Shown: one piece after another, positions 1 to 64,000 of the stretch
Position numbering within the stretch: the first letter of the stretch is position 1
How the letters are laid out: every line of letters begins with the position of its first letter
IMG/VR virus record: IMGVR_UViG_3300034198_017445
Coordinates: 1-64,000 of that record
DNA: 64,000 nucleotides
Origin: a virus
Strand: one strand, 5' to 3'
Notes under the pieces: generated by a model
What the model was told of the DNA's origin: nothing
Databases searched by the model: none
The model's input: only the letters and a program-made list of their open reading frames with translations
Position numbers and translations under genes: made by a program

Positions 1-17
1 TGCGTCTCGCTACGCCC

Positions 18-476
18 ATGAAGAGAAATCCTTCTGTGGTGTATCGAACGGAAAAGGCGCATGGTCTGTACAAAGGAAAGGCTGTCTTTGGCGATGGTCT
101 GTACGTCGGCTTGAGCAAATCGCAAGTTGCAGAGATGACGCTCGATCCGGACCGGGAAGCTGACGACGAAACAGTCCCTGATCATGGAAGTGTGAAGGCG
201 TTGCAGTTTCCTAAAGATTTGAAGGTGCTTTCGATTCAAGAGACCGATCTTCCTGGGGGAAGTCGTATTTGGGATCCTGCGCGAATCAAACAGGCCGTTC
301 TTGATGCCGGATACGATGCTTTGCATGTCAACAGCGAAAGTTTGAACTTTGGAGGGAACCAGATAGTTCTCTATCGCGGTTTTGACAAAAAGCTGAAGCA
401 AATCAAGGAATCTGAATCCGGATATTTGTCGCCACGTCAGCGTCAAATTCTTGAGGGTTGGAGCGGCTATCCATAA
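18..476 (+). CDS. C-terminal part of a head-module protein with an ADP-ribosyltransferase-like (ART-PolyVal-like) domain; probably truncated by the window edge
   Basis: Frame is open back to the window start. Motifs VVYR...FGDGLYV...AGYDALHV...NQIVLY resemble ART-like domains fused to phage head proteins. Lies directly upstream of the MuF-like gene. Confidence 0.4.
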   Translation: MKRNPSVVYRTEKAHGLYKGKAVFGDGLYVGLSKSQVAEMTLDPDREADDETVPDHGSVKALQFPKDLKVLSIQETDLPGGSRIWDPARIKQAVLDAGYDALHVNSESLNFGGNQIVLYRGFDKKLKQIKESESGYLSPRQRQILEGWSGYP

Positions 477-1180
477 CTGATATACTTGGGGGCATGGACT
501 TCCCAGGACGCAAGGAAACCGAAAAACAGATAGCGGCTGCTGTTCTTGATGTGTTCAAGGCTGCATCTTCTAAGCTGTTTTTTGGCATTGAAGCGGTCAA
601 TTCTGCCATGAGGCTGGCGCTCAAGAAGTACGTCGGTCCTATCTTCGAAGCTGTCGCGCGTCGCGTCACGTCGCTGTTTGTGGCGATCATTGGCAAGCCA
701 AAAGCGGCTGAGCCAGAACCCGATGGTCCGTATGTGACCGACTGGGACGAGGAGCACGAAATCCATTCTGTGGGTGTTCGGTCCGTCAAGAAGCAGATCC
801 GGGTGCTCGGGGATCAAATGTCCGAGACGAACCGCAAGCGATGGGAACGTCGCCAGGAGCGTCTTGAGGACGATCTTGCCAATGAAGGCTTGCAGGAGTG
901 GGCTGACTCGACTTTGTTTGCTCCGGACCGCGCTGCCACGATCGCTGTAACTGAGCTAACCAGTGCCGTTTCCAATGTCGAGATTGCGGTTGCGAATCGC
1001 GCCGAAGAGCTTGGAATCGTGCAGTTGGCGACCTGGGTGACTGCAAAAGACGACCGTGTTTGTCCTATCTGCGCGCCGTTGGATGGGCTAGGCGAGAGGT
1101 CTTGGAGGATCGATTTTCCATCGGGACCACCTGCCCATATCAATTGCCGTTGTTACTTGCATTGGTACCCGTTGCAGTGA
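458..1180 (+). CDS. Phage head morphogenesis protein (MuF / SPP1 gp7-like)
   Basis: C-terminal WVTAKDDRVCPICAPLDG...PPAHINCRC signature. Confidence 0.85.
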   Translation: MERLSITDILGGMDFPGRKETEKQIAAAVLDVFKAASSKLFFGIEAVNSAMRLALKKYVGPIFEAVARRVTSLFVAIIGKPKAAEPEPDGPYVTDWDEEHEIHSVGVRSVKKQIRVLGDQMSETNRKRWERRQERLEDDLANEGLQEWADSTLFAPDRAATIAVTELTSAVSNVEIAVANRAEELGIVQLATWVTAKDDRVCPICAPLDGLGERSWRIDFPSGPPAHINCRCYLHWYPLQ

Positions 1181-1189
1181 TTCTGCAAT

Positions 1190-1212
1190 TGTGCGCACAG
1201 GCTGGGTACGAT
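1190..1212 (+). promoter_or_regulatory. Putative late promoter TGTGCGCA-N9-TACGAT
   Basis: Same motif and spacing at 7774, 15916 and 26443, each in front of a structural or lysis operon. Confidence 0.65.
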
Positions 1213-1219
1213 TTTCTGC

Positions 1220-4200
1220 ATGGCAACTGCAGAACTGGAACATCGGCTACTTGAATCCTCAAGCGGTTACGATCGTATCGATCGTGATGCGGGGATTATT
1301 TATGGCGTGAAGGTGCTCGGGCTGGTCAGCAAGAATGACCGCAGGTATCTTCCCAAGGCTGTTTCTGATGCACTCCCCCTGTATGAAGGGGTCGCAGTCA
1401 ACATCGACCACCAACGCGACGATCCGAATTCTCGCGTCATCCAGGATCGTCCTATGCGCGATCGTTGGGGTGTTCTTCGCAATGCTCGAATCATCGACGG
1501 CGAAATCTACGCCAATCTGCACTACATCAAATCGCACCCCATGACCGAAATGCTGGTTGAGGCTGCGGAGAAGTTTCCTGAAACGTTCGGCTTGTCCCAC
1601 GATGCAACCGGCGACGAACGGGCGATCAACGGGGAACGTCAGGTTATCGAAATTTGGCGAGTCAATTCGGTTGACGTTGTCTCGCGACCGGCAACCAATG
1701 CTGGTTTGTTTGAGTCTGTCGAAATCCCCATTCACTCTGCTTTTGGTAGTCGCATGAAAAAATCGCTCAAAGAAGCCTTTTGCAGGACCGGCAAGGGCGG
1801 CAAGGTCGACAACTCGTGTTCTGGCAAGAAGGGGACCGGTCGTGGTCGATCCACGGGTGCCAAGGGCGCTTCTGCGTCAAAGGGTGCCACGGGTGCTGAC
1901 GCTGCTTCCGGTGCGTCTGGCGTAAAGGGGGCTGGCAAGAAAAAGGCGACCAAGGCTTCTAAGGCGACCAAGGGAACCAAAGCCACGGAGGTTCCTGTTT
2001 CACCTGATCTGAAGGCGAAGCTGAATCACTTGGCTGCTAGCAGCAACATGCCGAAGCACTTCAAGCCTGCTATGAGCCATCTTGAGCTGAACGGCAAAAC
2101 CTACAAGCTGGCAAAGGCTGGCGCATGGTCGCACTCTTATGTGGCTGATGACGGCACCAAGGCTATGTACCACAACGGCGACGGTGGTCACTACATCGCG
2201 CACGGGACTGATTCTGACGGCGATCCTAACTACGTTCCTGCGCATGCATCGAATCAGCCTGGGGTGCATTCTCGCGACGGTAAGCCGTTTGGCGAAGAGA
2301 ACAAGTTCTCGGCTTTTCACAACAACGAACTCTATACAAACATGGGGGTCGCTACTGGGATCAAAGACGGGAAGAAAAAGGATCAGTTTGAAGACTCAAG
2401 CGGAAATAAAATCTTCCGCGATCACGAGACCAGTGTTTGGACTGACGACAACGGCAAGTATATCGGTGGGCCTGCTTCCAAGACAACCAAGAAGGCTGCT
2501 GCCAAAACCGCCAGTCCAAAGTCATACGAGGCTCGCGTTGCTGCTTATGAAAAGCAGGGAATGACGACCAGTGATGCTCAAGGCGTGGTTGATGCAGAGG
2601 ATCTAAAAGCCGATCCTAATTCACCAATCGGAAAGCCTGTCAAAAAGCCGACGACTTCTAAATCTTCAAGTGCTTACGATGTGGCTGGAAGCATCAAAAA
2701 GGATTTGGAGATCAATCCTGTCACCACTTCTAATGCTCGGTACGAAGTGGGTGGTTTTGGCAATACGTGGCTTACCAATACGCACGGCCATGGGAATCAC
2801 GATGTCGGAAGCCCAACGTACAAAGATGCCGTAAATAAGTATCACGAAACAGCCAAGGGCTTGATTGATGCTGGTCACTTTGATTCGGCTGAGCACGCTC
2901 AGAATTATCTCGATTCGTCTTATGGTCGTCACTTGGCTGATGGGATGCATGGCCATGGAGACTTGTCAAAGATTCGTGGTCTTTCAAAGACCATTGCAAT
3001 TTACAAAAAAGCTGCAGGTATCAGTTCAAAGAGTTCGCCCAAAACCGCCAAGCCTGCGAAAGCTGCTAAGTCTCTCGATGTAACCGGCGCGAAGGTCTTT
3101 CACGCTACCGACGAGAAAGCCTACGACGACAAAGTTCGTATGTGGAAAACTGCCGGTGCGAAGATCAAGACGATTGGCGATCGCACTCATGTTTTGAATA
3201 CCGACGATGGTTCTGTCATGGGGTACATCGACAAACCGAAGTCTGGTTCCTCGGGATCTACCAGCAACTTGACGATCGTCGGAAACGATCCGTCTGCTCA
3301 GGTCATGACGCTTGGTGGAAATCCTGTTACCGCTAAGGCAAGTGACAACTTGACGATCGTCGGAAACGCGGCTGGCAAAGCAGCCAAGACTGCGAAACCA
3401 TCAGCAAAGACTCAGCCTGCTGCATCGTCTGGATCTGATAACTATTTCCAGGACTATGACGGCAATACGTACTACATGCCATCGTCGTCGGGTGATGCAA
3501 GCAAAAAAAGTCCATCCGAGAAATCAAAGTCTAAATCCGCCTCAAGTGGTATTCATTCCATTCTTGGTGCTATTGCGACTCCAGGTAGTTCTGACTCGTT
3601 GGGGGGCGTGTTCAAAAACAGATACACTCCAAAAATAGGGACCGACTCAAAGGACGTTCAAGCTGCGATTGACAAAGCAGGGTTTGAGTTTGAAAGCATG
3701 AATGGTTTCGCCCAGGAGTGGAAGCATCCGAAGACCGGTGAAAAGGTAAGTGTTTCTTATCATCCACTCACGAATAAAGTGATGCATATGCATGTTACTC
3801 CAGGCAAGGCTGCGAATCCGAAGTCTTCGTCTGGTGCTAAGGATGCTCTTGGTTCTGTCTTGACGCACAAGCCTGTCTCGCACAATCCAGGGCTGTATAT
3901 GAACGACTCGGGTGCTTCCGAGAAAGCGATTCACGATGCGCTTGTGGCTGACGGCTACAGGCTGAAGCCTGCAAACTCTTACGGTCATTACGTCAAAGGG
4001 CTGTACGAAAAACCTGCAGGTCCGTATGGATCATCAACCGCATCAATCAGTTTTGATCCAAAGACGGGGCTTCCGAGGTCTGTTAGCAAGTCATCGAGTG
4101 TCATGAAAGATTCGTTCAATCCAAAGGGGGCAGCAATGCCAAAGTCAACGTACAGAGAATTGGTTGAGTCCAACGAGCAGTTTGGTCGGTTCCTTGAGTC

Positions 4201-5041
4201 TGCCCTGGGGGATGATGATTCCATCGGTGGCGTCGGGGTTTCTTATGACGACAGCAGCGATGCCGTTGGTCAAATGATTTCAGCGTTCCGTTCTGCGATG
4301 GGATCGTTGATCGATAACGATGCGCTGTCGACCAAAGAGAAGCTCGCAAAGATGAAGCTGATTCTGGATGCTCGCGAGAGTGCTCTCGAATCCATCGGTG
4401 CTGACTTGAGTCCTGTCGAGGATCTTGAAGAAGGCGACATGATGGACGACGAAGAAGCCATCGACGAGTCTGCGAATCCGTTTGCTTCTGGCGACTCCGA
4501 GGAAGGCGACGCTGAAGAAGTCGACGCTGAAGAAGTCGACGATGCGGAAGGCGATATGGATGACGATTCCACCGATGAAGAATCGGACGAGGACGAGGAC
4601 GAAGAAGACAGCCCTGGTGAAACTAACCAGTTTGCCGAGTCCGACGATATGGCTCTCGAAGACGAGGAAGAAGAACCCACTGTCATGAGTGAATCGGCGA
4701 CTCGTGTCGCTGAGTGCGGTGGTAAGGACTGCAAAGACTGCGATGGTAAAAATATGAAAGAAAGTAACGTTGACGATCTTCGTCTCGAAAATGCTGCGCT
4801 TCGTGTGCGCATGCAGCTTTTAGAATCGGGTTGCGAGGTCACTGACGTTCGCGTTAAGGCGTTGCTTCCGTTGAACGAATCGGAACGAGTTCAGCTCATG
4901 GAATCATGGACTGGCACTCAAAAACGAGGAGAGCGTGAAGGACGACCGGCGCGGTCGCCATCGGTTTTCACGGAGTCGGCAGCGGCTGACGGTGGAAGCT
5001 ACCCAACGGACAGCAAAGAGTTTGCTCGGCAGTTGGGCTAG
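1220..5041 (+). CDS. Prohead protease / scaffold polyprotein with a large internal insertion
   Basis: N-terminal capsid protease motifs (SKNDRRY, NIDH, GLSH, SVDVVSRPAT), a K/S/G/A-rich middle of about 800 aa, and an acidic scaffold-like C-terminus; upstream of the capsid genes. Confidence 0.75.
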   Translation: MATAELEHRLLESSSGYDRIDRDAGIIYGVKVLGLVSKNDRRYLPKAVSDALPLYEGVAVNIDHQRDDPNSRVIQDRPMRDRWGVLRNARIIDGEIYANLHYIKSHPMTEMLVEAAEKFPETFGLSHDATGDERAINGERQVIEIWRVNSVDVVSRPATNAGLFESVEIPIHSAFGSRMKKSLKEAFCRTGKGGKVDNSCSGKKGTGRGRSTGAKGASASKGATGADAASGASGVKGAGKKKATKASKATKGTKATEVPVSPDLKAKLNHLAASSNMPKHFKPAMSHLELNGKTYKLAKAGAWSHSYVADDGTKAMYHNGDGGHYIAHGTDSDGDPNYVPAHASNQPGVHSRDGKPFGEENKFSAFHNNELYTNMGVATGIKDGKKKDQFEDSSGNKIFRDHETSVWTDDNGKYIGGPASKTTKKAAAKTASPKSYEARVAAYEKQGMTTSDAQGVVDAEDLKADPNSPIGKPVKKPTTSKSSSAYDVAGSIKKDLEINPVTTSNARYEVGGFGNTWLTNTHGHGNHDVGSPTYKDAVNKYHETAKGLIDAGHFDSAEHAQNYLDSSYGRHLADGMHGHGDLSKIRGLSKTIAIYKKAAGISSKSSPKTAKPAKAAKSLDVTGAKVFHATDEKAYDDKVRMWKTAGAKIKTIGDRTHVLNTDDGSVMGYIDKPKSGSSGSTSNLTIVGNDPSAQVMTLGGNPVTAKASDNLTIVGNAAGKAAKTAKPSAKTQPAASSGSDNYFQDYDGNTYYMPSSSGDASKKSPSEKSKSKSASSGIHSILGAIATPGSSDSLGGVFKNRYTPKIGTDSKDVQAAIDKAGFEFESMNGFAQEWKHPKTGEKVSVSYHPLTNKVMHMHVTPGKAANPKSSSGAKDALGSVLTHKPVSHNPGLYMNDSGASEKAIHDALVADGYRLKPANSYGHYVKGLYEKPAGPYGSSTASISFDPKTGLPRSVSKSSSVMKDSFNPKGAAMPKSTYRELVESNEQFGRFLESALGDDDSIGGVGVSYDDSSDAVGQMISAFRSAMGSLIDNDALSTKEKLAKMKLILDARESALESIGADLSPVEDLEEGDMMDDEEAIDESANPFASGDSEEGDAEEVDAEEVDDAEGDMDDDSTDEESDEDEDEEDSPGETNQFAESDDMALEDEEEEPTVMSESATRVAECGGKDCKDCDGKNMKESNVDDLRLENAALRVRMQLLESGCEVTDVRVKALLPLNESERVQLMESWTGTQKRGEREGRPARSPSVFTESAAADGGSYPTDSKEFARQLG

Positions 5042-5114
5042 GCGTTTTGGACGGTTGGTTGGCTGATTTTTACTGATTCACTTTTTAGGGTTACTCACCC
5101 AGGACGAGGATAAA

Positions 5115-5840
5115 ATGCGAGGACTTTTGCTACCCCCACAGCACCTGTTGCTTGGTAAGTCGTTTGGTTTCTGTGATCCGTTTGTCAGCAAGGACACCAC
5201 GTTCTGGACGACTACGGCAACGGATACCGGCGCTGCCGTCATGACTGATGCGGCTGGTGGTGTTATTCAGTTGCAGCCATCGGACGGAACGGTCGCCGAT
5301 AACGATGAGGTGTACCTGCAAACGACCAGCGAAATTTTCAAGATCGCTGCTGGCAAGCCAATTTCGTTTGCTTCTCGCGTTCAGTTTGCTCAGGCAGCTA
5401 CCAATGCTGCGAACATCATCTCTGGTCTTGCTGATGCTCCTATCGCCAATACGCTTGTCGACAACGGCGCTGGTCCCAAGACTTCGTTCTCGGGCGCAGC
5501 GTTCTTCTGTGTCGATGGTGGTCTGAACTGGAACGTCATTTACTCGGATGGGGCGACTCAAACCAAGGCTGAATTGACGGCGACCAATACGCTGAACAAG
5601 ACGGCTGCGGTTGCTGCTACGGCAGCGTCTGTGTTCACTCTGCTAGAGATCGACATCGTTCCGAAGACTTCGGCTTTGGTCGATGTGATCTTCAAGATCA
5701 ACGGATCGACCGTATTCAAAATGATGGACCGCACCTACGCCAATGCCACGGAAATGGCAGCGTTCGTTGGTGCCAAGAATGGTTCTGCTAACCAGCAAGT
5801 GCTCAACGTCGACGACGTTTCGGCTTGGCAGGCTGTGTAA
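5115..5840 (+). CDS. Putative capsid decoration/cement protein
   Basis: Lies between scaffold and major capsid; beta-rich A/T/G composition; GAGG RBS. Confidence 0.5.
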   Translation: MRGLLLPPQHLLLGKSFGFCDPFVSKDTTFWTTTATDTGAAVMTDAAGGVIQLQPSDGTVADNDEVYLQTTSEIFKIAAGKPISFASRVQFAQAATNAANIISGLADAPIANTLVDNGAGPKTSFSGAAFFCVDGGLNWNVIYSDGATQTKAELTATNTLNKTAAVAATAASVFTLLEIDIVPKTSALVDVIFKINGSTVFKMMDRTYANATEMAAFVGAKNGSANQQVLNVDDVSAWQAV

Positions 5841-5906
5841 GAAACTTGTGTTTTTGTGGCGACTTGGTCGCTGTGTTTTTTGGCTCGGTGTTTCGAAAGG
5901 TTCAAC

Positions 5907-7070
5907 ATGGTAGTAGACGCAAAGACTCGCCGTCACCAAAATTTGCGGCGATTGTACGAGGCTTCGGTTCGGGATCGCAATACGAATCGGTTCCTCGAAG
6001 ACTTCACTTCGACGCTGAATGATGATCGGCACGATCTTGGCAGTCGCTGGTCGATTCGTCAGTTGGCTGAGCAGTTCATCCCTGATGGGCGCGAAGCAGT
6101 AAATATGCTTCGTCCTACTGGTTCGGGTGGCTTTCAGTTGAAGGAATCGGCGGAAGTCATCGACACTTCGCTGTTCGCAAACATCATCGGACCGGTGATG
6201 TATACGTCCACGTTGAACGGCTTCAATATGCCGGGTCTGGTTGGCGATCAGTTGGTCGAAACCATTCAGACTGCATTCTCCGGGGAGCGTATCCCTGGCG
6301 TCGGTCGAATCGGTGACGACGTTGATATCGTCAACGAAGGGTCGCCGTATCCGAACGCGGTTCTTGGTGAGGAGTACGTTGATACTCCTGAAACCATCAA
6401 ACGCGGCTTGATCCTGAACGTGACTCGCGAAGCGATCTATTTCGACCGCACGGGCGTGCTCTTGGCTGAGTGTGCTCGCGTTGGTGAACGGGTCGCCGTT
6501 AACCGCGAGAAGCGAATTCTGGACGTTGTAACGGGCATCAGCACGGTTTACCGTCGCAATGGCGCGGCTGCTCAAGCTACCTACGCTGCTGACAACACGG
6601 TTTCCAACACGTTGGCAGACTGGACGAGCCTGGATGCCGTTGCTCAGAAGTTCAACGTCATGACGGATCCTATCACTGGCGAACCGATTTCGATCGATGT
6701 CGTCGCGATGTTGGTTCCAAAGGCGTTGGCTGTTCTTGCGAACCGCATCATCAATTCGTCGATGACTCGCCAAGGATCTAGCACTGGCAACAACCAGACC
6801 TACGTTCAGGGGAATTCGCTGTACTCCACGGGTGCTCCGCAGGTCATCACGGGTCAGTATGTTCGTCAACGAACGGGCAGCGACGCGACTTGGTTTGCTG
6901 GCGATCCAAAGAAGTCGTTCGTCTACATGCAAAATTGGCCCCTGACAGTTTCGCAGTCCGACGATTCGAGCGAGGTCGGGTTCACTCGTGACATCGTCCT
7001 GCGGTTCAAGACTTCGGAACGTGGCGCTGCTGGCGTTCGCGAACGGCTGTACATGGTAAAAAACACCTAG
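5907..7070 (+). CDS. Major capsid protein (HK97 fold, Mu gpT-like)
   Basis: VNEGSPY...ETIKRGLILNVTREAIYFD motif resembles Mu-like gpT; synteny; followed by a terminator. Start placed at ATG 5907 after GAAAGG. Confidence 0.8.
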   Translation: MVVDAKTRRHQNLRRLYEASVRDRNTNRFLEDFTSTLNDDRHDLGSRWSIRQLAEQFIPDGREAVNMLRPTGSGGFQLKESAEVIDTSLFANIIGPVMYTSTLNGFNMPGLVGDQLVETIQTAFSGERIPGVGRIGDDVDIVNEGSPYPNAVLGEEYVDTPETIKRGLILNVTREAIYFDRTGVLLAECARVGERVAVNREKRILDVVTGISTVYRRNGAAAQATYAADNTVSNTLADWTSLDAVAQKFNVMTDPITGEPISIDVVAMLVPKALAVLANRIINSSMTRQGSSTGNNQTYVQGNSLYSTGAPQVITGQYVRQRTGSDATWFAGDPKKSFVYMQNWPLTVSQSDDSSEVGFTRDIVLRFKTSERGAAGVRERLYMVKNT

Positions 7071-7106
7071 TTCGGCATGGTGGTATTCACCAGGGAAAAC
7101 TTGTAT

Positions 7107-7139
7107 AAATGGTGGGGAGTGATCCCCACCATTTTTTTT
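7107..7139 (+). terminator. Rho-independent terminator
   Basis: AAATGGTGGGGA-GTGA-TCCCCACCATTT followed by a T-run. Confidence 0.85.
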
Positions 7140-7150
7140 GGAGTGAGTGA

Positions 7151-7771
7151 ATGTCTACAGATGGAAACTTGACGGCGCTTGAAAATGCTTCGCAGGCTGG
7201 CACCACGGGTGCGGCTTCTGCCCAATCGGAACGGTCTGGTGGCAGGCAAAATGCAAAGCCTACTCCCGTAGTTTCGGACCAAAAGGAAAGTTCCGCGAGC
7301 AATCTTGAGGCGCGTCTTGCTGCTCTTGAGGCTGGCGAGAAAGCGTTGAAGGAAAAGCAAGCCGAGTTGCTTGAGATGCAGGAGAAGATGCGCGCGGCAG
7401 AAGACTCGGACCGGCTGCGACCTGTTCGTCCGTCAGAGGCTGTCTGTGTTGGAAACGGATATCTTTTCGTCGTCACTGGAAAGAAGGATTCGGACGGGTT
7501 ACCACGTAAGGAGATCCGTTGTTGCGACGAGTCTGAGGCTTTGCGGTGGTATGTTGCCACGACGCCAAACCCAAAAAATCCCACAAAGCAGGTTGATCCT
7601 GTCACGTTTCACCTTGATGTTAAGTGCATGGATGCGACTCGAAACGAGCATCGCCAACGCGATCTTCGTTTGTCTGTGCTTCGGGCAAAATCGGACCGTG
7701 GCGTTCCATTGACTCCGGAGGAGCAGCAAACGTTGGAAGAGTGGGACTTGGAACGTCTCGGGATTATCTAG
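7151..7771 (+). CDS. Hypothetical protein (head module)
   Basis: 206 aa ORF with GGAG RBS and a coiled-coil segment. Confidence 0.6.
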   Translation: MSTDGNLTALENASQAGTTGAASAQSERSGGRQNAKPTPVVSDQKESSASNLEARLAALEAGEKALKEKQAELLEMQEKMRAAEDSDRLRPVRPSEAVCVGNGYLFVVTGKKDSDGLPRKEIRCCDESEALRWYVATTPNPKNPTKQVDPVTFHLDVKCMDATRNEHRQRDLRLSVLRAKSDRGVPLTPEEQQTLEEWDLERLGII

Positions 7772-7773
7772 GT

Positions 7774-7796
7774 TGTGCGCATCGGTTCGATAGGAT
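7774..7796 (+). promoter_or_regulatory. Putative late promoter TGTGCGCA-N9-TAGGAT
   Basis: Copy of the four-site motif. Confidence 0.65.
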
Positions 7797-7816
7797 AGCG
7801 GACGGAGGTATGTCTC

Positions 7817-8077
7817 ATGTCCGTCCTAGCGTTGCTGAAAACCAGACGTAATTATGTTGCTACTCAGATTTCGGAAATCACCAAGACCACTCTTGGTGGT
7901 AAGCCGAATGCAAACACGGCGGATGGTGGGACGACTATAGATCACGTCGCCTATCGCGATTCTTTGTATCGAGAATTGCGAGAGTTGGATGCGGCTATCC
8001 AGCGTGAGGCGGTTGTCGCAGCGGCGCTTGATGACTCCGATGGTTCCTGGGAAATCGAATCACAGGTGTATTCCTAA
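7817..8077 (+). CDS. Head-tail joining protein (gpW-like)
   Basis: Small helix-hairpin-helix pattern (TIDHVAYRDSLYRELRELDAAI) and synteny. Confidence 0.5.
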   Translation: MSVLALLKTRRNYVATQISEITKTTLGGKPNANTADGGTTIDHVAYRDSLYRELRELDAAIQREAVVAAALDDSDGSWEIESQVYS

Positions 8078-8079
8078 CT

Positions 8080-8433
8080 ATGGTCAACCGAATTCCAGTC
8101 TCGATTCCTATCAATCAAACGAAGTCGGATGCTGTCCAGATTCCTGACTTCGAGTCTGTTTGTGCGGTGTCAATACTCACGGACGGCTTTCAGGGAGCGA
8201 CGTTCTCGTTTGAGATTTCGTTTGACAATGGGACTACCTACCTGCCTGTTCGCGCTCTCGGTGGCGCTTCGGTCTACACGGTAACAGCGGCAGCAACCAA
8301 GGCGTATTTCCCGATCGATTCTGATGTGTTCTTTGCTTCGCACACGGGTCACGTTTGTTTGGTTCGAGTTGTGTCGGCTGCGACTGAATCGACTGGGGCA
8401 CGGTCGCTCCTGGTGCATACAAAACGAAGCTAG
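8080..8433 (+). CDS. Hypothetical virion protein
   Basis: 117 aa beta-rich ORF in the structural operon. Confidence 0.55.
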   Translation: MVNRIPVSIPINQTKSDAVQIPDFESVCAVSILTDGFQGATFSFEISFDNGTTYLPVRALGGASVYTVTAAATKAYFPIDSDVFFASHTGHVCLVRVVSAATESTGARSLLVHTKRS

Positions 8434-8449
8434 CTGGAGGTGGTGACGC

Positions 8450-10270
8450 ATGAGTTACGTTATCCCTCAACCGTATGATTCCGATTTGACGCTAATCGCT
8501 GAGCAAACAAACACGGCGTATGGTCTATCGTTTTTGGTGCTCGCAGATGCATTGGCGGCGCGTGCTCTGATCGGAGTTTCTAACGGCCTGAATGCTGATA
8601 TGACTCGGACATCGACTTCGAGTAATTACATCGGGATAGGGCAAAAGGTTTTTACATTTGCCGCATCCTCCAATCTCGGATGGGCTTTAGGTCAAAGAAT
8701 TCGAGCGACTGCTCTGCCATCTTTTGAATGGATGGAAGGGCAGATAGACGCGGTCACTTCTACTTCCGTTTCCTTTTTTGTTGTCGATGGCTACTTTGGA
8801 AGTGGCACCAAAACAAGCTGGACGTTGTCAATCTCTGGCGAGCCTGGGATGAATGGCAACGATGGGCTGGACGGAAGCGTTGGTCCTGCAGGAACAATCT
8901 CGATTGGAACGGTAACCACTGGCGCGCCTGGATCATCAGCGTCTGTGATCAATGTTGGGACGGCATCGGCTGCTGTTCTTAACATCACTATCCCTCGGGG
9001 CGATACTGGGGCAAGCGGTTCTGGTTCCGGTGACGTATCGAAGTCGGGCACTCCGTCTACTGGTCAGGCTGCGGAGTGGAACGGCGCTTCGACGATCATC
9101 GGCGTGGCTGTTGTTGGGACCGGTTCCTACGTCAAGGCGACGAGCCCCACGTTGGTCACTCCTGTTCTGGGAGTGGCATCGGCGACCACAGTCAACAAGG
9201 TTGCAATCACCGCGCCTGCAACTGGTGCAACGCTCACGATCCAAGATGGGTTCACGCTTACAGTATCCGGCAACTCAACGCTAAGTGGGACAAATAGCGG
9301 CGATGAAACTGGCGCGTCGATTCGATCAAAGCTGGGCATCTCAACGCTTTCAGGTTCGAACACGGGCGACCAAGATCTATCGGCTTATGCGACGATCGCA
9401 TTCGTAAATTCTGCGGTCACTGGTCTGCTTGATCTCAAGACAACGCTGGATTGTTCTTCAAATCCCAACTACCCAGCGGCGTCGAAAGGCGATTGCTATC
9501 CGGTAACCGTAGCTGGAAAGATCGGCGGCGCTTCAGGAGTATCCGTCGAAGTAGGCGACATGATCGCTTGCTTGGTCGATAATGCGGGTGGTACTCAGGC
9601 TGCGGTTGGATCGTCGTGGTTTATCCTTGAGCACAATCTTGTTGGCGCTGTCATCGTAGGCGGTGCTCTTGGAACTCCATCAAGCGGAAACTTAATCAAC
9701 TGCACGTTTCCGACGCTCAATCAAAGCACGACCGGAAATGCTGCGACGGCTACCGCGCTGCAAACTGCGAGGACGATCAACGGCGTTGCGTTCGATGGAA
9801 CGGCAAACATCACCATCGGATGCGCCCTGGGCAATGTAACGGGCTTTGGTACTGGTGTGGCGGCGGCGCTTGCGTTAGCTACCAATGGGGCTGGTGGTGT
9901 TTTGGTTTTGGCTTCAGGTGGTCTTTTGTCATTGCCTGGAACCCTTCGGATGCCAGTCGAGACGCTGACTTACGGCGCGAGCATCGCGGTCGATATCTCG
10001 GTGAGTAACAAGAAAAAAGTTACGTTAACTGGAAGCCCGACGTTCTCTGCGCCGATTGGAACTCCAGCCGACATGGACCAGTTAATTTTTCGCATCACGC
10101 AAGGCGGAACTGGATCATACACTCCTGGCTGGGGTTCGATCTATAAGTTTCGCGGTCTGCTCGCTTCAATCACTTGGTCGACTGCGGTTGGAGCCAAAGA
10201 CTACATCACGTTCGTTTACGATTCATCCGTTCCAGAATGGGATTGCGTGGCATTCTCGAAGGGTAGTTGA
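8450..10270 (+). CDS. Fibre-like virion protein (collar, head or tail fibre)
   Basis: G/S/T/A-rich; short collagen-like GxxGxxG run; TTGNAATATALQTARTINGVAFDGTANITI fibre repeat. Confidence 0.7.
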   Translation: MSYVIPQPYDSDLTLIAEQTNTAYGLSFLVLADALAARALIGVSNGLNADMTRTSTSSNYIGIGQKVFTFAASSNLGWALGQRIRATALPSFEWMEGQIDAVTSTSVSFFVVDGYFGSGTKTSWTLSISGEPGMNGNDGLDGSVGPAGTISIGTVTTGAPGSSASVINVGTASAAVLNITIPRGDTGASGSGSGDVSKSGTPSTGQAAEWNGASTIIGVAVVGTGSYVKATSPTLVTPVLGVASATTVNKVAITAPATGATLTIQDGFTLTVSGNSTLSGTNSGDETGASIRSKLGISTLSGSNTGDQDLSAYATIAFVNSAVTGLLDLKTTLDCSSNPNYPAASKGDCYPVTVAGKIGGASGVSVEVGDMIACLVDNAGGTQAAVGSSWFILEHNLVGAVIVGGALGTPSSGNLINCTFPTLNQSTTGNAATATALQTARTINGVAFDGTANITIGCALGNVTGFGTGVAAALALATNGAGGVLVLASGGLLSLPGTLRMPVETLTYGASIAVDISVSNKKKVTLTGSPTFSAPIGTPADMDQLIFRITQGGTGSYTPGWGSIYKFRGLLASITWSTAVGAKDYITFVYDSSVPEWDCVAFSKGS

Positions 10271-10272
10271 TT

Positions 10273-10731
10273 ATGACTCCACAAGAACTGAAGGCATTGA
10301 TACTCAGCGACGAACAAGCAACTTCGTTGTTCAACCAGGGAAAAGACTGGGAGTGCTCGCTTCGCTGTATGGATATCGCGCCAAAGGTTCGCAAGAAATT
10401 GCAGCTAACTAGAATCGGTCTGCTCAAACTTTTTTCGGATGCAAATGGATTGCCGGGCGCAATTGTCGCCAACGCGATTTTGGATTCTATTGTCGCTATC
10501 AGCGCGCAGAATTCATTGGTTGCCAAGGTGTATGACTTTACTGGTCCAAGCACCAATCCAGACTCAATTTTCGATTGGGCTGACGGGCCATCATTGGCAA
10601 TCCTAATGGCACCAATTGATTCTGGTGGCTGTGGGTTTACGGAAGAACAATTAGCGCCGTTGCTGAGTGCTGCTTTCGAACGCCCTCACATATCTGATCT
10701 TGAAATTGAATTCGTTAGGAATCGCATCTAA
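10273..10731 (+). CDS. Hypothetical protein
   Basis: ORF closely packed in the virion operon. Confidence 0.55.
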   Translation: MTPQELKALILSDEQATSLFNQGKDWECSLRCMDIAPKVRKKLQLTRIGLLKLFSDANGLPGAIVANAILDSIVAISAQNSLVAKVYDFTGPSTNPDSIFDWADGPSLAILMAPIDSGGCGFTEEQLAPLLSAAFERPHISDLEIEFVRNRI

Positions 10732-11321
10732 TGCCGGACATTCTCAAGAAAACACCAACGTACACTCAAGTCGAAGCTCCTGTTTCGTTGACTGCTAACA
10801 CCCTCGGATCGCTTCGGACTTTGGATTTGCGCACCAAGCAAGGAGCACTGATTGGTATTCGGTTCGGCAGGTCCGTCGCTACAGTGTTGAATAGACCTGC
10901 CTATGTTTCAATCCGGCGCACTGACGGGAATACACTTTGCATTCCGTCAACAATATTTGACTTCGTGTCGCAAGTAAACGCATGTACTGCAACGACGCTT
11001 TCGAGCAGCGCATCGGCTGGAGATACTCAAGTTGTCGTTGTCAGTGGAACAGGGCTTGCGATCGGTGATGTGATTTGCTTCGCCGTAGCTGGAAGATTTG
11101 AAATAGCGAGGATCTTCAACATTGTCACTTCCACGACACTTGTGCTTGAAAGACCATTGCTCGCGGCGCATACAAGTGGCGATGCGGTTACGAACTGGGC
11201 TGAAGCGGCATGGATATTTTTGCCCGGATGGGAGCACTACGAAATTCGTTGCTGCAACGCAAGCAACCAAACAGTTCTTTTTGCGATCGATGCGGTGATT
11301 GATGAGGGCGAATCCTACTGA
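10731..11321 (+). CDS. Hypothetical virion protein
   Basis: TAATG coupling; TTLSSSASAGDTQVVV...LAIGDVI motif typical of phage structural proteins. Confidence 0.55.
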   Translation: MPDILKKTPTYTQVEAPVSLTANTLGSLRTLDLRTKQGALIGIRFGRSVATVLNRPAYVSIRRTDGNTLCIPSTIFDFVSQVNACTATTLSSSASAGDTQVVVVSGTGLAIGDVICFAVAGRFEIARIFNIVTSTTLVLERPLLAAHTSGDAVTNWAEAAWIFLPGWEHYEIRCCNASNQTVLFAIDAVIDEGESY

Positions 11322-12142
11322 TGAGCCGTCAAGGGGTTGTGCAATTCGAGAATCCTGTAAGTAGGCATCCACTGAATGTTGGGCTTCGGGCGTGGTATTA
11401 CATGCCTGACTCTAGGTTTGCAACTCAGGGTAGAATTTTCAACTTGGTAAATCGACGATTCAATCCTGGAACGGTATCTGGGACCTTCGGCTTCGGCGCG
11501 ACGCCGCGAAACTCCATTGCGTTCCGACAGCTCTCGCCTGTGTCGTTCGTCACCGTGCCGGACGGCCTGATCCCAGGGGCTGCCGCTGGAACCAGTGGCA
11601 CCGTATGCGGGTGGGTTAGAGCGACCGGCCTATGGTCGAGATTCCGCAACGTGTGGCTGTGGAACTCAAGAAATGTCGACGTGAGCATGAACGGAGGGCA
11701 GATTGGAGGAGCCGGGGCGCAGCCGTCCGCGTTCATTTTCTCCGCTACGAGGGTGACTGGCACACTGACCACGGACGCACGCTGGGTATGGCTTGCGGCG
11801 ACTCTTCGCTACAACGGCACGTTGAATGTGTACGTCAACGGCGTATCGATTGGATCCAGTGCCGTCGGAACCCATCAAACGCAAGTCGGATTCACTGCGA
11901 GGATTTGGGCGTACAGCGATCCAGTTGCGAATCAAGCTGACTGGCTTGGACCGTACGAATTCGACTACACGCGAGTCTATGACCGGGATTTGAGTGCGGA
12001 AGAAATTAGGTTTTTGTATATGGAGTCGCTTGACGGAAACCAGAATACATTAAATCTGGAGCGTCAGCGCCGATATGGGTTCGCTTCTACTCCAAGCGGA
12101 TCGCTTTTGCAATCTAGCTATTTCATGGCATTTCCAGGATAA
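11321..12142 (+). CDS. LamG/concanavalin-like lectin domain virion protein
   Basis: TVCGWVR...WVWLAAT...NVYVNGV...RVYDRDLSAEEI is a LamG-like pattern. Confidence 0.75.
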   Translation: MSRQGVVQFENPVSRHPLNVGLRAWYYMPDSRFATQGRIFNLVNRRFNPGTVSGTFGFGATPRNSIAFRQLSPVSFVTVPDGLIPGAAAGTSGTVCGWVRATGLWSRFRNVWLWNSRNVDVSMNGGQIGGAGAQPSAFIFSATRVTGTLTTDARWVWLAATLRYNGTLNVYVNGVSIGSSAVGTHQTQVGFTARIWAYSDPVANQADWLGPYEFDYTRVYDRDLSAEEIRFLYMESLDGNQNTLNLERQRRYGFASTPSGSLLQSSYFMAFPG

Positions 12143-12145
12143 ATC

Positions 12146-12688
12146 ATGCTCGTTTCGTGGGTTGGTTTCGTCATCCTGTCTTGGCTTGCTGCTGACTTTG
12201 TCTCTGGGTTTTTTCATTGGCTGGAGGATAGGTACTTTGACAAAGATTGGCCGATTGTCGGAAAGTACATCGCAACTCCAAATCAAGAGCATCATGCGCG
12301 ACCGCAGGCGTTTCTAAGTGGTTCTTACTGGTATCGAAATTGGACGACGATTGTTCCTGCCCTGGCGGGACTTGCGGTCTGCTTGCTGGTTCCATCGTTG
12401 CATTGCGGTTGGTTGACGTGCTTGTTTTTGACTCAAGCAAACGAACTGCATGCCTGGAGCCATCAGCACGGGCACCTTACAAAGCCCATTGTGCTGATCC
12501 AAGAGACGGGCGTTGTGCAGTCGTGTCGTCATCATGCCGAGCACCACCGAAGCCCACATGAGGTGCGCTATTGCGTAATGTCAAACTGGTTGAATCCGTT
12601 TCTGGACTGCGTTGGTTTTTGGTATGCTTGCGAGCGTGTTCTTGCTTGTGTCGGTATTCGCGTCAGGGAGATAAATCATGCCTCTTGA
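12146..12688 (+). CDS. carF: CarF/TMEM189(PEDS1)/FAD4-family membrane lipid desaturase
   Basis: ADFVSGFFHWLEDRY, EHHARP, NELHAWSH, HHAEHHRSPHEVRYCVMSNWLNPFLD; His-box set and TM segments. Confidence 0.85.
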   Translation: MLVSWVGFVILSWLAADFVSGFFHWLEDRYFDKDWPIVGKYIATPNQEHHARPQAFLSGSYWYRNWTTIVPALAGLAVCLLVPSLHCGWLTCLFLTQANELHAWSHQHGHLTKPIVLIQETGVVQSCRHHAEHHRSPHEVRYCVMSNWLNPFLDCVGFWYACERVLACVGIRVREINHAS

Positions 12689-13025
12689 AATCACGTTAGT
12701 TCCGGACGCGTCACCAACTCTGCGAGCGTACAAACGATCGGACGGTGTCGCGCAGGGCACTCCGATCTCGGGCACGGCGGTCGGTTCTCGATCGGCGCTT
12801 TACGAGTTCGACTTGTCGTCGCTTCCGAACGGCGACTACTGTTGTGATATTTCTAGCCCACTTGCGCGTCTTTATGTTCGCAAGACAGGGTCGGTTATTG
12901 TTGATGCGGGATCCTGGGTCGACTTAGATGCCGTCACTCGCGTCGCTACGCTTCCCGCCTATGGCGAGTCGCAAGAGTGGGACAGCGGAACGAATCAATT
13001 AAACGTCACGATCACGAAGAACTAA
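12678..13025 (+). CDS. Hypothetical virion protein
   Basis: GGAG RBS; in the structural operon. Confidence 0.5.
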   Translation: MPLEITLVPDASPTLRAYKRSDGVAQGTPISGTAVGSRSALYEFDLSSLPNGDYCCDISSPLARLYVRKTGSVIVDAGSWVDLDAVTRVATLPAYGESQEWDSGTNQLNVTITKN

Positions 13026-13026
13026 C

Positions 13027-13476
13027 ATGGCACTTGTAACTACGTTCTGCGAATTCTTCGGCTGCGGTAGCGGTGGTGGGAACCCTTCGATCACTGGTTC
13101 GGTCGTCAATCTTTTGTCGGTCGATTACGAGGATGACTGGATCTACCTTGAGGGAATCGAAGACGTTGGTTTTGTTCTTGGACCGCAGCGAGATGCGACC
13201 GGCTTGACTGCTCCTACCAGCGGTGTCAAGGCAAAGCGTGCGAGCATGACCCACAACGAGGTCGTGGTTGCGGCTGCTACGATCGGCTACGAAGCGAACG
13301 ATTGCGTGTTTGTGGTTTGGGCTCAAACTCTGACCAGCAGCGGCACACCGTTCGATCCAAGGCCAGGGGATACAATTCGGGCGTTCGACTATGACTGGAT
13401 CATCAAGTCTGCAAAAAGGAACGTCGACTTTTCTCAGTATCGGTGCGTCGTTAAGCGATCGGCAAAGCAAGCATGA
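13027..13476 (+). CDS. Putative head-closure / head-tail adaptor
   Basis: PRPGDTI...WIIKSA...RCVV beta-barrel pattern and synteny. Confidence 0.5.
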   Translation: MALVTTFCEFFGCGSGGGNPSITGSVVNLLSVDYEDDWIYLEGIEDVGFVLGPQRDATGLTAPTSGVKAKRASMTHNEVVVAAATIGYEANDCVFVVWAQTLTSSGTPFDPRPGDTIRAFDYDWIIKSAKRNVDFSQYRCVVKRSAKQA

Positions 13477-13919
13477 TCCCTCGTGAGTTCATGGCTTCCG
13501 ATGCTTTGGATGTGATGACTTCGTTCGCGGATGACTTTGAGAGCGTGTCCGTTCGGGATGCGTTCGAAGCAATCAAACCAGACGTTCGCGAGGCGTTTGC
13601 TTCTAACTTTGCAAACACTCGTGCACCGTATGGAACGTGGCCCCCCCATTCACCGTACACGGTTGCAAGGTATGGACCGCACCCACTGTTGATTCTGTCC
13701 GGCGCGATGCTCGCAAGCGTGACCACAAGCGGTGCTTCGGAGTCGATCGAGGAGACTGGCGATCGGTATATGGTGCTCGGGACTGGGTTTTTCTATGCTC
13801 CCTACCAGCAGTTTGGAACCAGGAAGATCCCACCCAGGCCGTTTTTGTGGCTGACTGGTGATGCTGCTGATCAGATTTCCGAGAAATTCCTTGATGCATG
13901 CTGGACTATTTTGGTCTGA
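13473..13919 (+). CDS. Virion morphogenesis protein (Mu gpG / tail completion S-like)
   Basis: WPPHSPYT, LILSGAMLAS, YAPYQQFGTRKIPPRPFL. Confidence 0.85.
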   Translation: MIPREFMASDALDVMTSFADDFESVSVRDAFEAIKPDVREAFASNFANTRAPYGTWPPHSPYTVARYGPHPLLILSGAMLASVTTSGASESIEETGDRYMVLGTGFFYAPYQQFGTRKIPPRPFLWLTGDAADQISEKFLDACWTILV

Positions 13920-13935
13920 GAACGGCTATGTAATT

Positions 13936-14871
13936 ATGGAAAAGTCGAAGCGGCAAATAGGGAGCGTGGTTGGGTTGGCGATCGGTGATGCGATTGGCGC
14001 TCCGTGGGAGTTCACGCGTGGTCCGAATGTGGTAAATGGATACGAGTCCGGTGGTCCCTGGGATCTTGAGAAAGGGCAGTGGACGGACGACACGTCGATG
14101 GCGCTGTGCTTGGCTGATTCGATTATCGAGTCGGGGTGGTCGCTTCGTGATCAGCTTGATCGGTATGTTCGCTGGCACCGCGATGGGTATATGTCTAGCA
14201 CTGGTTCGTGCTTTGATATTGGCGTGACGACATGCCGGTCGCTGAGTGCTTACCAGAAGACTGGATTCACGATTGCCCCCCATGACGATCGAAGTCGTGG
14301 CAACGGTTCGATAATGCGTCTTGCTCCTGCAGCGGTTTATGCTTCTCGTATTTTTGACGTTTGCGGCATGCGCGGCGCTTTGGCTTTTGCGAATCTTTGC
14401 GGGACGTCGTCGCTGACAACTCACTCGCATCGGGAGTGCGTCGACTGCTGTGCATTTCTCGGGCTCGTGCTTGGGTTTCTTTACGAGTCGATGAGCCTGG
14501 AGGAGTGCTTCAAGCAGGACGCTTGGCATGCGATTCAAATGCTTGAGAGTTTCCCGGAGATCGGGTACGAGGTTTTTGAGTCGTCAAAGAAGCCTGTTCC
14601 GTTCGGCGTCAGGGGGCGTGCGATCGATACGTTGATTGCTGCTATTCATTGCGTTGCTACGACGAGCACGTTTTGCGAGGCTGTCTGCAAGGCTGCGGCG
14701 CTTGGTGGGGACACGGATTCGGTTGGTGCTGTCGCTGGTCAGATCGCTGGGGCACTGTACGGTATCGACGGCATTGACCATGATTTGATCGGGGGGCTGT
14801 TCTGGTCTGACAAAATCACGGCAATGGCAACGGAACTATCGGAGTGGGTAGAAAAGCCAAGAAAAAAATAA
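13936..14871 (+). CDS. ADP-ribosylglycohydrolase (DraG/ARH family)
   Basis: GLAIGDAIGAPWEF, WTDDTSMALCLADS, GNGSIMRLAP, GGDTDSVGAVAGQIAGALYG. Confidence 0.92.
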   Translation: MEKSKRQIGSVVGLAIGDAIGAPWEFTRGPNVVNGYESGGPWDLEKGQWTDDTSMALCLADSIIESGWSLRDQLDRYVRWHRDGYMSSTGSCFDIGVTTCRSLSAYQKTGFTIAPHDDRSRGNGSIMRLAPAAVYASRIFDVCGMRGALAFANLCGTSSLTTHSHRECVDCCAFLGLVLGFLYESMSLEECFKQDAWHAIQMLESFPEIGYEVFESSKKPVPFGVRGRAIDTLIAAIHCVATTSTFCEAVCKAAALGGDTDSVGAVAGQIAGALYGIDGIDHDLIGGLFWSDKITAMATELSEWVEKPRKK

Positions 14872-15143
14872 GACTTGCGCCAAAGAGACGCGTTGCAAAA
14901 CCGGAGTGCATTCCGGACTGTATCGATGACGACGTTGTGGTGTATGCTGGCGTGCCGAGCAAGCCTACGGACGCATTGCCTGGAACGGCGGAAAAGAAAA
15001 GAGTGCTTGCTGAACGGTTTTCTCGTGGGGAAGATTTGTTTCATCCAGACGATCCTTCTGAAATCATCAACATGATGGAGATGCACTATGGCTTTGTTCT
15101 CTCGGGCGATAACGATCGGCAATGCGATCGTGACGATTCTTAA
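14844..15143 (+). CDS. Small conserved hypothetical protein (PT-x-A-x-PG...EK...LFHP-x-D family)
   Basis: PTDALPGTAEKKRVLAERFSRGEDLFHPDD resembles a family recalled from Planctomycete genomes. Confidence 0.55.
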   Translation: MGRKAKKKIRLAPKRRVAKPECIPDCIDDDVVVYAGVPSKPTDALPGTAEKKRVLAERFSRGEDLFHPDDPSEIINMMEMHYGFVLSGDNDRQCDRDDS

Positions 15144-15597
15144 TGCCGATCCTGATCTTGCTACCTACGATTTTGTTTTTCAAAAAAAGCCGTACAACCG
15201 AACGAATCCAGACTTGGACTTCGGTGTTGTTTCGCTTCCGCAGGTCATGGTTCGCGACTTCGAAAACGAGGAAGAGGAGATTTCGTTTCAGTTTAAGGTG
15301 TCGATCTCGCGCCCTGCAGACGGCGATTTGACTTCTGGAATAGAGGACCAATGCGGCGCGATTGAACGTGTCGCAGATTTGTTTCGAAATCGGGCTGGTC
15401 GGTATCTTCCGACTGCCCTAAAGGTGACCGCACAGAACGCGATGAATGCGGCAACTACAAGCGGTTACATTGCTTCGACGGCGATCGAAAAGACCACGTC
15501 TCAAATCACGGGCATGTTCGTGGACGGCGCGTTCGAAGCGGGTTATGATTCATCGTCGTGCGTCGTGACTGTTATTTGCCGTGCTACCAGGATCTAA
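15088..15597 (+). CDS. Putative tail terminator protein
   Basis: Size and position upstream of the tail tube gene. Confidence 0.5.
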   Translation: MALFSRAITIGNAIVTILNADPDLATYDFVFQKKPYNRTNPDLDFGVVSLPQVMVRDFENEEEEISFQFKVSISRPADGDLTSGIEDQCGAIERVADLFRNRAGRYLPTALKVTAQNAMNAATTSGYIASTAIEKTTSQITGMFVDGAFEAGYDSSSCVVTVICRATRI

Positions 15598-15600
15598 AAA

Positions 15601-15915
15601 ATGAGCACTGATGATGTTTCGCTTGATGTAATTCCTGCTCTCTCCGTGCCTGACGAATCGGGAAGTGTAAAAATTGACACTTCGTTAAGTCCTGATGTGG
15701 TCGTGAGTTCGGACGATGCGAAAGCCGTAGTCGATGGATACTGGGTATGCGATGGAAAGTGGGTCATGGCTCCTACGGACCACGAGGCTTCGGTGATCTA
15801 TGTCGGTTTTTTTCGTGCTGAGCCTGCTTGCGTTGTTCCAGCGACTTCGTACCCGGAAAAAGGGGAACACGTCTATTTGATTCGCGACGGTCAGCCTGTC
15901 GACGAACTGGCGTAG
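15601..15915 (+). CDS. Hypothetical protein
   Basis: 104 aa ORF in the operon. Confidence 0.5.
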   Translation: MSTDDVSLDVIPALSVPDESGSVKIDTSLSPDVVVSSDDAKAVVDGYWVCDGKWVMAPTDHEASVIYVGFFRAEPACVVPATSYPEKGEHVYLIRDGQPVDELA

Positions 15916-15938
15916 TGTGCGCATGGGTTGGGTATCAT
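15916..15938 (+). promoter_or_regulatory. Putative late promoter TGTGCGCA-N9-TATCAT
   Basis: Copy of the four-site motif, upstream of the tail tube gene. Confidence 0.65.
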
Positions 15939-15960
15939 TCCCTTTGGAGGATTGTTACCT

Positions 15961-16902
15961 ATGAGTCAAAGTGCAGCAGCTAGGTTGATGCTAGCCGACG
16001 ATGCGGCTATCACGACGAATCCGATCGCGGTCGCGTTTTCGGATTGTTCGTTGGCAGGTCCACAAACGATCGCGACGCACATGGGGCACCGTGGAACGCG
16101 GCAGCGTGCTTCGTGCCGTTCTCGTGTCGTCTCATCCAAGTCGCAAGGAAACATCACAGGAAATTTTTCGGTCACTGAGATCGACTGGTTTTTGAACCGC
16201 GCTCTCGGTGGTGCTACGCTCGGTGCGAACGGAACGCTTGCGGCTTCTGGAAATTCGACTATTTATCCAGGCGAGTCCCTGCTTCCGATCTATGCGCTGG
16301 TCGACAAGGTCGCTGCAATCTACCTGTACAACAAACTTCGCATTGCCAGCTTTGAGGTTGGTGGTCAGGAAACTCAGTATCTGAACTGGTCGATTGCTAC
16401 GGCTGGTGAACTTGAGACGGTCTATGGTTCGGCGTGGCCATCGACACCTGCTTACGAGTGCGGGACTTCGTTCCTGTTCTCGGATTGCACTCTGACTTAC
16501 AGCGGGACTGCATACAAAATGCAATCGTTCCGGTTGTCTGTCAGCAATGCTCTTGATGCTCAGCAGTACGAAAACTCGATCACTCCGTCGAGGTTTGAAA
16601 CTCCTGACTTGCAGGTCGGACTGTCTGTCCAGTGTGCGTTGCGATCGGATACGATCGCGCTGTACAACGCTGCGCTCGCTGGTGCGGCTGCGAAACTTTC
16701 AATCAGCAACGGATCGACTTCTGGTTGCGTTACCTATGATTTTAATTTTGGAAACCTGAAGTATCGTCAGGGGGCTCCGACCATTCCTCCCCAGGGACGG
16801 ATCAACATGCCATTGCAGTTTGAGGCGTTCCGTTCGGCTGCTGTTTCCAGCTTTGTGATCGGTGACAATCAAATTCACGTCGCGAAGACTGTTACGCCAT
16901 AG
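15961..16902 (+). CDS. Major tail (tube) protein
   Basis: GGAGG RBS; beta-rich; precedes the chaperone pair and tape measure. Confidence 0.7.
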   Translation: MSQSAAARLMLADDAAITTNPIAVAFSDCSLAGPQTIATHMGHRGTRQRASCRSRVVSSKSQGNITGNFSVTEIDWFLNRALGGATLGANGTLAASGNSTIYPGESLLPIYALVDKVAAIYLYNKLRIASFEVGGQETQYLNWSIATAGELETVYGSAWPSTPAYECGTSFLFSDCTLTYSGTAYKMQSFRLSVSNALDAQQYENSITPSRFETPDLQVGLSVQCALRSDTIALYNAALAGAAAKLSISNGSTSGCVTYDFNFGNLKYRQGAPTIPPQGRINMPLQFEAFRSAAVSSFVIGDNQIHVAKTVTP

Positions 16903-16952
16903 TCGCTGTTTGCTACAATCGGCGTTTTCTGATTCTCTAAAACGAGGCCGAT

Positions 16953-17366
16953 ATGCGTACTGATGGCGAAGCAAACCTGGAAGCTGACGACTGGACAAAC
17001 CCGTTTGTGCGTGGGGCTGGCGAGTGTCCTGCGTTCGTGCAATCAAAGATTGGTCTGTATCCTTCGGTGTTCTATAAGTACCGTAGGATTGCTCCACGAA
17101 TGATCGAGAGGCTTCACAAGGAGTTTCGCGATAGCACGTCGAACAAAGATGCCGGAACTTCTATCGGAGTTGCGCAGCGAATCGTTTTCGAGCACGTTAC
17201 GTCGTGGTCGTTCGGTGAGTTGAGCCGAGAACGAATCGAGCAGTTGATACATCCGTTGCTGCTCAAGGTTTTCTGGCAAATCATGCAGTCGGACCCAACT
17301 GATCCGATTCCAGAAAAGTATTTACCAGAGTCGGAAGAGGATGCAGATAGCGACGAAAAAAAATAA
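16953..17366 (+). CDS. Tail assembly chaperone (lambda gpG-like)
   Basis: Synteny; ends in a GAAAAAAAATAA slippery run. Confidence 0.65.
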   Translation: MRTDGEANLEADDWTNPFVRGAGECPAFVQSKIGLYPSVFYKYRRIAPRMIERLHKEFRDSTSNKDAGTSIGVAQRIVFEHVTSWSFGELSRERIEQLIHPLLLKVFWQIMQSDPTDPIPEKYLPESEEDADSDEKK

Positions 17367-17782
17367 TGACATGGTTCGCGGTGTCGCTTTCAAACCCGGC
17401 GCTGGCATCGCGGCCATGTGATCTATGTCGGCAGATCATGTTCGACGAGGAAACTGGTATGCCGTATGAATCAAAGCCTGGATCCAAAACCAAGTATGAC
17501 GCTCGCGTCGGGAAGGTTCCCTGCGAGACGTCTATTGGTTGCAAGAAGGGGCATTGGAAAGACAAGCCTGATCTAAATCCTTCGCAGGAAGCTGTAATCG
17601 ACTTGTTCTATTCTTCGCGCGCCACGGGGGGAGCGTTTTTGTCTCGTGCCGAACGGCGCGATTGGTGGCTGCTTACTATTTTTGCGCGTCTTCAGGCCAT
17701 CTCCGAGGCAAACGAGAGATCCGCATCGTCGTCGCTTTTGAGTTGCATCACTGCGATGCAGACGGGGGCAGTCAATGGCTGA
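17366..17782 (+). CDS. Tail assembly chaperone extension (gpT-like, -1 frameshift product)
   Basis: In the -1 frame of the upstream ORF and open through A AAA AAA at 17357-17363. Confidence 0.6.
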   Translation: MTWFAVSLSNPALASRPCDLCRQIMFDEETGMPYESKPGSKTKYDARVGKVPCETSIGCKKGHWKDKPDLNPSQEAVIDLFYSSRATGGAFLSRAERRDWWLLTIFARLQAISEANERSASSSLLSCITAMQTGAVNG

Positions 17783-20126
17783 GAATGCTGAACGCGGCGT
17801 AACATTCTTGCTTCGTGCAAAGGCGGATCCTAGCTCGCGCACCGTCATCGAAAGTTTTGGGCATGATCTAAGTTCGGCGCAGTCGCAAATCGACAAGGCT
17901 GTCTCTACGACTGCTCGCAATGTCGAGACGGCTGTCGATGCCCAAAACGCAAGGACCAAGGCTGCGGTGGATGCTTCGATCTCTGAACGGCAGCGTGCTG
18001 TCGATAGGTCGATCAAGGATCAGCAGGAGGCTGAGGAAAAGGCGCTTAATGATCGCGCTTCGGCGATTCGTCAAAGCGAGTCTAAGATATCGGCTATCGA
18101 GATGGACCTTGAAAGCAAGTCTCTTGAGGAACTGGAGGCTATGCGAGAACAGCGGATTGCGCAGCGTCTTGCAAAGGAGGAGCAGAAGTACCTGGAAGCG
18201 ATGCAGGCTCGCATTGCTGCGGACAAGGCTTACGAGCAGATTTCTGACGCTGCTCAAAAACAAACGGTCGAGACGGGTCGTGCGTTGTCGAAGGAAGAAA
18301 TCGACATCATCAAGCAGATCCAGAAAGCTCGCGATACCTTGACTCGCGAGGCAGAGGCTTCTGAAAAGCGATGGACTTCGGTGCAAGAAGCGGAGTCAGA
18401 ACGGCGCTTAAATTCTGCCATCGTCGAAGCCAAAAAGAAGAAGTCTGTCCAGGACGAGCAGGACGAGGCTGTCAAGGCGTCGCATGAAAAGGTCGAGAAG
18501 CACCTGGAGGACATGAAAAACGCACTCAGCGGCGCTCTGCTTGCTTCTGGTCAGTTGGCGCGTGGTCTTGCTTTCCTCGGGCTCTCTGGCGAGAAGGAAG
18601 TCAATAGGCTCACCGAGGGGATCATTAAGTTGGTTGGTGCCCTGGATGCGTTTGAGGGTTTTGTTGGCACCGTCATCAAGATCGAAAAAGCGTACCGATC
18701 GTGGACGGCTGCAACGGTCGAGCAGGTCGCTGCAGAGCAATTGCTTGCTGCTGCTCGTGCTGGTGGTTCGGCGGTTGGCGCTGGCGTCTCGGGGGCTACC
18801 GGGGCTGTTCAGGCTGGTGCGGCAAAACGGGCTGGAAGCGCAGCGGCTGGTGGGCTCGTTGGCGAGGGTGTTGGTGGGGTTGCTGGTGGTCTTGCTGGGA
18901 CTGCGGTTGCTGGCGTCGGAGGAAAAATTGCTGGCACTGGACCGGTTGCTGGTGCGTTAGCTCGGTTGGCTGCGTTTGGGGATAGAGCGAAGGCTTTTGC
19001 TGCTCCTGTTGCTAGGGTCGCAGGAGGTTTGGCTGCGCGAGTCGCACCACCACTGGCTGCGCTTGCTGGTGGTTATGCGTTAGGAAGCGGAATCAGGAAC
19101 GCATGGGAGGAGTCGTCGATCGAGGACGATGTTTGGGGTGGTGCAACGAAGCTAGCCAAGAACGTGATTGATATGCCCACGTTCGGCTGGGGTTCGTACA
19201 TCATGGGCGAGAAGACTTTCGAGACGTCTCGCGATCGCAGACTGAAAAGCGAGGACAAGGATTTCAATCAGCGAACGGAAATCCTGAACGAAAAAAACAA
19301 AAGGGACGCGGCTGACGAGGAGTCGCTTGTCGCGCAGACAAAACAGAAACTCGAAATCCTGGAAGCTCAAGCCCAGGTTGAGAAGCATCTTCATGACCTA
19401 AAATTCAAGGACATGACGATCGACGAAAAGCGGCTGGATCTGACTTCAAGAATCGCCGATGCTACCAAGGAGGCTGCTACCGGAGACGAAAAGTCTCATG
19501 CTCGTGTCATCGATCTTTTGAACAAAAAACTGGAGACTGAGCATGCGATTTACTCCGTTCAAAAGACCGCAGCAGTTGAGCAAGAAAACACCGCTAGAAA
19601 ATTGCTCGATCTCGCGAACGCTAAACTTGAATCAGAAAAGTCTGCTCACGAGTCTGCCAAGGAACGCTTTGGTGGGATGTCAGCTAGTGAGCAACAGGAA
19701 ACGATTGACCTGTTTGCAAAGTTTCAGCAGGATCCTAAGTCGATGGATCCTGAGGCCATGCGAAAGATGGGCGGTCTTTCGAAGTCTATGGATGCCCAGA
19801 TCAAGGCTGAGAAGTTACGTCGCGCTGATGCGGCTGGCTTCGATCGAACGCTGGGTGCCAATGACGTAGCCGAAATCGCAAAGCTGGAGCACGAAATCAA
19901 AACCAAGTTGGAGGTCGACGTGCAGGCAAAGGCTGACGTGAGTGTCAAGCTGACGGCTGACTACGAAGCGATCGCTAAAACTGTAAACGAGCAGATCAAA
20001 GCCCAATGGAAAGACGTACTCGACTTGATGGCAAAACGTGTCATGGAAAACGAGTCGTCTATTCAAGATATCCTTAAAAGATTGAAGGATAGAAACATTC
20101 GCCTGACCAATGGAGGTATTCCATAA
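17775..20126 (+). CDS. Tape measure protein
   Basis: 783 aa; long coiled-coil and A/G-rich hydrophobic segments; follows the chaperone pair. Confidence 0.8.
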   Translation: MAENAERGVTFLLRAKADPSSRTVIESFGHDLSSAQSQIDKAVSTTARNVETAVDAQNARTKAAVDASISERQRAVDRSIKDQQEAEEKALNDRASAIRQSESKISAIEMDLESKSLEELEAMREQRIAQRLAKEEQKYLEAMQARIAADKAYEQISDAAQKQTVETGRALSKEEIDIIKQIQKARDTLTREAEASEKRWTSVQEAESERRLNSAIVEAKKKKSVQDEQDEAVKASHEKVEKHLEDMKNALSGALLASGQLARGLAFLGLSGEKEVNRLTEGIIKLVGALDAFEGFVGTVIKIEKAYRSWTAATVEQVAAEQLLAAARAGGSAVGAGVSGATGAVQAGAAKRAGSAAAGGLVGEGVGGVAGGLAGTAVAGVGGKIAGTGPVAGALARLAAFGDRAKAFAAPVARVAGGLAARVAPPLAALAGGYALGSGIRNAWEESSIEDDVWGGATKLAKNVIDMPTFGWGSYIMGEKTFETSRDRRLKSEDKDFNQRTEILNEKNKRDAADEESLVAQTKQKLEILEAQAQVEKHLHDLKFKDMTIDEKRLDLTSRIADATKEAATGDEKSHARVIDLLNKKLETEHAIYSVQKTAAVEQENTARKLLDLANAKLESEKSAHESAKERFGGMSASEQQETIDLFAKFQQDPKSMDPEAMRKMGGLSKSMDAQIKAEKLRRADAAGFDRTLGANDVAEIAKLEHEIKTKLEVDVQAKADVSVKLTADYEAIAKTVNEQIKAQWKDVLDLMAKRVMENESSIQDILKRLKDRNIRLTNGGIP

Positions 20127-20869
20127 TGCTGTTCTCCGTTGGTTCGGTTGTTCGACCAAACAACGAGGCGGTTGCTTCGATCTCGATCACTCCGGTGTAC
20201 GGTATGGATCGGGTGATGTCGTACTACATTGAGCGTTGGGACGTTACTGGTCGCATCGTCAATTGGCCGATAGCGACTCAGGATGTGACGACGGCTGCTC
20301 TTGCTCGGTTGAAAGCGGATATGCTTCAACAAAACGTCGACGTGAAGTTCTTGGCTGACGATGGGAAGGAGACCGCTTTCAATCTTCGCGCATCGCAATG
20401 CTTGCTTGGTCCGTATGTCACTGAGTATTCATTTCCAAATTCCCAGGAGGAAGTCTACGCGACTGGTCAGTTGTATCGCGTGCTGTACGAAGCAAGGTGC
20501 ATGCCTAGTGGGAACGCTTCGAACCTACTTGAGTTTAGCGAAACGGTTAGCTTGACTCAGGTTGGCGGTCGCCACATGGTGTACGTTGGTGGGTCTGTCA
20601 ATTTGCCGGAACGCCAGACTGGAATCCAAAACAAGACGTGGATGTACTCTCAGTCTGGTAGTGCCGTTGGGTTGACTGCGTATCCGTTTATCCCAAATGC
20701 GATATGGCCATTTGCCCTAACAAATCCAGATGGGGTGTCGCAGTCGCTTGTGAGTCCTGTTGTGGTTGGAAACACTCCGGGGCTGGATACGGAGTTTCGG
20801 ATATCGTGGGAGTACCAATTTGAGTGGGCGTATCCATTGCGTGGGTTGCCTCACAGGAGAACTATTTGA
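20126..20869 (+). CDS. Putative distal tail / baseplate protein
   Basis: Immediately after the tape measure; TAATG coupling. Confidence 0.5.
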   Translation: MLFSVGSVVRPNNEAVASISITPVYGMDRVMSYYIERWDVTGRIVNWPIATQDVTTAALARLKADMLQQNVDVKFLADDGKETAFNLRASQCLLGPYVTEYSFPNSQEEVYATGQLYRVLYEARCMPSGNASNLLEFSETVSLTQVGGRHMVYVGGSVNLPERQTGIQNKTWMYSQSGSAVGLTAYPFIPNAIWPFALTNPDGVSQSLVSPVVVGNTPGLDTEFRISWEYQFEWAYPLRGLPHRRTI

Positions 20870-20870
20870 T

Positions 20871-22112
20871 ATGGCTACTAAGTATTGGGTTGGTCGGGCT
20901 GCTCGCGTCGCGCAAGTTTCCAAGATCGTTTTTTCGTCTGTGACTGTTTCGGCGACGTACACCATCACCATCAACGGAAAGTCCGTATCGGTTGTAGCAG
21001 CCACGACTGTGCTCGCTGATCTTGTTGCTTTGTTTGCGGGGGCTTGGTCGTCGTCTGCGGAGCCTGAGCATCAAGAGGTGACTCTGGCTGGTCGGTTCGA
21101 TCCAACGTTGTCTGGCGTGCAGCTAACGTGCAACACGACGGGAGTGGATTTTACTGTCTCTGCATCGGCGACTTCTGGGTCTGCAACTGTCACCACTCCA
21201 ACGGCAGCATCGGGTCCGAATTTTTGGAACGTTGCGGGTAATTGGAGTGGTTCGACATTGCCATCGGCAGCAGACGATCTTGTGTTGTCAAACAGCGACG
21301 TTTCGATTCTCTACGGGTTGACCGACACGACCAGTTACGCTTCGCTTACAATCGATGCGTCGTACACGGGAACGATCGGTTTGCCATCAAAGAATGAACG
21401 CGGGTATCCTGAGTATCGCACTCAGCACTTGACCCTCGGTTCGGGTTCTGCGATCACTGTGACGATCGGAAATGGAATCGGTTCGTTTTCTCCAATGATC
21501 AAGTTGGATTTTGGGGCGTCGAATGTTACTTACACACAGGTTGGGAGTTCTTCGTCTGCTTTCGGAACGTCTTCATCGGCGATTGAACTTCGCACGTCAT
21601 CGTCTGCGAGCACGTATCGTGTCTACGGTGGTTCGCTATCTGTTGTCTCTGGCAGCACCGCGACCATCACGACTCTTGATGTCATTCGTCGCGATCAATC
21701 CAATATTCCTAACGTAGTTACGTCAAATGCGATCACAATCACGACAGCCACGGTCATCGGCGGAAATGTCAAGATCTCGGGACCATGCACGACGCTTGTC
21801 GCGCGTGACGGGTCGGAGGTTACTACGGCGCAGGCTTCCGCAGCGGCGACGGTACGTGTCGGTTCCAGAGCAAGGATCGGATGGGAATCGTCCGGAGGAA
21901 TCACGACGAAACTGTTCGTAGAGGCTTTCGGGATAATCGATTTTGGTCGCGTTGCAACTTCGAAGACAATAGCTGCTTGTGATCTGTATGCCAGCGGTGC
22001 GATCTTGGATCCTTTGAACATCGCGACGTTCACTAATGGCATTGTTTTGCAAGCGTGCCGGTTGGCTGATGTTACTTTGGATGTTGGTATCGGAGTGACC
22101 ATCAATGCCTGA
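20871..22112 (+). CDS. Tail/baseplate structural protein (beta-helix-like)
   Basis: S/T/G-rich; GPNFWNVAGNWSG motif; AGGAG RBS. Confidence 0.55.
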   Translation: MATKYWVGRAARVAQVSKIVFSSVTVSATYTITINGKSVSVVAATTVLADLVALFAGAWSSSAEPEHQEVTLAGRFDPTLSGVQLTCNTTGVDFTVSASATSGSATVTTPTAASGPNFWNVAGNWSGSTLPSAADDLVLSNSDVSILYGLTDTTSYASLTIDASYTGTIGLPSKNERGYPEYRTQHLTLGSGSAITVTIGNGIGSFSPMIKLDFGASNVTYTQVGSSSSAFGTSSSAIELRTSSSASTYRVYGGSLSVVSGSTATITTLDVIRRDQSNIPNVVTSNAITITTATVIGGNVKISGPCTTLVARDGSEVTTAQASAAATVRVGSRARIGWESSGGITTKLFVEAFGIIDFGRVATSKTIAACDLYASGAILDPLNIATFTNGIVLQACRLADVTLDVGIGVTINA

Positions 22113-23904
22113 TCCACAGGGAAGGCTGCGGTACGCTGGTGTTTGGTGCGATGGCGCGTTTTCTGTTCCGCGTACCCCATCGTGCAATCCAGACACGATC
22201 GTCGCCGACTTCAATCTGTCAAAGAATTTGCCTCAGGTTGGAGACATTGAAGTCTGGTACGGAAGTTCGTTCATCACGCTTCCGCGTTGTCGCTTGATCC
22301 GTCAGGAGGTTCAGACTTCGGATAGCGGTCGGATGTGGCGTTGCATTTTTCAGGATCGAAGGTGGGTATGGAACTACGCTTCGTCGATGGGAAACTTTTG
22401 CTATGCCAGCGGATTAAGTGATAACAACGGGTTCAAGCTAATATTTAATCAAGTTGAGATGATTGAGCTTTTGATTCGCTTGTTTGCTCAGCTTGGTGAT
22501 GTGCCAAATTTCAACATTGGCACTCGCATCAATGGTGCGTTCACAAACCCAACGGTTCACATGAACCTTGCGCCTGCAAGCGTTGCGCTGGCTACGCTGC
22601 TTGACAGCATCAGTGCTGTCGCTTGCCTGAATTGGAACAACTCAATCAGTGTTTTCACGACGAATACTGGCGATCCTCCACCGAACGACTCGCGTGTTTG
22701 CGAGTATGCGATATCGTCCGTTCCTCCTACCATTCCGGAGTTCTTGGCGATGTTTTCGGAGCCAACGGAATTCCTGACTGACATCCCGCTTTCGGCGGTT
22801 GGCTTTGATGTGACCAGCGCAGGGGCTCCTGACTACAACAATCCTAAGCCAATCGATCAACTGTCGTATTCACCTACCAGTGCTGGCAAGCCATGGGATC
22901 CACCGCACTTTAACAACGTTGATCCAACGTACCGTCAATTGGCTGTCGAGACCATCTTTCGGTTTTATCAAGTGCGGTATCGCAGGTCGAAGCTGCAGGT
23001 CGCCGTTCCGAACGTGCAGGCTGGATTGAAGCCTGGAAAGAAAGTATGGGAGTGGTTCAATCCAGACGACTTCGTTATTGGTGACTCCGACGACGAGTAC
23101 TCTCGGCTGTTGTATCCTGATGTCAAAGGCAAAGAGCCGATCCCAGAGATCTGGGGATTCTATTGCACGGGTGGGTACTCAAAAAACAACAATCTGACCC
23201 CACCGCCAGCAGCGATTGCTACCGACCAGATGAATCCCGCCTACACGTCACCCTATACGGCTGCGGGGGTGAACGCTCAGTATCCGTTGCTGGCTTACAC
23301 GGGAAAGTATCGGTTTGATCGAGCAGCCAATATGGTGATTTTCCAGAAGCCTGTTTACTACAACAACTCGAACCCTGTCACGCTTGGTGGTTTTGGTCCT
23401 ATCATTCCTGCGTTCTTAGTCATGCGCGCGTGGCATCATTTGAGGCGAAAGTATGACCGAGAAACAATGCGTCAGTTTTCGTTTATCCCTACGGGATCTC
23501 CGTTCGCAATTCCTGGGCTTGTGCAGCCAAGCCCGATGAATTCTCCGTTCTTTGTCTCTCCAAGAGTTTTGGAGTGCACCAAGTGGCCTAACTGGACGGC
23601 GTTGGTTGAGCAGCGTGCTCGTGATGTGTTCCAGCAATTTGCGATTAACAAATCGGCAACGGTTCAGTACAAAGGCTTTGCTTTCGACATCAACGTCAAC
23701 GGGTGCATCAAGGGTGTCCGGTTTGATTGTGGTCCTGCGGGGCATTGCACAACTACGGTTGCGTGGAACGAGGCGCAGGGTATTTTCTTCGACGACCATC
23801 GCTTGAAAGAAATCGAAGCATCGATGAAATTCACGGCGACTCAGATGCTGAGAGTTTTGAAGAAAAGCGGGTTGTATGATCTTTCAAATTCGGTGCAGCC
23901 ATGA
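22105..23904 (+). CDS. Putative baseplate hub / tail tip protein
   Basis: 599 aa; QDRRWVW motif; synteny. Confidence 0.5.
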   Translation: MPDPQGRLRYAGVWCDGAFSVPRTPSCNPDTIVADFNLSKNLPQVGDIEVWYGSSFITLPRCRLIRQEVQTSDSGRMWRCIFQDRRWVWNYASSMGNFCYASGLSDNNGFKLIFNQVEMIELLIRLFAQLGDVPNFNIGTRINGAFTNPTVHMNLAPASVALATLLDSISAVACLNWNNSISVFTTNTGDPPPNDSRVCEYAISSVPPTIPEFLAMFSEPTEFLTDIPLSAVGFDVTSAGAPDYNNPKPIDQLSYSPTSAGKPWDPPHFNNVDPTYRQLAVETIFRFYQVRYRRSKLQVAVPNVQAGLKPGKKVWEWFNPDDFVIGDSDDEYSRLLYPDVKGKEPIPEIWGFYCTGGYSKNNNLTPPPAAIATDQMNPAYTSPYTAAGVNAQYPLLAYTGKYRFDRAANMVIFQKPVYYNNSNPVTLGGFGPIIPAFLVMRAWHHLRRKYDRETMRQFSFIPTGSPFAIPGLVQPSPMNSPFFVSPRVLECTKWPNWTALVEQRARDVFQQFAINKSATVQYKGFAFDINVNGCIKGVRFDCGPAGHCTTTVAWNEAQGIFFDDHRLKEIEASMKFTATQMLRVLKKSGLYDLSNSVQP

Positions 23905-24449
23905 CGCTAGTTGAGCAGGTTCGTGAGTACGGTTTTGAAAACACGACGGGCGAGGAGATTCCTCCGTTTGCGTGCTTGGCTGTAACCAGTTCAACGACCG
24001 AGAACGGCTTCGTTCGATACGTCATTCGGAAGCCAAACTACGAGGACGAGCAAGCGCAGAATCCAGGAAGGCTTGTGTTCAACTCTGGGGCTGTTTGTCC
24101 GGTTGACGCGTGGGGTTCGTGTTCGTCTGACTTTCCGGCGATCGCTCTTGTGAACGAAGCGACCGAAGTGACCGAGGGTCAAATCATGGGACCGGTTGAG
24201 AACCAATGGTATCTTGGTCCCTACGGCAACGCTTTTGTGCTAAAGGCGAAAGAGATCAGTCGTGATGCGGTTGCAACCGATATCTATCCATGGCTGGTTG
24301 AGCCGTATGTCGCCGAGGTTGAGATTGTTCGCGTGACATCGGCTACTCCTACGGCTGGTTACTATTCTGGTGTCGTGGAGCGATTCGACAAGGCGACGCT
24401 CACTTGGATTGCTGTTCGAGACTGCAAGGTGAGGGATACGAACGCATGA
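23901..24449 (+). CDS. Tail tip hypothetical protein
   Basis: ATGA coupling in the tail operon. Confidence 0.5.
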   Translation: MTLVEQVREYGFENTTGEEIPPFACLAVTSSTTENGFVRYVIRKPNYEDEQAQNPGRLVFNSGAVCPVDAWGSCSSDFPAIALVNEATEVTEGQIMGPVENQWYLGPYGNAFVLKAKEISRDAVATDIYPWLVEPYVAEVEIVRVTSATPTAGYYSGVVERFDKATLTWIAVRDCKVRDTNA

Positions 24450-26011
24450 CGATCCAAACACGGAGGTACGTCAGTGAGTTCATCGGTGTCGATGGCGCTC
24501 CGATCTACTCGGCTGAATGTCGCAATACGGTCACGATGGAAGACAATCGCTTCGTTGCTAAGTTCCTTGGTGTCGATGGTGGTGAGCCAATCTTTGGTGT
24601 TGCGCGGTGCGACTTCCCTTCCCTCGGGCGATATCCGATGCGGTTTGTTGGCGTTGACGGCGCTCCGGTTTACTCGATTGGTTGTTGCGTTCCGAGCTGC
24701 TACGAAATTTCGCCATTGGAGCGACCGGTCATAAGCAAGTCAGGATGGACGGCAAGTCCCTGGGGAACGAACCCATGTTGTCCGTGCATGGAGCTAGTGC
24801 CAGATACTCCGTTCGATCCGACTTACTGTTGCACTGACTACTTTTTAGACAAAACTTTGACCGGCGTTTCTGTCATGTCAGAGCGAGCGTATCGAACACA
24901 AAAGCCGAAGCATTTCCCTACCACTGGTGGCGTTACTCTATCGGAAGAACACTGCTGCGACGGCGCTCCGTTTGAGGTCGCTTCGACAACGCGAACGACC
25001 ACTCAACGAATCAGGTACAAGCTGCTTACTGAGTTCCAGCTTATTAAGATTGTGATTTGCATCTCAAAGAATTTAGTGACGTGCGGAAGCGATGCGCCTG
25101 CCATGAAATGGATCGTCAGTTCGCGATTTGTTTTTTCGTATCGGTCGTGGGCTACGATCGCTTTGAATGCTGACGTTGTTCACGTCAGGACTGTAACTCC
25201 TGGGACGTGTTTCACTCTCGGCGCTGCGGATGTTGACTGCTCTGCATCCACTACTGCTCCGTGCCATCCTGATGATTTCGATGACAACGTAAATTCTCCG
25301 ACTATCGGATTTGGGAACCAGCCAAATTTTATTTATCTGGGTGGTGGTTCGGATTCGTTTGAGCGGGTCAAGTTTTACGAAACGCTTCCAACGGAGACCA
25401 CTGTCAATTTCACCAATGCTGACGTTGGCGATGATTGCGAGTGGGATCGTTGCGGTCAGGCTGGGATTCTTGGAGATAGTTTTTGCGTCGACGTGACTTC
25501 AGTTCCTTCCGGAATACCAACGTGCTATTGCGAAAAGTCGTACACGTCGCCGACGACTACCTACACCGGGAATATCGTTTCGTCGTGTTGTGGGATTTGC
25601 TCAATAATCGTCGGATTGAATTACCCGTACACCGAAGTTACTAGGTGCGATGACCCAGAGTTTTTCTACTTGGATTGTATCGCAGGTTGTCAGTTCGATC
25701 CGTGCCCGACTTCAACGTATTCGTACTCTACTGTGACGGCTGATTCGCCGACTGCATGGGATCCATGCTTCCCAAACTGGAGAGACGAGTTTCCTGATTG
25801 CGTTGGGAATTCGTGGGGGTACATGCGAGCAAAGACATGCGCTGAGGATGCATCTTGCTTCTGGCCAGATTCGTGCGGTAGTTCGTGTGGATATCCCAAG
25901 TACGCTGGATTGGTTGCTATCTATCCGAGCCTTGTAACTACGGCTGAGTGTGATTTTTCTTCGCGCAGTTGTTGCCTGTCAGCACCTAGCTGGAACGTTT
26001 ACTTTGAGTGA
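24446..26011 (+). CDS. Cysteine-rich tail-tip / receptor-binding protein candidate
   Basis: About 38 Cys in 521 aa; three N-terminal R(Y/F)xxxF(I/L/V)GVDGxP repeats; last large gene of the tail module. Confidence 0.55.
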   Translation: MTIQTRRYVSEFIGVDGAPIYSAECRNTVTMEDNRFVAKFLGVDGGEPIFGVARCDFPSLGRYPMRFVGVDGAPVYSIGCCVPSCYEISPLERPVISKSGWTASPWGTNPCCPCMELVPDTPFDPTYCCTDYFLDKTLTGVSVMSERAYRTQKPKHFPTTGGVTLSEEHCCDGAPFEVASTTRTTTQRIRYKLLTEFQLIKIVICISKNLVTCGSDAPAMKWIVSSRFVFSYRSWATIALNADVVHVRTVTPGTCFTLGAADVDCSASTTAPCHPDDFDDNVNSPTIGFGNQPNFIYLGGGSDSFERVKFYETLPTETTVNFTNADVGDDCEWDRCGQAGILGDSFCVDVTSVPSGIPTCYCEKSYTSPTTTYTGNIVSSCCGICSIIVGLNYPYTEVTRCDDPEFFYLDCIAGCQFDPCPTSTYSYSTVTADSPTAWDPCFPNWRDEFPDCVGNSWGYMRAKTCAEDASCFWPDSCGSSCGYPKYAGLVAIYPSLVTTAECDFSSRSCCLSAPSWNVYFE

Positions 26012-26014
26012 TGC

Positions 26015-26437
26015 ATGAGAGTCGAACTGGGTTCTGGGGTCATTCCAAAAAAAGGCATCACGGTTATCAATCCGCCTGCATCTAGCGACGCGGTTGCTGC
26101 TCCCTTGGTTGGTCAAGCTCCTGGACGCATCGACCAAGCGGAGATGATCCGTCGCGCTGGGCGTCTTGCGTGGCAGTTTCTCCACGAGTACGTTGGCTGC
26201 GATCCTCAATGGTTCAAACTTTGGACGATTCTTATCCCTCGGGGCTGCGAGTGCGAGGAAGCGTTTGCAAAGATCGTAGTTGACTTTCCTCCTGACTTCT
26301 CATCCGACGATGCGTTCTGGGTCTGGGGTGTTATGGTTCATAACTTGGTCAATGAAAAGCTGATCAAGAAGGGCGACACTACGAAGCGGATCATTCCTAT
26401 CGACGAGGCTCGCTTTATTTGGAACCGTGCGGCTTAG
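26015..26437 (+). CDS. Erv1/Alr-like sulfhydryl oxidase
   Basis: GRLAWQFLH...IPRGCEC...F...PPDFSS...FWVWGVMVHNLVNEKL matches the Erv/Alr W-x-x-LH and HN-x-VN-x-KL signatures. Confidence 0.75.
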   Translation: MRVELGSGVIPKKGITVINPPASSDAVAAPLVGQAPGRIDQAEMIRRAGRLAWQFLHEYVGCDPQWFKLWTILIPRGCECEEAFAKIVVDFPPDFSSDDAFWVWGVMVHNLVNEKLIKKGDTTKRIIPIDEARFIWNRAA

Positions 26438-26442
26438 GTCTA

Positions 26443-26465
26443 TGTGCGCATCTCTGCGATAGGTT
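26443..26465 (+). promoter_or_regulatory. Putative late promoter TGTGCGCA-N9-TAGGTT
   Basis: Copy of the four-site motif, upstream of the membrane/lysis genes. Confidence 0.55.
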
Positions 26466-26482
26466 TTCACCATGGAGGTGAC

Positions 26483-26848
26483 ATGGATTTTCTACTTCTG
26501 TCCGATGAATTCGCTGTAAGATTGCAAGCTGGGGCTTTTGGTTCCTTGCTGGCTGTCGTTTCCGAGACTCGCGATCACTCAGTTCCTGCGACACGCAGGT
26601 GGCTTGGTGGGTGGATATTCGCTATCTTTGGGGCTCCAATCGGTTCTGCTCTGATGTTGTCTTTGCTTGGACCTATCGGCATGGTTGGGAATGCTACCAA
26701 GCGTGACGCGGAGTTGATCACGGCGTTCTTTTGCGGCATCGTCGGATGGAAAATCGTTCACGCGATTAACTTAAGAGCAAATTCATTTCGCTTTGGTCGT
26801 GACAAAAAAACAAAAGGCAACGACGAGAATCATGATCAGCGAAGCTAA
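26483..26848 (+). CDS. Holin-like membrane protein
   Basis: GGAGG RBS; 2-3 TM segments; basic C-terminus. Confidence 0.55.
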   Translation: MDFLLLSDEFAVRLQAGAFGSLLAVVSETRDHSVPATRRWLGGWIFAIFGAPIGSALMLSLLGPIGMVGNATKRDAELITAFFCGIVGWKIVHAINLRANSFRFGRDKKTKGNDENHDQRS

Positions 26849-27164
26849 CATCCCGGATTTTGTGGGCGTTTTAAGTCGGTTTGTGCTTATTGGTTTTTGC
26901 GCTGGGGTTTGCTTGCGGCGAGTCGTGCTGGGATGTGTGATTAGACCGTCGTGGCTTTGTAAGGTAGAATCCATCGTTCTTTTGCTGTCGATCGTGACGG
27001 CTGGGGCTGGTATTTTTTATCCTTCCGTCGCTAGTTTTTTTGCCATTTTGCTGACGATGACAATGTTTTTTGTTGATCGTTCTGTGGCGATGTGGAAGAA
27101 AACGCACCGCGTTAATCCAGTATGGAGTTCGACCAAATTTCGCGAGGTTCAAAGTGACCACTGA
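26832..27164 (+). CDS. Small membrane protein (lysis module)
   Basis: Three hydrophobic segments. Confidence 0.5.
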   Translation: MISEANIPDFVGVLSRFVLIGFCAGVCLRRVVLGCVIRPSWLCKVESIVLLLSIVTAGAGIFYPSVASFFAILLTMTMFFVDRSVAMWKKTHRVNPVWSSTKFREVQSDH

Positions 27165-27762
27165 CAATGCTGCTGACCTTGATCAAAATCCGTCCGAGGT
27201 TGATCCTGCTCCCGTCAAGCCAAAGCCACGGAAAAAAAGAAAGCCCCACAGAAAACCAAAGGCACCGACCGTTTCAGACCCTCAGTCGTGGTTTTCTCTT
27301 AAGTCGTGGTCGTCGTCGATCGACTGGTATTTGGTTGGCTTGCTGTTTCTTGGTGCCATCACTCTTGCGCCCTACATAGTGAAGTTTACGCAGTTTGTTG
27401 TCCCTGCTGTAATTGTTCCTGTAGCTAATTTTGACGCTTCGGCTGCAAAGGTTCCGGAGTGGCTCGGGCTCGTTGGAACCGAAAAAAACACGGGTGCTCC
27501 TGCATTCGCTGAGTCGCTTAGAACGATTGCGGCTGGATGCAAGTCTGGGGCGATCACAAGTTCGGACGTGCTTTGGGACAAGCTGCACGAGGAGTTCGCT
27601 GCAAAGACCGATGAGGTTGCGTGGGCTGACTGGTCGCTGTTTGCTCGGGAGATTTTCAGCGAGGCGAAGGCGTTGAAGCAGGCAGGTAAAATCACTACGA
27701 TCAACCGCGATGTTGCGGCATATTTCGAGGCAATTGCGAAAGCACTAGACGAGGTAAAGTGA
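27154..27762 (+). CDS. Membrane-anchored protein (lysis module)
   Basis: GTG start after GAGG; basic stretch, one TM segment, helical C-terminal domain. Confidence 0.5.
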   Translation: MTTDNAADLDQNPSEVDPAPVKPKPRKKRKPHRKPKAPTVSDPQSWFSLKSWSSSIDWYLVGLLFLGAITLAPYIVKFTQFVVPAVIVPVANFDASAAKVPEWLGLVGTEKNTGAPAFAESLRTIAAGCKSGAITSSDVLWDKLHEEFAAKTDEVAWADWSLFAREIFSEAKALKQAGKITTINRDVAAYFEAIAKALDEVK

Positions 27763-29909
27763 TGCCAGTTAAGACTCAGATTTGGGATCGGTATCTTCAT
27801 GGCGATCTTGATCAGGCTGCTTTCCACGATCGCGATCACCAAAAGAAGTTTGCGGCTGAAAGCCCTACTCCGATGTACGCGATGGCTGCGCCAAACGTCA
27901 TGGCAAGGGAGCCAGCCAAGGACGTATTTCTTGGTCGCTATATGGTCATGGGAATGCGTACTCTCTACGGTCAAAACTACAAGTATCTCCCTCAGTACCA
28001 AGAATCAGGGACGTGTTTCTTGGCAGGCACTCTTGTGCTGATGGCTGACGGGACTGAAAAGCCAATTGATCAGGTGGTTCCTGGTGATTTTGTTCGTTCT
28101 CACGATGGGTCCATCCAGCAGGTGATTGATGTCGGTTCGCGTCAATTCACAGGGAATCTGCACAGTTTGAGAATGTCCGGTGCTTCGAGACCGCTTGTAA
28201 CAACTGCTGAGCATCCGGTTTTGGGGTATTTGCGACACAGAACATCGAACGCTTCGCATCGCGCACGGGACTGGCATCCGGCTTCATCTCTTGGGGCTGG
28301 GGATCGTGTTTTCGTTCCGTCTGGTTTTGATGGTGGTCGATCTATTTTTGATGCGTCGGTTCTTGCGATGGAAAAGGTCGTTAGGGTCTACAAGGAAGAA
28401 ACCGTCACTGAGGATCGAGTACGTCCAAAGCAATCGAGCAAGTCTTGCAAGCGGTTCATCCCATTGAACGCTGATGTTGGTTTTTTGGTTGGGTTGTATG
28501 CTGCGGAAGGAAGTGTGGAAAAAGGCGCACGAACTACTTTTACAATGCATCGTGACGAAGTTGAAGTCTTAAATCGATGCAGTGTTTTTCTTAAAGATTT
28601 GTTCGGCACTTCCGGTACGGTTGGCGTATCCAAAAACCTATCCAGGCTTCGTGTTTCCTCGGTTGCACTGGCTCGTCTTCTGTCGATGTTTGTTCCTGGT
28701 AAGGCGATAACCAAGTCGTTTTCTGTTGACGTTTTTACTGCTTGTCGCGAGTTTCGCGAGGGTGTTTTGCGAGGATGGTTTGAGGGTGATGGTCATCTTT
28801 CGAAAAGGCGGCGAATTGGAGTAGGCGTGACCAGTTCGTTGCAATTGGCAATGGATATTGAAAGATTGTCGCTTTCCATTGGTGCGCGATGCAGTGTTTT
28901 TCCAAGAGAGCAGCAAGATCACCAGAACGCGGCTGCGAACGATATTGCCTACTCTGGTTCTTCGCTTGGTCTTGTGTCTGGCGTAGCCACTGAGAAGTCA
29001 ACGCGGCCAAAGAATCACGTTGAGGTTGAAGGGGGATTTGCTGTCAACATCGCTTCAAATACTGCTATCTGGGTTGAAAATGTTCAGGTTTGGAACCTTG
29101 AAGTAGAAAACACCCATAGCTATATCGTTGCGGATGTGGCTGTTCATAACTGCGTCGGGCAGTCTCACTCAAGCGGTGCGACTTGCGTTATGGCTGTTTC
29201 TTCGCTGCTCTCGGGGCTCAAGTTTCCCGGTCGCGCGGCGGTTGCTCCGATCTACGGTGGTTCTCGCGTTGAGGTCGGGAAGCAAGTAGGCAGGTGGGAC
29301 GGTTCGACCGGATCCTGGGCTGCGGATTGGCTTTCGGTCAAGGGTGGCGTTGTCACGCTGCTTGAGATGGGGCTGGACGACAATCCCAAAACCGAGAAAG
29401 AGTGGCTTGCCACAATGCAACGGGACGAGCGTTCTGCGGTCGCCTGGGCTGCTTCTCGCGACGGTGTTCCTGCAAACTATGAGCAAATGTCCAAACTCAA
29501 ACCTATCAGGTCTGCTCCGTTGGTTTCCACGGTTGAGGAGGTTCGGGCTTCGATCGGAAACCTAACACCAGTCAATATTTGCGGACAGGTCCATCCGTCG
29601 CAAAGCCTGACCGACAAAGGGGTGTCAAAATCCATCAGTCGTGGTGGTGGTCACTCTACGCTCTTGATCGGTCAGTATTTCGACGGTACAAACTGGTGGT
29701 ATGATCATCTCCAATCGTGGTGGTGGTATTACCAGGGAGGGTTCTGTCGACCGATTAATGCGATCGACAAGCAGTTCGCTCGTTGCGTGACTCGGATCCC
29801 TGAGTCGTGGCTAAAGAGTTGGCTCGTTGAACGAGACTGTTATGCTCTCGTTGGAGTTCAGGGTCTTGAGCCGGTGGAAAAGTCGTTTATGAAAATCATG
29901 CACTCTTAG
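27759..29909 (+). CDS. Papain-like (C1-type) cysteine peptidase, intein-containing; candidate lysin
   Basis: Splicing gives QESGT|CVG (oxyanion Gln and catalytic Cys); GGGHSTLLIG (His); HLQSWW (NSW-like). Confidence 0.75.
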   Translation: MMPVKTQIWDRYLHGDLDQAAFHDRDHQKKFAAESPTPMYAMAAPNVMAREPAKDVFLGRYMVMGMRTLYGQNYKYLPQYQESGTCFLAGTLVLMADGTEKPIDQVVPGDFVRSHDGSIQQVIDVGSRQFTGNLHSLRMSGASRPLVTTAEHPVLGYLRHRTSNASHRARDWHPASSLGAGDRVFVPSGFDGGRSIFDASVLAMEKVVRVYKEETVTEDRVRPKQSSKSCKRFIPLNADVGFLVGLYAAEGSVEKGARTTFTMHRDEVEVLNRCSVFLKDLFGTSGTVGVSKNLSRLRVSSVALARLLSMFVPGKAITKSFSVDVFTACREFREGVLRGWFEGDGHLSKRRRIGVGVTSSLQLAMDIERLSLSIGARCSVFPREQQDHQNAAANDIAYSGSSLGLVSGVATEKSTRPKNHVEVEGGFAVNIASNTAIWVENVQVWNLEVENTHSYIVADVAVHNCVGQSHSSGATCVMAVSSLLSGLKFPGRAAVAPIYGGSRVEVGKQVGRWDGSTGSWAADWLSVKGGVVTLLEMGLDDNPKTEKEWLATMQRDERSAVAWAASRDGVPANYEQMSKLKPIRSAPLVSTVEEVRASIGNLTPVNICGQVHPSQSLTDKGVSKSISRGGGHSTLLIGQYFDGTNWWYDHLQSWWWYYQGGFCRPINAIDKQFARCVTRIPESWLKSWLVERDCYALVGVQGLEPVEKSFMKIMHS
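28014..29150 (+). mobile_element. Intein with LAGLIDADG homing endonuclease (379 aa)
   Basis: Block A CFLAGTLVLMADG; block B TTAEHPV; LVGLYAAEGS and VLRGWFEGDG motifs; ends VWNLEVENTHSYIVADVAVHN followed by Cys. Confidence 0.93.
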
Positions 29910-29919
29910 GAGAGACGCG

Positions 29920-30462
29920 ATGAAGTTCGACCGAAGGTTGGTTTGTAATTTGGTTTGCTTGGCGGTTTTTGGGTTGTGGATGACTTGCGTTGGAACCGCT
30001 TCGCTGGTGTTCGATCCCCATCAAGCGATGGGTTCGGATTTTGGTTACGATCCGCTTGAGATGGTCGCCGAGAACGAAGTTGGAAATGCGATCGACTTCC
30101 CTGATATGGTCATTGAGCCGGTTGCGCCTGCTCCTGTTGAGCCGTCGCCAGTTTCGCCTGCTCCTGTCGCGCCTGTTTCGTTTCCATCGGATCCATACGT
30201 CACCACGGTTTACGCTGACGGCGTTCCGGTTTCTAGTTCGGGTTCGTGCCAAAACGGAGTGTGCGCTGTCGCCACAGCTCCTGTCAGGCTTGCTGCTGGG
30301 GCTGTCCGGGTTGTAGCGTCGCCGTTCATTCATGAACCGAGACCTGTCGCGTACCCTGCTACTACTTACCGATACTCATCGTCTTCATGCAGCGGGTCTA
30401 CTTCGTCTGGTTCATGCAGCGGTTCGGCGCGTCGCGTCGGTTTGTTCCGTTGGCGTCGCTAG
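29920..30462 (+). CDS. Secreted Pro/Ser/Cys-rich protein
   Basis: Signal-peptide-like N-terminus; GSCQNGVC and SSCSGS...RRVGLFRWRR tail, a style recalled from Planctomycete exported proteins. Confidence 0.55.
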   Translation: MKFDRRLVCNLVCLAVFGLWMTCVGTASLVFDPHQAMGSDFGYDPLEMVAENEVGNAIDFPDMVIEPVAPAPVEPSPVSPAPVAPVSFPSDPYVTTVYADGVPVSSSGSCQNGVCAVATAPVRLAAGAVRVVASPFIHEPRPVAYPATTYRYSSSSCSGSTSSGSCSGSARRVGLFRWRR

Positions 30463-30510
30463 TCTCGCAATGGTTGCACACTTTAGGCGCGGCGAAAGCC
30501 GCTTTCCTCG

Positions 30511-30543
30511 AACCCTCCCAGATTAAACCCTGGGGGGGTTTTT
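30511..30543 (+). terminator. Rho-independent terminator closing the late module
   Basis: AACCCTCCCAG...CTGGGGGGGTT followed by Ts. Confidence 0.7.
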
Positions 30544-30556
30544 CGTGCCTGCTTCG

Positions 30557-30790
30557 GCGCAGCAATTAGGCGCAGCTATTCGGTGGTAATTGCTGCGCGG
30601 ATAGAAAAATCTATCCAAATCTATCCGCGTTTTTCCTTGGGTTTTAATGCTTTTCCGAGTGCGAATCTATGCAAATCTATCCGCGCAGGAGATCGTTAAT
30701 TAATTGCTGCGCGTCTTTTGTCTCGCGTTGTCTGGGGTTGAAGTGTAAAAATTTACACTTCGGAATCGCCCTGAAAAACCTAGAAATCTA
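30557..30790. repeat. Cluster of palindromes and AATCTAT direct repeats in a long non-coding gap
   Basis: GCGCAGCAATTA...TAATTGCTGCGC; GCGGATAGA...TCTATCCGC; five AATCTAT copies; GAAGTGTAAAAATTTACACTTC. Confidence 0.7.
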
Positions 30791-31320
30791 TCGAGATTCG
30801 GAGTTGCAAACCGTTTCGACACGGCTTAAAAGAAAGAACCCCCAGAGACAGTGGTTTCTCTGAGGGTTCTTGGGGACGGTCTGGCTGACCGTTCGCAAGT
30901 ATACAGTGGTGCTAGGCATGGTTCAAGAGACTTAGGGACAGATCGGGATTCATCGGTATGGCGTCGCATGGTTATGCATGGCGCGGAATCGGTTACCGCG
31001 TGGCGATTAAGTTTGGCGATCTATTCTGGGCAGCGACTCGGATCCATATCCGGGGCAAGTAGGGCGAGAGCCCGAGTCGCGATTTTTCGCGGCGACAGGG
31101 GACGGGATTCGCAATCCCGCACGATCGGTAAAAAGCCAAACCAAATAAATCCGAGCAACGACTAACCTGTCGACTCGGTCCCTGGACTGGCTGAAACGAT
31201 CGGCTTCGAAACGTCAACATGCGTTTCGCGTGGATTTTCCCCACTGTGCACAACGTATCGCCGATCCTGGTCTGGGCCTATGTCCAGGGTGAAAAGGGGC
31301 GGCGCGCGCTGAGGTGGAAA

Positions 31321-31890
31321 ATGACGCTAGATTTATCTGATGTGGTGGTGAAAGAGTCTGGAATTCTTCGGACGCGAGTTCCGGGTGGGCTCGGGTTTCG
31401 GAAGCAGCGGGGGGCTGTGTTCTCTCCGTGCGAGCGTTGGAGATACGCATTGTGGAACGTCTGGAGTGGTCACGAGGATCCCAGGATCATTGCCTACGTC
31501 GGGCTCAATCCTTCCACGGCTGACGAGATGAAAGACGATCCTACCATCCGTCGCTGTCGTGGCTTCGCGGAAAAATGGGGCTGGGACGGGATGGTAATGC
31601 TCAATGCGTTCGCGTTCCGTTCTACGGATCCGAAAGGGTTAAAAACCATTGATGATCCGGTCGGGGCTGAGACTGATTTGTGGTTAGCACGGCTAGGACA
31701 GAGTTGCGGCGTTGTTGTCGCTTGCTGGGGCGTGCATTGCGATTTGAATCGTGAGCGTGCGGTCTGTGGGGCTATTGGTCGCAAGATGCGATGTTTTGGA
31801 AGGACAAAGGATGGAAAACCAAAGCATCCGTTGTATTTGCCTGGAAGTAGTACTCTGATCCAATATTGGAGTGGACGTTTTGAAAGCTAA
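31321..31890 (+). CDS. DUF1643 family protein
   Basis: AVFSPCERWRYAL, GLNPSTADEMKDDPTIRRC, NAFAFRSTDP, WG, KPKHPLY. Confidence 0.85.
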   Translation: MTLDLSDVVVKESGILRTRVPGGLGFRKQRGAVFSPCERWRYALWNVWSGHEDPRIIAYVGLNPSTADEMKDDPTIRRCRGFAEKWGWDGMVMLNAFAFRSTDPKGLKTIDDPVGAETDLWLARLGQSCGVVVACWGVHCDLNRERAVCGAIGRKMRCFGRTKDGKPKHPLYLPGSSTLIQYWSGRFES

Positions 31891-32479
31891 CAAAGAGGTT
31901 TTGTGGTACACGTTGAGTGCTGGCATTATGTGCGGCGCGTACCCTGGTTCGTTCCTGAAAAACGACGCAAAGCGGAGAATCAACAAGCTGCTCAATTTGG
32001 GCGTTCGATCGTTCGTTGATCTTACCGAACAAAGGGAAGCAACCAGAAACGGTTGGCTGCGGTCGTACACGAAGGTCGATCCAATGTCGGACGAAGATAT
32101 CCTGGCTGAGTGTGCCAAAAAGAAGGGTATCGTCGATTACGAGTACGCTGGGTTTCCCATCCGTGATGGTGACGTTCCTAGCTACGCTGTGGTCGATCTG
32201 GCAATGATTCGGATCCTCCGGGCGCGTTCGGAAGGCAAGATTGCCTACGTCCATTGCCGTGGTGGTATCGGTCGAACCGGGGTGATCGCTGCGATTTTCC
32301 TTGGGTGCGAGGATCTCGACTGCAATCCGCAGGACAAGCTGGACGTGATCCGGTCGACGGCTGGCATCTTCACGCCAAGTCCGGAGAACGGGAAGCAACG
32401 CGAGTTCGTTGATCGATACCTGCAAACCTACCGGGAAAAGCGGCATAAGTTCTGGTTTTCGAAGGACGCAAAAAAATAA
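31871..32479 (+). CDS. Dual-specificity / tyrosine phosphatase
   Basis: HCRGGIGRTG CX5R loop; FPIRDGDVP acid loop. Confidence 0.88.
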   Translation: MDVLKANKEVLWYTLSAGIMCGAYPGSFLKNDAKRRINKLLNLGVRSFVDLTEQREATRNGWLRSYTKVDPMSDEDILAECAKKKGIVDYEYAGFPIRDGDVPSYAVVDLAMIRILRARSEGKIAYVHCRGGIGRTGVIAAIFLGCEDLDCNPQDKLDVIRSTAGIFTPSPENGKQREFVDRYLQTYREKRHKFWFSKDAKK

Positions 32480-32490
32480 CGCTCAAAGTT

Positions 32491-32525
32491 GAGACTGTTT
32501 TTGTTTTTGCTCGGCTTAGTAGGTG
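32491..32525 (+). promoter_or_regulatory. Repeated promoter-like motif GAGAC-N15-TCGGCT
   Basis: Same spacing at 32491, 34548, 41271, 43844, 55613 and 61821, each at a gene boundary ahead of an operon. Confidence 0.7.
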
Positions 32526-32562
32526 AGGCGATTTTTCAGGCTTTAACTTCCCGAGGTTTACC

Positions 32563-34050
32563 GTGACTTACGATTTTGCAAAGAGTTTCGAGCGTGCTTT
32601 TCGAGTTGGTGTTCCGTTGGTGGCTGTCGAGTCGTCGGATCCTACCGAGTCGATTCGAAAGATCTACCAGTCTGTTCGCGGAATCAACAATGCTCCCGGT
32701 GTCATTATGTGGGATTGCGTTCGCGGCGTCTCGATCGCATCCTTGGAGGACAAGGCTGCTCAGGAAGCGTTGACGACGATTAGTGGAAACCCAAGCGATT
32801 ACGTTTCCAGTCCTGTTCCGTTTCTTCTGGAGGTTCCAAAGATTCGCGAGAGGACGATCATCGTTCTTATCAATGCTCATCGGTTCATCAACGACACGAT
32901 GTGCATCCAGGCGGTCAGTAATCTTCGCGACGTGTGCAAGGCTGAGAGCAAGCTGATTGTCCTGCTCGGCTGTGCGACGCTGCCTGCTGAATTGCAGCAC
33001 GACGTTATCAGTTTCTCGGATCCACTTCCGGACGCTGATCGATTGCAGGCGATCGTGAGCGAGGTTTGCGATTGTGCAAGCACGGAAGTCAGCGACGAAA
33101 CCGTTCGCCAGGGTGGTTCGGCTTGTTTGGGGGTGACTGGCTTTGCTGCTGAAAACCTGACCGCGCTGGCGATCGATCGTGAGGACGGCTTGAAGTTGGA
33201 TCAGCTTTGGGCATCCAAGGCGAGGAAGATCAATCAAACTCCGGGGCTGTCGGTTGTGTCAAGCACCAATGGCTACGATTCGATCGGTGGTTGCAATCAA
33301 ATAAAGAAATTCTTGCGTGCAAACCTGAACGGCAAGGCGCGACCAAACGCGATCGTCTACATCGACGAAATCGAAAAGATGCTGGGTGGTTCGGGCGATA
33401 CGAGTGGGGTGTCTCAGGACCAGTTGGGTCAGTTGCTTTCCTGGCTGCAGGACAAGCGAGCGACTGGGGTGATCCTGGTTGGACCCCCAGGTGCAGCCAA
33501 GTCTGCGATTGCGAAGGCTTCCGGTGCCGAGGGTAACATCCCAACGATCCAGTTGGACCTTGGTGCTACGAAGGGATCGCTGGTTGGTCAGTCTGAGCAG
33601 CAAGTTCGGGAGGCACTCAAGGTGATCGATGCGGTTTCGGGTGGTTCGACGCTGTGGGTCGCGACCTGCAATTCCTTGACGGATTTGCCCCCAGAACTAA
33701 AGCGTCGGTTCAAACTCGGGACGTGGTTCTTTGATTTGCCCGACCTGGAAGAACGACGATCGATTTGGGAAATCTACGGCGCTCGGTATGGTATCGCCAA
33801 GGAAGATTGGCAACCGATGCTTTCGAATGAGTGGACTGGGGCTGAGATTGAATCTTGCTGCGAGCTGGCGAGCAATCTCGGGATCCCTGTCAGCGAGTCG
33901 GCTGAATACATCGTTCCGGTCGCCAAGCAAGCCGCAGACGCGATTGCCAAACTGCGATCCGGTGCGGAGGGCAAGTTCCTATCGGCAAGCGTTCCTGGTC
34001 CTTACATGCGTCGTCAGGTGGCATCCACGGCTGGTCGTCGGATGGAGTAG
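32563..34050 (+). CDS. AAA+ ATPase (Ycf46-like)
   Basis: Walker A GPPGAAKS; IVYIDEIEKML; GSLVGQSE; ATCNSLTDLPPELKRRF; FFDLPDLEER. Confidence 0.85.
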   Translation: MTYDFAKSFERAFRVGVPLVAVESSDPTESIRKIYQSVRGINNAPGVIMWDCVRGVSIASLEDKAAQEALTTISGNPSDYVSSPVPFLLEVPKIRERTIIVLINAHRFINDTMCIQAVSNLRDVCKAESKLIVLLGCATLPAELQHDVISFSDPLPDADRLQAIVSEVCDCASTEVSDETVRQGGSACLGVTGFAAENLTALAIDREDGLKLDQLWASKARKINQTPGLSVVSSTNGYDSIGGCNQIKKFLRANLNGKARPNAIVYIDEIEKMLGGSGDTSGVSQDQLGQLLSWLQDKRATGVILVGPPGAAKSAIAKASGAEGNIPTIQLDLGATKGSLVGQSEQQVREALKVIDAVSGGSTLWVATCNSLTDLPPELKRRFKLGTWFFDLPDLEERRSIWEIYGARYGIAKEDWQPMLSNEWTGAEIESCCELASNLGIPVSESAEYIVPVAKQAADAIAKLRSGAEGKFLSASVPGPYMRRQVASTAGRRME

Positions 34051-34069
34051 GCTGATTGATGGTATTCTG

Positions 34070-34095
34070 ACGGTCGTTTCGGCGACCGTTTTTTT
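34070..34095 (+). terminator. Rho-independent terminator
   Basis: ACGGTCGT-TTCG-GCGACCGT followed by a T-run. Confidence 0.75.
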
Positions 34096-34111
34096 GTGTC
34101 TGGAGGCAAGC

Positions 34112-34531
34112 GTGGAAAATCGAGAAGCATTGGAGGTCATTCGCTGCGGGGTGGAGTTGTTTCCTGACCTGCGGTCGTACTTGGCTTCGGTGGATTCTTC
34201 GGCGACGGCAGTCGGATCCTGGGCTGCTCAGATCCTCGGGCTCGATCGGTTGGATGCTATCGATGTTTTTGAGGCGTGGAGGGTTGGTGAAATCCCTCTA
34301 TTTGACCGCCAGGATTGCGTTCTGTTCGGCGATGCGATCGTTGGCGCTCTGGAGGTCTTGCGCGAGCGACGGAGTTCGATGGATCGCGTTCCAGTGCGTT
34401 CCCTGTCCGACCAGTACCAAGAGATCCTGTCGCGTCGGGAGAAACCTGTTCGCGAGTACAACGCCAAGGCTGCGGAAGCGTACCGGAGATTCATGATGCG
34501 GTACTTGGCAGACCTGGCGTACCAGGAATAA
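34112..34531 (+). CDS. Hypothetical protein
   Basis: GTG start after GGAGG. Confidence 0.55.
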   Translation: MENREALEVIRCGVELFPDLRSYLASVDSSATAVGSWAAQILGLDRLDAIDVFEAWRVGEIPLFDRQDCVLFGDAIVGALEVLRERRSSMDRVPVRSLSDQYQEILSRREKPVREYNAKAAEAYRRFMMRYLADLAYQE

Positions 34532-34547
34532 AAAAACAGCCAAAGTT

Positions 34548-34582
34548 GAGACTGTTTTTGTTTTGGCTCGGCTTAGTAGGTG
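34548..34582 (+). promoter_or_regulatory. GAGAC-N15-TCGGCT motif copy
   Basis: Near-identical to the 32491 copy over about 40 bp. Confidence 0.7.
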
Positions 34583-34624
34583 TGCTGAAAGTTTCCGTGT
34601 TCAAGTTTCCCAAGGGGTTACGAA

Positions 34625-35527
34625 ATGACCAATTTTTCCGACAGGATCAAAGCTGCTACAACCGGTTGCAGGCTTTCAATCGGTTCGATGAGTGTTCGCA
34701 AGAAAATCACCGCTACCCAGCAGGCGAAGATTGCATCTTTATTTGATGCTGAGTTGGCTTCCGTCGATGGTGGTCGCAAGATCATCAATCGTAAGTTGAA
34801 GCCCGTAGCTGAGATGTTTCGGATTCTTCGCGAGGTGCGTTCGACTTGGTTTGCCTATTCGATTCCTTACGAGCCAGGGGTGCGGTTGATTCGCGTCGAT
34901 CGGGTCGAATGGATCAGCGAGACGGTTGCGAAGGCTGCTGAGGAATTGGAAGTTGCCAAGAATGAATTGCATGCTCGTTGGGATGAAGTGATCGAGGATG
35001 CTCGGACACGGCTGGGCGACCTGTTTGTCGAGTCGGATTACCAATTCGATGTTCGGGACATGGTTGGGATTGCGGTATCGTTCCCTGCGATCGAACCGGA
35101 CGGACGGGTCGCTGCCCTGGCACCAGAGGTTTTTGCTGCGGAGCGTGCTCGGATTGCAGCCAAGATGGAAGAAGCGGCTGTAACTGCGGAGGCTGCTTTG
35201 CAGGCTCAGTTGCTCGAAATGGTTTCGTCTCTCGAAACGCGGCTGGTCGACGGTGAGTCCGAGGACGGCAAGAAGCGGGTGATCCGCCAGGGGGCTGTCG
35301 ATGAAATCGTCGAGTTCGCCAATCGGTTTCGCGCTACGGCAATCAACAGCGATGCCCAACTGGACGAAATCGTGGAGCGTGCTAAGGCTTTGGCTTCCGG
35401 CGTGGACTTGTCGGCTGTCCGAAAGGATGCAGTCGCGAAGAAATCGCTTTCGGAATCGTTCGGCGACATCCGTAAAAACCTTGAGAATTACGTCGAAGTG
35501 AAAAAGGAAAGAAAATTCGACCTGTAG
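34625..35527 (+). CDS. DUF3150-like coiled-coil protein
   Basis: SIPYEPGVRLIRVDRV...LGDLFVESDY pattern, recalled from proteins encoded near Ycf46-like ATPases. Confidence 0.55.
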   Translation: MTNFSDRIKAATTGCRLSIGSMSVRKKITATQQAKIASLFDAELASVDGGRKIINRKLKPVAEMFRILREVRSTWFAYSIPYEPGVRLIRVDRVEWISETVAKAAEELEVAKNELHARWDEVIEDARTRLGDLFVESDYQFDVRDMVGIAVSFPAIEPDGRVAALAPEVFAAERARIAAKMEEAAVTAEAALQAQLLEMVSSLETRLVDGESEDGKKRVIRQGAVDEIVEFANRFRATAINSDAQLDEIVERAKALASGVDLSAVRKDAVAKKSLSESFGDIRKNLENYVEVKKERKFDL

Positions 35528-35528
35528 T

Positions 35529-35563
35529 CGCGCCCTGTTTTGGCCTGAAAACCGCCATGGTTA
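35529..35563 (+). promoter_or_regulatory. Repeated motif CGCGCCCTG-N16-GCC
   Basis: Same spacing at 35529, 52860 and 54453, all intergenic. Confidence 0.6.
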
Positions 35564-35609
35564 GTAAGGCCGAGTGGCTGGTTCGAAGTTCTCTCTGAAA
35601 GTTAAGAAA

Positions 35610-35864
35610 ATGGTCGCTGCTACAAAGGTTTCTGAAATCGTCTCAGGTGTCAAGGTTGTGATCCAAACCGCAGACGGGTTGTGGTTGTCGCTCAAAAAGG
35701 ACGTTGACGTTTCCGACTTCGCTCGATCGCACGGCGACTTGCCTGTCGAGGTTGCTGACTTCGATCCTCAGTTCGTGGCTTACAAATGCCCAGCGTTGCA
35801 GGCTCGCGTTGCTGCGATCTCGCACTGGATGGACATCGACGCTGCTCAGCACGGGGCTGATTAG
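35610..35864 (+). CDS. Hypothetical protein
   Basis: Short ORF after a promoter-like motif. Confidence 0.45.
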   Translation: MVAATKVSEIVSGVKVVIQTADGLWLSLKKDVDVSDFARSHGDLPVEVADFDPQFVAYKCPALQARVAAISHWMDIDAAQHGAD

Positions 35865-35926
35865 CTTTTCCTGGTGGCTTGTGGCGCTGCTGTCCTGGTG
35901 GTCAGCGGCGCTTTTGGAGTGTGGTT

Positions 35927-36442
35927 ATGTCGAGTGAAGTTAAATCGAACGTAAGTCTTTCGTTTGTTGTGGATAAGTTCTCTTGGCATTCTTCTGATCG
36001 CGTTTGCGATCGGTACGGTTCGTTTGGTGTCGAAAGCGACGTTACTTTTAAGTTGCTTTCCGATCGATTTGAAAGGAAGCGAGTCAAGGTTGTTGCCAAG
36101 GTTCTTGAGGTCAAGCCGTGCGAGCACATTGGCGACTTGTTTCACGGGTTCTTTCACACTGTTCCCGAAGTTGGCGAGGTCGCTACGCTCGGGATCGGTT
36201 CGCTTATTGTTTGTTCGGATGGTGACTATCATTTTGTTCGCATCAAACCAGAAGACTCTCGGTCAGAATTCTGGCTTGATCCGATGTTGCTGTATCGTCT
36301 CTGTCATCAGCGAGTTGAGATCACGATCGAGGAAACCGACGAAGCTGATTTGCTATATCCGTTCTGGTTTATTGATGGCAGCAAACAGGAATGTCCTGCT
36401 TGGATCAAGCGTCTCTTGAAAAAGAAAGAAGGTGATGCGTGA
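35927..36442 (+). CDS. Hypothetical protein
   Basis: GGAG RBS; coupled to the next gene. Confidence 0.55.
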   Translation: MSSEVKSNVSLSFVVDKFSWHSSDRVCDRYGSFGVESDVTFKLLSDRFERKRVKVVAKVLEVKPCEHIGDLFHGFFHTVPEVGEVATLGIGSLIVCSDGDYHFVRIKPEDSRSEFWLDPMLLYRLCHQRVEITIEETDEADLLYPFWFIDGSKQECPAWIKRLLKKKEGDA

Positions 36443-36768
36443 ACACAAGGGAGAAGATTCTGTACCTGCGAGATTGTGCTATCGAGTTGAGAGCGATCAG
36501 TGCAAAGCTCGATGCAATGCAGGGAGGTCTGGCAAAGAATTGCGGTGATGATTCTCTGCTTGCGAAGGACATCGAGAAGTTCGATGATGCGGTTGATGAA
36601 ATCGATGACCTGATGGTTGCTGTCGAAGAATCAAAGGAGCGTTACGAGGACGAGATAGCGGAGGACGAGCACGATTGTCGTATGACCGACGATCCGATCT
36701 ATCGAGATGCATGGGTCAAGTCGCAAAAGGAAAAGGAAATCGCAGAGCATGGCATCAACGAAGATTGA
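36439..36768 (+). CDS. Hypothetical acidic coiled-coil protein
   Basis: GTGA coupling. Confidence 0.5.
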   Translation: MNTREKILYLRDCAIELRAISAKLDAMQGGLAKNCGDDSLLAKDIEKFDDAVDEIDDLMVAVEESKERYEDEIAEDEHDCRMTDDPIYRDAWVKSQKEKEIAEHGINED

Positions 36769-37186
36769 AAGCGGAAAGTTTCCGCACATCGAAGGCGTCT
36801 CAAATTGCCCGTTCTGCGGTAGCGATCGGATTGTTTTGCTGGTTCGCCAGGAACGGCTAGCGATCGTTGAGCCTGGGGAGGATTCGGACGTTGATCTTCA
36901 CTGGGGTGAGTGCATTAACTGCGAGGCTCGTGGTCCGTTGGTTGGGTCGTGTGACGTTGCAAAGAAGGCTTGGAACGATCGAGCTGTTGATAGGGCAAGA
37001 ATTCAGGCGATGCACGAGGCGATCGCTATGGTGTACTTCGCTGACGATAGCGACTATCTTCCGGCGTTCTATTCGATCGTTTGTTTGCTTGGTGGTGATG
37101 AGGCGAAGGATTTGCTTGTTGCAAATCCAAAAGAGGCGTATCACAAATACGATCCAGAAAAAAAGGTGAGTGATGGGCATGGCTGA
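36749..37186 (+). CDS. Lar-like (restriction alleviation) zinc-ribbon protein
   Basis: CPFCGS...CINCEARGP...AKKAWNDRA. Confidence 0.65.
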   Translation: MASTKIESGKFPHIEGVSNCPFCGSDRIVLLVRQERLAIVEPGEDSDVDLHWGECINCEARGPLVGSCDVAKKAWNDRAVDRARIQAMHEAIAMVYFADDSDYLPAFYSIVCLLGGDEAKDLLVANPKEAYHKYDPEKKVSDGHG

Positions 37187-37460
37187 GGTAAATGAAACCA
37201 AACCGGTCGACGGTGAGATCGAAGCAATCAAAAAGCAGTCGGCTGCTCGTATGGCATTGATTGAAGCGATTCAGAAAAAAGGGAGTTACTGGGAAGCTCT
37301 AGCTACAAGCGAAGCGATCGCGTTTGCCAGAAATCCTGACGACAAAGACGCAAGGGATAGGGCGCAGCGAACAATTCTTCGCGCTGATACTTCCGAGAAG
37401 CTAGCCAAGGAAATCATCGAGTTGGTCTACAAGCACTGGGCCATCAAGGGGGCGTCGTGA
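37179..37460 (+). CDS. Hypothetical protein
   Basis: Coupled ORF. Confidence 0.5.
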   Translation: MAEVNETKPVDGEIEAIKKQSAARMALIEAIQKKGSYWEALATSEAIAFARNPDDKDARDRAQRTILRADTSEKLAKEIIELVYKHWAIKGAS

Positions 37461-37768
37461 GCAAGTTCAAAGAGGCTGAGTTCGATCCTCCTGTTGCTGC
37501 GTACTACGCTTCCAAAGGTATAACTCCGGTCAAGTTTCTGGTTTGCCAAAAGCCGAACGGCGTTGTTGTCTGTGCGATAGTCACTGACGATCCAAGCGGC
37601 GAGAATGATGCTGTCGAACGGTGCGTTAGCGTATCGGCGTCGCAGTTCGGTGTTCGTCGGATGCCTACTCGAAACGAGGTCATGAGTGCCGTGGCTGCGG
37701 TCGGTTGGGAATGGTCAAAGTGTAGCGCGATCGAGGGTAATAACGTGGTTACCGTTTATCAGTCGTGA
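37457..37768 (+). CDS. Hypothetical protein
   Basis: Coupled ORF; SVSAS...RRMPTRNEV motif. Confidence 0.5.
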   Translation: MSKFKEAEFDPPVAAYYASKGITPVKFLVCQKPNGVVVCAIVTDDPSGENDAVERCVSVSASQFGVRRMPTRNEVMSAVAAVGWEWSKCSAIEGNNVVTVYQS

Positions 37769-37782
37769 TGGGTGTTTTTATT

Positions 37783-38010
37783 ATGGACGATAGGAGGTCG
37801 ATGATGCATCAAGGTCGAAGTTCAAACGCGCAGCTTGCGTTGTGTGCTCTGCTTGCGAGCGAGATGAATCGGATGCAGGTTCCGGTTGAGCATGTTGTTG
37901 ATTCAACGCGTGGTCAGCCAATCAAATCGATTCATGCTGACGAGCGTGCGCGTCGCAAGGCTCGAAAGAAGTTAGCAAACAAATCCCGCAAGCGAAACCG
38001 AAAGGGGTAG
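37783..38010 (+). CDS. Small basic protein
   Basis: RRKARKKLANKSRKRNRKG tail typical of phage early proteins; start uncertain. Confidence 0.5.
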   Translation: MDDRRSMMHQGRSSNAQLALCALLASEMNRMQVPVEHVVDSTRGQPIKSIHADERARRKARKKLANKSRKRNRKG

Positions 38011-38018
38011 GTGGTTCT

Positions 38019-38312
38019 ATGGCTGGTCTTTTCATCAACGAAATTATCAGGATGCTTTCGCCGTGGTATCGGCTTGAGTTCCGCAATCTGGAAACCGACT
38101 ATGTTTTTGTACGGTTGCTCGGAGAGGACATGCAGGTCGCAAAACTAAATGACCGTTTTCTCGTTCGCAGCGTATCTCCAAATCTTTTGATGTACGAGGA
38201 AAAGACGTACAACGCCCACCGCATCGAAAAGATCCTGAACGGCTGGGTTCGAAACGATGCTGGCGATCTTGTTCATCCAGATAATGAGGCTCAGTCATGC
38301 CCGGAAATATAA
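38019..38312 (+). CDS. Hypothetical protein
   Basis: ORF in the operon. Confidence 0.45.
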   Translation: MAGLFINEIIRMLSPWYRLEFRNLETDYVFVRLLGEDMQVAKLNDRFLVRSVSPNLLMYEEKTYNAHRIEKILNGWVRNDAGDLVHPDNEAQSCPEI

Positions 38313-38554
38313 GCAAAAGTCTTGAGCAGCGAGTGTTCGAGGCTTTCAAAACCGAGGATGCTCTTGTGCTTTCATTTAAAGAAGTCATCTCTCTGATGCG
38401 TGATGACGCTTTTGCTACTCGCGTGACGGCTGTGGCTGCGGAGGAGGCTGGAGTTGAGCATGATGGACATGATGCGGTCGAGGGGTATCGCGGTGGTGAA
38501 ACGTGGTCGGAGTTCAAGCGTCGTCTAAAACGAGTAGCGAAGGGCAAGTCATGA
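38297..38554 (+). CDS. Hypothetical protein
   Basis: ORF in the operon. Confidence 0.45.
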   Translation: MPGNISKSLEQRVFEAFKTEDALVLSFKEVISLMRDDAFATRVTAVAAEEAGVEHDGHDAVEGYRGGETWSEFKRRLKRVAKGKS

Positions 38555-38970
38555 AAGCATTAACAATTTCGCAGCCATACGCATCTCTGATCGCATCCGG
38601 CGAGAAGTGGGTCGAGAACCGAACGTGGCAGACCAGCTATCGCGGTGAGTTGGCAATCCATGCTGGGCTGGGGAGTCGGTACTTGAAGAAGGAGCAGCTT
38701 GCTGATTACCCGACCGGATGCGTGATTGCAATCGCTCGGCTGGTCGCTTGTGTGTCGGCTGCTTCAATCTCGATTCAAGGACACGACAGGAAGTTAGGTT
38801 CTGTTGTGATTCCAGGGTCCAAAGTGACGTGGCTTGAAGCCTTAACGCACAAGCATGCAGAAGGTCCATGGTGTTGGATCCTGGAGGACGTTCGAACGAT
38901 CGATCCAGTTCAAGTCAGGGGTGCTCAGCAGCTTTGGGAGTTCGACTACAAGAGTGAGGTGGTGAAGTGA
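38551..38970 (+). CDS. ASCH domain protein
   Basis: MKALTISQPYASLIASGEKWVENRTW...LAIHAG...RGAQQLW. Confidence 0.9.
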   Translation: MKALTISQPYASLIASGEKWVENRTWQTSYRGELAIHAGLGSRYLKKEQLADYPTGCVIAIARLVACVSAASISIQGHDRKLGSVVIPGSKVTWLEALTHKHAEGPWCWILEDVRTIDPVQVRGAQQLWEFDYKSEVVK

Positions 38971-39659
38971 CGCATTCGAGACGGGCGTTCATGGCTCGGG
39001 CTGTCGTAGCTGGCGCGGCAACGTTATACGCTCCGACCGTCTTGCTGCGAGAGAGCATCGATCGTGAGGCGATCCTTCGATCGTTTTGCGTGCGGGAGTA
39101 TTGCTGTCGATACGACATTGCTGATCCGTTTTCTCAGGGTGCTTGGACCTACGCGACCGATGCGAGATGGATCGTTCGTGCTGAGTTGGTGTCCATGGTC
39201 GACGACGGCGAGCCGAAGCGAAGACCAAACGCGGAGTTGATTTGCAGTGGGCTGTGGGACGACAGCGCGGTAATGCGAGAGTTCTGCATGCCTGCTCTCG
39301 ATCATCTTGTGGAGGGGTACGAAGATTGTCCTGTATGCAAGGGGCGGCGCATTGATGTGCGCGATAACTGGACTGCCTACACTGGCGATCTTGATTTCGA
39401 TCCTGATGACGGAACCATTGCTGACCGATCGTGTGCTTGGTGCTGGGATCCGGTAAAGAAAAAAACTAAGAGCAAGATCAAAAGTTGCGTCATGTTTGGC
39501 GATAAGGTTTTTGGTGCCAATCGCCTAGCCAACATTCTTTCGATTCCGGACGTGCGCATCGCGGAAGTTTCGCGAAAGGGTGCGTTCGAGGATTCAGGTC
39601 TTATTCAGTTCGAAGGTTCTGGTTTCAGCGGATTTATGACTGGAATGAAGTATGAGTGA
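38967..39659 (+). CDS. Hypothetical Zn-finger protein with an N-terminal twin-arginine-like motif
   Basis: SRRAFMARAVVAGAA; YATDARW; CPVC...CAWC. Confidence 0.55.
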   Translation: MTHSRRAFMARAVVAGAATLYAPTVLLRESIDREAILRSFCVREYCCRYDIADPFSQGAWTYATDARWIVRAELVSMVDDGEPKRRPNAELICSGLWDDSAVMREFCMPALDHLVEGYEDCPVCKGRRIDVRDNWTAYTGDLDFDPDDGTIADRSCAWCWDPVKKKTKSKIKSCVMFGDKVFGANRLANILSIPDVRIAEVSRKGAFEDSGLIQFEGSGFSGFMTGMKYE

Positions 39660-40029
39660 AGCACACGAAAGAAGATGCTTTGACTGCGGAAACGTCACGC
39701 AGCATTCGAGCAGCATTGTGCCTGGGGTGCTCTGCAAGAAGTGCGGAAGTCAGGATACGCGACGGGTCAAGGAGGCTTCTAGTCCATCGCGCAACTATCT
39801 CAATGATCCGAAGTTCGAGAAACGAATGATTCTGTTTTTTTATTGGGCGATGTGTTGGCATCGGCAGTCTGGAGGATATCTTGCTTCCGATACGTCGCTG
39901 ATGTTGATGCACGTCACGGCGTATATTGTCGAGATGGCTGCGAACCATCCAGAGATGAAATGTTTTTTGCCCGAAGAAAACGAGGGACCGATGAGTCATC
40001 AAGCACAACCGGTTCCTCCGTCCGTTTAG
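39652..40029 (+). CDS. Small zinc-ribbon protein
   Basis: CFDCG...CKKCGS. Confidence 0.5.
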   Translation: MSEAHERRCFDCGNVTQHSSSIVPGVLCKKCGSQDTRRVKEASSPSRNYLNDPKFEKRMILFFYWAMCWHRQSGGYLASDTSLMLMHVTAYIVEMAANHPEMKCFLPEENEGPMSHQAQPVPPSV

Positions 40030-40066
40030 CGATCGGTACAACCGATCCGAAAGAAAGAGGCTTGAA

Positions 40067-40375
40067 GTGAAGACTACTATTTTGATTGGCGTGTTGTTGG
40101 CAGCGGTTCGGATTTGGCTTGGGTTTAACATCGAGCCTGAATCGTTTCGCTGGGACCAAGTCTTCAAGGACGCGGCGCACTTGTTCATGGGTGGTCTTGC
40201 TGTCGCGTGGTGGTTCAATAGGTATGAGCTGACCGACGAAGACTGGGACGATACCGAGGACAACAGTGCTCTGTTTGAGGCGCTGACGTGGTGTCTTTTG
40301 CAACCGTGGCAATGGTGGTTGTTTTGGTCGCTTAACGCGATTGAGGTTGCTGTCGCTGTCCTGAGTCGAATCTAG
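40067..40375 (+). CDS. Small membrane protein
   Basis: Three hydrophobic segments. Confidence 0.55.
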   Translation: MKTTILIGVLLAAVRIWLGFNIEPESFRWDQVFKDAAHLFMGGLAVAWWFNRYELTDEDWDDTEDNSALFEALTWCLLQPWQWWLFWSLNAIEVAVAVLSRI

Positions 40376-40677
40376 CTTGCTCAGCGGCTTTGTTGCGGAG
40401 ATGGGTCGGTTACGCATGCCTGCTCGGAGGCGTTGTTTCTGAGGCGATAGACGCGCGTTCGCTTCGTGCCTGTCCTGAGGCTTTGTATCTGGAATAGAAG
40501 CCGCTAGTGAACCTGCCTGGAGGTTTTGTTTCCTTGACGGAATTGAGTCTGGCTTATTGCCTATCAAGCGGCGTAATTGCTTGGAGTGCGATCCATTTGA
40601 GCCTGCCATGAGGCTTTGTTTCGTGGACAGGAATTCAGCATGATACAATGCCTGCCTAGCGGCTTTGTTGCTGGGAT
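40375..40677 (+). CRISPR. Orphan degenerate type V-M-like array: 7 structure-conserved 28-nt repeats
   Basis: Repeats start at 40375, 40418, 40468, 40511, 40559, 40601 and 40650; pattern GCC-TG-N6-GGC-N5-N-N6'-AY; spacers 15, 22, 15, 20, 14, 21 nt. Confidence 0.85.
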
Positions 40678-40708
40678 CATTCGAATCTAATACCAAGCGA
40701 GGCAGGTA

Positions 40709-41272
40709 ATGGCACGAGTAATTCGTTGGCGGTTTACGAAGGAGGCTGGTACCAATGGATCCAGTTTTAAGGCCGATGCCATAACCCAGGTGATGATCCC
40801 TCGGTTCCTGCGGTACTGGGATGTGGATTTCCAGCAGTTGACAACGATGGCAGGAACGCCACACGTCACGTTTCGGCTGACGACTCGGACGGTCAGTACG
40901 ATGTGGACGAACGGTCCGGTGATCCATATAAACGCCAAGTTCAAATGGGGCACTTCGCTCGCGGCGCGTGAGCAAATGGGACTGTGCCTATGTCATGAGG
41001 TTGGTCACTGGTTGTCGCCATCGAATCCGATTCACGCTGCCAGTGTTGGAAACGTCATGTTCGCTCAGGTTGGCGATCCGTACCTAAATTGGACGCTGGT
41101 CGACATGAAGTGGTTTGGCATGCTTCCGTGGCGATCCACCTTACGTCCGTGGCACGAGAAAACGCACTGGTATCCCTTACCAAAGGTTGCAATGGGGCTG
41201 TCGGGGCATGAAGATCACGAGATTCTGGAGCCTATCGTGCTTGGTTGCGGTAAGAATCATCGAAAAAATTGA
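40709..41272 (+). CDS. Zinc metallopeptidase (metzincin/matrixin-like)
   Basis: CHEVGHWLSPSNPIH...NVM (HExxH, third His, Met-turn). Confidence 0.7.
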   Translation: MARVIRWRFTKEAGTNGSSFKADAITQVMIPRFLRYWDVDFQQLTTMAGTPHVTFRLTTRTVSTMWTNGPVIHINAKFKWGTSLAAREQMGLCLCHEVGHWLSPSNPIHAASVGNVMFAQVGDPYLNWTLVDMKWFGMLPWRSTLRPWHEKTHWYPLPKVAMGLSGHEDHEILEPIVLGCGKNHRKN

Positions 41273-41305
41273 GACGTTTTGGCGTTCGTCTCGGCTTAGT
41301 ATGTG
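41271..41305 (+). promoter_or_regulatory. GAGAC-N15-TCGGCT motif copy
   Basis: TGAGACGTTTTGGCGTTCGTCTCGGCTTA is identical to the 43843 copy. Confidence 0.7.
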
Positions 41306-41339
41306 TGCTTGGTTCTGCTCTTACTTTTGGAGTTTCAAA

Positions 41340-41756
41340 GTGTCTCACGTTGCTACTGTCGATGTTGTCATCAAGGATCTGGATTGTCTTCAAAAGGCAG
41401 CGGAATCGCTTGGTCTTGTGTTCAATCGGGACGCGAAGACGTTCTACTCGTATCAGTCTGGGCTGACCTGCGATCACTCGCTGTCGGTCAAGGAAAAGCA
41501 AGCGAACCCGAATCGCCGACCGTATGAGATCGGAGTCGTGAAGGGAGAGGGTGGTTACTCCCTCCAATTCGATCCGTTCAACCATGGCTATGGCTTGTGT
41601 CCCTACATCGAGTCGGAACCTGCAAAGGGCGACGCTGGAAAACTGGTACAGGCTTACGCTCTGGAGGTTGCCAAGAAGCAGGCTCGGATGCAGGGTTTTT
41701 TGGTTCGCGAGGTTCGCGCTGCAAACGGTGCGGTGACATTGACGCTGTCGCGATAG
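41340..41756 (+). CDS. DUF1257 (Ycf35-like) protein
   Basis: SHVATVDVVIKDLDCLQKAAESLG...YEIGV...YSLQFD...LVQAYA. Confidence 0.75.
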   Translation: MSHVATVDVVIKDLDCLQKAAESLGLVFNRDAKTFYSYQSGLTCDHSLSVKEKQANPNRRPYEIGVVKGEGGYSLQFDPFNHGYGLCPYIESEPAKGDAGKLVQAYALEVAKKQARMQGFLVREVRAANGAVTLTLSR

Positions 41757-41811
41757 TTTCGCGGCGGTTGGTTTGGTTGGTTTCTGTCGGCATCAAATTG
41801 GAAATAAAATC

Positions 41812-42006
41812 ATGAGCGAACAAATCAAGATCGAGATAAGTCCTGTAGGCGCGGTGAAGGTGTCGGTTCAGGGCGTTGCTGGTTCCGGTTGCAAAGATCT
41901 AACCAAAGCGATTGAGGCGTCTCTGGGGGTCGTGACTGAGGACACAAAAACGGGGGAATTTTACCAGACGGCAAAGGCTGGTCAGGTGGTTACCCAAGGA
42001 GGGTAG
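41812..42006 (+). CDS. DUF2997 family protein
   Basis: IKIEISPVGAVKVSVQGVAGSGCKDLTKAIEASLG. Confidence 0.8.
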   Translation: MSEQIKIEISPVGAVKVSVQGVAGSGCKDLTKAIEASLGVVTEDTKTGEFYQTAKAGQVVTQGG

Positions 42007-42007
42007 T

Positions 42008-42271
42008 GTGGCTGGAGATCAGTTTCGGGGTGATCACTATTTTGAGGTCTATGCGCGTCGAAACATCGGGGGCGTGCGTAGCTCTGTGACCTGGGTTGTT
42101 AAGGTCCGGTCCATGGCGAGGTTCCAGGCTCATTGCCGGTGCTATCGTGATTCCGAGAAAATGCTGGAGCACTCTCCTGGCTGGCTTTTGGTCGTCACTG
42201 AAATTAATGAGACGACTTTCGATCGCATGCGGCTATTAGGATATGGTCGCGAGTTTGAGTTCGTCGGTTAA
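42008..42271 (+). CDS. Hypothetical protein
   Basis: GGAGG RBS; GTG start. Confidence 0.45.
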   Translation: MAGDQFRGDHYFEVYARRNIGGVRSSVTWVVKVRSMARFQAHCRCYRDSEKMLEHSPGWLLVVTEINETTFDRMRLLGYGREFEFVG

Positions 42272-42290
42272 CGGGAGCTGTGCTGTGGAA

Positions 42291-42524
42291 ATGCAAATTC
42301 GGTTTGGTGGTGACGGGGTGGTGACAGCGGTTTACGCGGATGACCTGATGCCAGTCCTGAGTTCGATCGGCGGGACATCCATCGTTCGGGCTTCCAACGT
42401 GGAGCCCGTTGAGGGTGGCTGGGAGGTCGCCATAGTCGACGGTCCGAAGTTCGGTCCGATCGTGCGTCGCGATGATGCGATCGCTGCTGAGGTCCAATGG
42501 TTGCGTGATAACGGGAGAGCGTAA
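42291..42524 (+). CDS. Small conserved protein (RASxVEP family)
   Basis: IVRASNVEP...GPKFGP...RDDAIAAEVQWL, recalled as a neighbour of DUF1257/DUF2997/AAA genes. Confidence 0.6.
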   Translation: MQIRFGGDGVVTAVYADDLMPVLSSIGGTSIVRASNVEPVEGGWEVAIVDGPKFGPIVRRDDAIAAEVQWLRDNGRA

Positions 42525-43336
42525 TGTTTCGGGATGTTGTGTCACATATTGAAACGCATGAGCAGTATCATGCGAGGCGTGAGCTGTCGACTTCGATGGT
42601 CAAGGACTGGATTCATTCGCCAGAAATGTACCATCGTCGGAACGTTCTCGGCATCAAGAAAAAAGCCACTGATCCTATGGATTTTGGTAATGCGGTGCAC
42701 GAAGACCAGTTGTTGTCAATTTGGGAGCAGACTTACATTGTCATTCCCAAGGAGGTACTGGCTACCAACGGTGCGCGTCGTGGTAACGCTTGGGATGCGT
42801 TCAAGGCAGCGAACGAAGGAAAGGTTTTACTCAAAGAGCAGGACGTTGCTGATTTGGTTGCTATTCGCGAATCGATCGCTGCAAACCCGGACGCGAGGTA
42901 TCTCCTGGAGTCCGAGGGTCTGTCGGAAGTTTCCCTGGTTGGCTGGGCAGATCTTCCCGGCGAGGAGGGTGCTGGTACTCACTACCGTGGCAGGCTTGAT
43001 CGTGTCATGCAGGCTGGTGAGCGTAGGATCGTTGACCTGAAAACGACCGGCGACATGAGTCCACGGGCGATGCGGTACAAACCGTTGGATTCGTGCTGGG
43101 ATATTTCCGGCATGGCTTACTCGAAAATGTGGGAGGCGATGACCGGCGAATTATTGCCGGTGGATTTTATCGTCGTCGAGACGTGCGAGCCGTATCGGGT
43201 TGAGGTATACTCACCTAGCAAAGCGACGCTTGCGATGGCTTTGGATCGCTGGCTTGAGGCTGTTATCGGCATCCAGTCGGCTGTCGCAAATGGGTACTGG
43301 CATCGTGACGGTTACCCTGCGAGAATCATGTTTTAG
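42524..43336 (+). CDS. RecE-like PD-(D/E)XK exonuclease (DUF3799-like)
   Basis: YHA...STSMVK...SPEMY, MDFGNAVH, RGRLDR, IVDLKTT, FIVVE. Confidence 0.85.
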   Translation: MFRDVVSHIETHEQYHARRELSTSMVKDWIHSPEMYHRRNVLGIKKKATDPMDFGNAVHEDQLLSIWEQTYIVIPKEVLATNGARRGNAWDAFKAANEGKVLLKEQDVADLVAIRESIAANPDARYLLESEGLSEVSLVGWADLPGEEGAGTHYRGRLDRVMQAGERRIVDLKTTGDMSPRAMRYKPLDSCWDISGMAYSKMWEAMTGELLPVDFIVVETCEPYRVEVYSPSKATLAMALDRWLEAVIGIQSAVANGYWHRDGYPARIMF

Positions 43337-43367
43337 TTTGTGATCTTGTTTTTCTGGGAGTGCTTGT

Positions 43368-43736
43368 ATGGCTGATGAAGTCAAAGATGAATCTGTTGTT
43401 TTGTCCGGCGCTGCTGGCGCTGCGTTGTCTTTCGAGAAGGTGCTTCGCGAAAACCTGGACACTCATGACGAAATGTTCTTGTCCGATGCGAAGCCGTTGC
43501 TTCTCGGGCATCGGTTTGTCGATGCGGTTGTCAACGCTCTGAAAGCCTTGACTGGTCAAAGTCTCGCAAGTCTCAACAAGGAAGACGCTCTTGCTTTGGT
43601 TGCGAAAATGTACGACGAATACATTTCGAAGATCGATCTTCCCGGTCCGTTCGACAGTTTTATCCATCCGATGATCAAGAACATCGCCCTGGTTATGATC
43701 GGTCGTGTTTTCGACTCGTTGAAAAAACCGGCGTAG
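43368..43736 (+). CDS. Hypothetical protein
   Basis: GGAG RBS; IDLPGPFD motif. Confidence 0.5.
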   Translation: MADEVKDESVVLSGAAGAALSFEKVLRENLDTHDEMFLSDAKPLLLGHRFVDAVVNALKALTGQSLASLNKEDALALVAKMYDEYISKIDLPGPFDSFIHPMIKNIALVMIGRVFDSLKKPA

Positions 43737-43751
43737 TTCGCAGTACAATGA

Positions 43752-43833
43752 TTCCGATGGCGATAAGCAGGTACGGACGACTTGCTTCGCTAGCGCACCT
43801 GGGTTACTCCCGTTTCCCAGGTGCGTTTTTTTT
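43752..43833 (+). ncRNA. Candidate small RNA: two hairpins, with a terminator loop antisense to the AAACGGGAG RBS motif
   Basis: TACAAT at 43744; hairpin GCGATAAGCAGGT/ACTTGCTTCGC; stem CGCACCTGGG/CCCAGGTGCG with loop TTACTCCCGTTT and a T8 tail. Confidence 0.5.
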
Positions 43834-43843
43834 GCGCTGGCGT

Positions 43844-43872
43844 GAGACGTTTTGGCGTTCGTCTCGGCTTAT
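43844..43872 (+). promoter_or_regulatory. GAGAC-N15-TCGGCT motif copy
   Basis: Upstream of the ERF gene. Confidence 0.7.
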
Positions 43873-43913
43873 GTATTAGTGGTGTTCTGTTTTTCACGTT
43901 CTGGAGTCTGGCT

Positions 43914-44873
43914 ATGAGTGTTGTTGTCGAAAACGGAGTTATGGTGTTCGAGGACGGCGCGTTGATGCAGACCGTCGATATCAATTTGCTATTGCAAGGG
44001 TTGCATGCGTTCCACGCTGAGTGTCCGAAAGTATTCAAGTCGGAATGGAACAAACAGCTAAGTTCGTACTATGCGGATCTGGCTACGATCTTGGATACGA
44101 TCAGTCCGTTTCTTGTGAAGTCTGGACTGGTGTTGACCCAGGCGGCGTTTGGTAACAATCTCGCGACGACTCTGTATCACACGTCCGGTCAGTGGATGCG
44201 AGTGACGACCAAGTTCGAGGTTCTTGATGCTGTGAGGTATCGCACGGGGGATAAAGGCGAGATCGATGTTCGCGGTGTCACTCCGCAGACCTACGGTTCT
44301 GCTCTGACCTATGCGCGTCGATACGCAGTGGGTTCGATCCTAAGTCTCACGATCGATTCGGATGACGACGGCAATGGTGGGCAGGGCGACGATCCGCGTC
44401 GACGCTACTCGGGAAATTCACCTGGAAGAACAATGAACCAGAACTCTGCTCCGAAGGCTGGAAGTGCGAAGCCTGCGGACGCAAATCCAAAGATCGAAGT
44501 TCCAAAGGCTGACGTTGCTCCTGCGAAGATTGAGCCGTTGTCGAACGCGAAGATTTCCGAGATCGTGACTCGAATCGGCGAAAGCACTCTGGAGAAGATG
44601 CCTGCATGCGAGGCTGCGTTGACGAGGTACGGTTCATCATCGTCTATCACCAAGGCGTTGTGGGGGGATTTGATCGATGTTTTATTGGGTCGCTGGATAT
44701 CCTTGGAGTCTGTCGATGGTGTTGAGGCTTTGCGTGCAAAAGTGACCGCCTACGGTGGTCGTAGTTTGCTTCCGAACGAAACAGTTGTACGGCTGATTGG
44801 TGCCATCGATGAGCGTATCGCGGTGAACCAGGAGCCACAAGAAAAGGTCGAGGGGTCATCCGATGGTCAGTGA
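43914..44873 (+). CDS. ERF-family single-strand annealing protein
   Basis: YADLATILDTISPFL...GL, LYHTSGQW, PQTYGSALTYARRYA, DDDGN. Confidence 0.9.
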   Translation: MSVVVENGVMVFEDGALMQTVDINLLLQGLHAFHAECPKVFKSEWNKQLSSYYADLATILDTISPFLVKSGLVLTQAAFGNNLATTLYHTSGQWMRVTTKFEVLDAVRYRTGDKGEIDVRGVTPQTYGSALTYARRYAVGSILSLTIDSDDDGNGGQGDDPRRRYSGNSPGRTMNQNSAPKAGSAKPADANPKIEVPKADVAPAKIEPLSNAKISEIVTRIGESTLEKMPACEAALTRYGSSSSITKALWGDLIDVLLGRWISLESVDGVEALRAKVTAYGGRSLLPNETVVRLIGAIDERIAVNQEPQEKVEGSSDGQ

Positions 44874-45768
44874 TGAAAAAGAGAGAATTGTCCAGGTCGA
44901 TATTGCGGATCTGGTTTTGGATCAAAGGCTTCAAGCGAGGGCCGAGGTTGACCGTGTTGTCATCGACGACTACAGCGAGGGGTGGAAGGACCAGGAAAAG
45001 TTCCCTCCGATTCGAATCATCGTCGTGGACGGATCCAAGTACGTTGTCGACGGTTTTTTGCGGGTCATGTCTGCGTCGAACGCTGGCGTGATTTCAGTTC
45101 CAGCGGTCGTTAAGCCAGGAACGTGGGACGATGCGGTTGCTTTTGCGGTTGGAGCCAACGCGAAGCATGGCGCTAGAAGGTCGTCTGCTGACAAGCGAAA
45201 GGCTGTCACGATGGCTATCACTCAGTGGCCTGATCGGAGCGATCGGCTGATTGCTGGGATGGTCAAAGTTTCTGTTCCGTTGGTTGGTTCGGTGCGGTCG
45301 AAGTTGGGGAAGAAAAGCCCATCAAAGCACAACGGCGTCGATGCAAAAAGGAAAGAAAAGGCGGAGCGAGCGAGCAGAAAAAAGGCTGCATCGGTTGTCA
45401 ACGTTTCAGAGGCTGGCAGTTCGATCGTCTCGCTTGCTGATGTGGCGCACGTCACGAAATGCCCGGAGTGCAATTGTCCGGAGTTCGTGCTGGACGATGG
45501 TGGCAAAACCTGCAGTGCATGCTTGCGACCGGTGGTTCCTGGCGACGCTGCTACTCCACTTGATTCGGTTCCTGCTGTCGCTGCGGATCCTGTTGTCGAG
45601 GCTCCGACTGTCGATTCCGAGACTGGGTCCGGGAAGGTGAAAGGGATCAGCGGTACCAAGGCTGCGGCGCGTAAGTCGCTAGGCGAGTTGGTCCGTTTGT
45701 GTGATCGCATGAAGATTTACGAACAGGCTCGCGAGCATTTGAATGCTCTGTCTCAAATCATTGGATAG
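44863..45768 (+). CDS. ParB/Srx-like domain protein with a C-terminal zinc ribbon
   Basis: QARAEVD...FPPIRI...VVDGFLRV...NAKHGARRSSADKRKAV...SDRLIA. Confidence 0.75.
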   Translation: MVSDEKERIVQVDIADLVLDQRLQARAEVDRVVIDDYSEGWKDQEKFPPIRIIVVDGSKYVVDGFLRVMSASNAGVISVPAVVKPGTWDDAVAFAVGANAKHGARRSSADKRKAVTMAITQWPDRSDRLIAGMVKVSVPLVGSVRSKLGKKSPSKHNGVDAKRKEKAERASRKKAASVVNVSEAGSSIVSLADVAHVTKCPECNCPEFVLDDGGKTCSACLRPVVPGDAATPLDSVPAVAADPVVEAPTVDSETGSGKVKGISGTKAAARKSLGELVRLCDRMKIYEQAREHLNALSQIIG

Positions 45769-45788
45769 TTTCAGGAGGGGGGTGGCTG

Positions 45789-47402
45789 GTGAGTGCGATC
45801 GATGCGTCAAAAAACTGGGATCACCAAAATCGGGCGAAGCATGAAACTGCCCAGGCTCGTGCTGAAGGATGCAAGTCATCGCTGGTGGTTGCTCCGTGCG
45901 GCGCTGGCAAGTCTCGGATCATGATGCAGCTTACTCACGAGGAGGTTGCTCGTGGTGGTTCGGTCAGGATCTACGTCCATCGGACGATGCTTCGCGAGCA
46001 ATTGTCTCGTGACTTTACGGCTGCGGGAATAAGCCACGGGTTGATGGCTGCGGGTGCTGAGGTCGACGAGTCGAAGCCTGTTCAGATTTGTATGGCTGAT
46101 TCTGTTTACTCGCGTGCTATCGTGCGTTCCAAGTGGTCGCTTGGAAGTCCAAGTTTGGTGATGGTCGACGAGTCCCACAATCAAACCGGGAACACGTTAC
46201 GATCGATTCTGTTCGGTGGCACCAACGCTGGAGGCTTTACTTGGCAAGGGCACATTCAAACTGGAGCTGATTGCATTGGTTTCACGGCTACTCCGGTCAA
46301 CTGCGAAAAAATCTACGACCGAATCATTGAGTGCGGTTCGTACTCTGAGATGCGTCGGGTAGGGGCTCACAGTATGGTCCGGGTGTATTCTCCATCGGAG
46401 ATTGACTGCGCTGGGTTGGCTCGAAATGCTGACTATGAGTTTTCAAGTTCGGCGTTGTCTGATCGCGCGGTTCGCATCTTCGGAAACTGCTACGACTCGT
46501 GGAAGAAGTTAAATCCTGATTGCTATCCGTCGCTGCTGTACGCTCCCTCGGTTCAGTCGTCGCGTTGGTTTGCGGAGGAGTGGGCAAAGAAAGGCGTGAT
46601 GGTCGCGCACATCGACGGTGAGACGTGCATGCTTCCGGTCCGTAAAAACGGCGAGGTTCATCTTGAAACTTACGAGTCGGACGAAGAAGCCAGAAAGCAA
46701 CTTTTGGAAGGTTCGAAAAGTGGCGAGATTGCTCTGATTTGCAATCGGTTTGTGTTGCGAGAGGCGATCGATATGCCATGGATCCGTCACGGCATTGCGG
46801 CGACCGTGTTTGGTGGTATTTCATCCTACCTGCAGTCGGTTGGTCGGATCCAGCGGTTCAGTCCTGCGTATCCATACAAGGTCTGGCAATGTCACGGAGG
46901 TTCGTTCTTTCGGCATGGTAGCCCGAACGCAGACCGCGACTGGGAGTTGGGTTGCACGAACAAGTCTTGCGCTCAGGGGCGTGCTGAAAAAATCGCGAAG
47001 TCTGAAAACCCGCAGGACGTCGAGGGTATCTGTTGTCCGAAGTGCTCCGTCTGGAGGCAGTATGGACCGCGATGCCCTGGCTGCGGTCATTCTCACAAGC
47101 TGTCGGTGCGCGTGGTGCAGCAGGTCAGCGGCGAGTTAAAGTTGATGCGTGGCGTCGTTAACAAGGTGAAAAGCAAAGCAAAGGCGAAAACTCCTGATAA
47201 AATATGGACGAGCGTTTTGTGGGGAAGTGCCAAGCGGGACCGTTCCGTTTCGTCGGCTGTGGCTTTGTATCGGGCTCGTTGTGCGAAGGAGGGGGTCTAC
47301 TGCGACATCACCAAGTTGCGGTTTGCACCACCTGCTCCAAATTCATCCGATTGGCATCTCTCGGTACGAACGGTTTATCCATGGTTGGGTGGTGCTGGAT
47401 GA
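45789..47402 (+). CDS. Superfamily 2 DNA helicase (DEAD/DEAH-like) with Zn finger
   Basis: APCGAGKS, MVDESH, GFTATP, EAIDMP, QSVGRIQR, CPKC/CPGC. Confidence 0.9.
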   Translation: MSAIDASKNWDHQNRAKHETAQARAEGCKSSLVVAPCGAGKSRIMMQLTHEEVARGGSVRIYVHRTMLREQLSRDFTAAGISHGLMAAGAEVDESKPVQICMADSVYSRAIVRSKWSLGSPSLVMVDESHNQTGNTLRSILFGGTNAGGFTWQGHIQTGADCIGFTATPVNCEKIYDRIIECGSYSEMRRVGAHSMVRVYSPSEIDCAGLARNADYEFSSSALSDRAVRIFGNCYDSWKKLNPDCYPSLLYAPSVQSSRWFAEEWAKKGVMVAHIDGETCMLPVRKNGEVHLETYESDEEARKQLLEGSKSGEIALICNRFVLREAIDMPWIRHGIAATVFGGISSYLQSVGRIQRFSPAYPYKVWQCHGGSFFRHGSPNADRDWELGCTNKSCAQGRAEKIAKSENPQDVEGICCPKCSVWRQYGPRCPGCGHSHKLSVRVVQQVSGELKLMRGVVNKVKSKAKAKTPDKIWTSVLWGSAKRDRSVSSAVALYRARCAKEGVYCDITKLRFAPPAPNSSDWHLSVRTVYPWLGGAG

Positions 47403-47683
47403 AAACTATGAAAAAGAACGATCGTGTCGAAAATGCGTTGCGTGCCGTCGAAGCACGGGGGAGGATCGATATGGTGATCGGTGCGTTCGGGATGATCGAG
47501 GCGACTGAGGCGATCAAAGAAATCAAGCGTGATGCTGATTCGTCTCAAAAATCCATCGAGGCCGAGGAGGAAAGTTACCGCGCTGCGTTCTCGCGTTCGT
47601 TTGCTCATGCGATCGACGCGTGCTTGGCTGCTGACGACTTTCGGACGGTCGAGGAGATGCGTCGTGCCTGTCTGGGAGAATGA
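47399..47683 (+). CDS. Hypothetical protein
   Basis: ATGA coupling after the helicase. Confidence 0.45.
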   Translation: MKTMKKNDRVENALRAVEARGRIDMVIGAFGMIEATEAIKEIKRDADSSQKSIEAEEESYRAAFSRSFAHAIDACLAADDFRTVEEMRRACLGE

Positions 47684-48080
47684 CGACTACGATCCGTTGC
47701 GTTACTACGATGATATCCGGCGTGAGATTCGGTCATGCTGGTACTGCAATGCTGAGCGTGCTCCTGTATGGTGGTATGCTCCCTGGCTGATCGAGCGTGC
47801 TCACATCGTCAACAAACCGCGTAGGACCGATCGGCGAGTGGTTGTGATGCTTTGCTCGACTTGCCATAAGCGATCGCACGGCGAGCGATTCTCGGGGGTT
47901 GATTGGCCTATTTTGTCAGTTGCGAATATGTTGTGGCTGAAACTCAATCTCGATCCTGATTGGTGGGATCCTGCGTTCCTGCAGAAGCAATCGATTCGCC
48001 GTTTGCCCGAGCCCGAGATGCCTGCAAAGTTCCAGTTGCAAATCCCAGGAGGGGACGTCCGTGGGAAACCTAATAAGTGA
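47670..48080 (+). CDS. HNH-like zinc-binding protein (start uncertain)
   Basis: CWYC...ERAHIV...LCSTCHKRSH. Confidence 0.55.
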   Translation, partial: VWENDDYDPLRYYDDIRREIRSCWYCNAERAPVWWYAPWLIERAHIVNKPRRTDRRVVVMLCSTCHKRSHGERFSGVDWPILSVANMLWLKLNLDPDWWDPAFLQKQSIRRLPEPEMPAKFQLQIPGGDVRGKPNK

Positions 48081-48495
48081 TCTAGATCGTCCTGGTCGCG
48101 AGTTCTCGATTCGGCTTCCGTGGCCTGACCGCAGGCTGCATGCGCAGACTCGGGGGAGTCGCTGGAAGAAAATATCGGCGACCACGGCTGCTCGCGAGGC
48201 GGCGTTCATGCTCGGGCAAGCCGAAAAGCAAAAGGCGACGGTGCGGCTTCCCATCGAAGTGTGCGAGGTGTCGTATCTGTTCGTCATGCCGTCCAAAACG
48301 CGGAGAGACGTTGCAAACCTGATCCAGTCCTGCAAGCCTTTTATCGACGGGCTGGTTGATGCTGGCATTGTTTCCGGGGATGATTGGACAAAAATGCGGA
48401 TCGCTGGCGCTGATGCGATTGTGGCTAAATCGCGGCATTCTGCGGGGGTGGTCATAAAATTCGAAGAATTATTGCCGTGGTGCGCCTCAGATTGA
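48061..48495 (+). CDS. RusA-like Holliday junction resolvase
   Basis: LPWP...RRDVANLIQSCKPFIDGLVDAGIVSGDD. Confidence 0.8.
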   Translation: MGNLISDLDRPGREFSIRLPWPDRRLHAQTRGSRWKKISATTAAREAAFMLGQAEKQKATVRLPIEVCEVSYLFVMPSKTRRDVANLIQSCKPFIDGLVDAGIVSGDDWTKMRIAGADAIVAKSRHSAGVVIKFEELLPWCASD

Positions 48496-48589
48496 GGTTG
48501 CTTTGGCCGATAAGTGTATGTACATTAAGTGCATCGATCGACGGGGTTGTCGGTCAGGTTCGGTGGGTTGGAAAACGGGAGATCTGGCA

Positions 48590-49090
48590 ATGGCTGCATC
48601 ATTTGAAGTCGATGTTTTGGATGTGGATTTTGATGCTGTGCGTCGCGCTGCGGCGTTCAGCTTGCGAACGAACCAAGGAGTGTGCTCGTTTGCGGACGCG
48701 GATGACGTTGCTCAGGAAACTGCGATTGCGGTGATGAACGGCTATGTGAGCGTTCAGTGGAAAAGCCGGAACATCGCTAGGAATTTGCGAAGCAAAGAAA
48801 AGCTGGCGAAGAAGCGTGAGATGGGCGCTGCTGTGCGTCGATCCGAGTCGGCTAGCGATGTCGATCCGTTGTCGCAGTTGATTGCTCTTGAGAACGATTC
48901 CATGGTCTGGTCGGTTGTAGAAAAGCTCCCTACTTTTCATTGTTGGGTGATCATGGCTCGGTATCGCGATGGGATGACTATCAGCGAATGCGTGGACGCG
49001 AGTGGGTGGTGCCGTGGAAAGGTTACGCGAGCCATTGCCGAGGCTTTGGTGATGCTGCGGGATGAATTGGCAGACTTTGTCGCCGAGTAG
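48590..49090 (+). CDS. ECF-like sigma-70 factor
   Basis: Region 2 DADDVAQET; region 4 LP...VIMARYRDGMTISEC...GKVTRAIAEALVMLR; GGGAG RBS. Confidence 0.75.
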   Translation: MAASFEVDVLDVDFDAVRRAAAFSLRTNQGVCSFADADDVAQETAIAVMNGYVSVQWKSRNIARNLRSKEKLAKKREMGAAVRRSESASDVDPLSQLIALENDSMVWSVVEKLPTFHCWVIMARYRDGMTISECVDASGWCRGKVTRAIAEALVMLRDELADFVAE

Positions 49091-49149
49091 CGTGGTGGTT
49101 GCTACAATCCAAGGCATCTAATTTTGGGTGCCTGAACGGGAGAAGTAGC

Positions 49150-50433
49150 ATGGACTGGGTTTCGCGAATTGTTGGTCACGAGAAGGTTGCTGCAGGTCAG
49201 TTGCTTGCCAATCCATTTAATCATCGGCAGCATCCCAAGGCTCAGCGGGATGTTGTTGCGGCATCGATCGAGGAGTTGGGGTTCGTCAAATCGGTCATCG
49301 TGAACCGAACGACCGGTCACATCGTCGACGGTCACGAACGGGTGATGCAGGCGCTGGGTGTTGGCGAAGAGACGATGGTCGACGTGGAGTACGTCTCTCT
49401 GACCTTGGATGAAGAACGCAAGGCTTTGTTGATTCTTGATGCGTCGTCTGAGATGGCGAAGGTGGACGCGGATCTCTTGCGTGAGCTGGTCAATGTGACC
49501 GAGTTCAATCTCCCTGCCCTGGACGGGCTCATGCAGGACATGATGGCGTCGGCTGGCGTGAAGGTCACGATTCCCCCTGGCGACGACGATCTTCCGGAAC
49601 CACCAGACGAGCCAATCGCGCGGCTGGGTGATCTTTGGATCCTCGGGGACCATCGGGTGATCTGTGGCGACTGTACGGACAGCGGCGTCGTTTCTCGGTT
49701 GCTCAACGGCGTTATGCCAGTGCTCATGGTGACCGATCCTCCGTATGGGGTCGAGTACGATCCATCGTGGCGAAACGAAGCGGGGCTGGGAAGTACCGAG
49801 CGTACTGGCGTGGTGCTCAACGACGATCGTGCGGACTGGACGGAAGCGTGGCTTCTGTTCCCTGGTCCGGTGGCTTACGTTTGGCATGGTGCGCTTCATG
49901 CTTCGGAAGTGGAGCAGTCGCTGGTAAAGGCTTCATTTGAAGTTCGCTCGCAGATTATTTGGGCGAAGCCGAGGGCGGCGATCAGTCGTGGCGCGTACCA
50001 CTGGGGGCATGAACCGGCGCTCGTGGCTTCCCGTGGAGAGCAGTCGATCGAGCCAGATGAATCGACGGATCAAGACGGCGAGCACGGTTGGTACTGTGTG
50101 CGAAAAGGTGCCAAGGCGTACTGGTGCGGCGGTCGGAAGCAATCGACGGTCTGGAATATCGGATTCGCTGGCGAGGTGAAGTCTGAGCACGGTACGCAGA
50201 AACCGGTCGCGTGCATGGCGAGGCCGATGATGAATCACGGGAGACCTGGGGATGTGGTCTACGATCCGTTCCTCGGGTCGGGCACATCGGTTATTGCAGC
50301 CATGCGGTCGAAGCGAGTATGCTATGGGTGCGAGCTGAATCCAGCATACGTCGATCTAATCGTGCGTCGCTGGCAAAACATCACGGGCCTGCAGGCTCAA
50401 GTGGTGCGTCAAACCGAAGAGGTTGAAGCGTGA
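49150..50433 (+). CDS. ParB-like N-terminus fused to an N6A/N4C DNA methyltransferase
   Basis: NPFNHRQH...IVDGHER; TDPPYG; HGTQKPV; DPFLGSGTS; GCELNPAYVD. Confidence 0.9.
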   Translation: MDWVSRIVGHEKVAAGQLLANPFNHRQHPKAQRDVVAASIEELGFVKSVIVNRTTGHIVDGHERVMQALGVGEETMVDVEYVSLTLDEERKALLILDASSEMAKVDADLLRELVNVTEFNLPALDGLMQDMMASAGVKVTIPPGDDDLPEPPDEPIARLGDLWILGDHRVICGDCTDSGVVSRLLNGVMPVLMVTDPPYGVEYDPSWRNEAGLGSTERTGVVLNDDRADWTEAWLLFPGPVAYVWHGALHASEVEQSLVKASFEVRSQIIWAKPRAAISRGAYHWGHEPALVASRGEQSIEPDESTDQDGEHGWYCVRKGAKAYWCGGRKQSTVWNIGFAGEVKSEHGTQKPVACMARPMMNHGRPGDVVYDPFLGSGTSVIAAMRSKRVCYGCELNPAYVDLIVRRWQNITGLQAQVVRQTEEVEA

Positions 50434-50981
50434 CGAAGCGCTCGAAAAAGCATAAACAAAAAGCCGGACTGTCACCTGCTCTAGAACATACGACGGGCGG
50501 AAATCGCGAACCGCTTGAGTCACGTAAGAGCCAGATAGCGACAGGCGTTAAACCCCAAACTGAGGATGAGGCGTATCGGGCATTCTGGCCAGAGTTTGCT
50601 CCAGGCATGGAGAAAATAGCCGAGTCAACAGGGAGGGGTGGAGCGTATCAACGTATGTCGGATATGGCACTGGCAATCCGTGCCGTGTCCGACTCGTTTC
50701 CAGTTCCTCGGGCAGCGGTGGAGCGTTTGGTGTTCGATGTCATTCGGCAATCGACCGATCCTTCGCTTACCCTGGAACAGAGGCAGCGGTCGCAGAAACT
50801 GCTGTCTCGCATGATCGAACGGAACGCGGCACCGAAGGGGTTGCCCGACCAACTGCAAACCTTGCCTGGGCAAGTACTCTCTATTCAGCAGGTGCTCGAC
50901 GTGATCGATGTGGACGATAACGATATCGACCTGCGGGACTTCAAACCGGCAATCGGATCCGATGAGGATTATGCCGAATGA
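50430..50981 (+). CDS. Putative terminase small subunit
   Basis: Helical ORF coupled directly upstream of terL. Confidence 0.5.
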   Translation: MTKRSKKHKQKAGLSPALEHTTGGNREPLESRKSQIATGVKPQTEDEAYRAFWPEFAPGMEKIAESTGRGGAYQRMSDMALAIRAVSDSFPVPRAAVERLVFDVIRQSTDPSLTLEQRQRSQKLLSRMIERNAAPKGLPDQLQTLPGQVLSIQQVLDVIDVDDNDIDLRDFKPAIGSDEDYAE

Positions 50982-52501
50982 CTGCGGTCGCTGGCTGGAC
51001 GGATCAGTTCGGATCGGAAAGCGTACATTCGCACGAGCGCCAAAGTAACGCAGCCAGGGAGTTGTATCTGGACGCACAGGCGATGCGTTCTCCGTTGTTG
51101 CTGGCTGAACGGTTTTCTCGTGGCGAGTGGAAGCGTGCGCGGCACTTGCAGTTCATCGACTGGGAATTCAGAAATCTGCTGAAGTCTCGGGATATCGACC
51201 TGCTGATCATCAAATGCCCTGTCCGTCACGGAAAGAGCCAGTATCTAGCGCGGTGGGCTCCTGCTTGGTACCTGCTCCGGAATCCGCACAAACGGGTCAT
51301 GATCTGTACCGCGACGGCTTCGCTGGCATCGTCTCACTCGCGTTGGGTGCGGGACAAGTTCCATGAGTTGGCTTCGCTCATGCAAATGAAGGGCGTTGAT
51401 CCTACGCATGCTTCTGTGAAGGACTGGGGTATCGACATTCCTGGCGGGGGTGGTGCGTTGGCTGCAGGTGTCGGCACGTCCATCGTCGGCTTCGGCGCGA
51501 ATTTGCTGATCATCGACGATTACCTGAAAGACGCAAAATCGGCGTTCTCTCCAAAGATCCGGGACGACCAATGGGACTGGTTTCTGTCGACCAGTTCGAC
51601 GCGGTTGGAGCCTGGGGGGAAGTTAATTCTTCTCTGTACTGCTTGGCATTCGGACGATCTCATCGGTCGCATCTTGAAACACAGAAAAGAGCTAGATATG
51701 CGGGTGCGTTGCGTCACTCTGCAGGCGTTGCGTGATTCGTCGTATGGCGTTCACGATCCTTTGTGTCGGCAGGATGGCGAGGCGCTTTGGCCTGAGAGAT
51801 GGCCTGTCGAGGTCATGGAGCGTCGGAAGCGCCAGGCTGGTATGTGGTGGCACTCGATCTACCAGGGAACGCCAAAGGGGACGGGGCTTTCATCCTGGCC
51901 TGATGCGTACTTCTCGAATATTTGGGCGGATGACGACGAGTGGCCTAGTCCGGAGGAAGGCGTTCTGTCGGCTTCATTCCTCGATCCATCGAAGGGGAAG
52001 AATTCGAAAGTCGGGGATTATTCCGCGATCGTGTCTGTGGTTTACGCAAAGGGTAAGCTGTGGGTGGATTCCTCGATCGATCGTCGATCCGTGCAGGTGA
52101 TGGTTCGGGAGTGGATGGAGTTCAACCGGGCGCGTCGTATCGCTTTCCAGGGGGTCGAGGGTAATGCGTGGCAGGATTTGCTCGCTGAGGACTACGTCGA
52201 GGAGTGTTTGCGGCACGGGTATCAAATCGATCCTCCTGAATGCGTGATTCACACGACGAACAAAAACCTGCGGATCGAAAAGATCGGGAAGTGGTTGGAC
52301 GGTCGGTTGCTTCGGTTTCGTCGGACGGCTTCGAACGAGTTGCTCCTTGCCCAGATGCGGGAGTTTCCGTTCGGGCAATACGACGACGGTCCGGACGGTC
52401 TGGAGGCTGCGATCGCGCTGCTGTGTCGATCTGTCGATGCGTTGTCGGATGCTCACGACATCGAGGAGAGCGATGCGACGGTTGGTACCAGACCGCTATG
52501 A
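50978..52501 (+). CDS. terL: Terminase large subunit
   Basis: Walker A CPVRHGKS; Walker B LLIIDD; WHSDDLIG; YQGTP; nuclease motifs DPS, GVEGN, YDDGPDG. Confidence 0.93.
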   Translation: MTAVAGWTDQFGSESVHSHERQSNAARELYLDAQAMRSPLLLAERFSRGEWKRARHLQFIDWEFRNLLKSRDIDLLIIKCPVRHGKSQYLARWAPAWYLLRNPHKRVMICTATASLASSHSRWVRDKFHELASLMQMKGVDPTHASVKDWGIDIPGGGGALAAGVGTSIVGFGANLLIIDDYLKDAKSAFSPKIRDDQWDWFLSTSSTRLEPGGKLILLCTAWHSDDLIGRILKHRKELDMRVRCVTLQALRDSSYGVHDPLCRQDGEALWPERWPVEVMERRKRQAGMWWHSIYQGTPKGTGLSSWPDAYFSNIWADDDEWPSPEEGVLSASFLDPSKGKNSKVGDYSAIVSVVYAKGKLWVDSSIDRRSVQVMVREWMEFNRARRIAFQGVEGNAWQDLLAEDYVEECLRHGYQIDPPECVIHTTNKNLRIEKIGKWLDGRLLRFRRTASNELLLAQMREFPFGQYDDGPDGLEAAIALLCRSVDALSDAHDIEESDATVGTRPL

Positions 52502-52556
52502 TGTCGGCTGTGTGAGCAGTGGGGCGGGATAATTCTGTGAAAGAGGGGGGTGACCC

Positions 52557-52838
52557 ATGGACGAGGCTGCTATCAAGAATCGGATTTTGGAGCTGGCGAA
52601 ACAATCGAACGCTTCGATCGCTTCGGGGTACATGGACGAGCTGATTTCCGTCTGGCGAAGGGGGTATTCAGACCGGATGCCTGGGTGGGTGGCTGATCTT
52701 TTGCCGGTAAAGACGCTGGAGAATCGTGTCTATCGCGACGGTCACTGGGAAGCGAGAGTGTTTCTGTCTGGGTTTTTGTGTCTCGGGCGAACGAAGATCG
52801 TCTACAAAAAAGATCGAAAAGGCGGGTCTGGAAATTAA
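52557..52838 (+). CDS. Hypothetical protein
   Basis: GAGG RBS. Confidence 0.5.
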   Translation: MDEAAIKNRILELAKQSNASIASGYMDELISVWRRGYSDRMPGWVADLLPVKTLENRVYRDGHWEARVFLSGFLCLGRTKIVYKKDRKGGSGN

Positions 52839-52938
52839 ATCAGGAAATTGTCGATCGTTCGCGCCCTGATTCGGCGTGGATCCAGCCATGACTAACGTGG
52901 GGCAGTGGTTGCCCTGGTTTTTCCTGGAGGATTCGCAA

Positions 52939-53346
52939 ATGCTTAGTTCGACTTTTGTTCTTGGTGGTAAGGCTGTTTTCACGGTGTCCAATCCTTCCGG
53001 CGTGCGATACACGTATCGGGTGAAGGCGAGCAAGGGGCCAAATCCAAAGTTTTTTGCTCAACTCTTGGCTGGTCCTGACAACACCAGCGATTACGTCTAT
53101 TTGGGCGTGGTTGATACCTTTTCCGGTTCGGTGCGGCTTACTGAAAAGTCGAGGATGACCGGGGATTCGCTTCCAGTGAAGGTTCTACGCTGGTCGCTTG
53201 GCAAGTGCTGGCAAGGCGGCGATCTTCCTGAAGGCTACTCGATCCATCATGAGGGTTGCTGTGGTCGCTGCGGTCGGGCGCTCACGGTTCCCGAGTCGGT
53301 AGAAAGTGGTTTCGGGCCTGAGTGCATCAAGCTGGTTGGTGGTTGA
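52939..53346 (+). CDS. DUF6011-type Zn-finger protein
   Basis: GPDNTSDYVYLG; CGRCGRALTVPESVESGFGPEC. Confidence 0.75.
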   Translation: MLSSTFVLGGKAVFTVSNPSGVRYTYRVKASKGPNPKFFAQLLAGPDNTSDYVYLGVVDTFSGSVRLTEKSRMTGDSLPVKVLRWSLGKCWQGGDLPEGYSIHHEGCCGRCGRALTVPESVESGFGPECIKLVGG

Positions 53347-53381
53347 GGTTTTCAAAAACCCTGGTTTTTCATTGGTCAAAC

Positions 53382-53403
53382 GAAGTGTAAATTTTTACAC
53401 TTC
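53382..53403. repeat. 22-bp near-palindrome, inverted copy of 30740-30761
   Basis: GAAGTGTAAATTTTTACACTTC is the exact reverse complement of GAAGTGTAAAAATTTACACTTC. Confidence 0.8.
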
Positions 53404-53437
53404 CCTTCTGTCTCTGTGGTTGTGGAGGGTTTGTAAT

Positions 53438-53731
53438 ATGGGTGGTTGCAGCGTTGCTTGGTCTTTTGATGGGCGACTTTCGGAGCAGGAAGTTCGGACT
53501 GTGTTCGCGGATTTGCGACAGGCTGACCTGAAAGTGAACGGGTCGGATCCGTATTCCGGGACCGTGCATACGATTCCATCGCTCAAGTTCGTAGGGCAGG
53601 TGGCTGGCTCCTACGACGAGGCGTTCGATTTGGCGTTGGACCGCGCGGTGAAGTGGGAATATGCGATCGCTGTGAAGTATCCGAGGGACGGCAAGCTGTT
53701 CTGGTTGGTCGCTGGCTGGGCTGCGGAGTGA
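53438..53731 (+). CDS. Hypothetical protein
   Basis: GGAGG RBS; GSDPYSGT...KWEYAIAV...WLVAGWAAE. Confidence 0.6.
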   Translation: MGGCSVAWSFDGRLSEQEVRTVFADLRQADLKVNGSDPYSGTVHTIPSLKFVGQVAGSYDEAFDLALDRAVKWEYAIAVKYPRDGKLFWLVAGWAAE

Positions 53732-53796
53732 CGGGCTGGCTGGTTCGGTCGCTGAAAAGATTCCCCAGAAATGACCTTATTTTTGTATTTACGGTA

Positions 53797-53824
53797 TTGA
53801 CGCTAAGTGTTTGGTCGTTAAGAT
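53797..53824 (+). promoter_or_regulatory. Sigma70-like early promoter TTGACG-N16-TAAGAT
   Basis: Part of a ~100 bp leader duplicated at 59738-59839. Confidence 0.65.
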
Positions 53825-53886
53825 CAATGCATGCGGACGACGGGGTGTCGGCTGCGGGGTTCGAAGTGAAACGGGAGACGTTGAAA

Positions 53887-54126
53887 ATGACTGCTGCAAA
53901 AAAAGAAGAATTGGCTCCAACGGTCTACCGCACAAGCGGCACGAAAAATCGAGCGATTGCTCAGTTTGTCACGATCGAAGCGGCAAACGCTTACGTTGCA
54001 GAATTGATTGCCGGAGGCCAATCAAACGAGTTTTTGATAAAGATGGCCGTTCGCAATCCAATCAAAAAGGCTTACACCAAGCGAGGTGTTTGGAGAGAAA
54101 GCGGAGTTCGGCAGGTTAATCGATAA
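53887..54126 (+). CDS. Hypothetical protein
   Basis: AAACGGGAG RBS. Confidence 0.55.
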   Translation: MTAAKKEELAPTVYRTSGTKNRAIAQFVTIEAANAYVAELIAGGQSNEFLIKMAVRNPIKKAYTKRGVWRESGVRQVNR

Positions 54127-54192
54127 TGTTGCTGTACTGCGAACGGATGGAATGTCGCCTGGATAGGTGGGTTTCGAAACGCGGGGTGCGAT

Positions 54193-54447
54193 ATGGCAAG
54201 CGATATGGGTGCTCTCTCTGAAAAGTGCAAGCGAGCACTTCGGAGCCGAGCGTGGAAGATGACCACGAAAGAACGTCAGGCTTTGTTGAAGGCTGCGGAC
54301 GAAGCGGCTGGCATTTGGATCGTGTTTCGCAAAGGGAAGGCGCTGAATCGGGCGTATGGCTTTGAGTGCCATCCTGTAGCGTTCTCGGTTCCAAATGGTC
54401 ACATCATCATGGGTCGCGACGGAGTTGCGGTTCTGGAAAAAGTTTAG
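54193..54447 (+). CDS. Hypothetical protein
   Basis: Short ORF. Confidence 0.5.
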   Translation: MASDMGALSEKCKRALRSRAWKMTTKERQALLKAADEAAGIWIVFRKGKALNRAYGFECHPVAFSVPNGHIIMGRDGVAVLEKV

Positions 54448-54531
54448 AAAGTCGCGCCCTGTAATCGGCTGGGCGTGGCCTGGGTATGTGCGGTGGTTGG
54501 TTTGGTTGGTTTCAAAACGGGAGATTCTGTG

Positions 54532-54801
54532 ATGCGTGCTAATACTTTGGGTGAGTTGCTTGAGGCTGTTGAGGAGTTGATCGAGGCTCATGGTGCGGAC
54601 GTCGAGGTTCGCATGGCGACGCAGCCAAACTATCCGTTCGAGTGGTCGATCGGTGGCGTGGTCGCTGTCGATCCGAGCGAATCGGACGAGGACGACGATG
54701 AAGGCTCGGATGCTCCCTCGGGAGATGGCGAGGTCATCGTCTACATCCTGGAGGGTTCCCAGCTCGGGTACGCTTCCAAGCGGCTGTGGGACGAGCAGTA
54801 G
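54532..54801 (+). CDS. Hypothetical acidic protein
   Basis: AAACGGGAG RBS; EVRMATQPNYPFE...VYILEGSQLGY conserved-looking motif. Confidence 0.6.
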   Translation: MRANTLGELLEAVEELIEAHGADVEVRMATQPNYPFEWSIGGVVAVDPSESDEDDDEGSDAPSGDGEVIVYILEGSQLGYASKRLWDEQ

Positions 54802-54882
54802 GCGTTGGTGTCAAGTTTGCAGTCGCGTCGCGTTGGCGCGGCTGCTGTGGGGGTTGGTTGGTTTCAAACGGGAGACGGTTCT

Positions 54883-55614
54883 ATGTCGGTTAAGAACAGG
54901 GCTGCGGTTGTGTTGTACGAGTCGATGGTCGCTTCGATCCACGACATGCTTGCTGATCTCAACGAGGCTGCGGGAAACTTTCCTGCTCCGGACGGAGATG
55001 TGATTCCGAACGGTGACTATGGCGATCTTGGCAATGTCGCCGAGGTTCATCGGTTGCTTGGTGAGGCGATGGGGTTCATCAAGTCGTATCGACCGGTGGG
55101 GGCTGCGGCGCGTGGTGCTCCGTGCGACGACAACGCGTATCTGTTCCGTGCGCCTGTCAACGCTGATAAGGGTCGCATGATTTGGGTGCGAGGCGATGAA
55201 AACTACGACTGGGTTCTTCGGGAGTTCGTTCGCGTCGATTGTGCTGGTCGGTTCGTTTGCGTCGACGCTGAGATTCGCACTGTGCGTGTCTTCTGGAACT
55301 GCGGTCTGATCTGGGATGGAACCATGCCTGTCGAGAAGGATGTCGTGTCGGAAGTGATGGATCGTGGTCCGTGCGACGACAACGATGCGGAGTTTCGAGT
55401 TCCGGTTGATTCGGACCGTGGTCGCATGGTCTGGGTCAAGGACGTTGGCTCGCGATGGTTCCGTCGCGAATTTATTTCTAAATCCGGAGGTAGGTTTTTG
55501 TGCAAGGAAAGCAGTGCTCCTTTGGGCTATGTTAGCTGGGATGTAGCAAATATCAGGGTCGATTCCAAGCCTGTCGAAAAGGCTGATCTTGGAACAATTC
55601 GCGTCATCACCTGA
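54883..55614 (+). CDS. Hypothetical protein with a duplicated ~65 aa domain
   Basis: PCDDN...FR-x-PV-x-x-D-x-GRM-x-WV...W-x-x-REF occurs twice. Confidence 0.6.
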   Translation: MSVKNRAAVVLYESMVASIHDMLADLNEAAGNFPAPDGDVIPNGDYGDLGNVAEVHRLLGEAMGFIKSYRPVGAAARGAPCDDNAYLFRAPVNADKGRMIWVRGDENYDWVLREFVRVDCAGRFVCVDAEIRTVRVFWNCGLIWDGTMPVEKDVVSEVMDRGPCDDNDAEFRVPVDSDRGRMVWVKDVGSRWFRREFISKSGGRFLCKESSAPLGYVSWDVANIRVDSKPVEKADLGTIRVIT

Positions 55615-55647
55615 GACGGTTCTCGGTTGGCGTCGGCTATGTAGGTG
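55613..55647 (+). promoter_or_regulatory. GAGAC-N15-TCGGCT motif copy (nearest promoter-like motif upstream of cas12m)
   Basis: GAGACGGTTCTCGGTTGGCGTCGGCTATGTAGGTG. Confidence 0.65.
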
Positions 55648-55681
55648 GTGTTCTTGTTTGTCTTTCAGTCGGGGGCGTGCC

Positions 55682-56299
55682 GTGAGTGCAAATCAAAAGT
55701 TATCGATGGATGAGGCGTGGGTGCTGATTTCGAAGTTGCTGCCAAACGCGATTGCAATGCATCCTTATGGCAGGGGGGCGACGGTTCATTTTCGAGATGG
55801 TTCGCCTACTCAGGTGTTGAACTGCTTGGTCGACTGGAAGGCTGGAAACGGAAGTGTCGTGTCGTGGTATTCTCCTCACAATTGGCGTGGCGCGATCGCT
55901 TCCGATGTTCGAGGCGATAATCCTCCGATTTGCCGGTATCGTGGTTCCGTAAGTAGTCCGTGGGAGTACGGGTTTCTTCGGGGGTGTGATCCAGAGACTT
56001 CGCATCATTACTACTGCGGTGGTACGTTACGGTTGCATTGCGAAGTGATCGATGAGCCAAAACAGGAAGCGGTCGCCGATGCTACTGTTCGTGTTCCTGA
56101 TTTACTGCATGGCTGGCGAGAACCTACATCGAGCGACGCTGGTCGAACCGTGTTCGTTCGTGATCATGCTGGGGTAAAGTGGACACACCGAGTGCTCGCT
56201 AGGGTTGAAGGAAAAAAAGTGTTTTGGTGCGAACCGAACGACGGAGTTGGTGAGGTCGACTGGGCTCATGCTTTGATCGTCGATGACGTCGTGTTCTAG
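55682..56299 (+). CDS. Hypothetical protein with a domain related to 54883-55614
   Basis: WREPTSSDAGRTVFVRD...KWTHRVL. Confidence 0.55.
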   Translation: MSANQKLSMDEAWVLISKLLPNAIAMHPYGRGATVHFRDGSPTQVLNCLVDWKAGNGSVVSWYSPHNWRGAIASDVRGDNPPICRYRGSVSSPWEYGFLRGCDPETSHHYYCGGTLRLHCEVIDEPKQEAVADATVRVPDLLHGWREPTSSDAGRTVFVRDHAGVKWTHRVLARVEGKKVFWCEPNDGVGEVDWAHALIVDDVVF

Positions 56300-56343
56300 T
56301 TTGCTGTGGTGTTGTGTTCGTGGTTCAAGCGGGAGATTGAAAG

Positions 56344-58092
56344 TTGAGCGTTAAAAACTGGGTCTATGGTGGTAAGGTTCCTACGCCACAAGAGGCTGTC
56401 GATGAGGCGATCTTCACGGCGCACAAGTATCGAAACAAGCTGTGTGAGTTGGAGCTGGAAAAACGGAAGCGGCACTACGATTTGTTGCGTCGGCTTGCTC
56501 CTGAGTTTGTTGCTGCTGAGGAAACGGTCGCGACGTTGGAGGCGGCGCTGGGTGCCTGTCGCGAAAAGATCCAAGCGGAACGGGTGAAGCAGCGGACGAA
56601 AACTCCGACTGGGTGCAAGACCTGGATTGCCGAAAGTGCGGACATCAAATCGCGGTTAAAAGATGCGCGTGCAGTCTTGAAGGCTGCGAAGCATGCGGCT
56701 TACGATGATCCTGCTGTCAAGGCTGCGATGGATGCGAACAGCGAGCAGCATAAATCCGAGTGTGCTCAAGCCAAGCAGGAGTCCGGGCTGTACTGGGGGA
56801 CCGAAGCGGTGATCCGTGATTCGTGTCGATCGTTTGCGAGTGGTGCTCCACCGAAGTTTGCGCGGTATGAAGGGCGCGGTCAGTTGGCTGTCCAAGTCCA
56901 AGGCGGGATGGATTGTTCCAAGGCGATCGATGAGAACACGTTGGTCTACATCGTTGGCGAGGGTCGGAAGCGAACGGCAAAGGTTCGCATTGCTTCGGAC
57001 GGTGGGCGACCGGTGTTCGCGGATCTACCGATCGTGTTCCATCGGGACTTGCCTGACGGCGCTATCAAGTGGGCGTTCCTGCAGAAGCGGATGCGTGCGA
57101 ACAAACCGAAGTACAGCTTGCGTCTTGCGATCGACGTTGCTGATCCTGTCGATGTGCAGGTTCCTCCGGGTGAGGTTGCGATTCACGTCGGCTGGCGAAA
57201 GCACGGGGACGGATTAAAGGTCGTGACTTGGCTCGGGAGCGACGGCGAGAAAGGTTCGCTCGTGCTTCCGGCTTCTCATTGCGAGGACTATCTCAAGCTG
57301 GACAAAATCAAGTCGGAGCGTGACATCGAATTCGGAAAGGCGATTGATCATTTGCGTGGGTGGCTGGAGTGTCGTGGCGATGTGCCTGAGTTCTTGGAGG
57401 AGGTTCGATCGCACTTGCATGCGTGGAAGTCTCAGAAGCGGTTGGCTGCTCTCGTGGTGGCTTGGCGCGATGCTCGCTTCGATCCGTGGGATATTGATAT
57501 TTTCGAGTACCTGGAGGCGTGGCGAAAGAAGGACAAGCATGCATGGCAGCACGATGCTCGGTTGCGGGAGCGAATCGCTGGTCGTCGCAAAACGATCTAC
57601 CAGACGTTTCTGTGTGGTCTTGCTCGGAGGTACGGAGTGGCGATCGTTGCTCCGATCGATGCGAAGGAGTTGACCGAAAACAGCGAGCCAGAAGACTTGA
57701 CGGCGGATCCAACGTTGCAGCATCGGCGTGCGAAGTGGGCTGCTGTATCGACGCTGATTCAGTACGCTCGCGAAAAATGGCCTGAACGCTGCATCGAAGT
57801 GGACGGTGCGAACATGAGTCGCCAGTGCATGCGGTGCGGTCACGTCAACGAACCGCAAGGCAAGCGGGTGCAGTGCCATGGTTGCGGTGCTACTTGGGAT
57901 GTGGACATCAACGCGGCTACGGTTATGCTCGAACGTGGTCAGGCTGCGGCGCGTGATGGTGCTCTTGATGCGTTGGTTGAAGCGAAGGAAAAGAAAGCCG
58001 AGGCTGCTCGCGAGAAACTTGCAAAGATGATACAGGCGCGGCGTGATGCTTCTGCTCGCAAGCGTGCTGAGATGGAGGGCAGCGAGGCTTAG
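56344..58092 (+). CDS. cas12m: Type V-M Cas12m-like (TnpB-derived) RNA-guided DNA-binding effector with a non-canonical RuvC
   Basis: 582 aa. Motifs AHKYRNKL-x-E, long coiled-coil REC, GLYWGT, PKFARYEGRGQLAVQ, WED FHRDLP. RuvC-I VAIHVGWR (His at the Asp site), RuvC-II IVAPID (no Glu), CMRC/CHGC finger, RuvC-III WDVDINAA. Adjacent to a pseudoknot repeat array. Confidence 0.88.
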   Translation: MSVKNWVYGGKVPTPQEAVDEAIFTAHKYRNKLCELELEKRKRHYDLLRRLAPEFVAAEETVATLEAALGACREKIQAERVKQRTKTPTGCKTWIAESADIKSRLKDARAVLKAAKHAAYDDPAVKAAMDANSEQHKSECAQAKQESGLYWGTEAVIRDSCRSFASGAPPKFARYEGRGQLAVQVQGGMDCSKAIDENTLVYIVGEGRKRTAKVRIASDGGRPVFADLPIVFHRDLPDGAIKWAFLQKRMRANKPKYSLRLAIDVADPVDVQVPPGEVAIHVGWRKHGDGLKVVTWLGSDGEKGSLVLPASHCEDYLKLDKIKSERDIEFGKAIDHLRGWLECRGDVPEFLEEVRSHLHAWKSQKRLAALVVAWRDARFDPWDIDIFEYLEAWRKKDKHAWQHDARLRERIAGRRKTIYQTFLCGLARRYGVAIVAPIDAKELTENSEPEDLTADPTLQHRRAKWAAVSTLIQYAREKWPERCIEVDGANMSRQCMRCGHVNEPQGKRVQCHGCGATWDVDINAATVMLERGQAAARDGALDALVEAKEKKAEAAREKLAKMIQARRDASARKRAEMEGSEA

Positions 58093-58102
58093 GGTATGGT
58101 TC

Positions 58103-64000: not shown

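What the first reader, a model, noticed from the sequence alone, without database searches (positions are those of the whole stretch)
24446..26437. Erv1/Alr-like sulfhydryl oxidase paired with a cysteine-rich tail protein
Seen: a 521-aa tail-tip protein with about 38 Cys (many CC pairs) is followed 3 nt later by a 140-aa protein with Erv/Alr signatures (WQFLH; HNLVNEKL). It has CxC (GCEC) in place of the canonical CxxC. Known: Erv/Alr FAD oxidases are typical of eukaryotes and of large DNA viruses such as poxvirus E10R, which form virion disulfides in the cytoplasm. Inference: the phage carries its own cytoplasmic disulfide pathway to fold a disulfide-rich receptor-binding protein.
Basis: partly seen in the sequence, partly recalled or inferred. 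Interest (0 to 1): 0.78.

Follow-up and report, generated by a model that had tools for sequence, protein, structure and literature searches.

The report
Phage disulfide oxidase beside cysteine-packed tail protein
An uncultured 74-kb tailed phage encodes a small flavin-type disulfide-forming enzyme (Erv family, otherwise known from eukaryotes and giant viruses) directly after a tail-module protein with 38 cysteines, and every related phage examined keeps this pair, so these phages probably make their own disulfide bonds inside the bacterial cell.

Summary

The odd CxC (GCEC) is a family trait, not a lesion. Of 148 representative relatives, 126 have CxC, 18 have the canonical CxxC and 4 have neither. 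W-x3-H and H-N-x-V-N are invariant or nearly so.

In 78 of 79 IMG/VR loci a 416-880 aa protein with 5.9-9.6% Cys sits directly upstream (background 1.3%). All 34 loci found through the partner, with room downstream, have the Erv gene. In the partner family, 25 of the 33 best-conserved columns are Cys and no His is conserved.

There is no signal peptide, no phage thioredoxin or glutaredoxin, and no match in GenBank phages. The only three genome hits are Planctomycetota or Pirellula MAGs.

Best reading (about 0.65): a dedicated cytoplasmic sulfhydryl oxidase for one tail protein. Flavin binding, activity and the disulfides themselves are untested.

This scan has already reported the same pairing in at least 8 other genomes. 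I found no paper describing it.

The parts
24446..26011 (+). Cysteine-rich tail-module protein, 521 aa, 38 Cys; the proposed substrate.
   Evidence: Homologues P0003 (54% identity) and P0004 (38%) keep 30 Cys invariant. In 33 divergent homologues, 25 of the 33 columns conserved at 80% or more are Cys, and no His is conserved. The AF2 model has pLDDT 70.7 and is beta-rich. No fold match was found.
24461..24712 (+). N-terminal extension with three ~27-aa repeats (R[YF]VxxFxGVDGxPxxxxxxC), residues 6-89. P0004 has it; P0003 and most relatives lack it.
   Evidence: Read directly from the translation and the alignment. Most of it (residues 1-81) is modelled poorly, mostly below pLDDT 50.
26015..26437 (+). 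Erv/ALR-fold protein, 140 aa. Residues 1-40 form a disordered tail; residues 41-140 form a five-helix Erv domain.
26171..26185 (+). WQFLH (W53-H57), the helix-1 flavin-site signature.
   Evidence: W53 and H57 are invariant in 117 aligned relatives. They align to GRHSWAVLH of ALR.
26243..26254 (+). GCEC (C78, C80), a CxC pair at the start of helix 3, where canonical Ervs carry the FAD-proximal CxxC.
   Evidence: C78 is invariant and C80 is at least 90% conserved. All of about 76 IMG/VR homologues have IPxxxCxC. The profile alignment places CxC on the CEEC of ALR with a one-residue gap. Helix 3 starts at residue 80.
26339..26362 (+). HNLVNEKL (H109-L116), the helix-4 flavin-site signature.
   Evidence: H109 and N110 are invariant; V112, N113 and L116 are at least 90% conserved. 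They align to HNEVNRKL of ALR.
23901..24449 (+). 182-aa protein overlapping the start of the Cys-rich gene; it is the third conserved member of the block.
   Evidence: It is a distant homologue (22-31% identity, E down to 4e-21) of the ~226-aa gene that precedes the Cys-rich gene in the related loci.
17775..20126 (+). Tape-measure-like protein (783 aa, 0 Cys); it marks the start of the distal tail module.
   Evidence: phrog_1533, E 0.0016. The tail tube gene lies at 15961-16902 (PF18906).
26444..26848 (+). Holin-like membrane protein directly after the Erv gene; it marks the end of the tail module.
   Evidence: phrog_13918 E 7e-6 and phrog_2359 (holin) E 0.004. The maximum hydrophobicity over a 19-residue window is 1.96.

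Best explanation
The 140-aa protein is a compact, single-disulfide member of the Erv/ALR flavin sulfhydryl-oxidase fold. Its flavin-proximal redox pair is Cys-x-Cys instead of Cys-x-x-Cys. It is translated together with the preceding 521-aa cysteine-packed tail-module protein. It oxidises that protein's cysteines to disulfides in the host cytoplasm during virion assembly and passes the electrons through bound FAD to oxygen or another acceptor.

Shown here: the fold (predicted), family membership by profile, conservation of the flavin-site residues and of the cysteine pair, the conserved gene pairing, and the absence of export signals.

Inferred: FAD binding, oxidase activity, that the partner is the substrate, that its cysteines form disulfides, and that it is a receptor-binding or tail-tip protein. 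The host is probably a Pirellula-like planctomycete, by extension from relatives.
For: Family and fold:
- Pfam is above threshold.
- The family profile hits ALR, AtErv1, Erv1, pB119L and Erv2 at E 2.5e-16 to 1.5e-12 over the whole domain.

Active site:
- W53, H57, C78, H109 and N110 are invariant, and C80, V112, N113 and L116 are at least 90% conserved, in 117 relatives at 27-46% identity.
- Of 148 representatives, 126 carry CxC and 18 carry the canonical PCGxC at the same place. Only 4 lack a pair. Selection therefore keeps two cysteines there.

Pairing:
- 78 of 79 loci have a protein with 5.9-9.6% Cys directly upstream.
- In the reciprocal search, 34 of 34 loci with room have the Erv gene downstream.
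- The pair also occurs in Pirellula MAG contigs, including Erv-glycosyltransferase fusions.

Partner:
- It diverges faster (median 29% identity against 51% for the Erv domain), yet keeps its cysteines. 25 of 33 conserved columns are Cys and no His is conserved.
- C347 and C510 are present together in 29 sequences and absent together in 4.
- It has no signal peptide or transmembrane segment.

Precedent: compact viral Ervs with only the FAD-proximal disulfide are known (PMC3509050).
Against: - No biochemical data exist for any member.
- A flavin-proximal CxC is not described for Erv enzymes in the papers read. PMC3509050 lists C-x-C only as a shuttle motif, and a strained CxC ring next to the flavin might behave differently.
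- The 78 loci are not independent. 67 of 71 share the same gene upstream of the partner, so the adjacency could partly be inherited synteny of one broad lineage.
- Cysteine totals are odd in many homologues.
- An N-terminal CCCxCC cluster in most relatives could bind metal.
- No thioredoxin-fold partner is encoded to relay or proof-read disulfides.
Confidence: 0.65

Rival explanations
1. The partner's conserved cysteines hold metal ions (Cys4 zinc sites or iron-sulfur clusters) rather than disulfides. The Erv-like protein then has another role, such as handling sulfur or metal, or acting on another target.
For: Cysteine totals are odd in many homologues, and most carry an N-terminal CCCxCC cluster. 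No structure or coordinates were available to show disulfide geometry. 174 residues of the partner model fall below pLDDT 50.
Against: No His is conserved. The conserved Cys are widely spaced, and the paired CxxC...CxxC knuckles typical of zinc sites are lacking. The obligate neighbour belongs to a family whose only known chemistry is disulfide formation. Variable Cys tend to appear in sets of two or four.
Confidence: 0.12
2. The Erv-like protein is a non-catalytic assembly chaperone or minor structural component of the tail that has merely kept the Erv fold.
For: The canonical CxxC is altered. It sits where tail-fibre assembly chaperones usually sit, directly after the fibre gene. It has a disordered 40-residue N-terminal tail.
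Against: A pseudo-enzyme would not be expected to keep W53, H57, H109 and N110 invariant, and a cysteine pair in 144 of 148 representatives, across this much divergence. CxC and CxxC forms interchange within the family.
Confidence: 0.1
3. The enzyme is active but its target is not the neighbouring protein. It could oxidise host cytoplasmic or envelope proteins, or generate peroxide, for example to time lysis, since a holin-like gene follows here.
For: The Erv gene lies between the tail module and a holin-like gene in this window. The tested viral Erv (R596) failed to oxidise model protein substrates (PMC3509050).
Against: The downstream neighbour varies: a metallophosphoesterase in 53 loci, other genes elsewhere. 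The upstream Cys-rich gene is constant. Fusions to glycosyltransferase and sulfotransferase domains point to protein maturation.
Confidence: 0.08

Closest known systems
ASFV pB119L (PDB 3GWL) and other compact Erv oxidases of large DNA viruses (vaccinia E10R)
   Different: The host is a bacterium and the virus a tailed phage. The redox pair is CxC, not CxxC. No thioredoxin- or glutaredoxin-fold relay protein is encoded. The enzyme is paired with a single dedicated partner gene. Sequence identity is only about 22%.
Cellular Erv/ALR enzymes (yeast Erv2 1JR8, Erv1, mammalian ALR 1OQC/3O55, Arabidopsis Erv1 2HJ3)
   Same: The profile match covers the whole domain (E 2.5e-16 to 1.5e-12). GRxxWxxLH, HNxVNxKLGKP and the helix-5 W are shared. 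The five-helix fold is the same.
   Different: The loop between helices 1 and 2 is 12 residues shorter. There is a one-residue deletion inside the CxxC and three extra residues before it. There is no shuttle disulfide and no structural C-terminal disulfide.
CxC redox motifs: Erv2 C-terminal CGC shuttle and Mia40 CPC
   Same: A Cys-x-Cys pair acts as a redox-active disulfide in oxidative folding (PMC3509050 for C-X-C shuttles; PMC4019985 for the Mia40 CPC).
   Different: Those motifs sit on flexible tails or in a non-flavin protein. Here the CxC occupies the flavin-proximal site itself.

Membership tests
Erv1/ALR sulfhydryl oxidases (Pfam PF04777) | Profile match above the curated threshold | tested here: met
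   32.5 bits against a cut-off of 27.6, covering profile positions 41-82 of 93. A profile of 117 relatives matches ALR over the whole domain at E 2.5e-16.
Erv1/ALR sulfhydryl oxidases (Pfam PF04777) | Helical-bundle FAD-binding fold (helices 1-5) | tested here: met
Erv1/ALR sulfhydryl oxidases (Pfam PF04777) | Flavin-site signature residues (W-x3-H in helix 1; H-N-x-V-N-x-K-L in helix 4; W in helix 5) | tested here: met
   W53, H57, H109 and N110 are invariant; V112, N113 and L116 are at least 90% conserved. W136 is invariant among the 12 closest relatives. They align to the same residues of ALR. That these residues contact FAD is taken from my own knowledge of the Erv2 and ALR structures, not tested here.
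Erv1/ALR sulfhydryl oxidases (Pfam PF04777) | Cys-x-x-Cys disulfide next to the flavin at the start of helix 3 | tested here: not met
   The window has GCEC (CxC). 126 of 148 relatives have CxC and 18 keep CxxC. The pair sits at the canonical place with a one-residue deletion.
Erv1/ALR sulfhydryl oxidases (Pfam PF04777) | Bound FAD and thiol:oxygen oxidoreductase activity | not testable with these tools
   This needs purified protein, a flavin spectrum and oxygen-consumption assays.
Erv1/ALR sulfhydryl oxidases (Pfam PF04777) | Second 'shuttle' cysteine pair on a flexible tail (cellular members) | tested here: not met
   There are only three Cys (62, 78, 80) and none in the disordered residues 1-40. 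C62 is present in 40 of 126 CxC relatives. Compact viral Ervs also lack a shuttle pair (PMC3509050).
Cytoplasmic disulfide pathway of large DNA viruses (vaccinia E10R-A2.5L-G4L type) | Virus-encoded thioredoxin- or glutaredoxin-fold relay protein between the oxidase and its substrates | tested here: not met
   PF00085 and PF00462 find nothing in the 74-kb genome, while the control genomes give hits. Divergent relay proteins cannot be excluded.
Cytoplasmic disulfide pathway of large DNA viruses (vaccinia E10R-A2.5L-G4L type) | Cysteine-rich virion proteins as substrates, made without export signals | tested here: inconclusive
   The partner is Cys-rich, lies in the tail module and lacks a signal peptide. 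Neither its presence in virions nor its disulfides have been shown.
Phage tail fibre / receptor-binding proteins (for the 521-aa partner) | Homology or fold match to a known tail-fibre, tail-spike or baseplate family | tested here: inconclusive

The most novel reading that the evidence does not exclude
Tailed phages of planctomycetes carry a self-contained oxidative-folding unit: one flavin Erv oxidase with a previously undescribed flavin-proximal Cys-x-Cys site, dedicated to one disulfide-knotted tail protein. This would be the first bacteriophage counterpart of the giant-virus cytoplasmic disulfide pathways. The large phage family (358 clusters at 50% identity) could also be a prokaryotic-virus reservoir of the Erv fold, which has been thought to be restricted to eukaryotes and their viruses.
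Probability: 0.55. Interest if true: 0.82.

Novelty: new variant of a known kind. Interest (0 to 1): 0.72.

Why it matters
Disulfide-rich virion proteins are a puzzle for viruses that assemble in a reducing bacterial cytoplasm. Poxviruses, ASFV, mimivirus and baculoviruses solve this with their own Erv oxidases. No such system is described for bacteriophages in the literature I could search.

A two-gene module of enzyme plus substrate would make the question directly testable by co-expression in E. coli. It would offer a compact tool for making disulfide-rich proteins in the cytoplasm. It would also provide a natural experiment on how a CxC pair works next to a flavin. Finally, it widens the known distribution of the Erv fold.

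Tried and rejected
- The word-indexed search found no relative of the Erv protein besides itself. Only the exhaustive HMMER search revealed the family.
P0003 and the Erv relative P0006/P0154 are recorded on contigs of the same two lengths, 27,103 and 21,356. That only suggests they lie on the same contigs.
- Pattern scans with the partner alignment found nothing in viral or metagenome contigs. The first genome scan also found nothing. Alignments A2 and A5 were too divergent for pattern scans.
- tblastn of both proteins against 50,697 GenBank phage records gave no match.
- A viral-contig hit to the N-terminus (L002) turned out to be a dUTPase sharing the word KKGITVIN. I judged it a chance resemblance to the disordered tail.
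- A weak [2Fe-2S] ferredoxin match (E 0.005) is not supported by the fold or the profile searches.
- The weak Vp24_capsid hit of the partner (19.4 bits against a cut-off of 27) was not pursued.
- The partner's fold has no match in PDB, BFVD or the ESM Atlas.
- The tree of 148 Erv domains is too short (95 columns) to resolve how often CxC and CxxC switched. At least 2-3 changes are forced and up to about 10 are possible.
- A sample of 300 further genomes of the phylum of the Pirellula MAG had no match, so this is not a common cellular gene there.
- Model coordinates are not exposed, so Cys-Cys distances could not be measured.
- Four literature searches found no paper on a phage Erv oxidase.

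Full report
**Setting.** The window is 64 kb of a 74,334-bp IMG/VR virus record that CheckV rates as complete. All long genes lie on the + strand. Pfam and PHROGs identify the following:
- a major capsid protein (5907-7070);
- a tail tube protein (15961-16902);
- a tape-measure-like protein (17775-20126, no Cys);
- five unannotated tail-module genes ending at 26011;
- the Erv-like gene (26015-26437);
- a holin-like gene (26444-26848);
- a 716-aa protein with a Hint/LAGLIDADG intein (27759-29909).

**Observation.**
- ORF 24446-26011 encodes 521 aa with 38 Cys (7.3%) and six CC pairs.
- Its stop is followed, 3 nt later, by the ATG of a 140-aa ORF containing WQFLH, GCEC and HNLVNEKL.
- No other structural protein of this phage is Cys-rich. 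The capsid protein has 0.3%, the tape measure 0% and the tube 1.9%.

**The 140-aa protein is an Erv-family domain.**
- Pfam PF04777 scores 32.5 bits against a cut-off of 27.6, although only over profile positions 41-82. phmmer finds yeast Erv2 at E 2e-5.
- An exhaustive HMMER search of 1.84 billion representatives found 358 clusters at E 0.001 or better and 69 at 1e-10 or better.
- A profile of 117 of these matches ALR, Arabidopsis Erv1, yeast Erv1, ASFV pB119L and Erv2 at E 2.5e-16 to 1.5e-12 over the entire domain.
- The AlphaFold model built on that alignment has pLDDT above 94 for residues 41-140, with five helices and a disordered N-terminal 40 residues.
- Foldseek's top 24 PDB hits are all Erv-family oxidases at probability 1.00.

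**The CxC is a family trait.**
- In 117 relatives at 27-46% identity, W53, H57, C78, H109 and N110 are invariant. C80, V112, N113 and L116 are at least 90% conserved.
- All of about 76 homologues in IMG/VR contigs read IPxxxCxC, and none has CxxC.
- Among 148 representative domains, 126 have CxC, 18 have the canonical PCGxC, and 4 have no pair.
- The profile alignment places CxC on the CEEC of ALR with a one-residue gap. Helix 3 of the model starts at C80. The pair therefore occupies the flavin-proximal site.
- The tree is poorly resolved, but well-supported branches force at least 2-3 switches between the two forms.
- Selection has kept two cysteines at this spot while allowing either spacing. 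This argues for a working redox pair and against a decayed enzyme.
- PMC3509050 names the FAD-proximal disulfide of Erv enzymes 'CXXC' and lists C-X-C only among shuttle motifs. PMC4019985 notes the CPC site of Mia40. A CxC disulfide is therefore chemically precedented, but not at this position in the papers I read.
- The protein has no shuttle pair. Its Cys are only at 62, 78 and 80, as in the compact viral Ervs described in PMC3509050.

**The pairing is conserved.**
- A pattern scan of IMG/VR with 12 relatives returned 149 confirmed loci, of which 80 were kept.
- In 78 of the 79 loci where an Erv ORF was recognised, the gene ending just before the Erv domain encodes 416-523 aa (two cases of 855-880 aa) with 25-55 Cys (5.9-9.6%). 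The exception is cut by the contig end.
- The other 645 ORFs of 150 aa or more in these loci average 1.3% Cys, with a 95th percentile of 2.6%.
- These partners are distant homologues of the window's protein (21-31% identity) and fall into 32 clusters at 80% identity.
- Searching the other way, with the partner, all 34 loci with room downstream carry a CxC Erv gene.

**A caveat on independence.** 67 of 71 loci also share the gene upstream of the partner. The window's 182-aa ORF 23901-24449 is a distant homologue of it. The loci therefore represent one broad lineage with a conserved three-gene block, not 78 independent associations. Against mere inertia:
- the downstream neighbour varies: a metallophosphoesterase in 53 loci, a holin-like gene here, other genes elsewhere;
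- the Erv domain is sometimes fused to GT4 glycosyltransferase, sulfotransferase or unknown domains while staying next to the Cys-rich gene.

**The partner.**
- Across 33 homologues at 15-24% identity to the window's protein, 25 of the 33 columns conserved at 80% or more are Cys, and no His is conserved.
- The conserved Cys are widely spaced, and the window's protein has only two CxxC.
- C347 and C510 are present together in 29 sequences and absent together in 4. Clade-specific Cys mostly come in sets of two or four, but this signal is confounded by relatedness.
- The partner diverges faster than the enzyme: median 29% identity against 51%. This fits a surface or receptor-binding protein.
- Its model (pLDDT 70.7) is beta-rich with very long hairpins. 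It matches nothing in PDB, BFVD or the ESM Atlas.
- Neither protein has an N-terminal hydrophobic segment or a transmembrane-grade stretch. Both should stay in the cytoplasm until lysis.
- The phage encodes no thioredoxin or glutaredoxin.

**Host and distribution.**
- Neither protein matches any of 50,697 GenBank phage records.
- The cluster members that carry a name are called 'hypothetical protein', and all come from metagenomes.
- In one genome per species for 185,579 species, the only three confirmed hits are Planctomycetota MAGs, two of them named Pirellula.
- One 10.2-Mb Pirellula MAG has seven copies. At least four are arranged as zero-Cys long protein, then Cys-rich protein, then Erv fusion, on contigs of 73-126 kb.
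- 300 other genomes sampled from that phylum have none.
- PMC10598087 also lists Pirellula among the few bacteria with PF04777.
- A planctomycete host for this phage is thus plausible but inferred.

**Mechanism and rivals.** The best-supported reading is a dedicated cytoplasmic sulfhydryl oxidase that introduces disulfides into the co-translated tail protein (confidence about 0.65). The rivals are:
- metal-binding cysteines in the partner (0.12);
- a non-catalytic chaperone (0.10);
- a different target, such as host proteins or lysis timing (0.08).

None is excluded, because flavin binding, activity and disulfides were not and could not be tested here.

**Prior work.**
- Four full-text searches found no description of a phage Erv oxidase.
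- This scan's own notes report the same pairing in at least eight other genomes, including a CxC Erv-glycosyltransferase fusion and planctomycete hosts.
- I re-derived the pairing, the CxC site, the fusions and the planctomycete link independently here.

Noticed in passing
window 27759-29909 (+): A 716-aa ORF just after the holin-like genes carries an intein: Hint domains at residues ~82-189 and a LAGLIDADG homing endonuclease at ~330-400. The host protein of the intein was not identified.
   Followed up: no
window 13861-14871 (+): An ADP-ribosylglycohydrolase (PF03747, E 3e-58) sits inside the head-tail structural module.
   Followed up: no
window 24461-24712 (+): The Cys-rich protein begins with three ~27-aa repeats (R[YF]VxxFxGVDGxP...C). 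P0004 has them; P0003 and most relatives lack them and start at an MGxxGxCCCxCC cluster instead.
   Followed up: partly
window 26015-26134 (+); L002 9821-10276: Residues 9-19 of the Erv-like protein (VIPKKGITVIN) resemble dUTPase motif III. The only viral-contig hit to this part is a real dUTPase. The region is disordered in the model and the resemblance is probably chance. The N-terminus MRVELGSG is shared with the nearest relatives P0006 and P0008, which supports the annotated start.
   Followed up: partly
L003-L082, gene after the Erv gene (e.g. L053 7916-8914, L015 8266-9366): In 53 related loci the Erv gene is followed by a calcineurin-like metallophosphoesterase (phrog_221, PF00149). The window has no such gene at that place.
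   Followed up: partly
P0009, P0027, P0055, P0056, P0070, P0085, P0111; L098 2622-3935 (-); L099 2-1357: The CxC Erv domain is repeatedly fused N-terminally to GT4 glycosyltransferase domains, and once to a sulfotransferase. In a Pirellula MAG one such fusion directly follows a 30-Cys protein. The partner may also be glycosylated.
   Followed up: partly
G001 (Pirellula sp. MAG, 10.2 Mb): C211, C1, C106, C72, C377, C89, C138: One MAG holds seven Erv-family copies, at least four in prophage-like tail modules, while 300 other sampled genomes of the phylum hold none. This could reflect poly-lysogeny or phage contigs binned into the MAG.
   Followed up: partly
window 11321-12142 (+): A 273-aa protein with a concanavalin-A-like lectin/glucanase domain (Laminin_G_3, E 1e-9) lies in the head-tail region. 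It is a possible carbohydrate-binding decoration or fibre protein.
   Followed up: no

Follow-up and report, generated by a model that had tools for sequence, protein, structure and literature searches.

Cas12m is a compact CRISPR effector that binds DNA; it is known from plasmids and some prophages, where its arrays are of the ordinary kind. In the window analysed here, which is the whole stretch of 64,000 nucleotides at positions 1 to 64,000 of the virus record IMGVR_UViG_3300034198_017445, a preliminary description had noticed pseudoknot-forming repeats beside a gene for a Cas12m-like protein and a second set of such repeats far from it, filling the gap between two genes of another operon. 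The question raised by this second set, here called the small array, is whether its units are guide RNAs for the distant effector, sites acting on the mRNA in which they lie, a decoy, or the remains of a duplicated piece of the main array. The preliminary description had proposed a trans-acting guide cassette, possibly expressed at another stage of infection. The structure of the units, their relation to ordinary type V-M repeats and to the main array, their possible targets, and the occurrence of similar units in other Cas12m phages were examined in turn.

Structure and setting of the seven-unit array

The seven-unit stretch proved to be real. It is made up of 28-nt units spanning 40375-40677, all on the + strand (Table 1), and the units follow the pattern GCC-TG-[6 nt]-GGC-TTTGTT-[6 nt]-AY. 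The gaps between them are, in order, 15, 22, 15, 20, 14 and 21 nt long, giving a unit period of 42-50 nt.

Table 1. Positions of the small-array units, their neighbours and the cas12m locus in the window (R1 E, E value with covariance model R1).
Feature	Position	Strand	Description
Upstream ORF	40067..40375	+	102 aa, hydrophobic, no family
Unit 1	40375..40402	+	S1 GCT/GGC with G-U; S2 CTCAGC/GCGGAG, 5/6 paired; R1 E 1.8e-6
Unit 2	40418..40445	+	S2 CTCGGA/TCTGAG, 6/6 paired; R1 E 2.8e-7; 15-nt spacer 5' (40403-40417)
Unit 3	40468..40495	+	R1 E 1.9e-6; 22-nt spacer 5' (40446-40467)
Unit 4	40511..40538	+	S1 ACC/GGT, compensated; 3' arm TCCTTG, imperfect; R1 E 2.4e-5; 15-nt spacer 5'
Unit 5	40559..40586	+	GCCTA variant; R1 E 1.9e-4; 20-nt spacer 5'
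Unit 6	40601..40628	+	R1 E 7.9e-8; 14-nt spacer 5'
Unit 7	40650..40677	+	R1 E 2.1e-7; 21-nt spacer 5', ending GATACAAT
Post-unit-7 sequence	40678..40708	+	Possible seventh guide; runs into GAGG ribosome-binding site (40699-40702)
Downstream ORF	40709..41272	+	187 aa, HEVGH motif, no family
cas12m	56344..58092	+	582 aa; profile matches to Cas12m structures
Main array	58103..59685	+	26 units, same family as the small array; starts 10 nt after cas12m

The fold of the unit is an H-type pseudoknot, in which two complementary 6-nt blocks form a 6-bp helix (S2) closed by a G.A pair, and GCC pairs with GGC across the first arm of S2 to form a 3-bp helix (S1). In an ungapped alignment of the 33 candidate units of the genome (alignment A2), this pseudoknot was paired in 93.9% of the cells, compared with 68.6% in column shuffles, and none of 500 shuffles reached 93.9%. 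When the pairing partners were slid by 1-3 columns as a control, approximately 40% of the cells were paired. In addition, two-sided changes were seen in all six S2 pairs and in two of the three S1 pairs of this alignment, and the compensatory S1 pair previously reported at 40511 was correct. In the small array alone, S2 was paired in 38 of 42 cells, the weakened stems being those of unit 1 and of unit 4 (4/6 paired). G5 and A27 were each present in 28 of the 33 units. The unit is predicted to fold into the Cas12m crRNA scaffold, with its pseudoknot, its stem and the closing G.A pair.

The S2 stems vary widely, with 30 further pair types among the 33 units of this one genome compared with 21 among 23 units taken between phages; the variety inside one genome is as large as that between different phages. 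The idea that the stems differ in order to stop neighbouring units from mispairing was unsupported (permutation fraction, 0.43). A minimum-energy fold of the whole small array did not recover the unit hairpins and was uninformative.

The scan of the rest of the genome that had been proposed as a check was performed with a covariance model of the unit built with S2 only (R1). In the complete record of 74,334 bp, 33 matches with E values of 2.5e-4 or less were obtained, all on the + strand and in two clusters only, and the next-best match had an E value of 0.4. The E values of the seven small-array units ranged from 8e-8 to 2e-4. Because R1 was built from these 33 units, their scores are to be expected, and the informative results are therefore the absence of other matches in the genome and the matches in other genomes.

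No two of the 33 units are identical, and the mean column identity of their alignment is 73%. Tandem Repeats Finder gave no report on the small-array stretch, and Rfam returned no match for it either at the gathering score or at E values up to 5. The near-identical 36-nt repeats with spacers of approximately 36 nt of ordinary V-M arrays were not found in the small array. Arrays like the small one escape standard CRISPR finders and are therefore probably under-counted. The sequence itself was corroborated by a separate Logan contig. It comes from a DNA metagenome, the one public run in which the phage is present: positions 40183-41273 were covered with zero differences, and the depth was even over both arrays. 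This run may be the sample of origin. A 353-aa antisense ORF at 39914-40975 (-), which spans the small array and parts of both flanking genes, was rejected as spurious, having no family and an odd composition.

The upstream ORF resembles a gene for a small membrane protein. As had been noticed, the first unit overlaps the stop codon of this gene, whose TAG (40373-40375) shares base 1 of unit 1. The downstream gene had been described as a metallopeptidase gene; its zinc-peptidase motif was present, but no Pfam or PHROG family matched, so that this name is plausible only, and no relatives of the ORF were found in IMG/VR. The GAGG ribosome-binding site of this gene lies 22 nt beyond the end of unit 7, and the ATG 31 nt beyond it. 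Of the ERF and RecE genes said to lie nearby, ERF was located at 43821-44873, and the nuclease at 42524-43336 is recorded as PD-(D/E)XK. The small array sits in a small-gene operon upstream of these PD-(D/E)XK nuclease and ERF genes and of ParB-like and helicase genes. Co-transcription of the small array with the upstream operon is likely; it fits the layout because the array lies on the same strand, fills the gap exactly and begins within the stop codon, and no promoter- or terminator-like site was found between the flanking genes.

Cas12m, the main array and ordinary V-M repeats

The Cas12m-like protein, whose gene indeed lies approximately 16 kb from the small array, is a clear Cas12m (type V-M) with a Pfam match to Cas12f1-like_TNB. 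A profile built from ORF 56344-58092 and 26 homologues matched Cas12m of PDB 23vw (E value, 1e-132) and Cas12m2 (8hio; E value, 7e-73) over nearly the full length. RuvC-I of the phage protein is VAIHVGW, with His as in Cas12m2, and the RuvC-II position (IVAPIDAKEL) is without the acidic residue that is Asp485 in Cas12m2 and Glu in 23vw, whereas RuvC-III (DVDINAA) and the zinc finger are kept. The triad is more degraded than the His-Asp-Asp of Cas12m2. At the RuvC-II site (positions 57640-57670 of the window, residues about 430-445), a conserved acidic residue is also missing from the close clade of this protein. H233 and R234 align with H269 and R270 of Cas12m2, which read the crRNA scaffold (PMC10442227). 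The closest homologues were P0002, with 66% identity (on 91 kb), and P0004, with 56% identity (on 103 kb). No remnant of a second cas12m was found near the small array. In the 74-kb genome, cas1 and cas2 (PF01867 and PF09827) were not found although control models did match, and no tRNAs were found; no DNA relatives of the phage were found among GenBank phages.

The gaps of the main array are 9-28 nt long, and the array is interrupted by a 90-aa Cys-rich ORF (58677-58948). Immediately after unit 58638 come GGAG, 6 nt and the start codon (ATG) of this ORF, and this handle would form the 5' end of the mRNA of the ORF. A conserved hairpin (AATCGTCACGAAACT..TGACG) with a U-tract stands directly 5' of each of the last two main-array units (59520-59545 and 59626-59650). 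A like layout, a terminator-like hairpin and then a unit, was seen at 36523 of another phage record, G208.

Within the Cas12m2 scaffold, A(-2) is the partner of G(-23), and C(-22..-17) forms base pairs with G(-8..-3); nucleotides 1-7 of the 36-nt repeat are disordered, and the heteroduplex spans 17 bp (PMC10442227). The handle of GoCas12m is approximately 30 nt and contains a triplex and a pseudoknot (PMC11013384). In the phage units, the 3' arm of S2 occupies -8..-3 and is flanked by G5 and A27, which correspond to G(-23).A(-2) of Cas12m2. The phage unit and the Cas12m2 scaffold share one architecture, with a shift of a single nucleotide in the loop.

R1, although built from the units of its own phage only, also recognized ordinary arrays in IMG/VR and metagenome loci (L009-L034 and L051-L063), where they stand immediately next to cas12m homologues with 22-54% identity. 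These cas12m-adjacent arrays have identical repeats with a period of 72-75 nt, and the ordinary V-M repeat consists of an 8-nt 5' part (GTNACAAT-like) and the same 28-nt core as the phage units. Across 23 repeats from 19 ordinary loci, the pseudoknot was 98.6% paired, a value reached by none of 500 shuffles. Since R1 matches ordinary arrays that share the 28-nt core and the fold, the phage units are V-M CRISPR repeats reduced to the handle part that is held by the protein. The six bases 5' of each unit are T-rich and G-poor, several of the long gaps end in ...CAAT or ...CATT, and GATACAAT, at the end of the spacer 5' of unit 7, is similar to the 8-nt stretch with which ordinary V-M repeats begin. 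We read the T-rich tract before the units as a probable eroded 5' part of the repeat. Because the effector is Cas12m, the unit is a Cas12m handle and R1 matches ordinary arrays, the small array is a cas-distal V-M-type array.

The variants reported to recur in both arrays were all present at the places given, namely CCATGA at 40601 and 58638, CTCAGC at 40375 and 59425, GCTGGGAT at 40650 and 59425, and GCCTATCAA at 40559 and 58152. For all seven small-array units the closest neighbour lies in the main array; that of unit 1 is unit 59425 (25/28 identical). Three pairs were uniquely reciprocal (40559-58152, and 40601-58638 and 40650-59425 with 26/28 identity each), and three more were reciprocal only as ties (40468-58495, 40418-58587 and 40511-59277). 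Units 40511 and 59277 have the imperfect 3' arm TCCTTG in common, which points to common descent and not to convergence. The order of the partners is not colinear between the arrays, and the spacers and upstream flanks of partner units are unrelated. The preliminary description had explained the shared variants by exchange of units through recombination. The shared ancestry of the units was supported by the seven neighbours and the three reciprocal pairs, but given the order and the unrelated spacers, recombination is only one of several routes: unit-level recombination, gene conversion, or an old duplication followed by spacer turnover are all possible.

Targets, similar units in other phages, and the possible role of the small array

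No spacer target was found in the phage genome itself at up to 2 mismatches. Own-genome seed matches of 11, 12 and 13 nt numbered 1, 0 and 0, compared with 0.9, 0.3 and 0.07 in shuffles, showing no excess. Spacer matches in approximately 700 kb of related loci were at chance level only, and no match was found in IMG/VR for the two 18-mers searched, taken from spacers 40446 and 40539. In the genome collection, this Cas12m clade was matched only by a homologue with 44% identity, carried by a Pirellulaceae MAG on a contig of 14.9 kb, which is a lead and not a host assignment; for this reason, 201 Pirellulaceae genomes were chosen for comparison with the small array, and they yielded noise only. 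The best look-alikes among them (L071 1503-1530 and L073 1500-1527) were rejected as false positives inside coding sequence for hydrophobic membrane helices, and they are a caution for BLAST-based repeat hunts. The spacer searches had little power, with guides of approximately 14-17 nt. Guide function is something that we infer, since no target was found in the phage, in IMG/VR or in the 201 Pirellulaceae genomes.

A total of 34 cas12m loci were found in IMG/VR, and several other Cas12m phage records carry cas-distal units. In G004 (106 kb, the record of locus L023), whose Cas12m is 29% identical, an ordinary main array is present together with five extra sites: two clusters, of 5 and of 4 diverged units, whose spacing is 45-59 nt except for one 103-nt step, filling gaps between co-oriented genes, and three smaller unit sites. 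The complete 153-kb genome G207 (the record of L024/L038) has two cas12m genes and at least 37 units at at least 10 sites; their gaps measure 18-52 nt and their stems vary. G208 (L028) contains, besides several solo units, an orphan array whose four units are identical repeats spaced 66-73 nt apart, and in G209 (L020) all four solo units stand 4-21 nt before an ORF start, behind AT-rich promoter-like DNA. Of these four records from other phages, two thus carry orphan compact degenerate Cas12m arrays, and the remaining two have an orphan array or solo units.

Units located directly before a ribosome-binding site and ATG were seen at G208 36523, G002 1313, G004 15686 and unit 58638 of the phage itself; these positions support a reading, rival or additional, in which terminal handles act in cis on mRNAs. 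Furthermore, a solo handle precedes the start codon of cas12m by 44-116 nt in L013/L014 (9922), L054 (370), L060 (467) and L028 (9857), and L055 has a three-unit degenerate mini-array in the same range (9811-9946). Autoregulation has been proposed for solitary repeats upstream of cas12a, and by analogy the handles upstream of cas12m suggest that it may occur here as well. In L051-L053, whose homologues are 54% identical, a single handle follows the gene and there is no array (unit at L051 3977-4004); each would be a one-guide Cas12m locus. The contigs of these three loci are nearly identical and have no power for guide conservation.

We consider it rather probable that the small array is a second, cas-distal V-M CRISPR-like guide array, which is read through in its operon and loads the phage Cas12m. 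The seven 28-nt handles, each followed by a different 14-22-nt segment, would be extra guide RNAs, read through within the + strand small-gene operon that leads into the recombination genes. The transcript would be cut upstream of each handle, by Cas12m itself or by host RNases, and each handle with its downstream segment would load the single Cas12m of the phage. Cas12m proteins cut pre-crRNA within or upstream of the repeat and silence their targets by PAM-adjacent binding (PMC11013384, PMC10442227). The phage Cas12m would only bind PAM-adjacent DNA and thereby block transcription or replication of targets outside the phage, which may be host genes or rival elements; binding without cutting is expected because two of the three RuvC acidic residues are missing. 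With no cas1/cas2, the guides would form a fixed, inherited set, and the divergence of the repeats would keep the phage's own ERF and exonuclease recombination system from collapsing the array. Since the last unit lies so close to the ribosome-binding site, binding by Cas12m may also affect gene 40709.

The variable gaps in both arrays count against a guide function, as does the lack of a target for any spacer in the searches made. If the T-rich last 6-8 nt of each gap are eroded repeat, some guides would be only 7-15 nt long, shorter than the 17-bp heteroduplex of Cas12m2. Such gaps would suit linkers, as expected if the units were cis-acting sites at which Cas12m binds and cuts the polycistronic mRNA in which they lie, separating the cistrons on either side and governing how stable the mRNA of the next gene is or how well it is translated. 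This reading is compatible with guides. It draws on the terminal and solo units just before ribosome-binding sites and start codons in several phages, on the solo units upstream of cas12m (L013/L014, L054, L060 and L028), and on the failure of the searches made to find DNA targets. However, seven tandem handles far exceed the need of one cis site, the distance from the last unit to the ATG is larger than in the clear solo cases, and regulation of mRNA by Cas12m has never been demonstrated. We regard a purely cis-acting array as unlikely, and for seven tandem handles guides are the better explanation.

The conservation of the handles, together with spacers that show neither matches nor a length constraint, would also be in keeping with a decoy or buffer that soaks up Cas12m, either that of the phage, whose free amount would thereby be tuned, or a V-M effector of a rival or the host, much like solitary-repeat RNA anti-CRISPRs. 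Such a role is improbable to our minds: an RNA anti-CRISPR repeat mimics a system that its element does not encode, whereas both the effector and an adjoining array of 26 units were found in this phage, so that a self-decoy seems wasteful, and every spacer is unique rather than minimal. Nor do we give much credence to the array being a piece of the main array that was duplicated and is now decaying, with no present function. Degenerate repeats, the weakened stems of two units and the lack of targets in the searches made could all be explained by decay, but compensatory changes keep the pairing in both helices, all seven units are well above the R1 background, the array fits its intergenic gap exactly in a compact genome, and similar orphan arrays recur in unrelated Cas12m phages.

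Beyond this locus, a tentative extension of the guide array proposal is that Cas12m phages run a multiplexed CRISPRi-like programme, with handles that keep the fold but not the sequence, and shortened guides, spread across operons, guide sets that change with the operon being transcribed, and terminal or solo handles serving as 5'-UTR operators by which Cas12m would govern mRNAs of the phage itself; 40375-40677 would then be an early- or middle-operon module. We hold this to be possible and nothing stronger.

Comparison with known systems and implications

Ordinary V-M arrays (MmCas12m2, GoCas12m and MsCas12m; PMC10442227, PMC11013384) resemble the phage system in the effector family, in the pseudoknot and the stem with its G.A pair, in the position of the guide 3' of the handle without need of a tracrRNA, and in the non-canonical RuvC site, which implies binding without cutting. 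On the other hand, the phage repeats are non-identical, their 8-nt 5' part is eroded to a T-rich tract, and the small-array spacers are 14-22 nt long instead of approximately 36 nt. The small array also lies in an operon unrelated to cas12m, and cas1/cas2 are missing. V-M systems have been described as over-represented in plasmids and as occurring in some prophages (PMC11656645).

Viral mini-arrays and solitary repeat units (PMC11656645, PMC10120712) are likewise cas-distal and carried by virus genomes without adaptation genes, and degenerate distal repeats are common among them. Most of them have a single spacer or two, are copies of a host array and are directed against related viruses or the promoters of host cas genes, and mini-arrays of three or more repeats are rare (12 cases; PMC10120712). 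In contrast, the small array has seven units and a cognate effector encoded by the phage, and no target was found for it. Degenerate repeats and short spacers are also features of the regulatory crRNA-like RNAs CreA/CreR, scaRNA and tracr-L, for which the effector serves as a repressor and not as a nuclease (PMC10120712). These RNAs match a promoter in the same locus or genome, whereas the small array has no seed match of at least 11 nt in the phage beyond chance.

The Cas12m locus of the myxophage MV-1 (bioRxiv 10.64898/2026.09.14.751636) is similar in that a phage encodes Cas12m and an array without cas1/cas2/cas4 and no protospacers were found. MvCas12m has 610 aa and an intact DED triad, and its locus has one adjacent array with eight spacers and a single consensus repeat; that work describes neither orphan nor degenerate arrays. 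The claim made there of the first phage Cas12m conflicts with previous references to V-M in prophages (PMC11656645) and to viral proteins like Cas12m (PMC12607003), as well as with the 34 loci from IMG/VR. TIGR-Tas (bioRxiv 10.64898/2026.09.09.750476) is also reported to have guide arrays without the repeat conservation that CRISPR finders need and to carry out RNA-guided repression, but its protein family and array layout are unrelated, and the likeness is an analogy only. No description of multi-unit, structure-conserved, cas-distal Cas12m arrays was found in the literature. V-M repeats and virus-borne orphan arrays are already known; new are seven repeats that conserve their fold, have trimmed spacers and lie in an operon far from the effector.

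The phage keeps 33 fold-only handles with very short spacers, some at the cas12m locus and the others in an unrelated operon, and it has no way to take up new spacers. Should the units be functional guides, they would constitute a hard-wired set of RNA-guided repressors, that is, a natural multiplexed CRISPRi tied to the transcription programme. They would also show the lower limit of Cas12m guide length, and would mean that nearly any S2 stem is accepted in the handle, which would be useful for guide arrays that do not recombine.

What the first reader, a model, noticed from the sequence alone, without database searches (positions are those of the whole stretch)
43744..43833. Candidate sRNA whose loop is antisense to a ribosome-binding motif shared by many phage genes, including the sigma factor and cas12m
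Seen: a terminator-like stem exposes a 12-nt loop TTACTCCCGTTT (43804-43815). Its complement AAACGGGAG occurs 7-9 nt before start codons at 48573 (sigma), 53869, 54515, 54866, 59820, 60157 and 60387. At 60157 the match extends to 12 nt. AAGCGGGAG (one G-U pair) occurs at 56327 before cas12m, and AACGGGAG at 42270, 42510 and 49135. A given 9-mer is expected about 0.25 times per strand in 64 kb, although the GGAG core is enriched as a Shine-Dalgarno. A TACAAT box and a second hairpin lie upstream. Inference: one trans-acting RNA controls translation of a regulon with a standardised RBS, acting as a temporal switch.
Basis: partly seen in the sequence, partly recalled or inferred. Interest (0 to 1): 0.72.

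Follow-up and report, generated by a model that had tools for sequence, protein, structure and literature searches.

The report
Phage terminator loop mirroring ribosome sites
An uncultured 74-kb phage ends one operon with a strong terminator hairpin whose loop is the exact mirror of an unusual ribosome-binding tag used by about eleven of its genes. The two may pair to control translation, but this rests on one genome and no RNA data.

Summary
AAACGGGAG occurs 7 times on the + strand, always 7-9 nt before a start codon. It occurs once on the - strand, in the loop of hairpin 43793-43826 (expected 0.47 in all). Near-variants bring the tagged genes to 11.

The hairpin is first of all a Rho-independent terminator: an 11-bp GC-rich stem and U8, after the last gene of a recombination operon and before a repeated promoter. 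No convincing promoter of its own was found. The loop is predicted to be partly closed, leaving a UCCC tetraloop.

Only the loop is complementary to ribosome sites, and no other hairpin in the genome behaves this way. Eleven relatives keep the gene order but lack both the 100-nt hairpin module and the tag, so covariation cannot be tested. No RNA run exists.

The tag behaves like the start-associated sequences (SAS) of Cluster K mycobacteriophages. In phage Adephagia I found the single reverse SAS in the loop of a conserved hairpin. The loop nearly matches the SD-binding terminator loop of Listeria LhrC.

Verdict: certainly a terminator. That the loop is a working anti-RBS seed is close to even odds, about 0.4. 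This scan has noted similar loop/tag pairs in other phages; those notes are unchecked and not counted here.

The parts
43368..43736 (+). 122-aa gene, last gene of the operon 41340-43736 (DUF1257-like, small ORFs, PD-(D/E)XK exonuclease, p122)
   Evidence: ORF list. The exonuclease matches Pfam/PHROG families. p122 orthologues follow the exonuclease in 5 related phages and 6 metagenome contigs.
43744..43749 (+). TACAAT box. The only -35-like hexamer is TTGAAA at 43719-43724, 19 bp away, so this is a weak candidate promoter.
   Evidence: Read. Not called by the sigma-70 scan.
43758..43792 (+). Upstream hairpin 1: 13 pairs with a 2-nt bulge and loop UACGGAC. It has no complementarity to ribosome sites.
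   Evidence: Folds and the 7-mer scan.
43793..43826 (+). Terminator hairpin: 11-pair GC-rich stem around a 12-nt loop
   Evidence: It is the strongest stem-plus-U-tract in the 74-kb genome.
43804..43815 (+). Loop UUACUCCCGUUU. Bases 43807-43815 are the exact reverse complement of AAACGGGAG. Predicted inner pairs A-U and C-G leave a UCCC tip.
   Evidence: Nearly identical to the terminator-loop consensus of Rfam LhrC.
43826..43833 (+). U8 tract of the intrinsic terminator
43843..43880 (+). Family promoter-like repeat (TGAGAC..N..CTCGGCTTA..) that heads the next unit (ERF recombinase, start 43914)
   Evidence: Repeat families D5/D8, with copies at 32470, 34527, 41250, 43843, 53112 and 55592. A homologous box follows the p122 stop in all relatives.
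48573..48581 (+). AAACGGGAG tag, 8 nt before the ATG at 48590 (166-aa ECF-sigma-like protein)
49134..49142 (+). GAACGGGAG tag, 7 nt before the ATG at 49150 (ParB-like/DNA methyltransferase)
53869..53877 (+). AAACGGGAG tag, 9 nt before the ATG at 53887 (79 aa). Preceded by a TTGACG-17-TAAGAT promoter-leader repeat.
54515..54523 (+). AAACGGGAG tag, 8 nt before the ATG at 54532 (89 aa)
54866..54874 (+). AAACGGGAG tag, 8 nt before the ATG at 54883 (243 aa)
56327..56335 (+). AAGCGGGAG tag (one G-U with the loop), 8 nt before the TTG at 56344 (582-aa Cas12/TnpB-like protein)
59820..59828 (+). AAACGGGAG tag, 8 nt before the ATG at 59837 (87 aa). Carries the second copy of the promoter-leader repeat.
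60157..60165 (+). AAACGGGAG tag, 8 nt before the ATG at 60174 (66 aa). This is the longest match to the hairpin (12 nt, 60155-60166).
60387..60395 (+). AAACGGGAG tag, 7 nt before the ATG at 60403 (106 aa)
42269..42277 (+). TAACGGGAG, weaker member, before the start at 42285/42291. It lies in the same operon as the hairpin and overlaps the stop codon of the upstream gene.
42509..42517 (+). TAACGGGAG, weaker member, 6 nt before the exonuclease ATG at 42524. It lies inside the upstream coding sequence, so it is partly constrained by coding.

Best explanation
The element is the Rho-independent terminator that closes the recombination operon 41340-43736; this part is near certain. I also propose that the stable RNA 3' end it creates acts as a riboregulator. 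Its CUCCCGUUU loop would pair with the extended Shine-Dalgarno tag AAACGGGAG in front of 9-11 phage genes. These include an ECF-sigma-like gene, a methyltransferase, the Cas12-like gene, several small accessory genes and two genes of its own operon. Pairing would hinder 30S binding. The RNA would be delivered mainly as the 3' end, or a processed 3' fragment, of the operon transcript rather than from its own promoter. Shown here: the structure, the position, the exact and loop-restricted complementarity, and its uniqueness in the genome. Inferred: that the RNA accumulates, that pairing happens in vivo, and that the effect is repression.
For: (1) Exact 9-nt complementarity: 7 + 1 copies against 0.47 expected. 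Eleven tagged starts have loop-target hybrid energies of -13.6 to -15.5 kcal/mol. The genome mean is -4.0 (sd 2.6), and 66 other ribosome sites average -7.4. (2) Along 43737-43835, only the 7-mers at 43807-43809 have complements concentrated at gene starts: 10, 10 and 7 of 77 starts, against 0-2 for all other positions. (3) Among the 85 stem/loop combinations found (stem at least 8 bp, loop 6-14 nt; one hairpin can be listed more than once), the two for this hairpin match 8 RBS windows and the next best match 2. No hairpin in five related genomes exceeds 2. (4) Shuffling the loop letters gives P about 0.001. (5) The tagged proteins are unrelated, and their leaders share little beyond the tag, so the tag is maintained independently at each gene. 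(6) The 100-nt hairpin module and the tag are both present only in this genome. Eleven relatives keep exonuclease-p122 followed at once by the promoter. (7) Precedent: the loop UUACUCCCGUUU aligns with the LhrC terminator-loop consensus UUUACUCCCUUUU. In LhrC that loop binds a GGGAG Shine-Dalgarno region, shown by mutation and compensation (PMC4132741). (8) Independent parallel, checked here: in mycobacteriophage Adephagia the only reverse copy of the 13-bp start-associated sequence lies in the 10-nt apical loop of a roughly 19-bp hairpin on the coding strand. That loop is unchanged in 7 of 9 diverged relatives; the alignment's predicted structure has 8 compensatory pairs, two of them in this hairpin's stem.
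Against: There is one genome only. Nothing lies between 41% and 100% identity for the neighbouring ERF protein among 5.8 billion clusters, so neither conservation nor loop/tag covariation can be tested. With the anti-SD core CUCCC held fixed, the U-rich flanks match by chance in about 6% of shuffles, so most of the statistical weight rests on a CUCCC in one loop. The loop is predicted to be partly closed. Net energies after opening both partners are modest, -4.7 to -9.9 kcal/mol. A 9-bp helix inside a 12-nt loop is sterically tight (inference). No own promoter was found. The parallel is not general: Ekdilam's loop differs from its unchanged SAS at 2 positions, and SirPhilip's loop is unrelated. 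No anti-SAS of 7 nt or more was found in the last ~5 kb of Pixie or ZoeJ, the only part of those genomes scanned here. An EF-type phage with 10 SAS has no reverse copy in a loop. Selection effect: the finding was picked from a very large scan, where coincidences at the 1e-3 level are expected.
Confidence: 0.42

Rival explanations
1. It is only a terminator. The hairpin ends the operon, and the loop's complementarity to the tag has no regulatory consequence. A C-rich, U-flanked loop happens to mirror an A-rich-plus-GGGAG ribosome site.
For: Every terminator feature is met. The site is a conserved operon boundary in all relatives. With the CUCCC core fixed, P is only about 0.06. The loop is partly closed in the predicted fold. 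No conservation or expression data exist. Several SAS-type phages have no antisense loop.
Against: The match includes the unusual C between AAA and GGGAG. It is confined to the loop and is unique among the genome's hairpins. A 12-nt loop is large compared with the 3-8 nt loops of most other terminators in this genome. The module and the tag co-occur only in this lineage.
Confidence: 0.4
2. One reading: an independent ~80-nt sRNA gene, transcribed from the TACAAT box and ended by the terminator, acts in trans as a temporal switch.
For: TACAAT at 43744-43749 would place a start at about 43756, just before hairpin 1. That gives a two-hairpin RNA of sRNA-like shape. A weak Rfam resemblance to LhrC spans both hairpins.
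Against: The only -35-like hexamer is 19 bp away and the promoter scan calls nothing here. The box lies 8 nt after a stop codon inside a co-directional operon, so read-through transcription already supplies the RNA. The candidate promoter-like repeats seen elsewhere in this genome look different.
Confidence: 0.08
3. The tag is read by a protein or at the DNA level, for example a translational repressor, an endoribonuclease like T4 RegB that cuts at GGAG ribosome sites (recalled from textbook knowledge), or a DNA-binding factor. The reverse copy would then be a DNA site or irrelevant.
For: The tag extends beyond what 16S rRNA can pair with (established 16S 3' end CCUCCUUU, from general knowledge). 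For Cluster K SAS the literature leaves open a protein or an RNA factor (PMC3203893). A reverse-orientation site is natural for a DNA-binding protein.
Against: The strict 7-9 nt distance to start codons points to translation. An RNA-binding protein would not recognise the complement. No candidate factor was identified. Reading AAAC as an ECF -35 element fails because no consistent -10 follows (inspection).
Confidence: 0.05

Closest known systems
LhrC1-5 sRNAs of Listeria monocytogenes (Rfam RF00616) and the wider UCCC-motif anti-Shine-Dalgarno sRNAs of Firmicutes (RNAIII, RsaE, SprD, FsrA)
   Same: A CUCCC..UUU motif sits in the loop of the intrinsic terminator and pairs with a GGGAG ribosome site. 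The loop sequence is almost identical: UUACUCCC(G)UUU against UUUACUCCCUUUU (PMC4132741). Both have a two-hairpin shape.
   Different: Not a family member: 20.3 bits against a gathering score of 110. It has one CUCCC site rather than three. It is phage-borne, with a host probably not a Firmicute. It sits at the 3' end of an operon. Its presumed targets are the phage's own genes, which share a private tag.
Start-associated sequences (SAS/ESAS) of Cluster K mycobacteriophages and Cluster EF Microbacterium phages (PMC3203893, PMC7302621)
   Same: An asymmetric motif longer than a Shine-Dalgarno sits a few nt before the starts of about 10-19 non-structural genes, in one orientation. Some copies carry an extended upstream element that contains a promoter. 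Cluster K1 phages have exactly one reverse copy away from any gene start, and I find it in a hairpin loop.
   Different: The sequence differs (AAACGGGAG against GGGATAGGAGCCC or GGGAAAGGACCCC) and the phages are unrelated. Here the tag is absent from the nearest relatives, whereas SAS are conserved across a cluster. The function of SAS is still unknown (PMC11373665, PMC12699233).
c4 antisense repressor RNA of phages P1 and P7 (as summarised in PMC12197685)
   Same: A phage-encoded structured RNA whose loop sequences pair around a ribosome-binding site of phage mRNA and block translation.
   Different: c4 controls one operon (icd/ant) for immunity. Rfam shows no match to it here. In this phage a dozen dispersed genes would be targeted through a shared tag.
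icaR mRNA 3'-UTR/5'-UTR pairing in Staphylococcus aureus (PMC3868564)
   Same: A C-rich motif (UCCCCUG) in a 3' UTR pairs with the Shine-Dalgarno of the same mRNA. Here two genes of the hairpin's own operon carry AACGGGAG.
   Different: Most tagged genes lie on other transcripts, and the motif is in the terminator loop itself.

Membership tests
Rho-independent (intrinsic) terminator | GC-rich stem-loop followed directly by a U tract | tested here: met
   An 11-pair stem (10 Watson-Crick and 1 G-U) followed by U8 at 43826-43833
Rho-independent (intrinsic) terminator | Lies after the last gene of a co-directional unit, with a new promoter downstream | tested here: met
   It starts 57 nt after the p122 stop. 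The family promoter repeat starts at 43843. The same boundary exists in the relatives.
Rho-independent (intrinsic) terminator | Transcripts end there in vivo | not testable with these tools
   No RNA holder is listed
LhrC (Rfam RF00616) | Reaches the family's gathering score | tested here: not met
   20.3 bits against 110, E 0.48-0.8
LhrC (Rfam RF00616) | Three CUCCC..UUUU sites: loop A, linker and terminator loop | tested here: not met
   Only one anti-RBS site is found in 43737-43835, in the terminator loop
UCCC-type anti-Shine-Dalgarno sRNAs (functional class) | C-rich motif exposed in a loop and complementary to the targets' SD | tested here: met
   The UCCC tip is unpaired (probability 1.0) and the 9-nt complement matches 7-11 RBS
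UCCC-type anti-Shine-Dalgarno sRNAs (functional class) | Discrete stable RNA, and translational repression of its targets | not testable with these tools
Start-associated sequences (SAS) | Asymmetric motif longer than the SD, 3-9 nt before the starts of a subset of non-structural genes, in one orientation | tested here: met
   11 sites, nearly all 6-9 nt from the start (42270 is 7 nt from GTG 42285 or 13 nt from ATG 42291), all on the + strand, all within 42-61 kb. Tail and other structural genes use plain GGAG/GAGG.
Start-associated sequences (SAS) | Conserved across the related phages of a cluster | tested here: not met
   Five complete or large relatives use GAAAGGA-type sites and carry only 2-4 scattered ACGGGAG copies each, not all at gene starts. 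Six further contigs have none.
Start-associated sequences (SAS) | Extended upstream element (ESAS) at part of the sites | tested here: inconclusive
   A promoter-leader repeat with a CGACGGGGTGTCG hairpin precedes 53887 and 59837, and partly 48590. Other sites have unrelated hairpins.
c4 antisense RNA (P1/P7) | Match to the Rfam family | tested here: not met
   No Rfam hit at the gathering score. It is not among the weak hits either.
Independent sRNA gene | Own promoter with acceptable -35/-10 spacing | tested here: inconclusive
   TACAAT has TTGAAA only at a 19-bp spacer and is not called by the scan. The host's promoter rules are unknown.

The most novel reading that the evidence does not exclude
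Start-associated RBS tags of phages (the SAS type, whose function has been unknown since 2011) are docking sites for a phage-encoded anti-tag hairpin-loop RNA. In this phage the terminator loop of an early or middle operon would shut down a tagged regulon that includes an ECF-sigma-like gene, forming a feedback loop. In Cluster K1 mycobacteriophages the lone reverse SAS sits in a conserved hairpin within the gp92-gp93 gap. Late transcription is reported to start in that gap (PMC11373665), so the hairpin would silence tagged early genes once late transcription begins.
Probability: 0.3. Interest if true: 0.8.

Novelty: new variant of a known kind. Interest (0 to 1): 0.55.

Why it matters
If the loop works, a phage would coordinate a dozen scattered genes after transcription with about 12 nt of RNA borrowed from a terminator. 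It would do so by giving those genes a private ribosome-site tag. That is a compact design with obvious synthetic-biology appeal. It would also offer a concrete, testable answer to what reads the start-associated sequences of actinobacteriophages, an open question since 2011. Adephagia is culturable and engineerable, so the parallel found here can be tested directly. If the loop does not work, this case warns that a C-rich terminator loop can mirror an A-rich SD context by chance.

Tried and rejected
- RNA evidence: no RNA holder is listed for 41000-46000. The single DNA holder's contigs are identical to the window.
The second contig holding the identical ERF protein and the 41%-identity relative P0002 could therefore not be fetched.
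- Searches for close relatives all failed. These were INPHARED phages by blastn, the exact hairpin core in IMG/VR, the ERF protein in the 5.8-billion-cluster set, the Cas12-like protein in IMG/VR and p122 in JGI metagenomes.
- A profile search found six more contigs, all at 41-43% identity and all without the module.
- Rfam gave nothing at gathering scores for the whole window.
- A minus-strand RBS reading was rejected. After the minus-strand AAACGGGAG there is only GTG-CGC-TAG.
- Reading the tag as an ECF -35 (xGAAAC) was rejected, because no consistent -10 follows 16-17 nt downstream.
- Pairing with 16S rRNA does not explain the AAAC extension. Only GGGAG can pair with CCUCCU (general knowledge of the 16S 3' end).
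- Paralogy does not explain the tag. The tagged proteins are unrelated and the leaders share only the tag, except for two local repeats.
- Generality checks that failed: an EF-type phage with 10 forward SAS has no reverse copy in a loop. Its one 9-nt reverse match forms the stem of a local hairpin over a neighbouring RBS. The right ends of Pixie and ZoeJ have no anti-SAS of 7 nt or more.

Full report
**What is in the sequence**

The window is the first 64 kb of a 74,334-bp IMG/VR virus record that CheckV rates complete. Almost all genes lie on the + strand. AAACGGGAG occurs seven times on the + strand and once on the - strand, against 0.47 expected; none of 100 shuffles reaches 8.

Each + copy lies 7-9 nt before an ATG that opens an ORF. 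Allowing A[AG]CGGGAG adds the sites at 42270, 42510, 49135 and 56328. All 11 + strand occurrences then sit at ribosome-site distance from a start. ACGGGAG is among the most enriched 7-mers before starts in this genome.

The single - strand copy is 43807-43815. It lies inside the 12-nt loop of a hairpin with an 11-pair GC-rich stem, followed by eight U. A second hairpin (43758-43792) abuts it. The pair folds far better than shuffles (z = -4.4).

**What the element is**

It starts 57 nt after the stop of a 122-aa gene (43368-43736). That gene closes a co-directional unit containing a PD-(D/E)XK exonuclease. Nine nt after the U tract comes a promoter-like repeat that occurs six times in the window. 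Here it heads the ERF recombinase gene.

My stem-plus-U-tract search ranks this hairpin as the strongest terminator in the genome. Most other terminators have loops of 3-8 nt. So the element is an intrinsic terminator at an operon boundary.

Its only -35-like hexamer is 19 bp away, and the promoter scan calls nothing on this strand. The RNA is thus more likely the 3' end of the operon transcript than a separate gene.

The loop is not fully open in the predicted ensemble. A-U and C-G pairs form inside it, leaving UU/UU mismatches and a UCCC tip. Opening it costs 2.8 kcal/mol.

**What the tag is**

The tag marks about 11 of about 100 genes, all between 42 and 61 kb:

- an ECF-sigma-like protein (below-cut-off hits only, best E 1e-5);
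- a ParB/methyltransferase fusion;
- the Cas12/TnpB-like protein;
- six small proteins without family matches;
- two genes of the hairpin's own operon.

Tail and other structural genes use ordinary GGAG/GAGG sites. The tagged proteins are unrelated to each other. Their leaders share only the tag, apart from one duplicated promoter-leader cassette (53780 and 59733) and one 23-nt stretch. Many sites have a stable hairpin and a G/U-rich linker just upstream, while the tag itself is mostly unpaired.

This behaviour matches the start-associated sequences (SAS) described for Cluster K mycobacteriophages and Cluster EF Microbacterium phages. An SAS is a conserved asymmetric motif that overlaps the ribosome site of 10-19 non-structural genes, partly with an extended upstream element. 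Its function is still unknown (PMC3203893; PMC7302621; PMC11373665; PMC12699233).

**Is the loop/tag match more than chance?**

- Along 43737-43835, only the three 7-mers at 43807-43809 have complements concentrated at gene starts. They hit 10, 10 and 7 of 77 starts; every other position hits 0-2.
- The hairpin scan (stem at least 8 bp, loop 6-14 nt) lists 85 stem/loop combinations. The two for this hairpin match eight RBS windows by at least 7 nt, and the next best match two. No hairpin in five related genomes exceeds two.
- Shuffling the loop letters gives P about 0.001. If the anti-SD core CUCCC is kept and only the U-rich flanks are shuffled, P rises to about 0.06. Much of the signal is therefore 'an anti-SD core in one loop'.
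- Loop-target hybrid energies for the tagged sites are -13.6 to -15.5 kcal/mol. The genome mean is -4.0 (sd 2.6), and other ribosome sites average -7.4.
- After paying for opening both partners, the net energy is -4.7 to -9.9 kcal/mol. That is plausible but not strong.

**Relatives**

The large terminase found phages at 65-68% identity. Five long records were fetched whole, and a profile of p122 found six more metagenome contigs. All keep the order small gene, exonuclease, p122.

In every one of them the p122 stop is followed almost at once by the family promoter. None has the 100-nt two-hairpin module. They use GAAAGGA-type ribosome sites, carry only scattered ACGGGAG copies, and have no CTCCCGT at all.

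The hairpin module and the tag are thus both specific to this lineage. That fits a linked pair, but it is a single data point. Nothing lies closer than 41% identity for the neighbouring ERF protein.

**Precedents and an independent parallel**

A permissive Rfam search aligns the element with Listeria LhrC at a non-significant score: 20.3 bits against a gathering score of 110. The terminator loops nevertheless nearly coincide: UUACUCCCGUUU here and UUUACUCCCUUUU in the LhrC consensus. In LhrC that terminator loop, with its CUCCC..UUUU motif, binds the GGGAG Shine-Dalgarno region of lapB. This was shown with mutants and compensatory changes (PMC4132741). An RNA of this design can therefore do the proposed job. 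The extra G in the phage loop matches the unusual C of the phage tag.

Three other known cases are relevant:

- The icaR 3' UTR pairs with its own Shine-Dalgarno (PMC3868564).
- Terminator loops of SdsR, RseX and ArrS matter for regulation (PMC11979758).
- The c4 RNA of phages P1 and P7 covers a ribosome site with loop sequences (PMC12197685).

Pope et al. noted that Cluster K1 phages have one SAS in the opposite orientation, not at a gene start, so I looked at Adephagia:

- It has 16 forward SAS and one reverse copy.
- The reverse copy forms the 10-nt apical loop CCUCCUAUCC of a roughly 19-bp hairpin on the coding strand. The hairpin lies in the 430-bp gp92-gp93 gap (z = -4.1).
- The region is conserved in 131 phage records.
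- In nine diverged copies the loop is unchanged in seven; the predicted structure of the alignment has eight compensatory pairs, two of them in this hairpin's stem.
- The Adephagia transcriptome paper states that late transcription appears to start between genes 92 and 93.

I found no description of this hairpin in the papers I read.

The parallel has limits. Ekdilam's loop differs at two positions from its unchanged SAS, and SirPhilip's loop is unrelated. Pixie and ZoeJ show no anti-SAS in their right ends. An EF-type phage with ten SAS has no reverse copy in a loop. An antisense loop is therefore not a general requirement of SAS systems.

**Mechanism and odds**

It is certain that the element is the operon's terminator. 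I put about 0.42 on the further claim that the loop is a working anti-RBS seed. It would act from the 3' end of the operon RNA on the tagged leaders, and possibly in cis on its own two tagged genes, to reduce initiation. I put about 0.40 on a plain terminator with incidental complementarity. I put about 0.08 on a separate sRNA gene driven by the TACAAT box, and about 0.05 on a protein or DNA-level reader of the tag.

A feedback circuit is imaginable: host RNA polymerase makes the sigma-like protein from a tagged mRNA; the family promoters then drive the operon; its 3' loop shuts off the tagged set. This is pure inference.

**Novelty**

Anti-SD loops, terminator-loop seeds, phage antisense repressors and SAS tags are each known. 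The combination would be a new variant: a phage terminator loop aimed at a private tag on a dozen of the phage's own genes. It would also suggest a reader for SAS motifs.

Notes from this scan describe similar loop/tag pairs in other uncultured phages, some reportedly with covariation. I did not test those notes and do not count them as evidence.

Noticed in passing
L060 46661-46717 (Mycobacterium phage Adephagia JF704105, record 58660-58716): The single reverse-orientation start-associated sequence of Cluster K1 phages forms the apical loop (CCUCCUAUCC) of a roughly 19-bp hairpin on the coding strand. It lies in the gp92-gp93 gap, where late transcription is reported to begin. The loop is invariant in 7 of 9 diverged relatives; 2 of the alignment's 8 compensatory pairs lie in this hairpin's stem.
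   Followed up: partly
window 32470, 34527, 41250, 43843, 53112, 55592: A promoter-like repeat TGAGAC-N-CTCGGCTTAGTAGGTG heads several units. Relatives carry a homologous box (GGTGGCGTTGTAT-GGTGGC) at the same junctions. It may be a phage-family promoter type, perhaps read by the phage's ECF-sigma-like protein.
   Followed up: partly
window 53780-53859 and 59733-59812 (partly 48510-48560): A duplicated promoter-leader cassette (TTGACG-17-TAAGAT, then a CGACGGGGTGTCG hairpin) lies directly before two tagged genes and brackets the Cas12-like locus.
   Followed up: partly
window 40371-40680 and 58148-59690: More than 25 copies of a roughly 30-nt hairpin-like repeat (GCCTGCTCGGAGGCTTTGTTTCCGAGA type) lie at irregular spacing in two clusters. 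The larger cluster starts right after the Cas12/TnpB-like gene. It is the subject of other notes in this scan.
   Followed up: no
G003, G004, G005 (L045-L053), fewer in G001: The 60-kb relatives carry about 25 copies of the perfect palindrome TGGAAACGTTTCCA, both in genes and between them. This window has none, even with one mismatch allowed.
   Followed up: no
window 48590-49090: The 166-aa protein matches 17 ECF sigma-factor models over nearly its whole length, all far below their cut-offs. The best is the Rhodopirellula/Verrucomicrobium family (E 1e-5), which hints at a PVC-group host.
   Followed up: partly
window 54883 and 56344: The 243-aa protein and the Cas12-like protein both begin MSVKN, with different serine codons, directly after near-identical tags. 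This may be chance.
   Followed up: no
G006 (IMG/VR 56.7-kb record, L149) 11319-11345: This Cluster EF-like phage has 10 GGGAAAGGACCCC start tags. Its one 9-nt reverse match forms the 5' arm of a local hairpin that pairs with the AAAGGAC ribosome site of the next gene, a possible cis RBS-sequestering hairpin.
   Followed up: no
window 15662, 30740, 53382: There are three copies of the palindrome-like element GAAGTGTAAAAATTGACACTTCG.
   Followed up: no
L043, L041, L044 (relatives G002, G004, G001), upstream of ERF: Sequences that look like tRNA genes (GGTTCGAATCC-type T arms; not checked with ARAGORN) lie between p122 and ERF in several relatives. This phage has the hairpin module there instead, and ARAGORN finds no tRNA in the window.
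   Followed up: no
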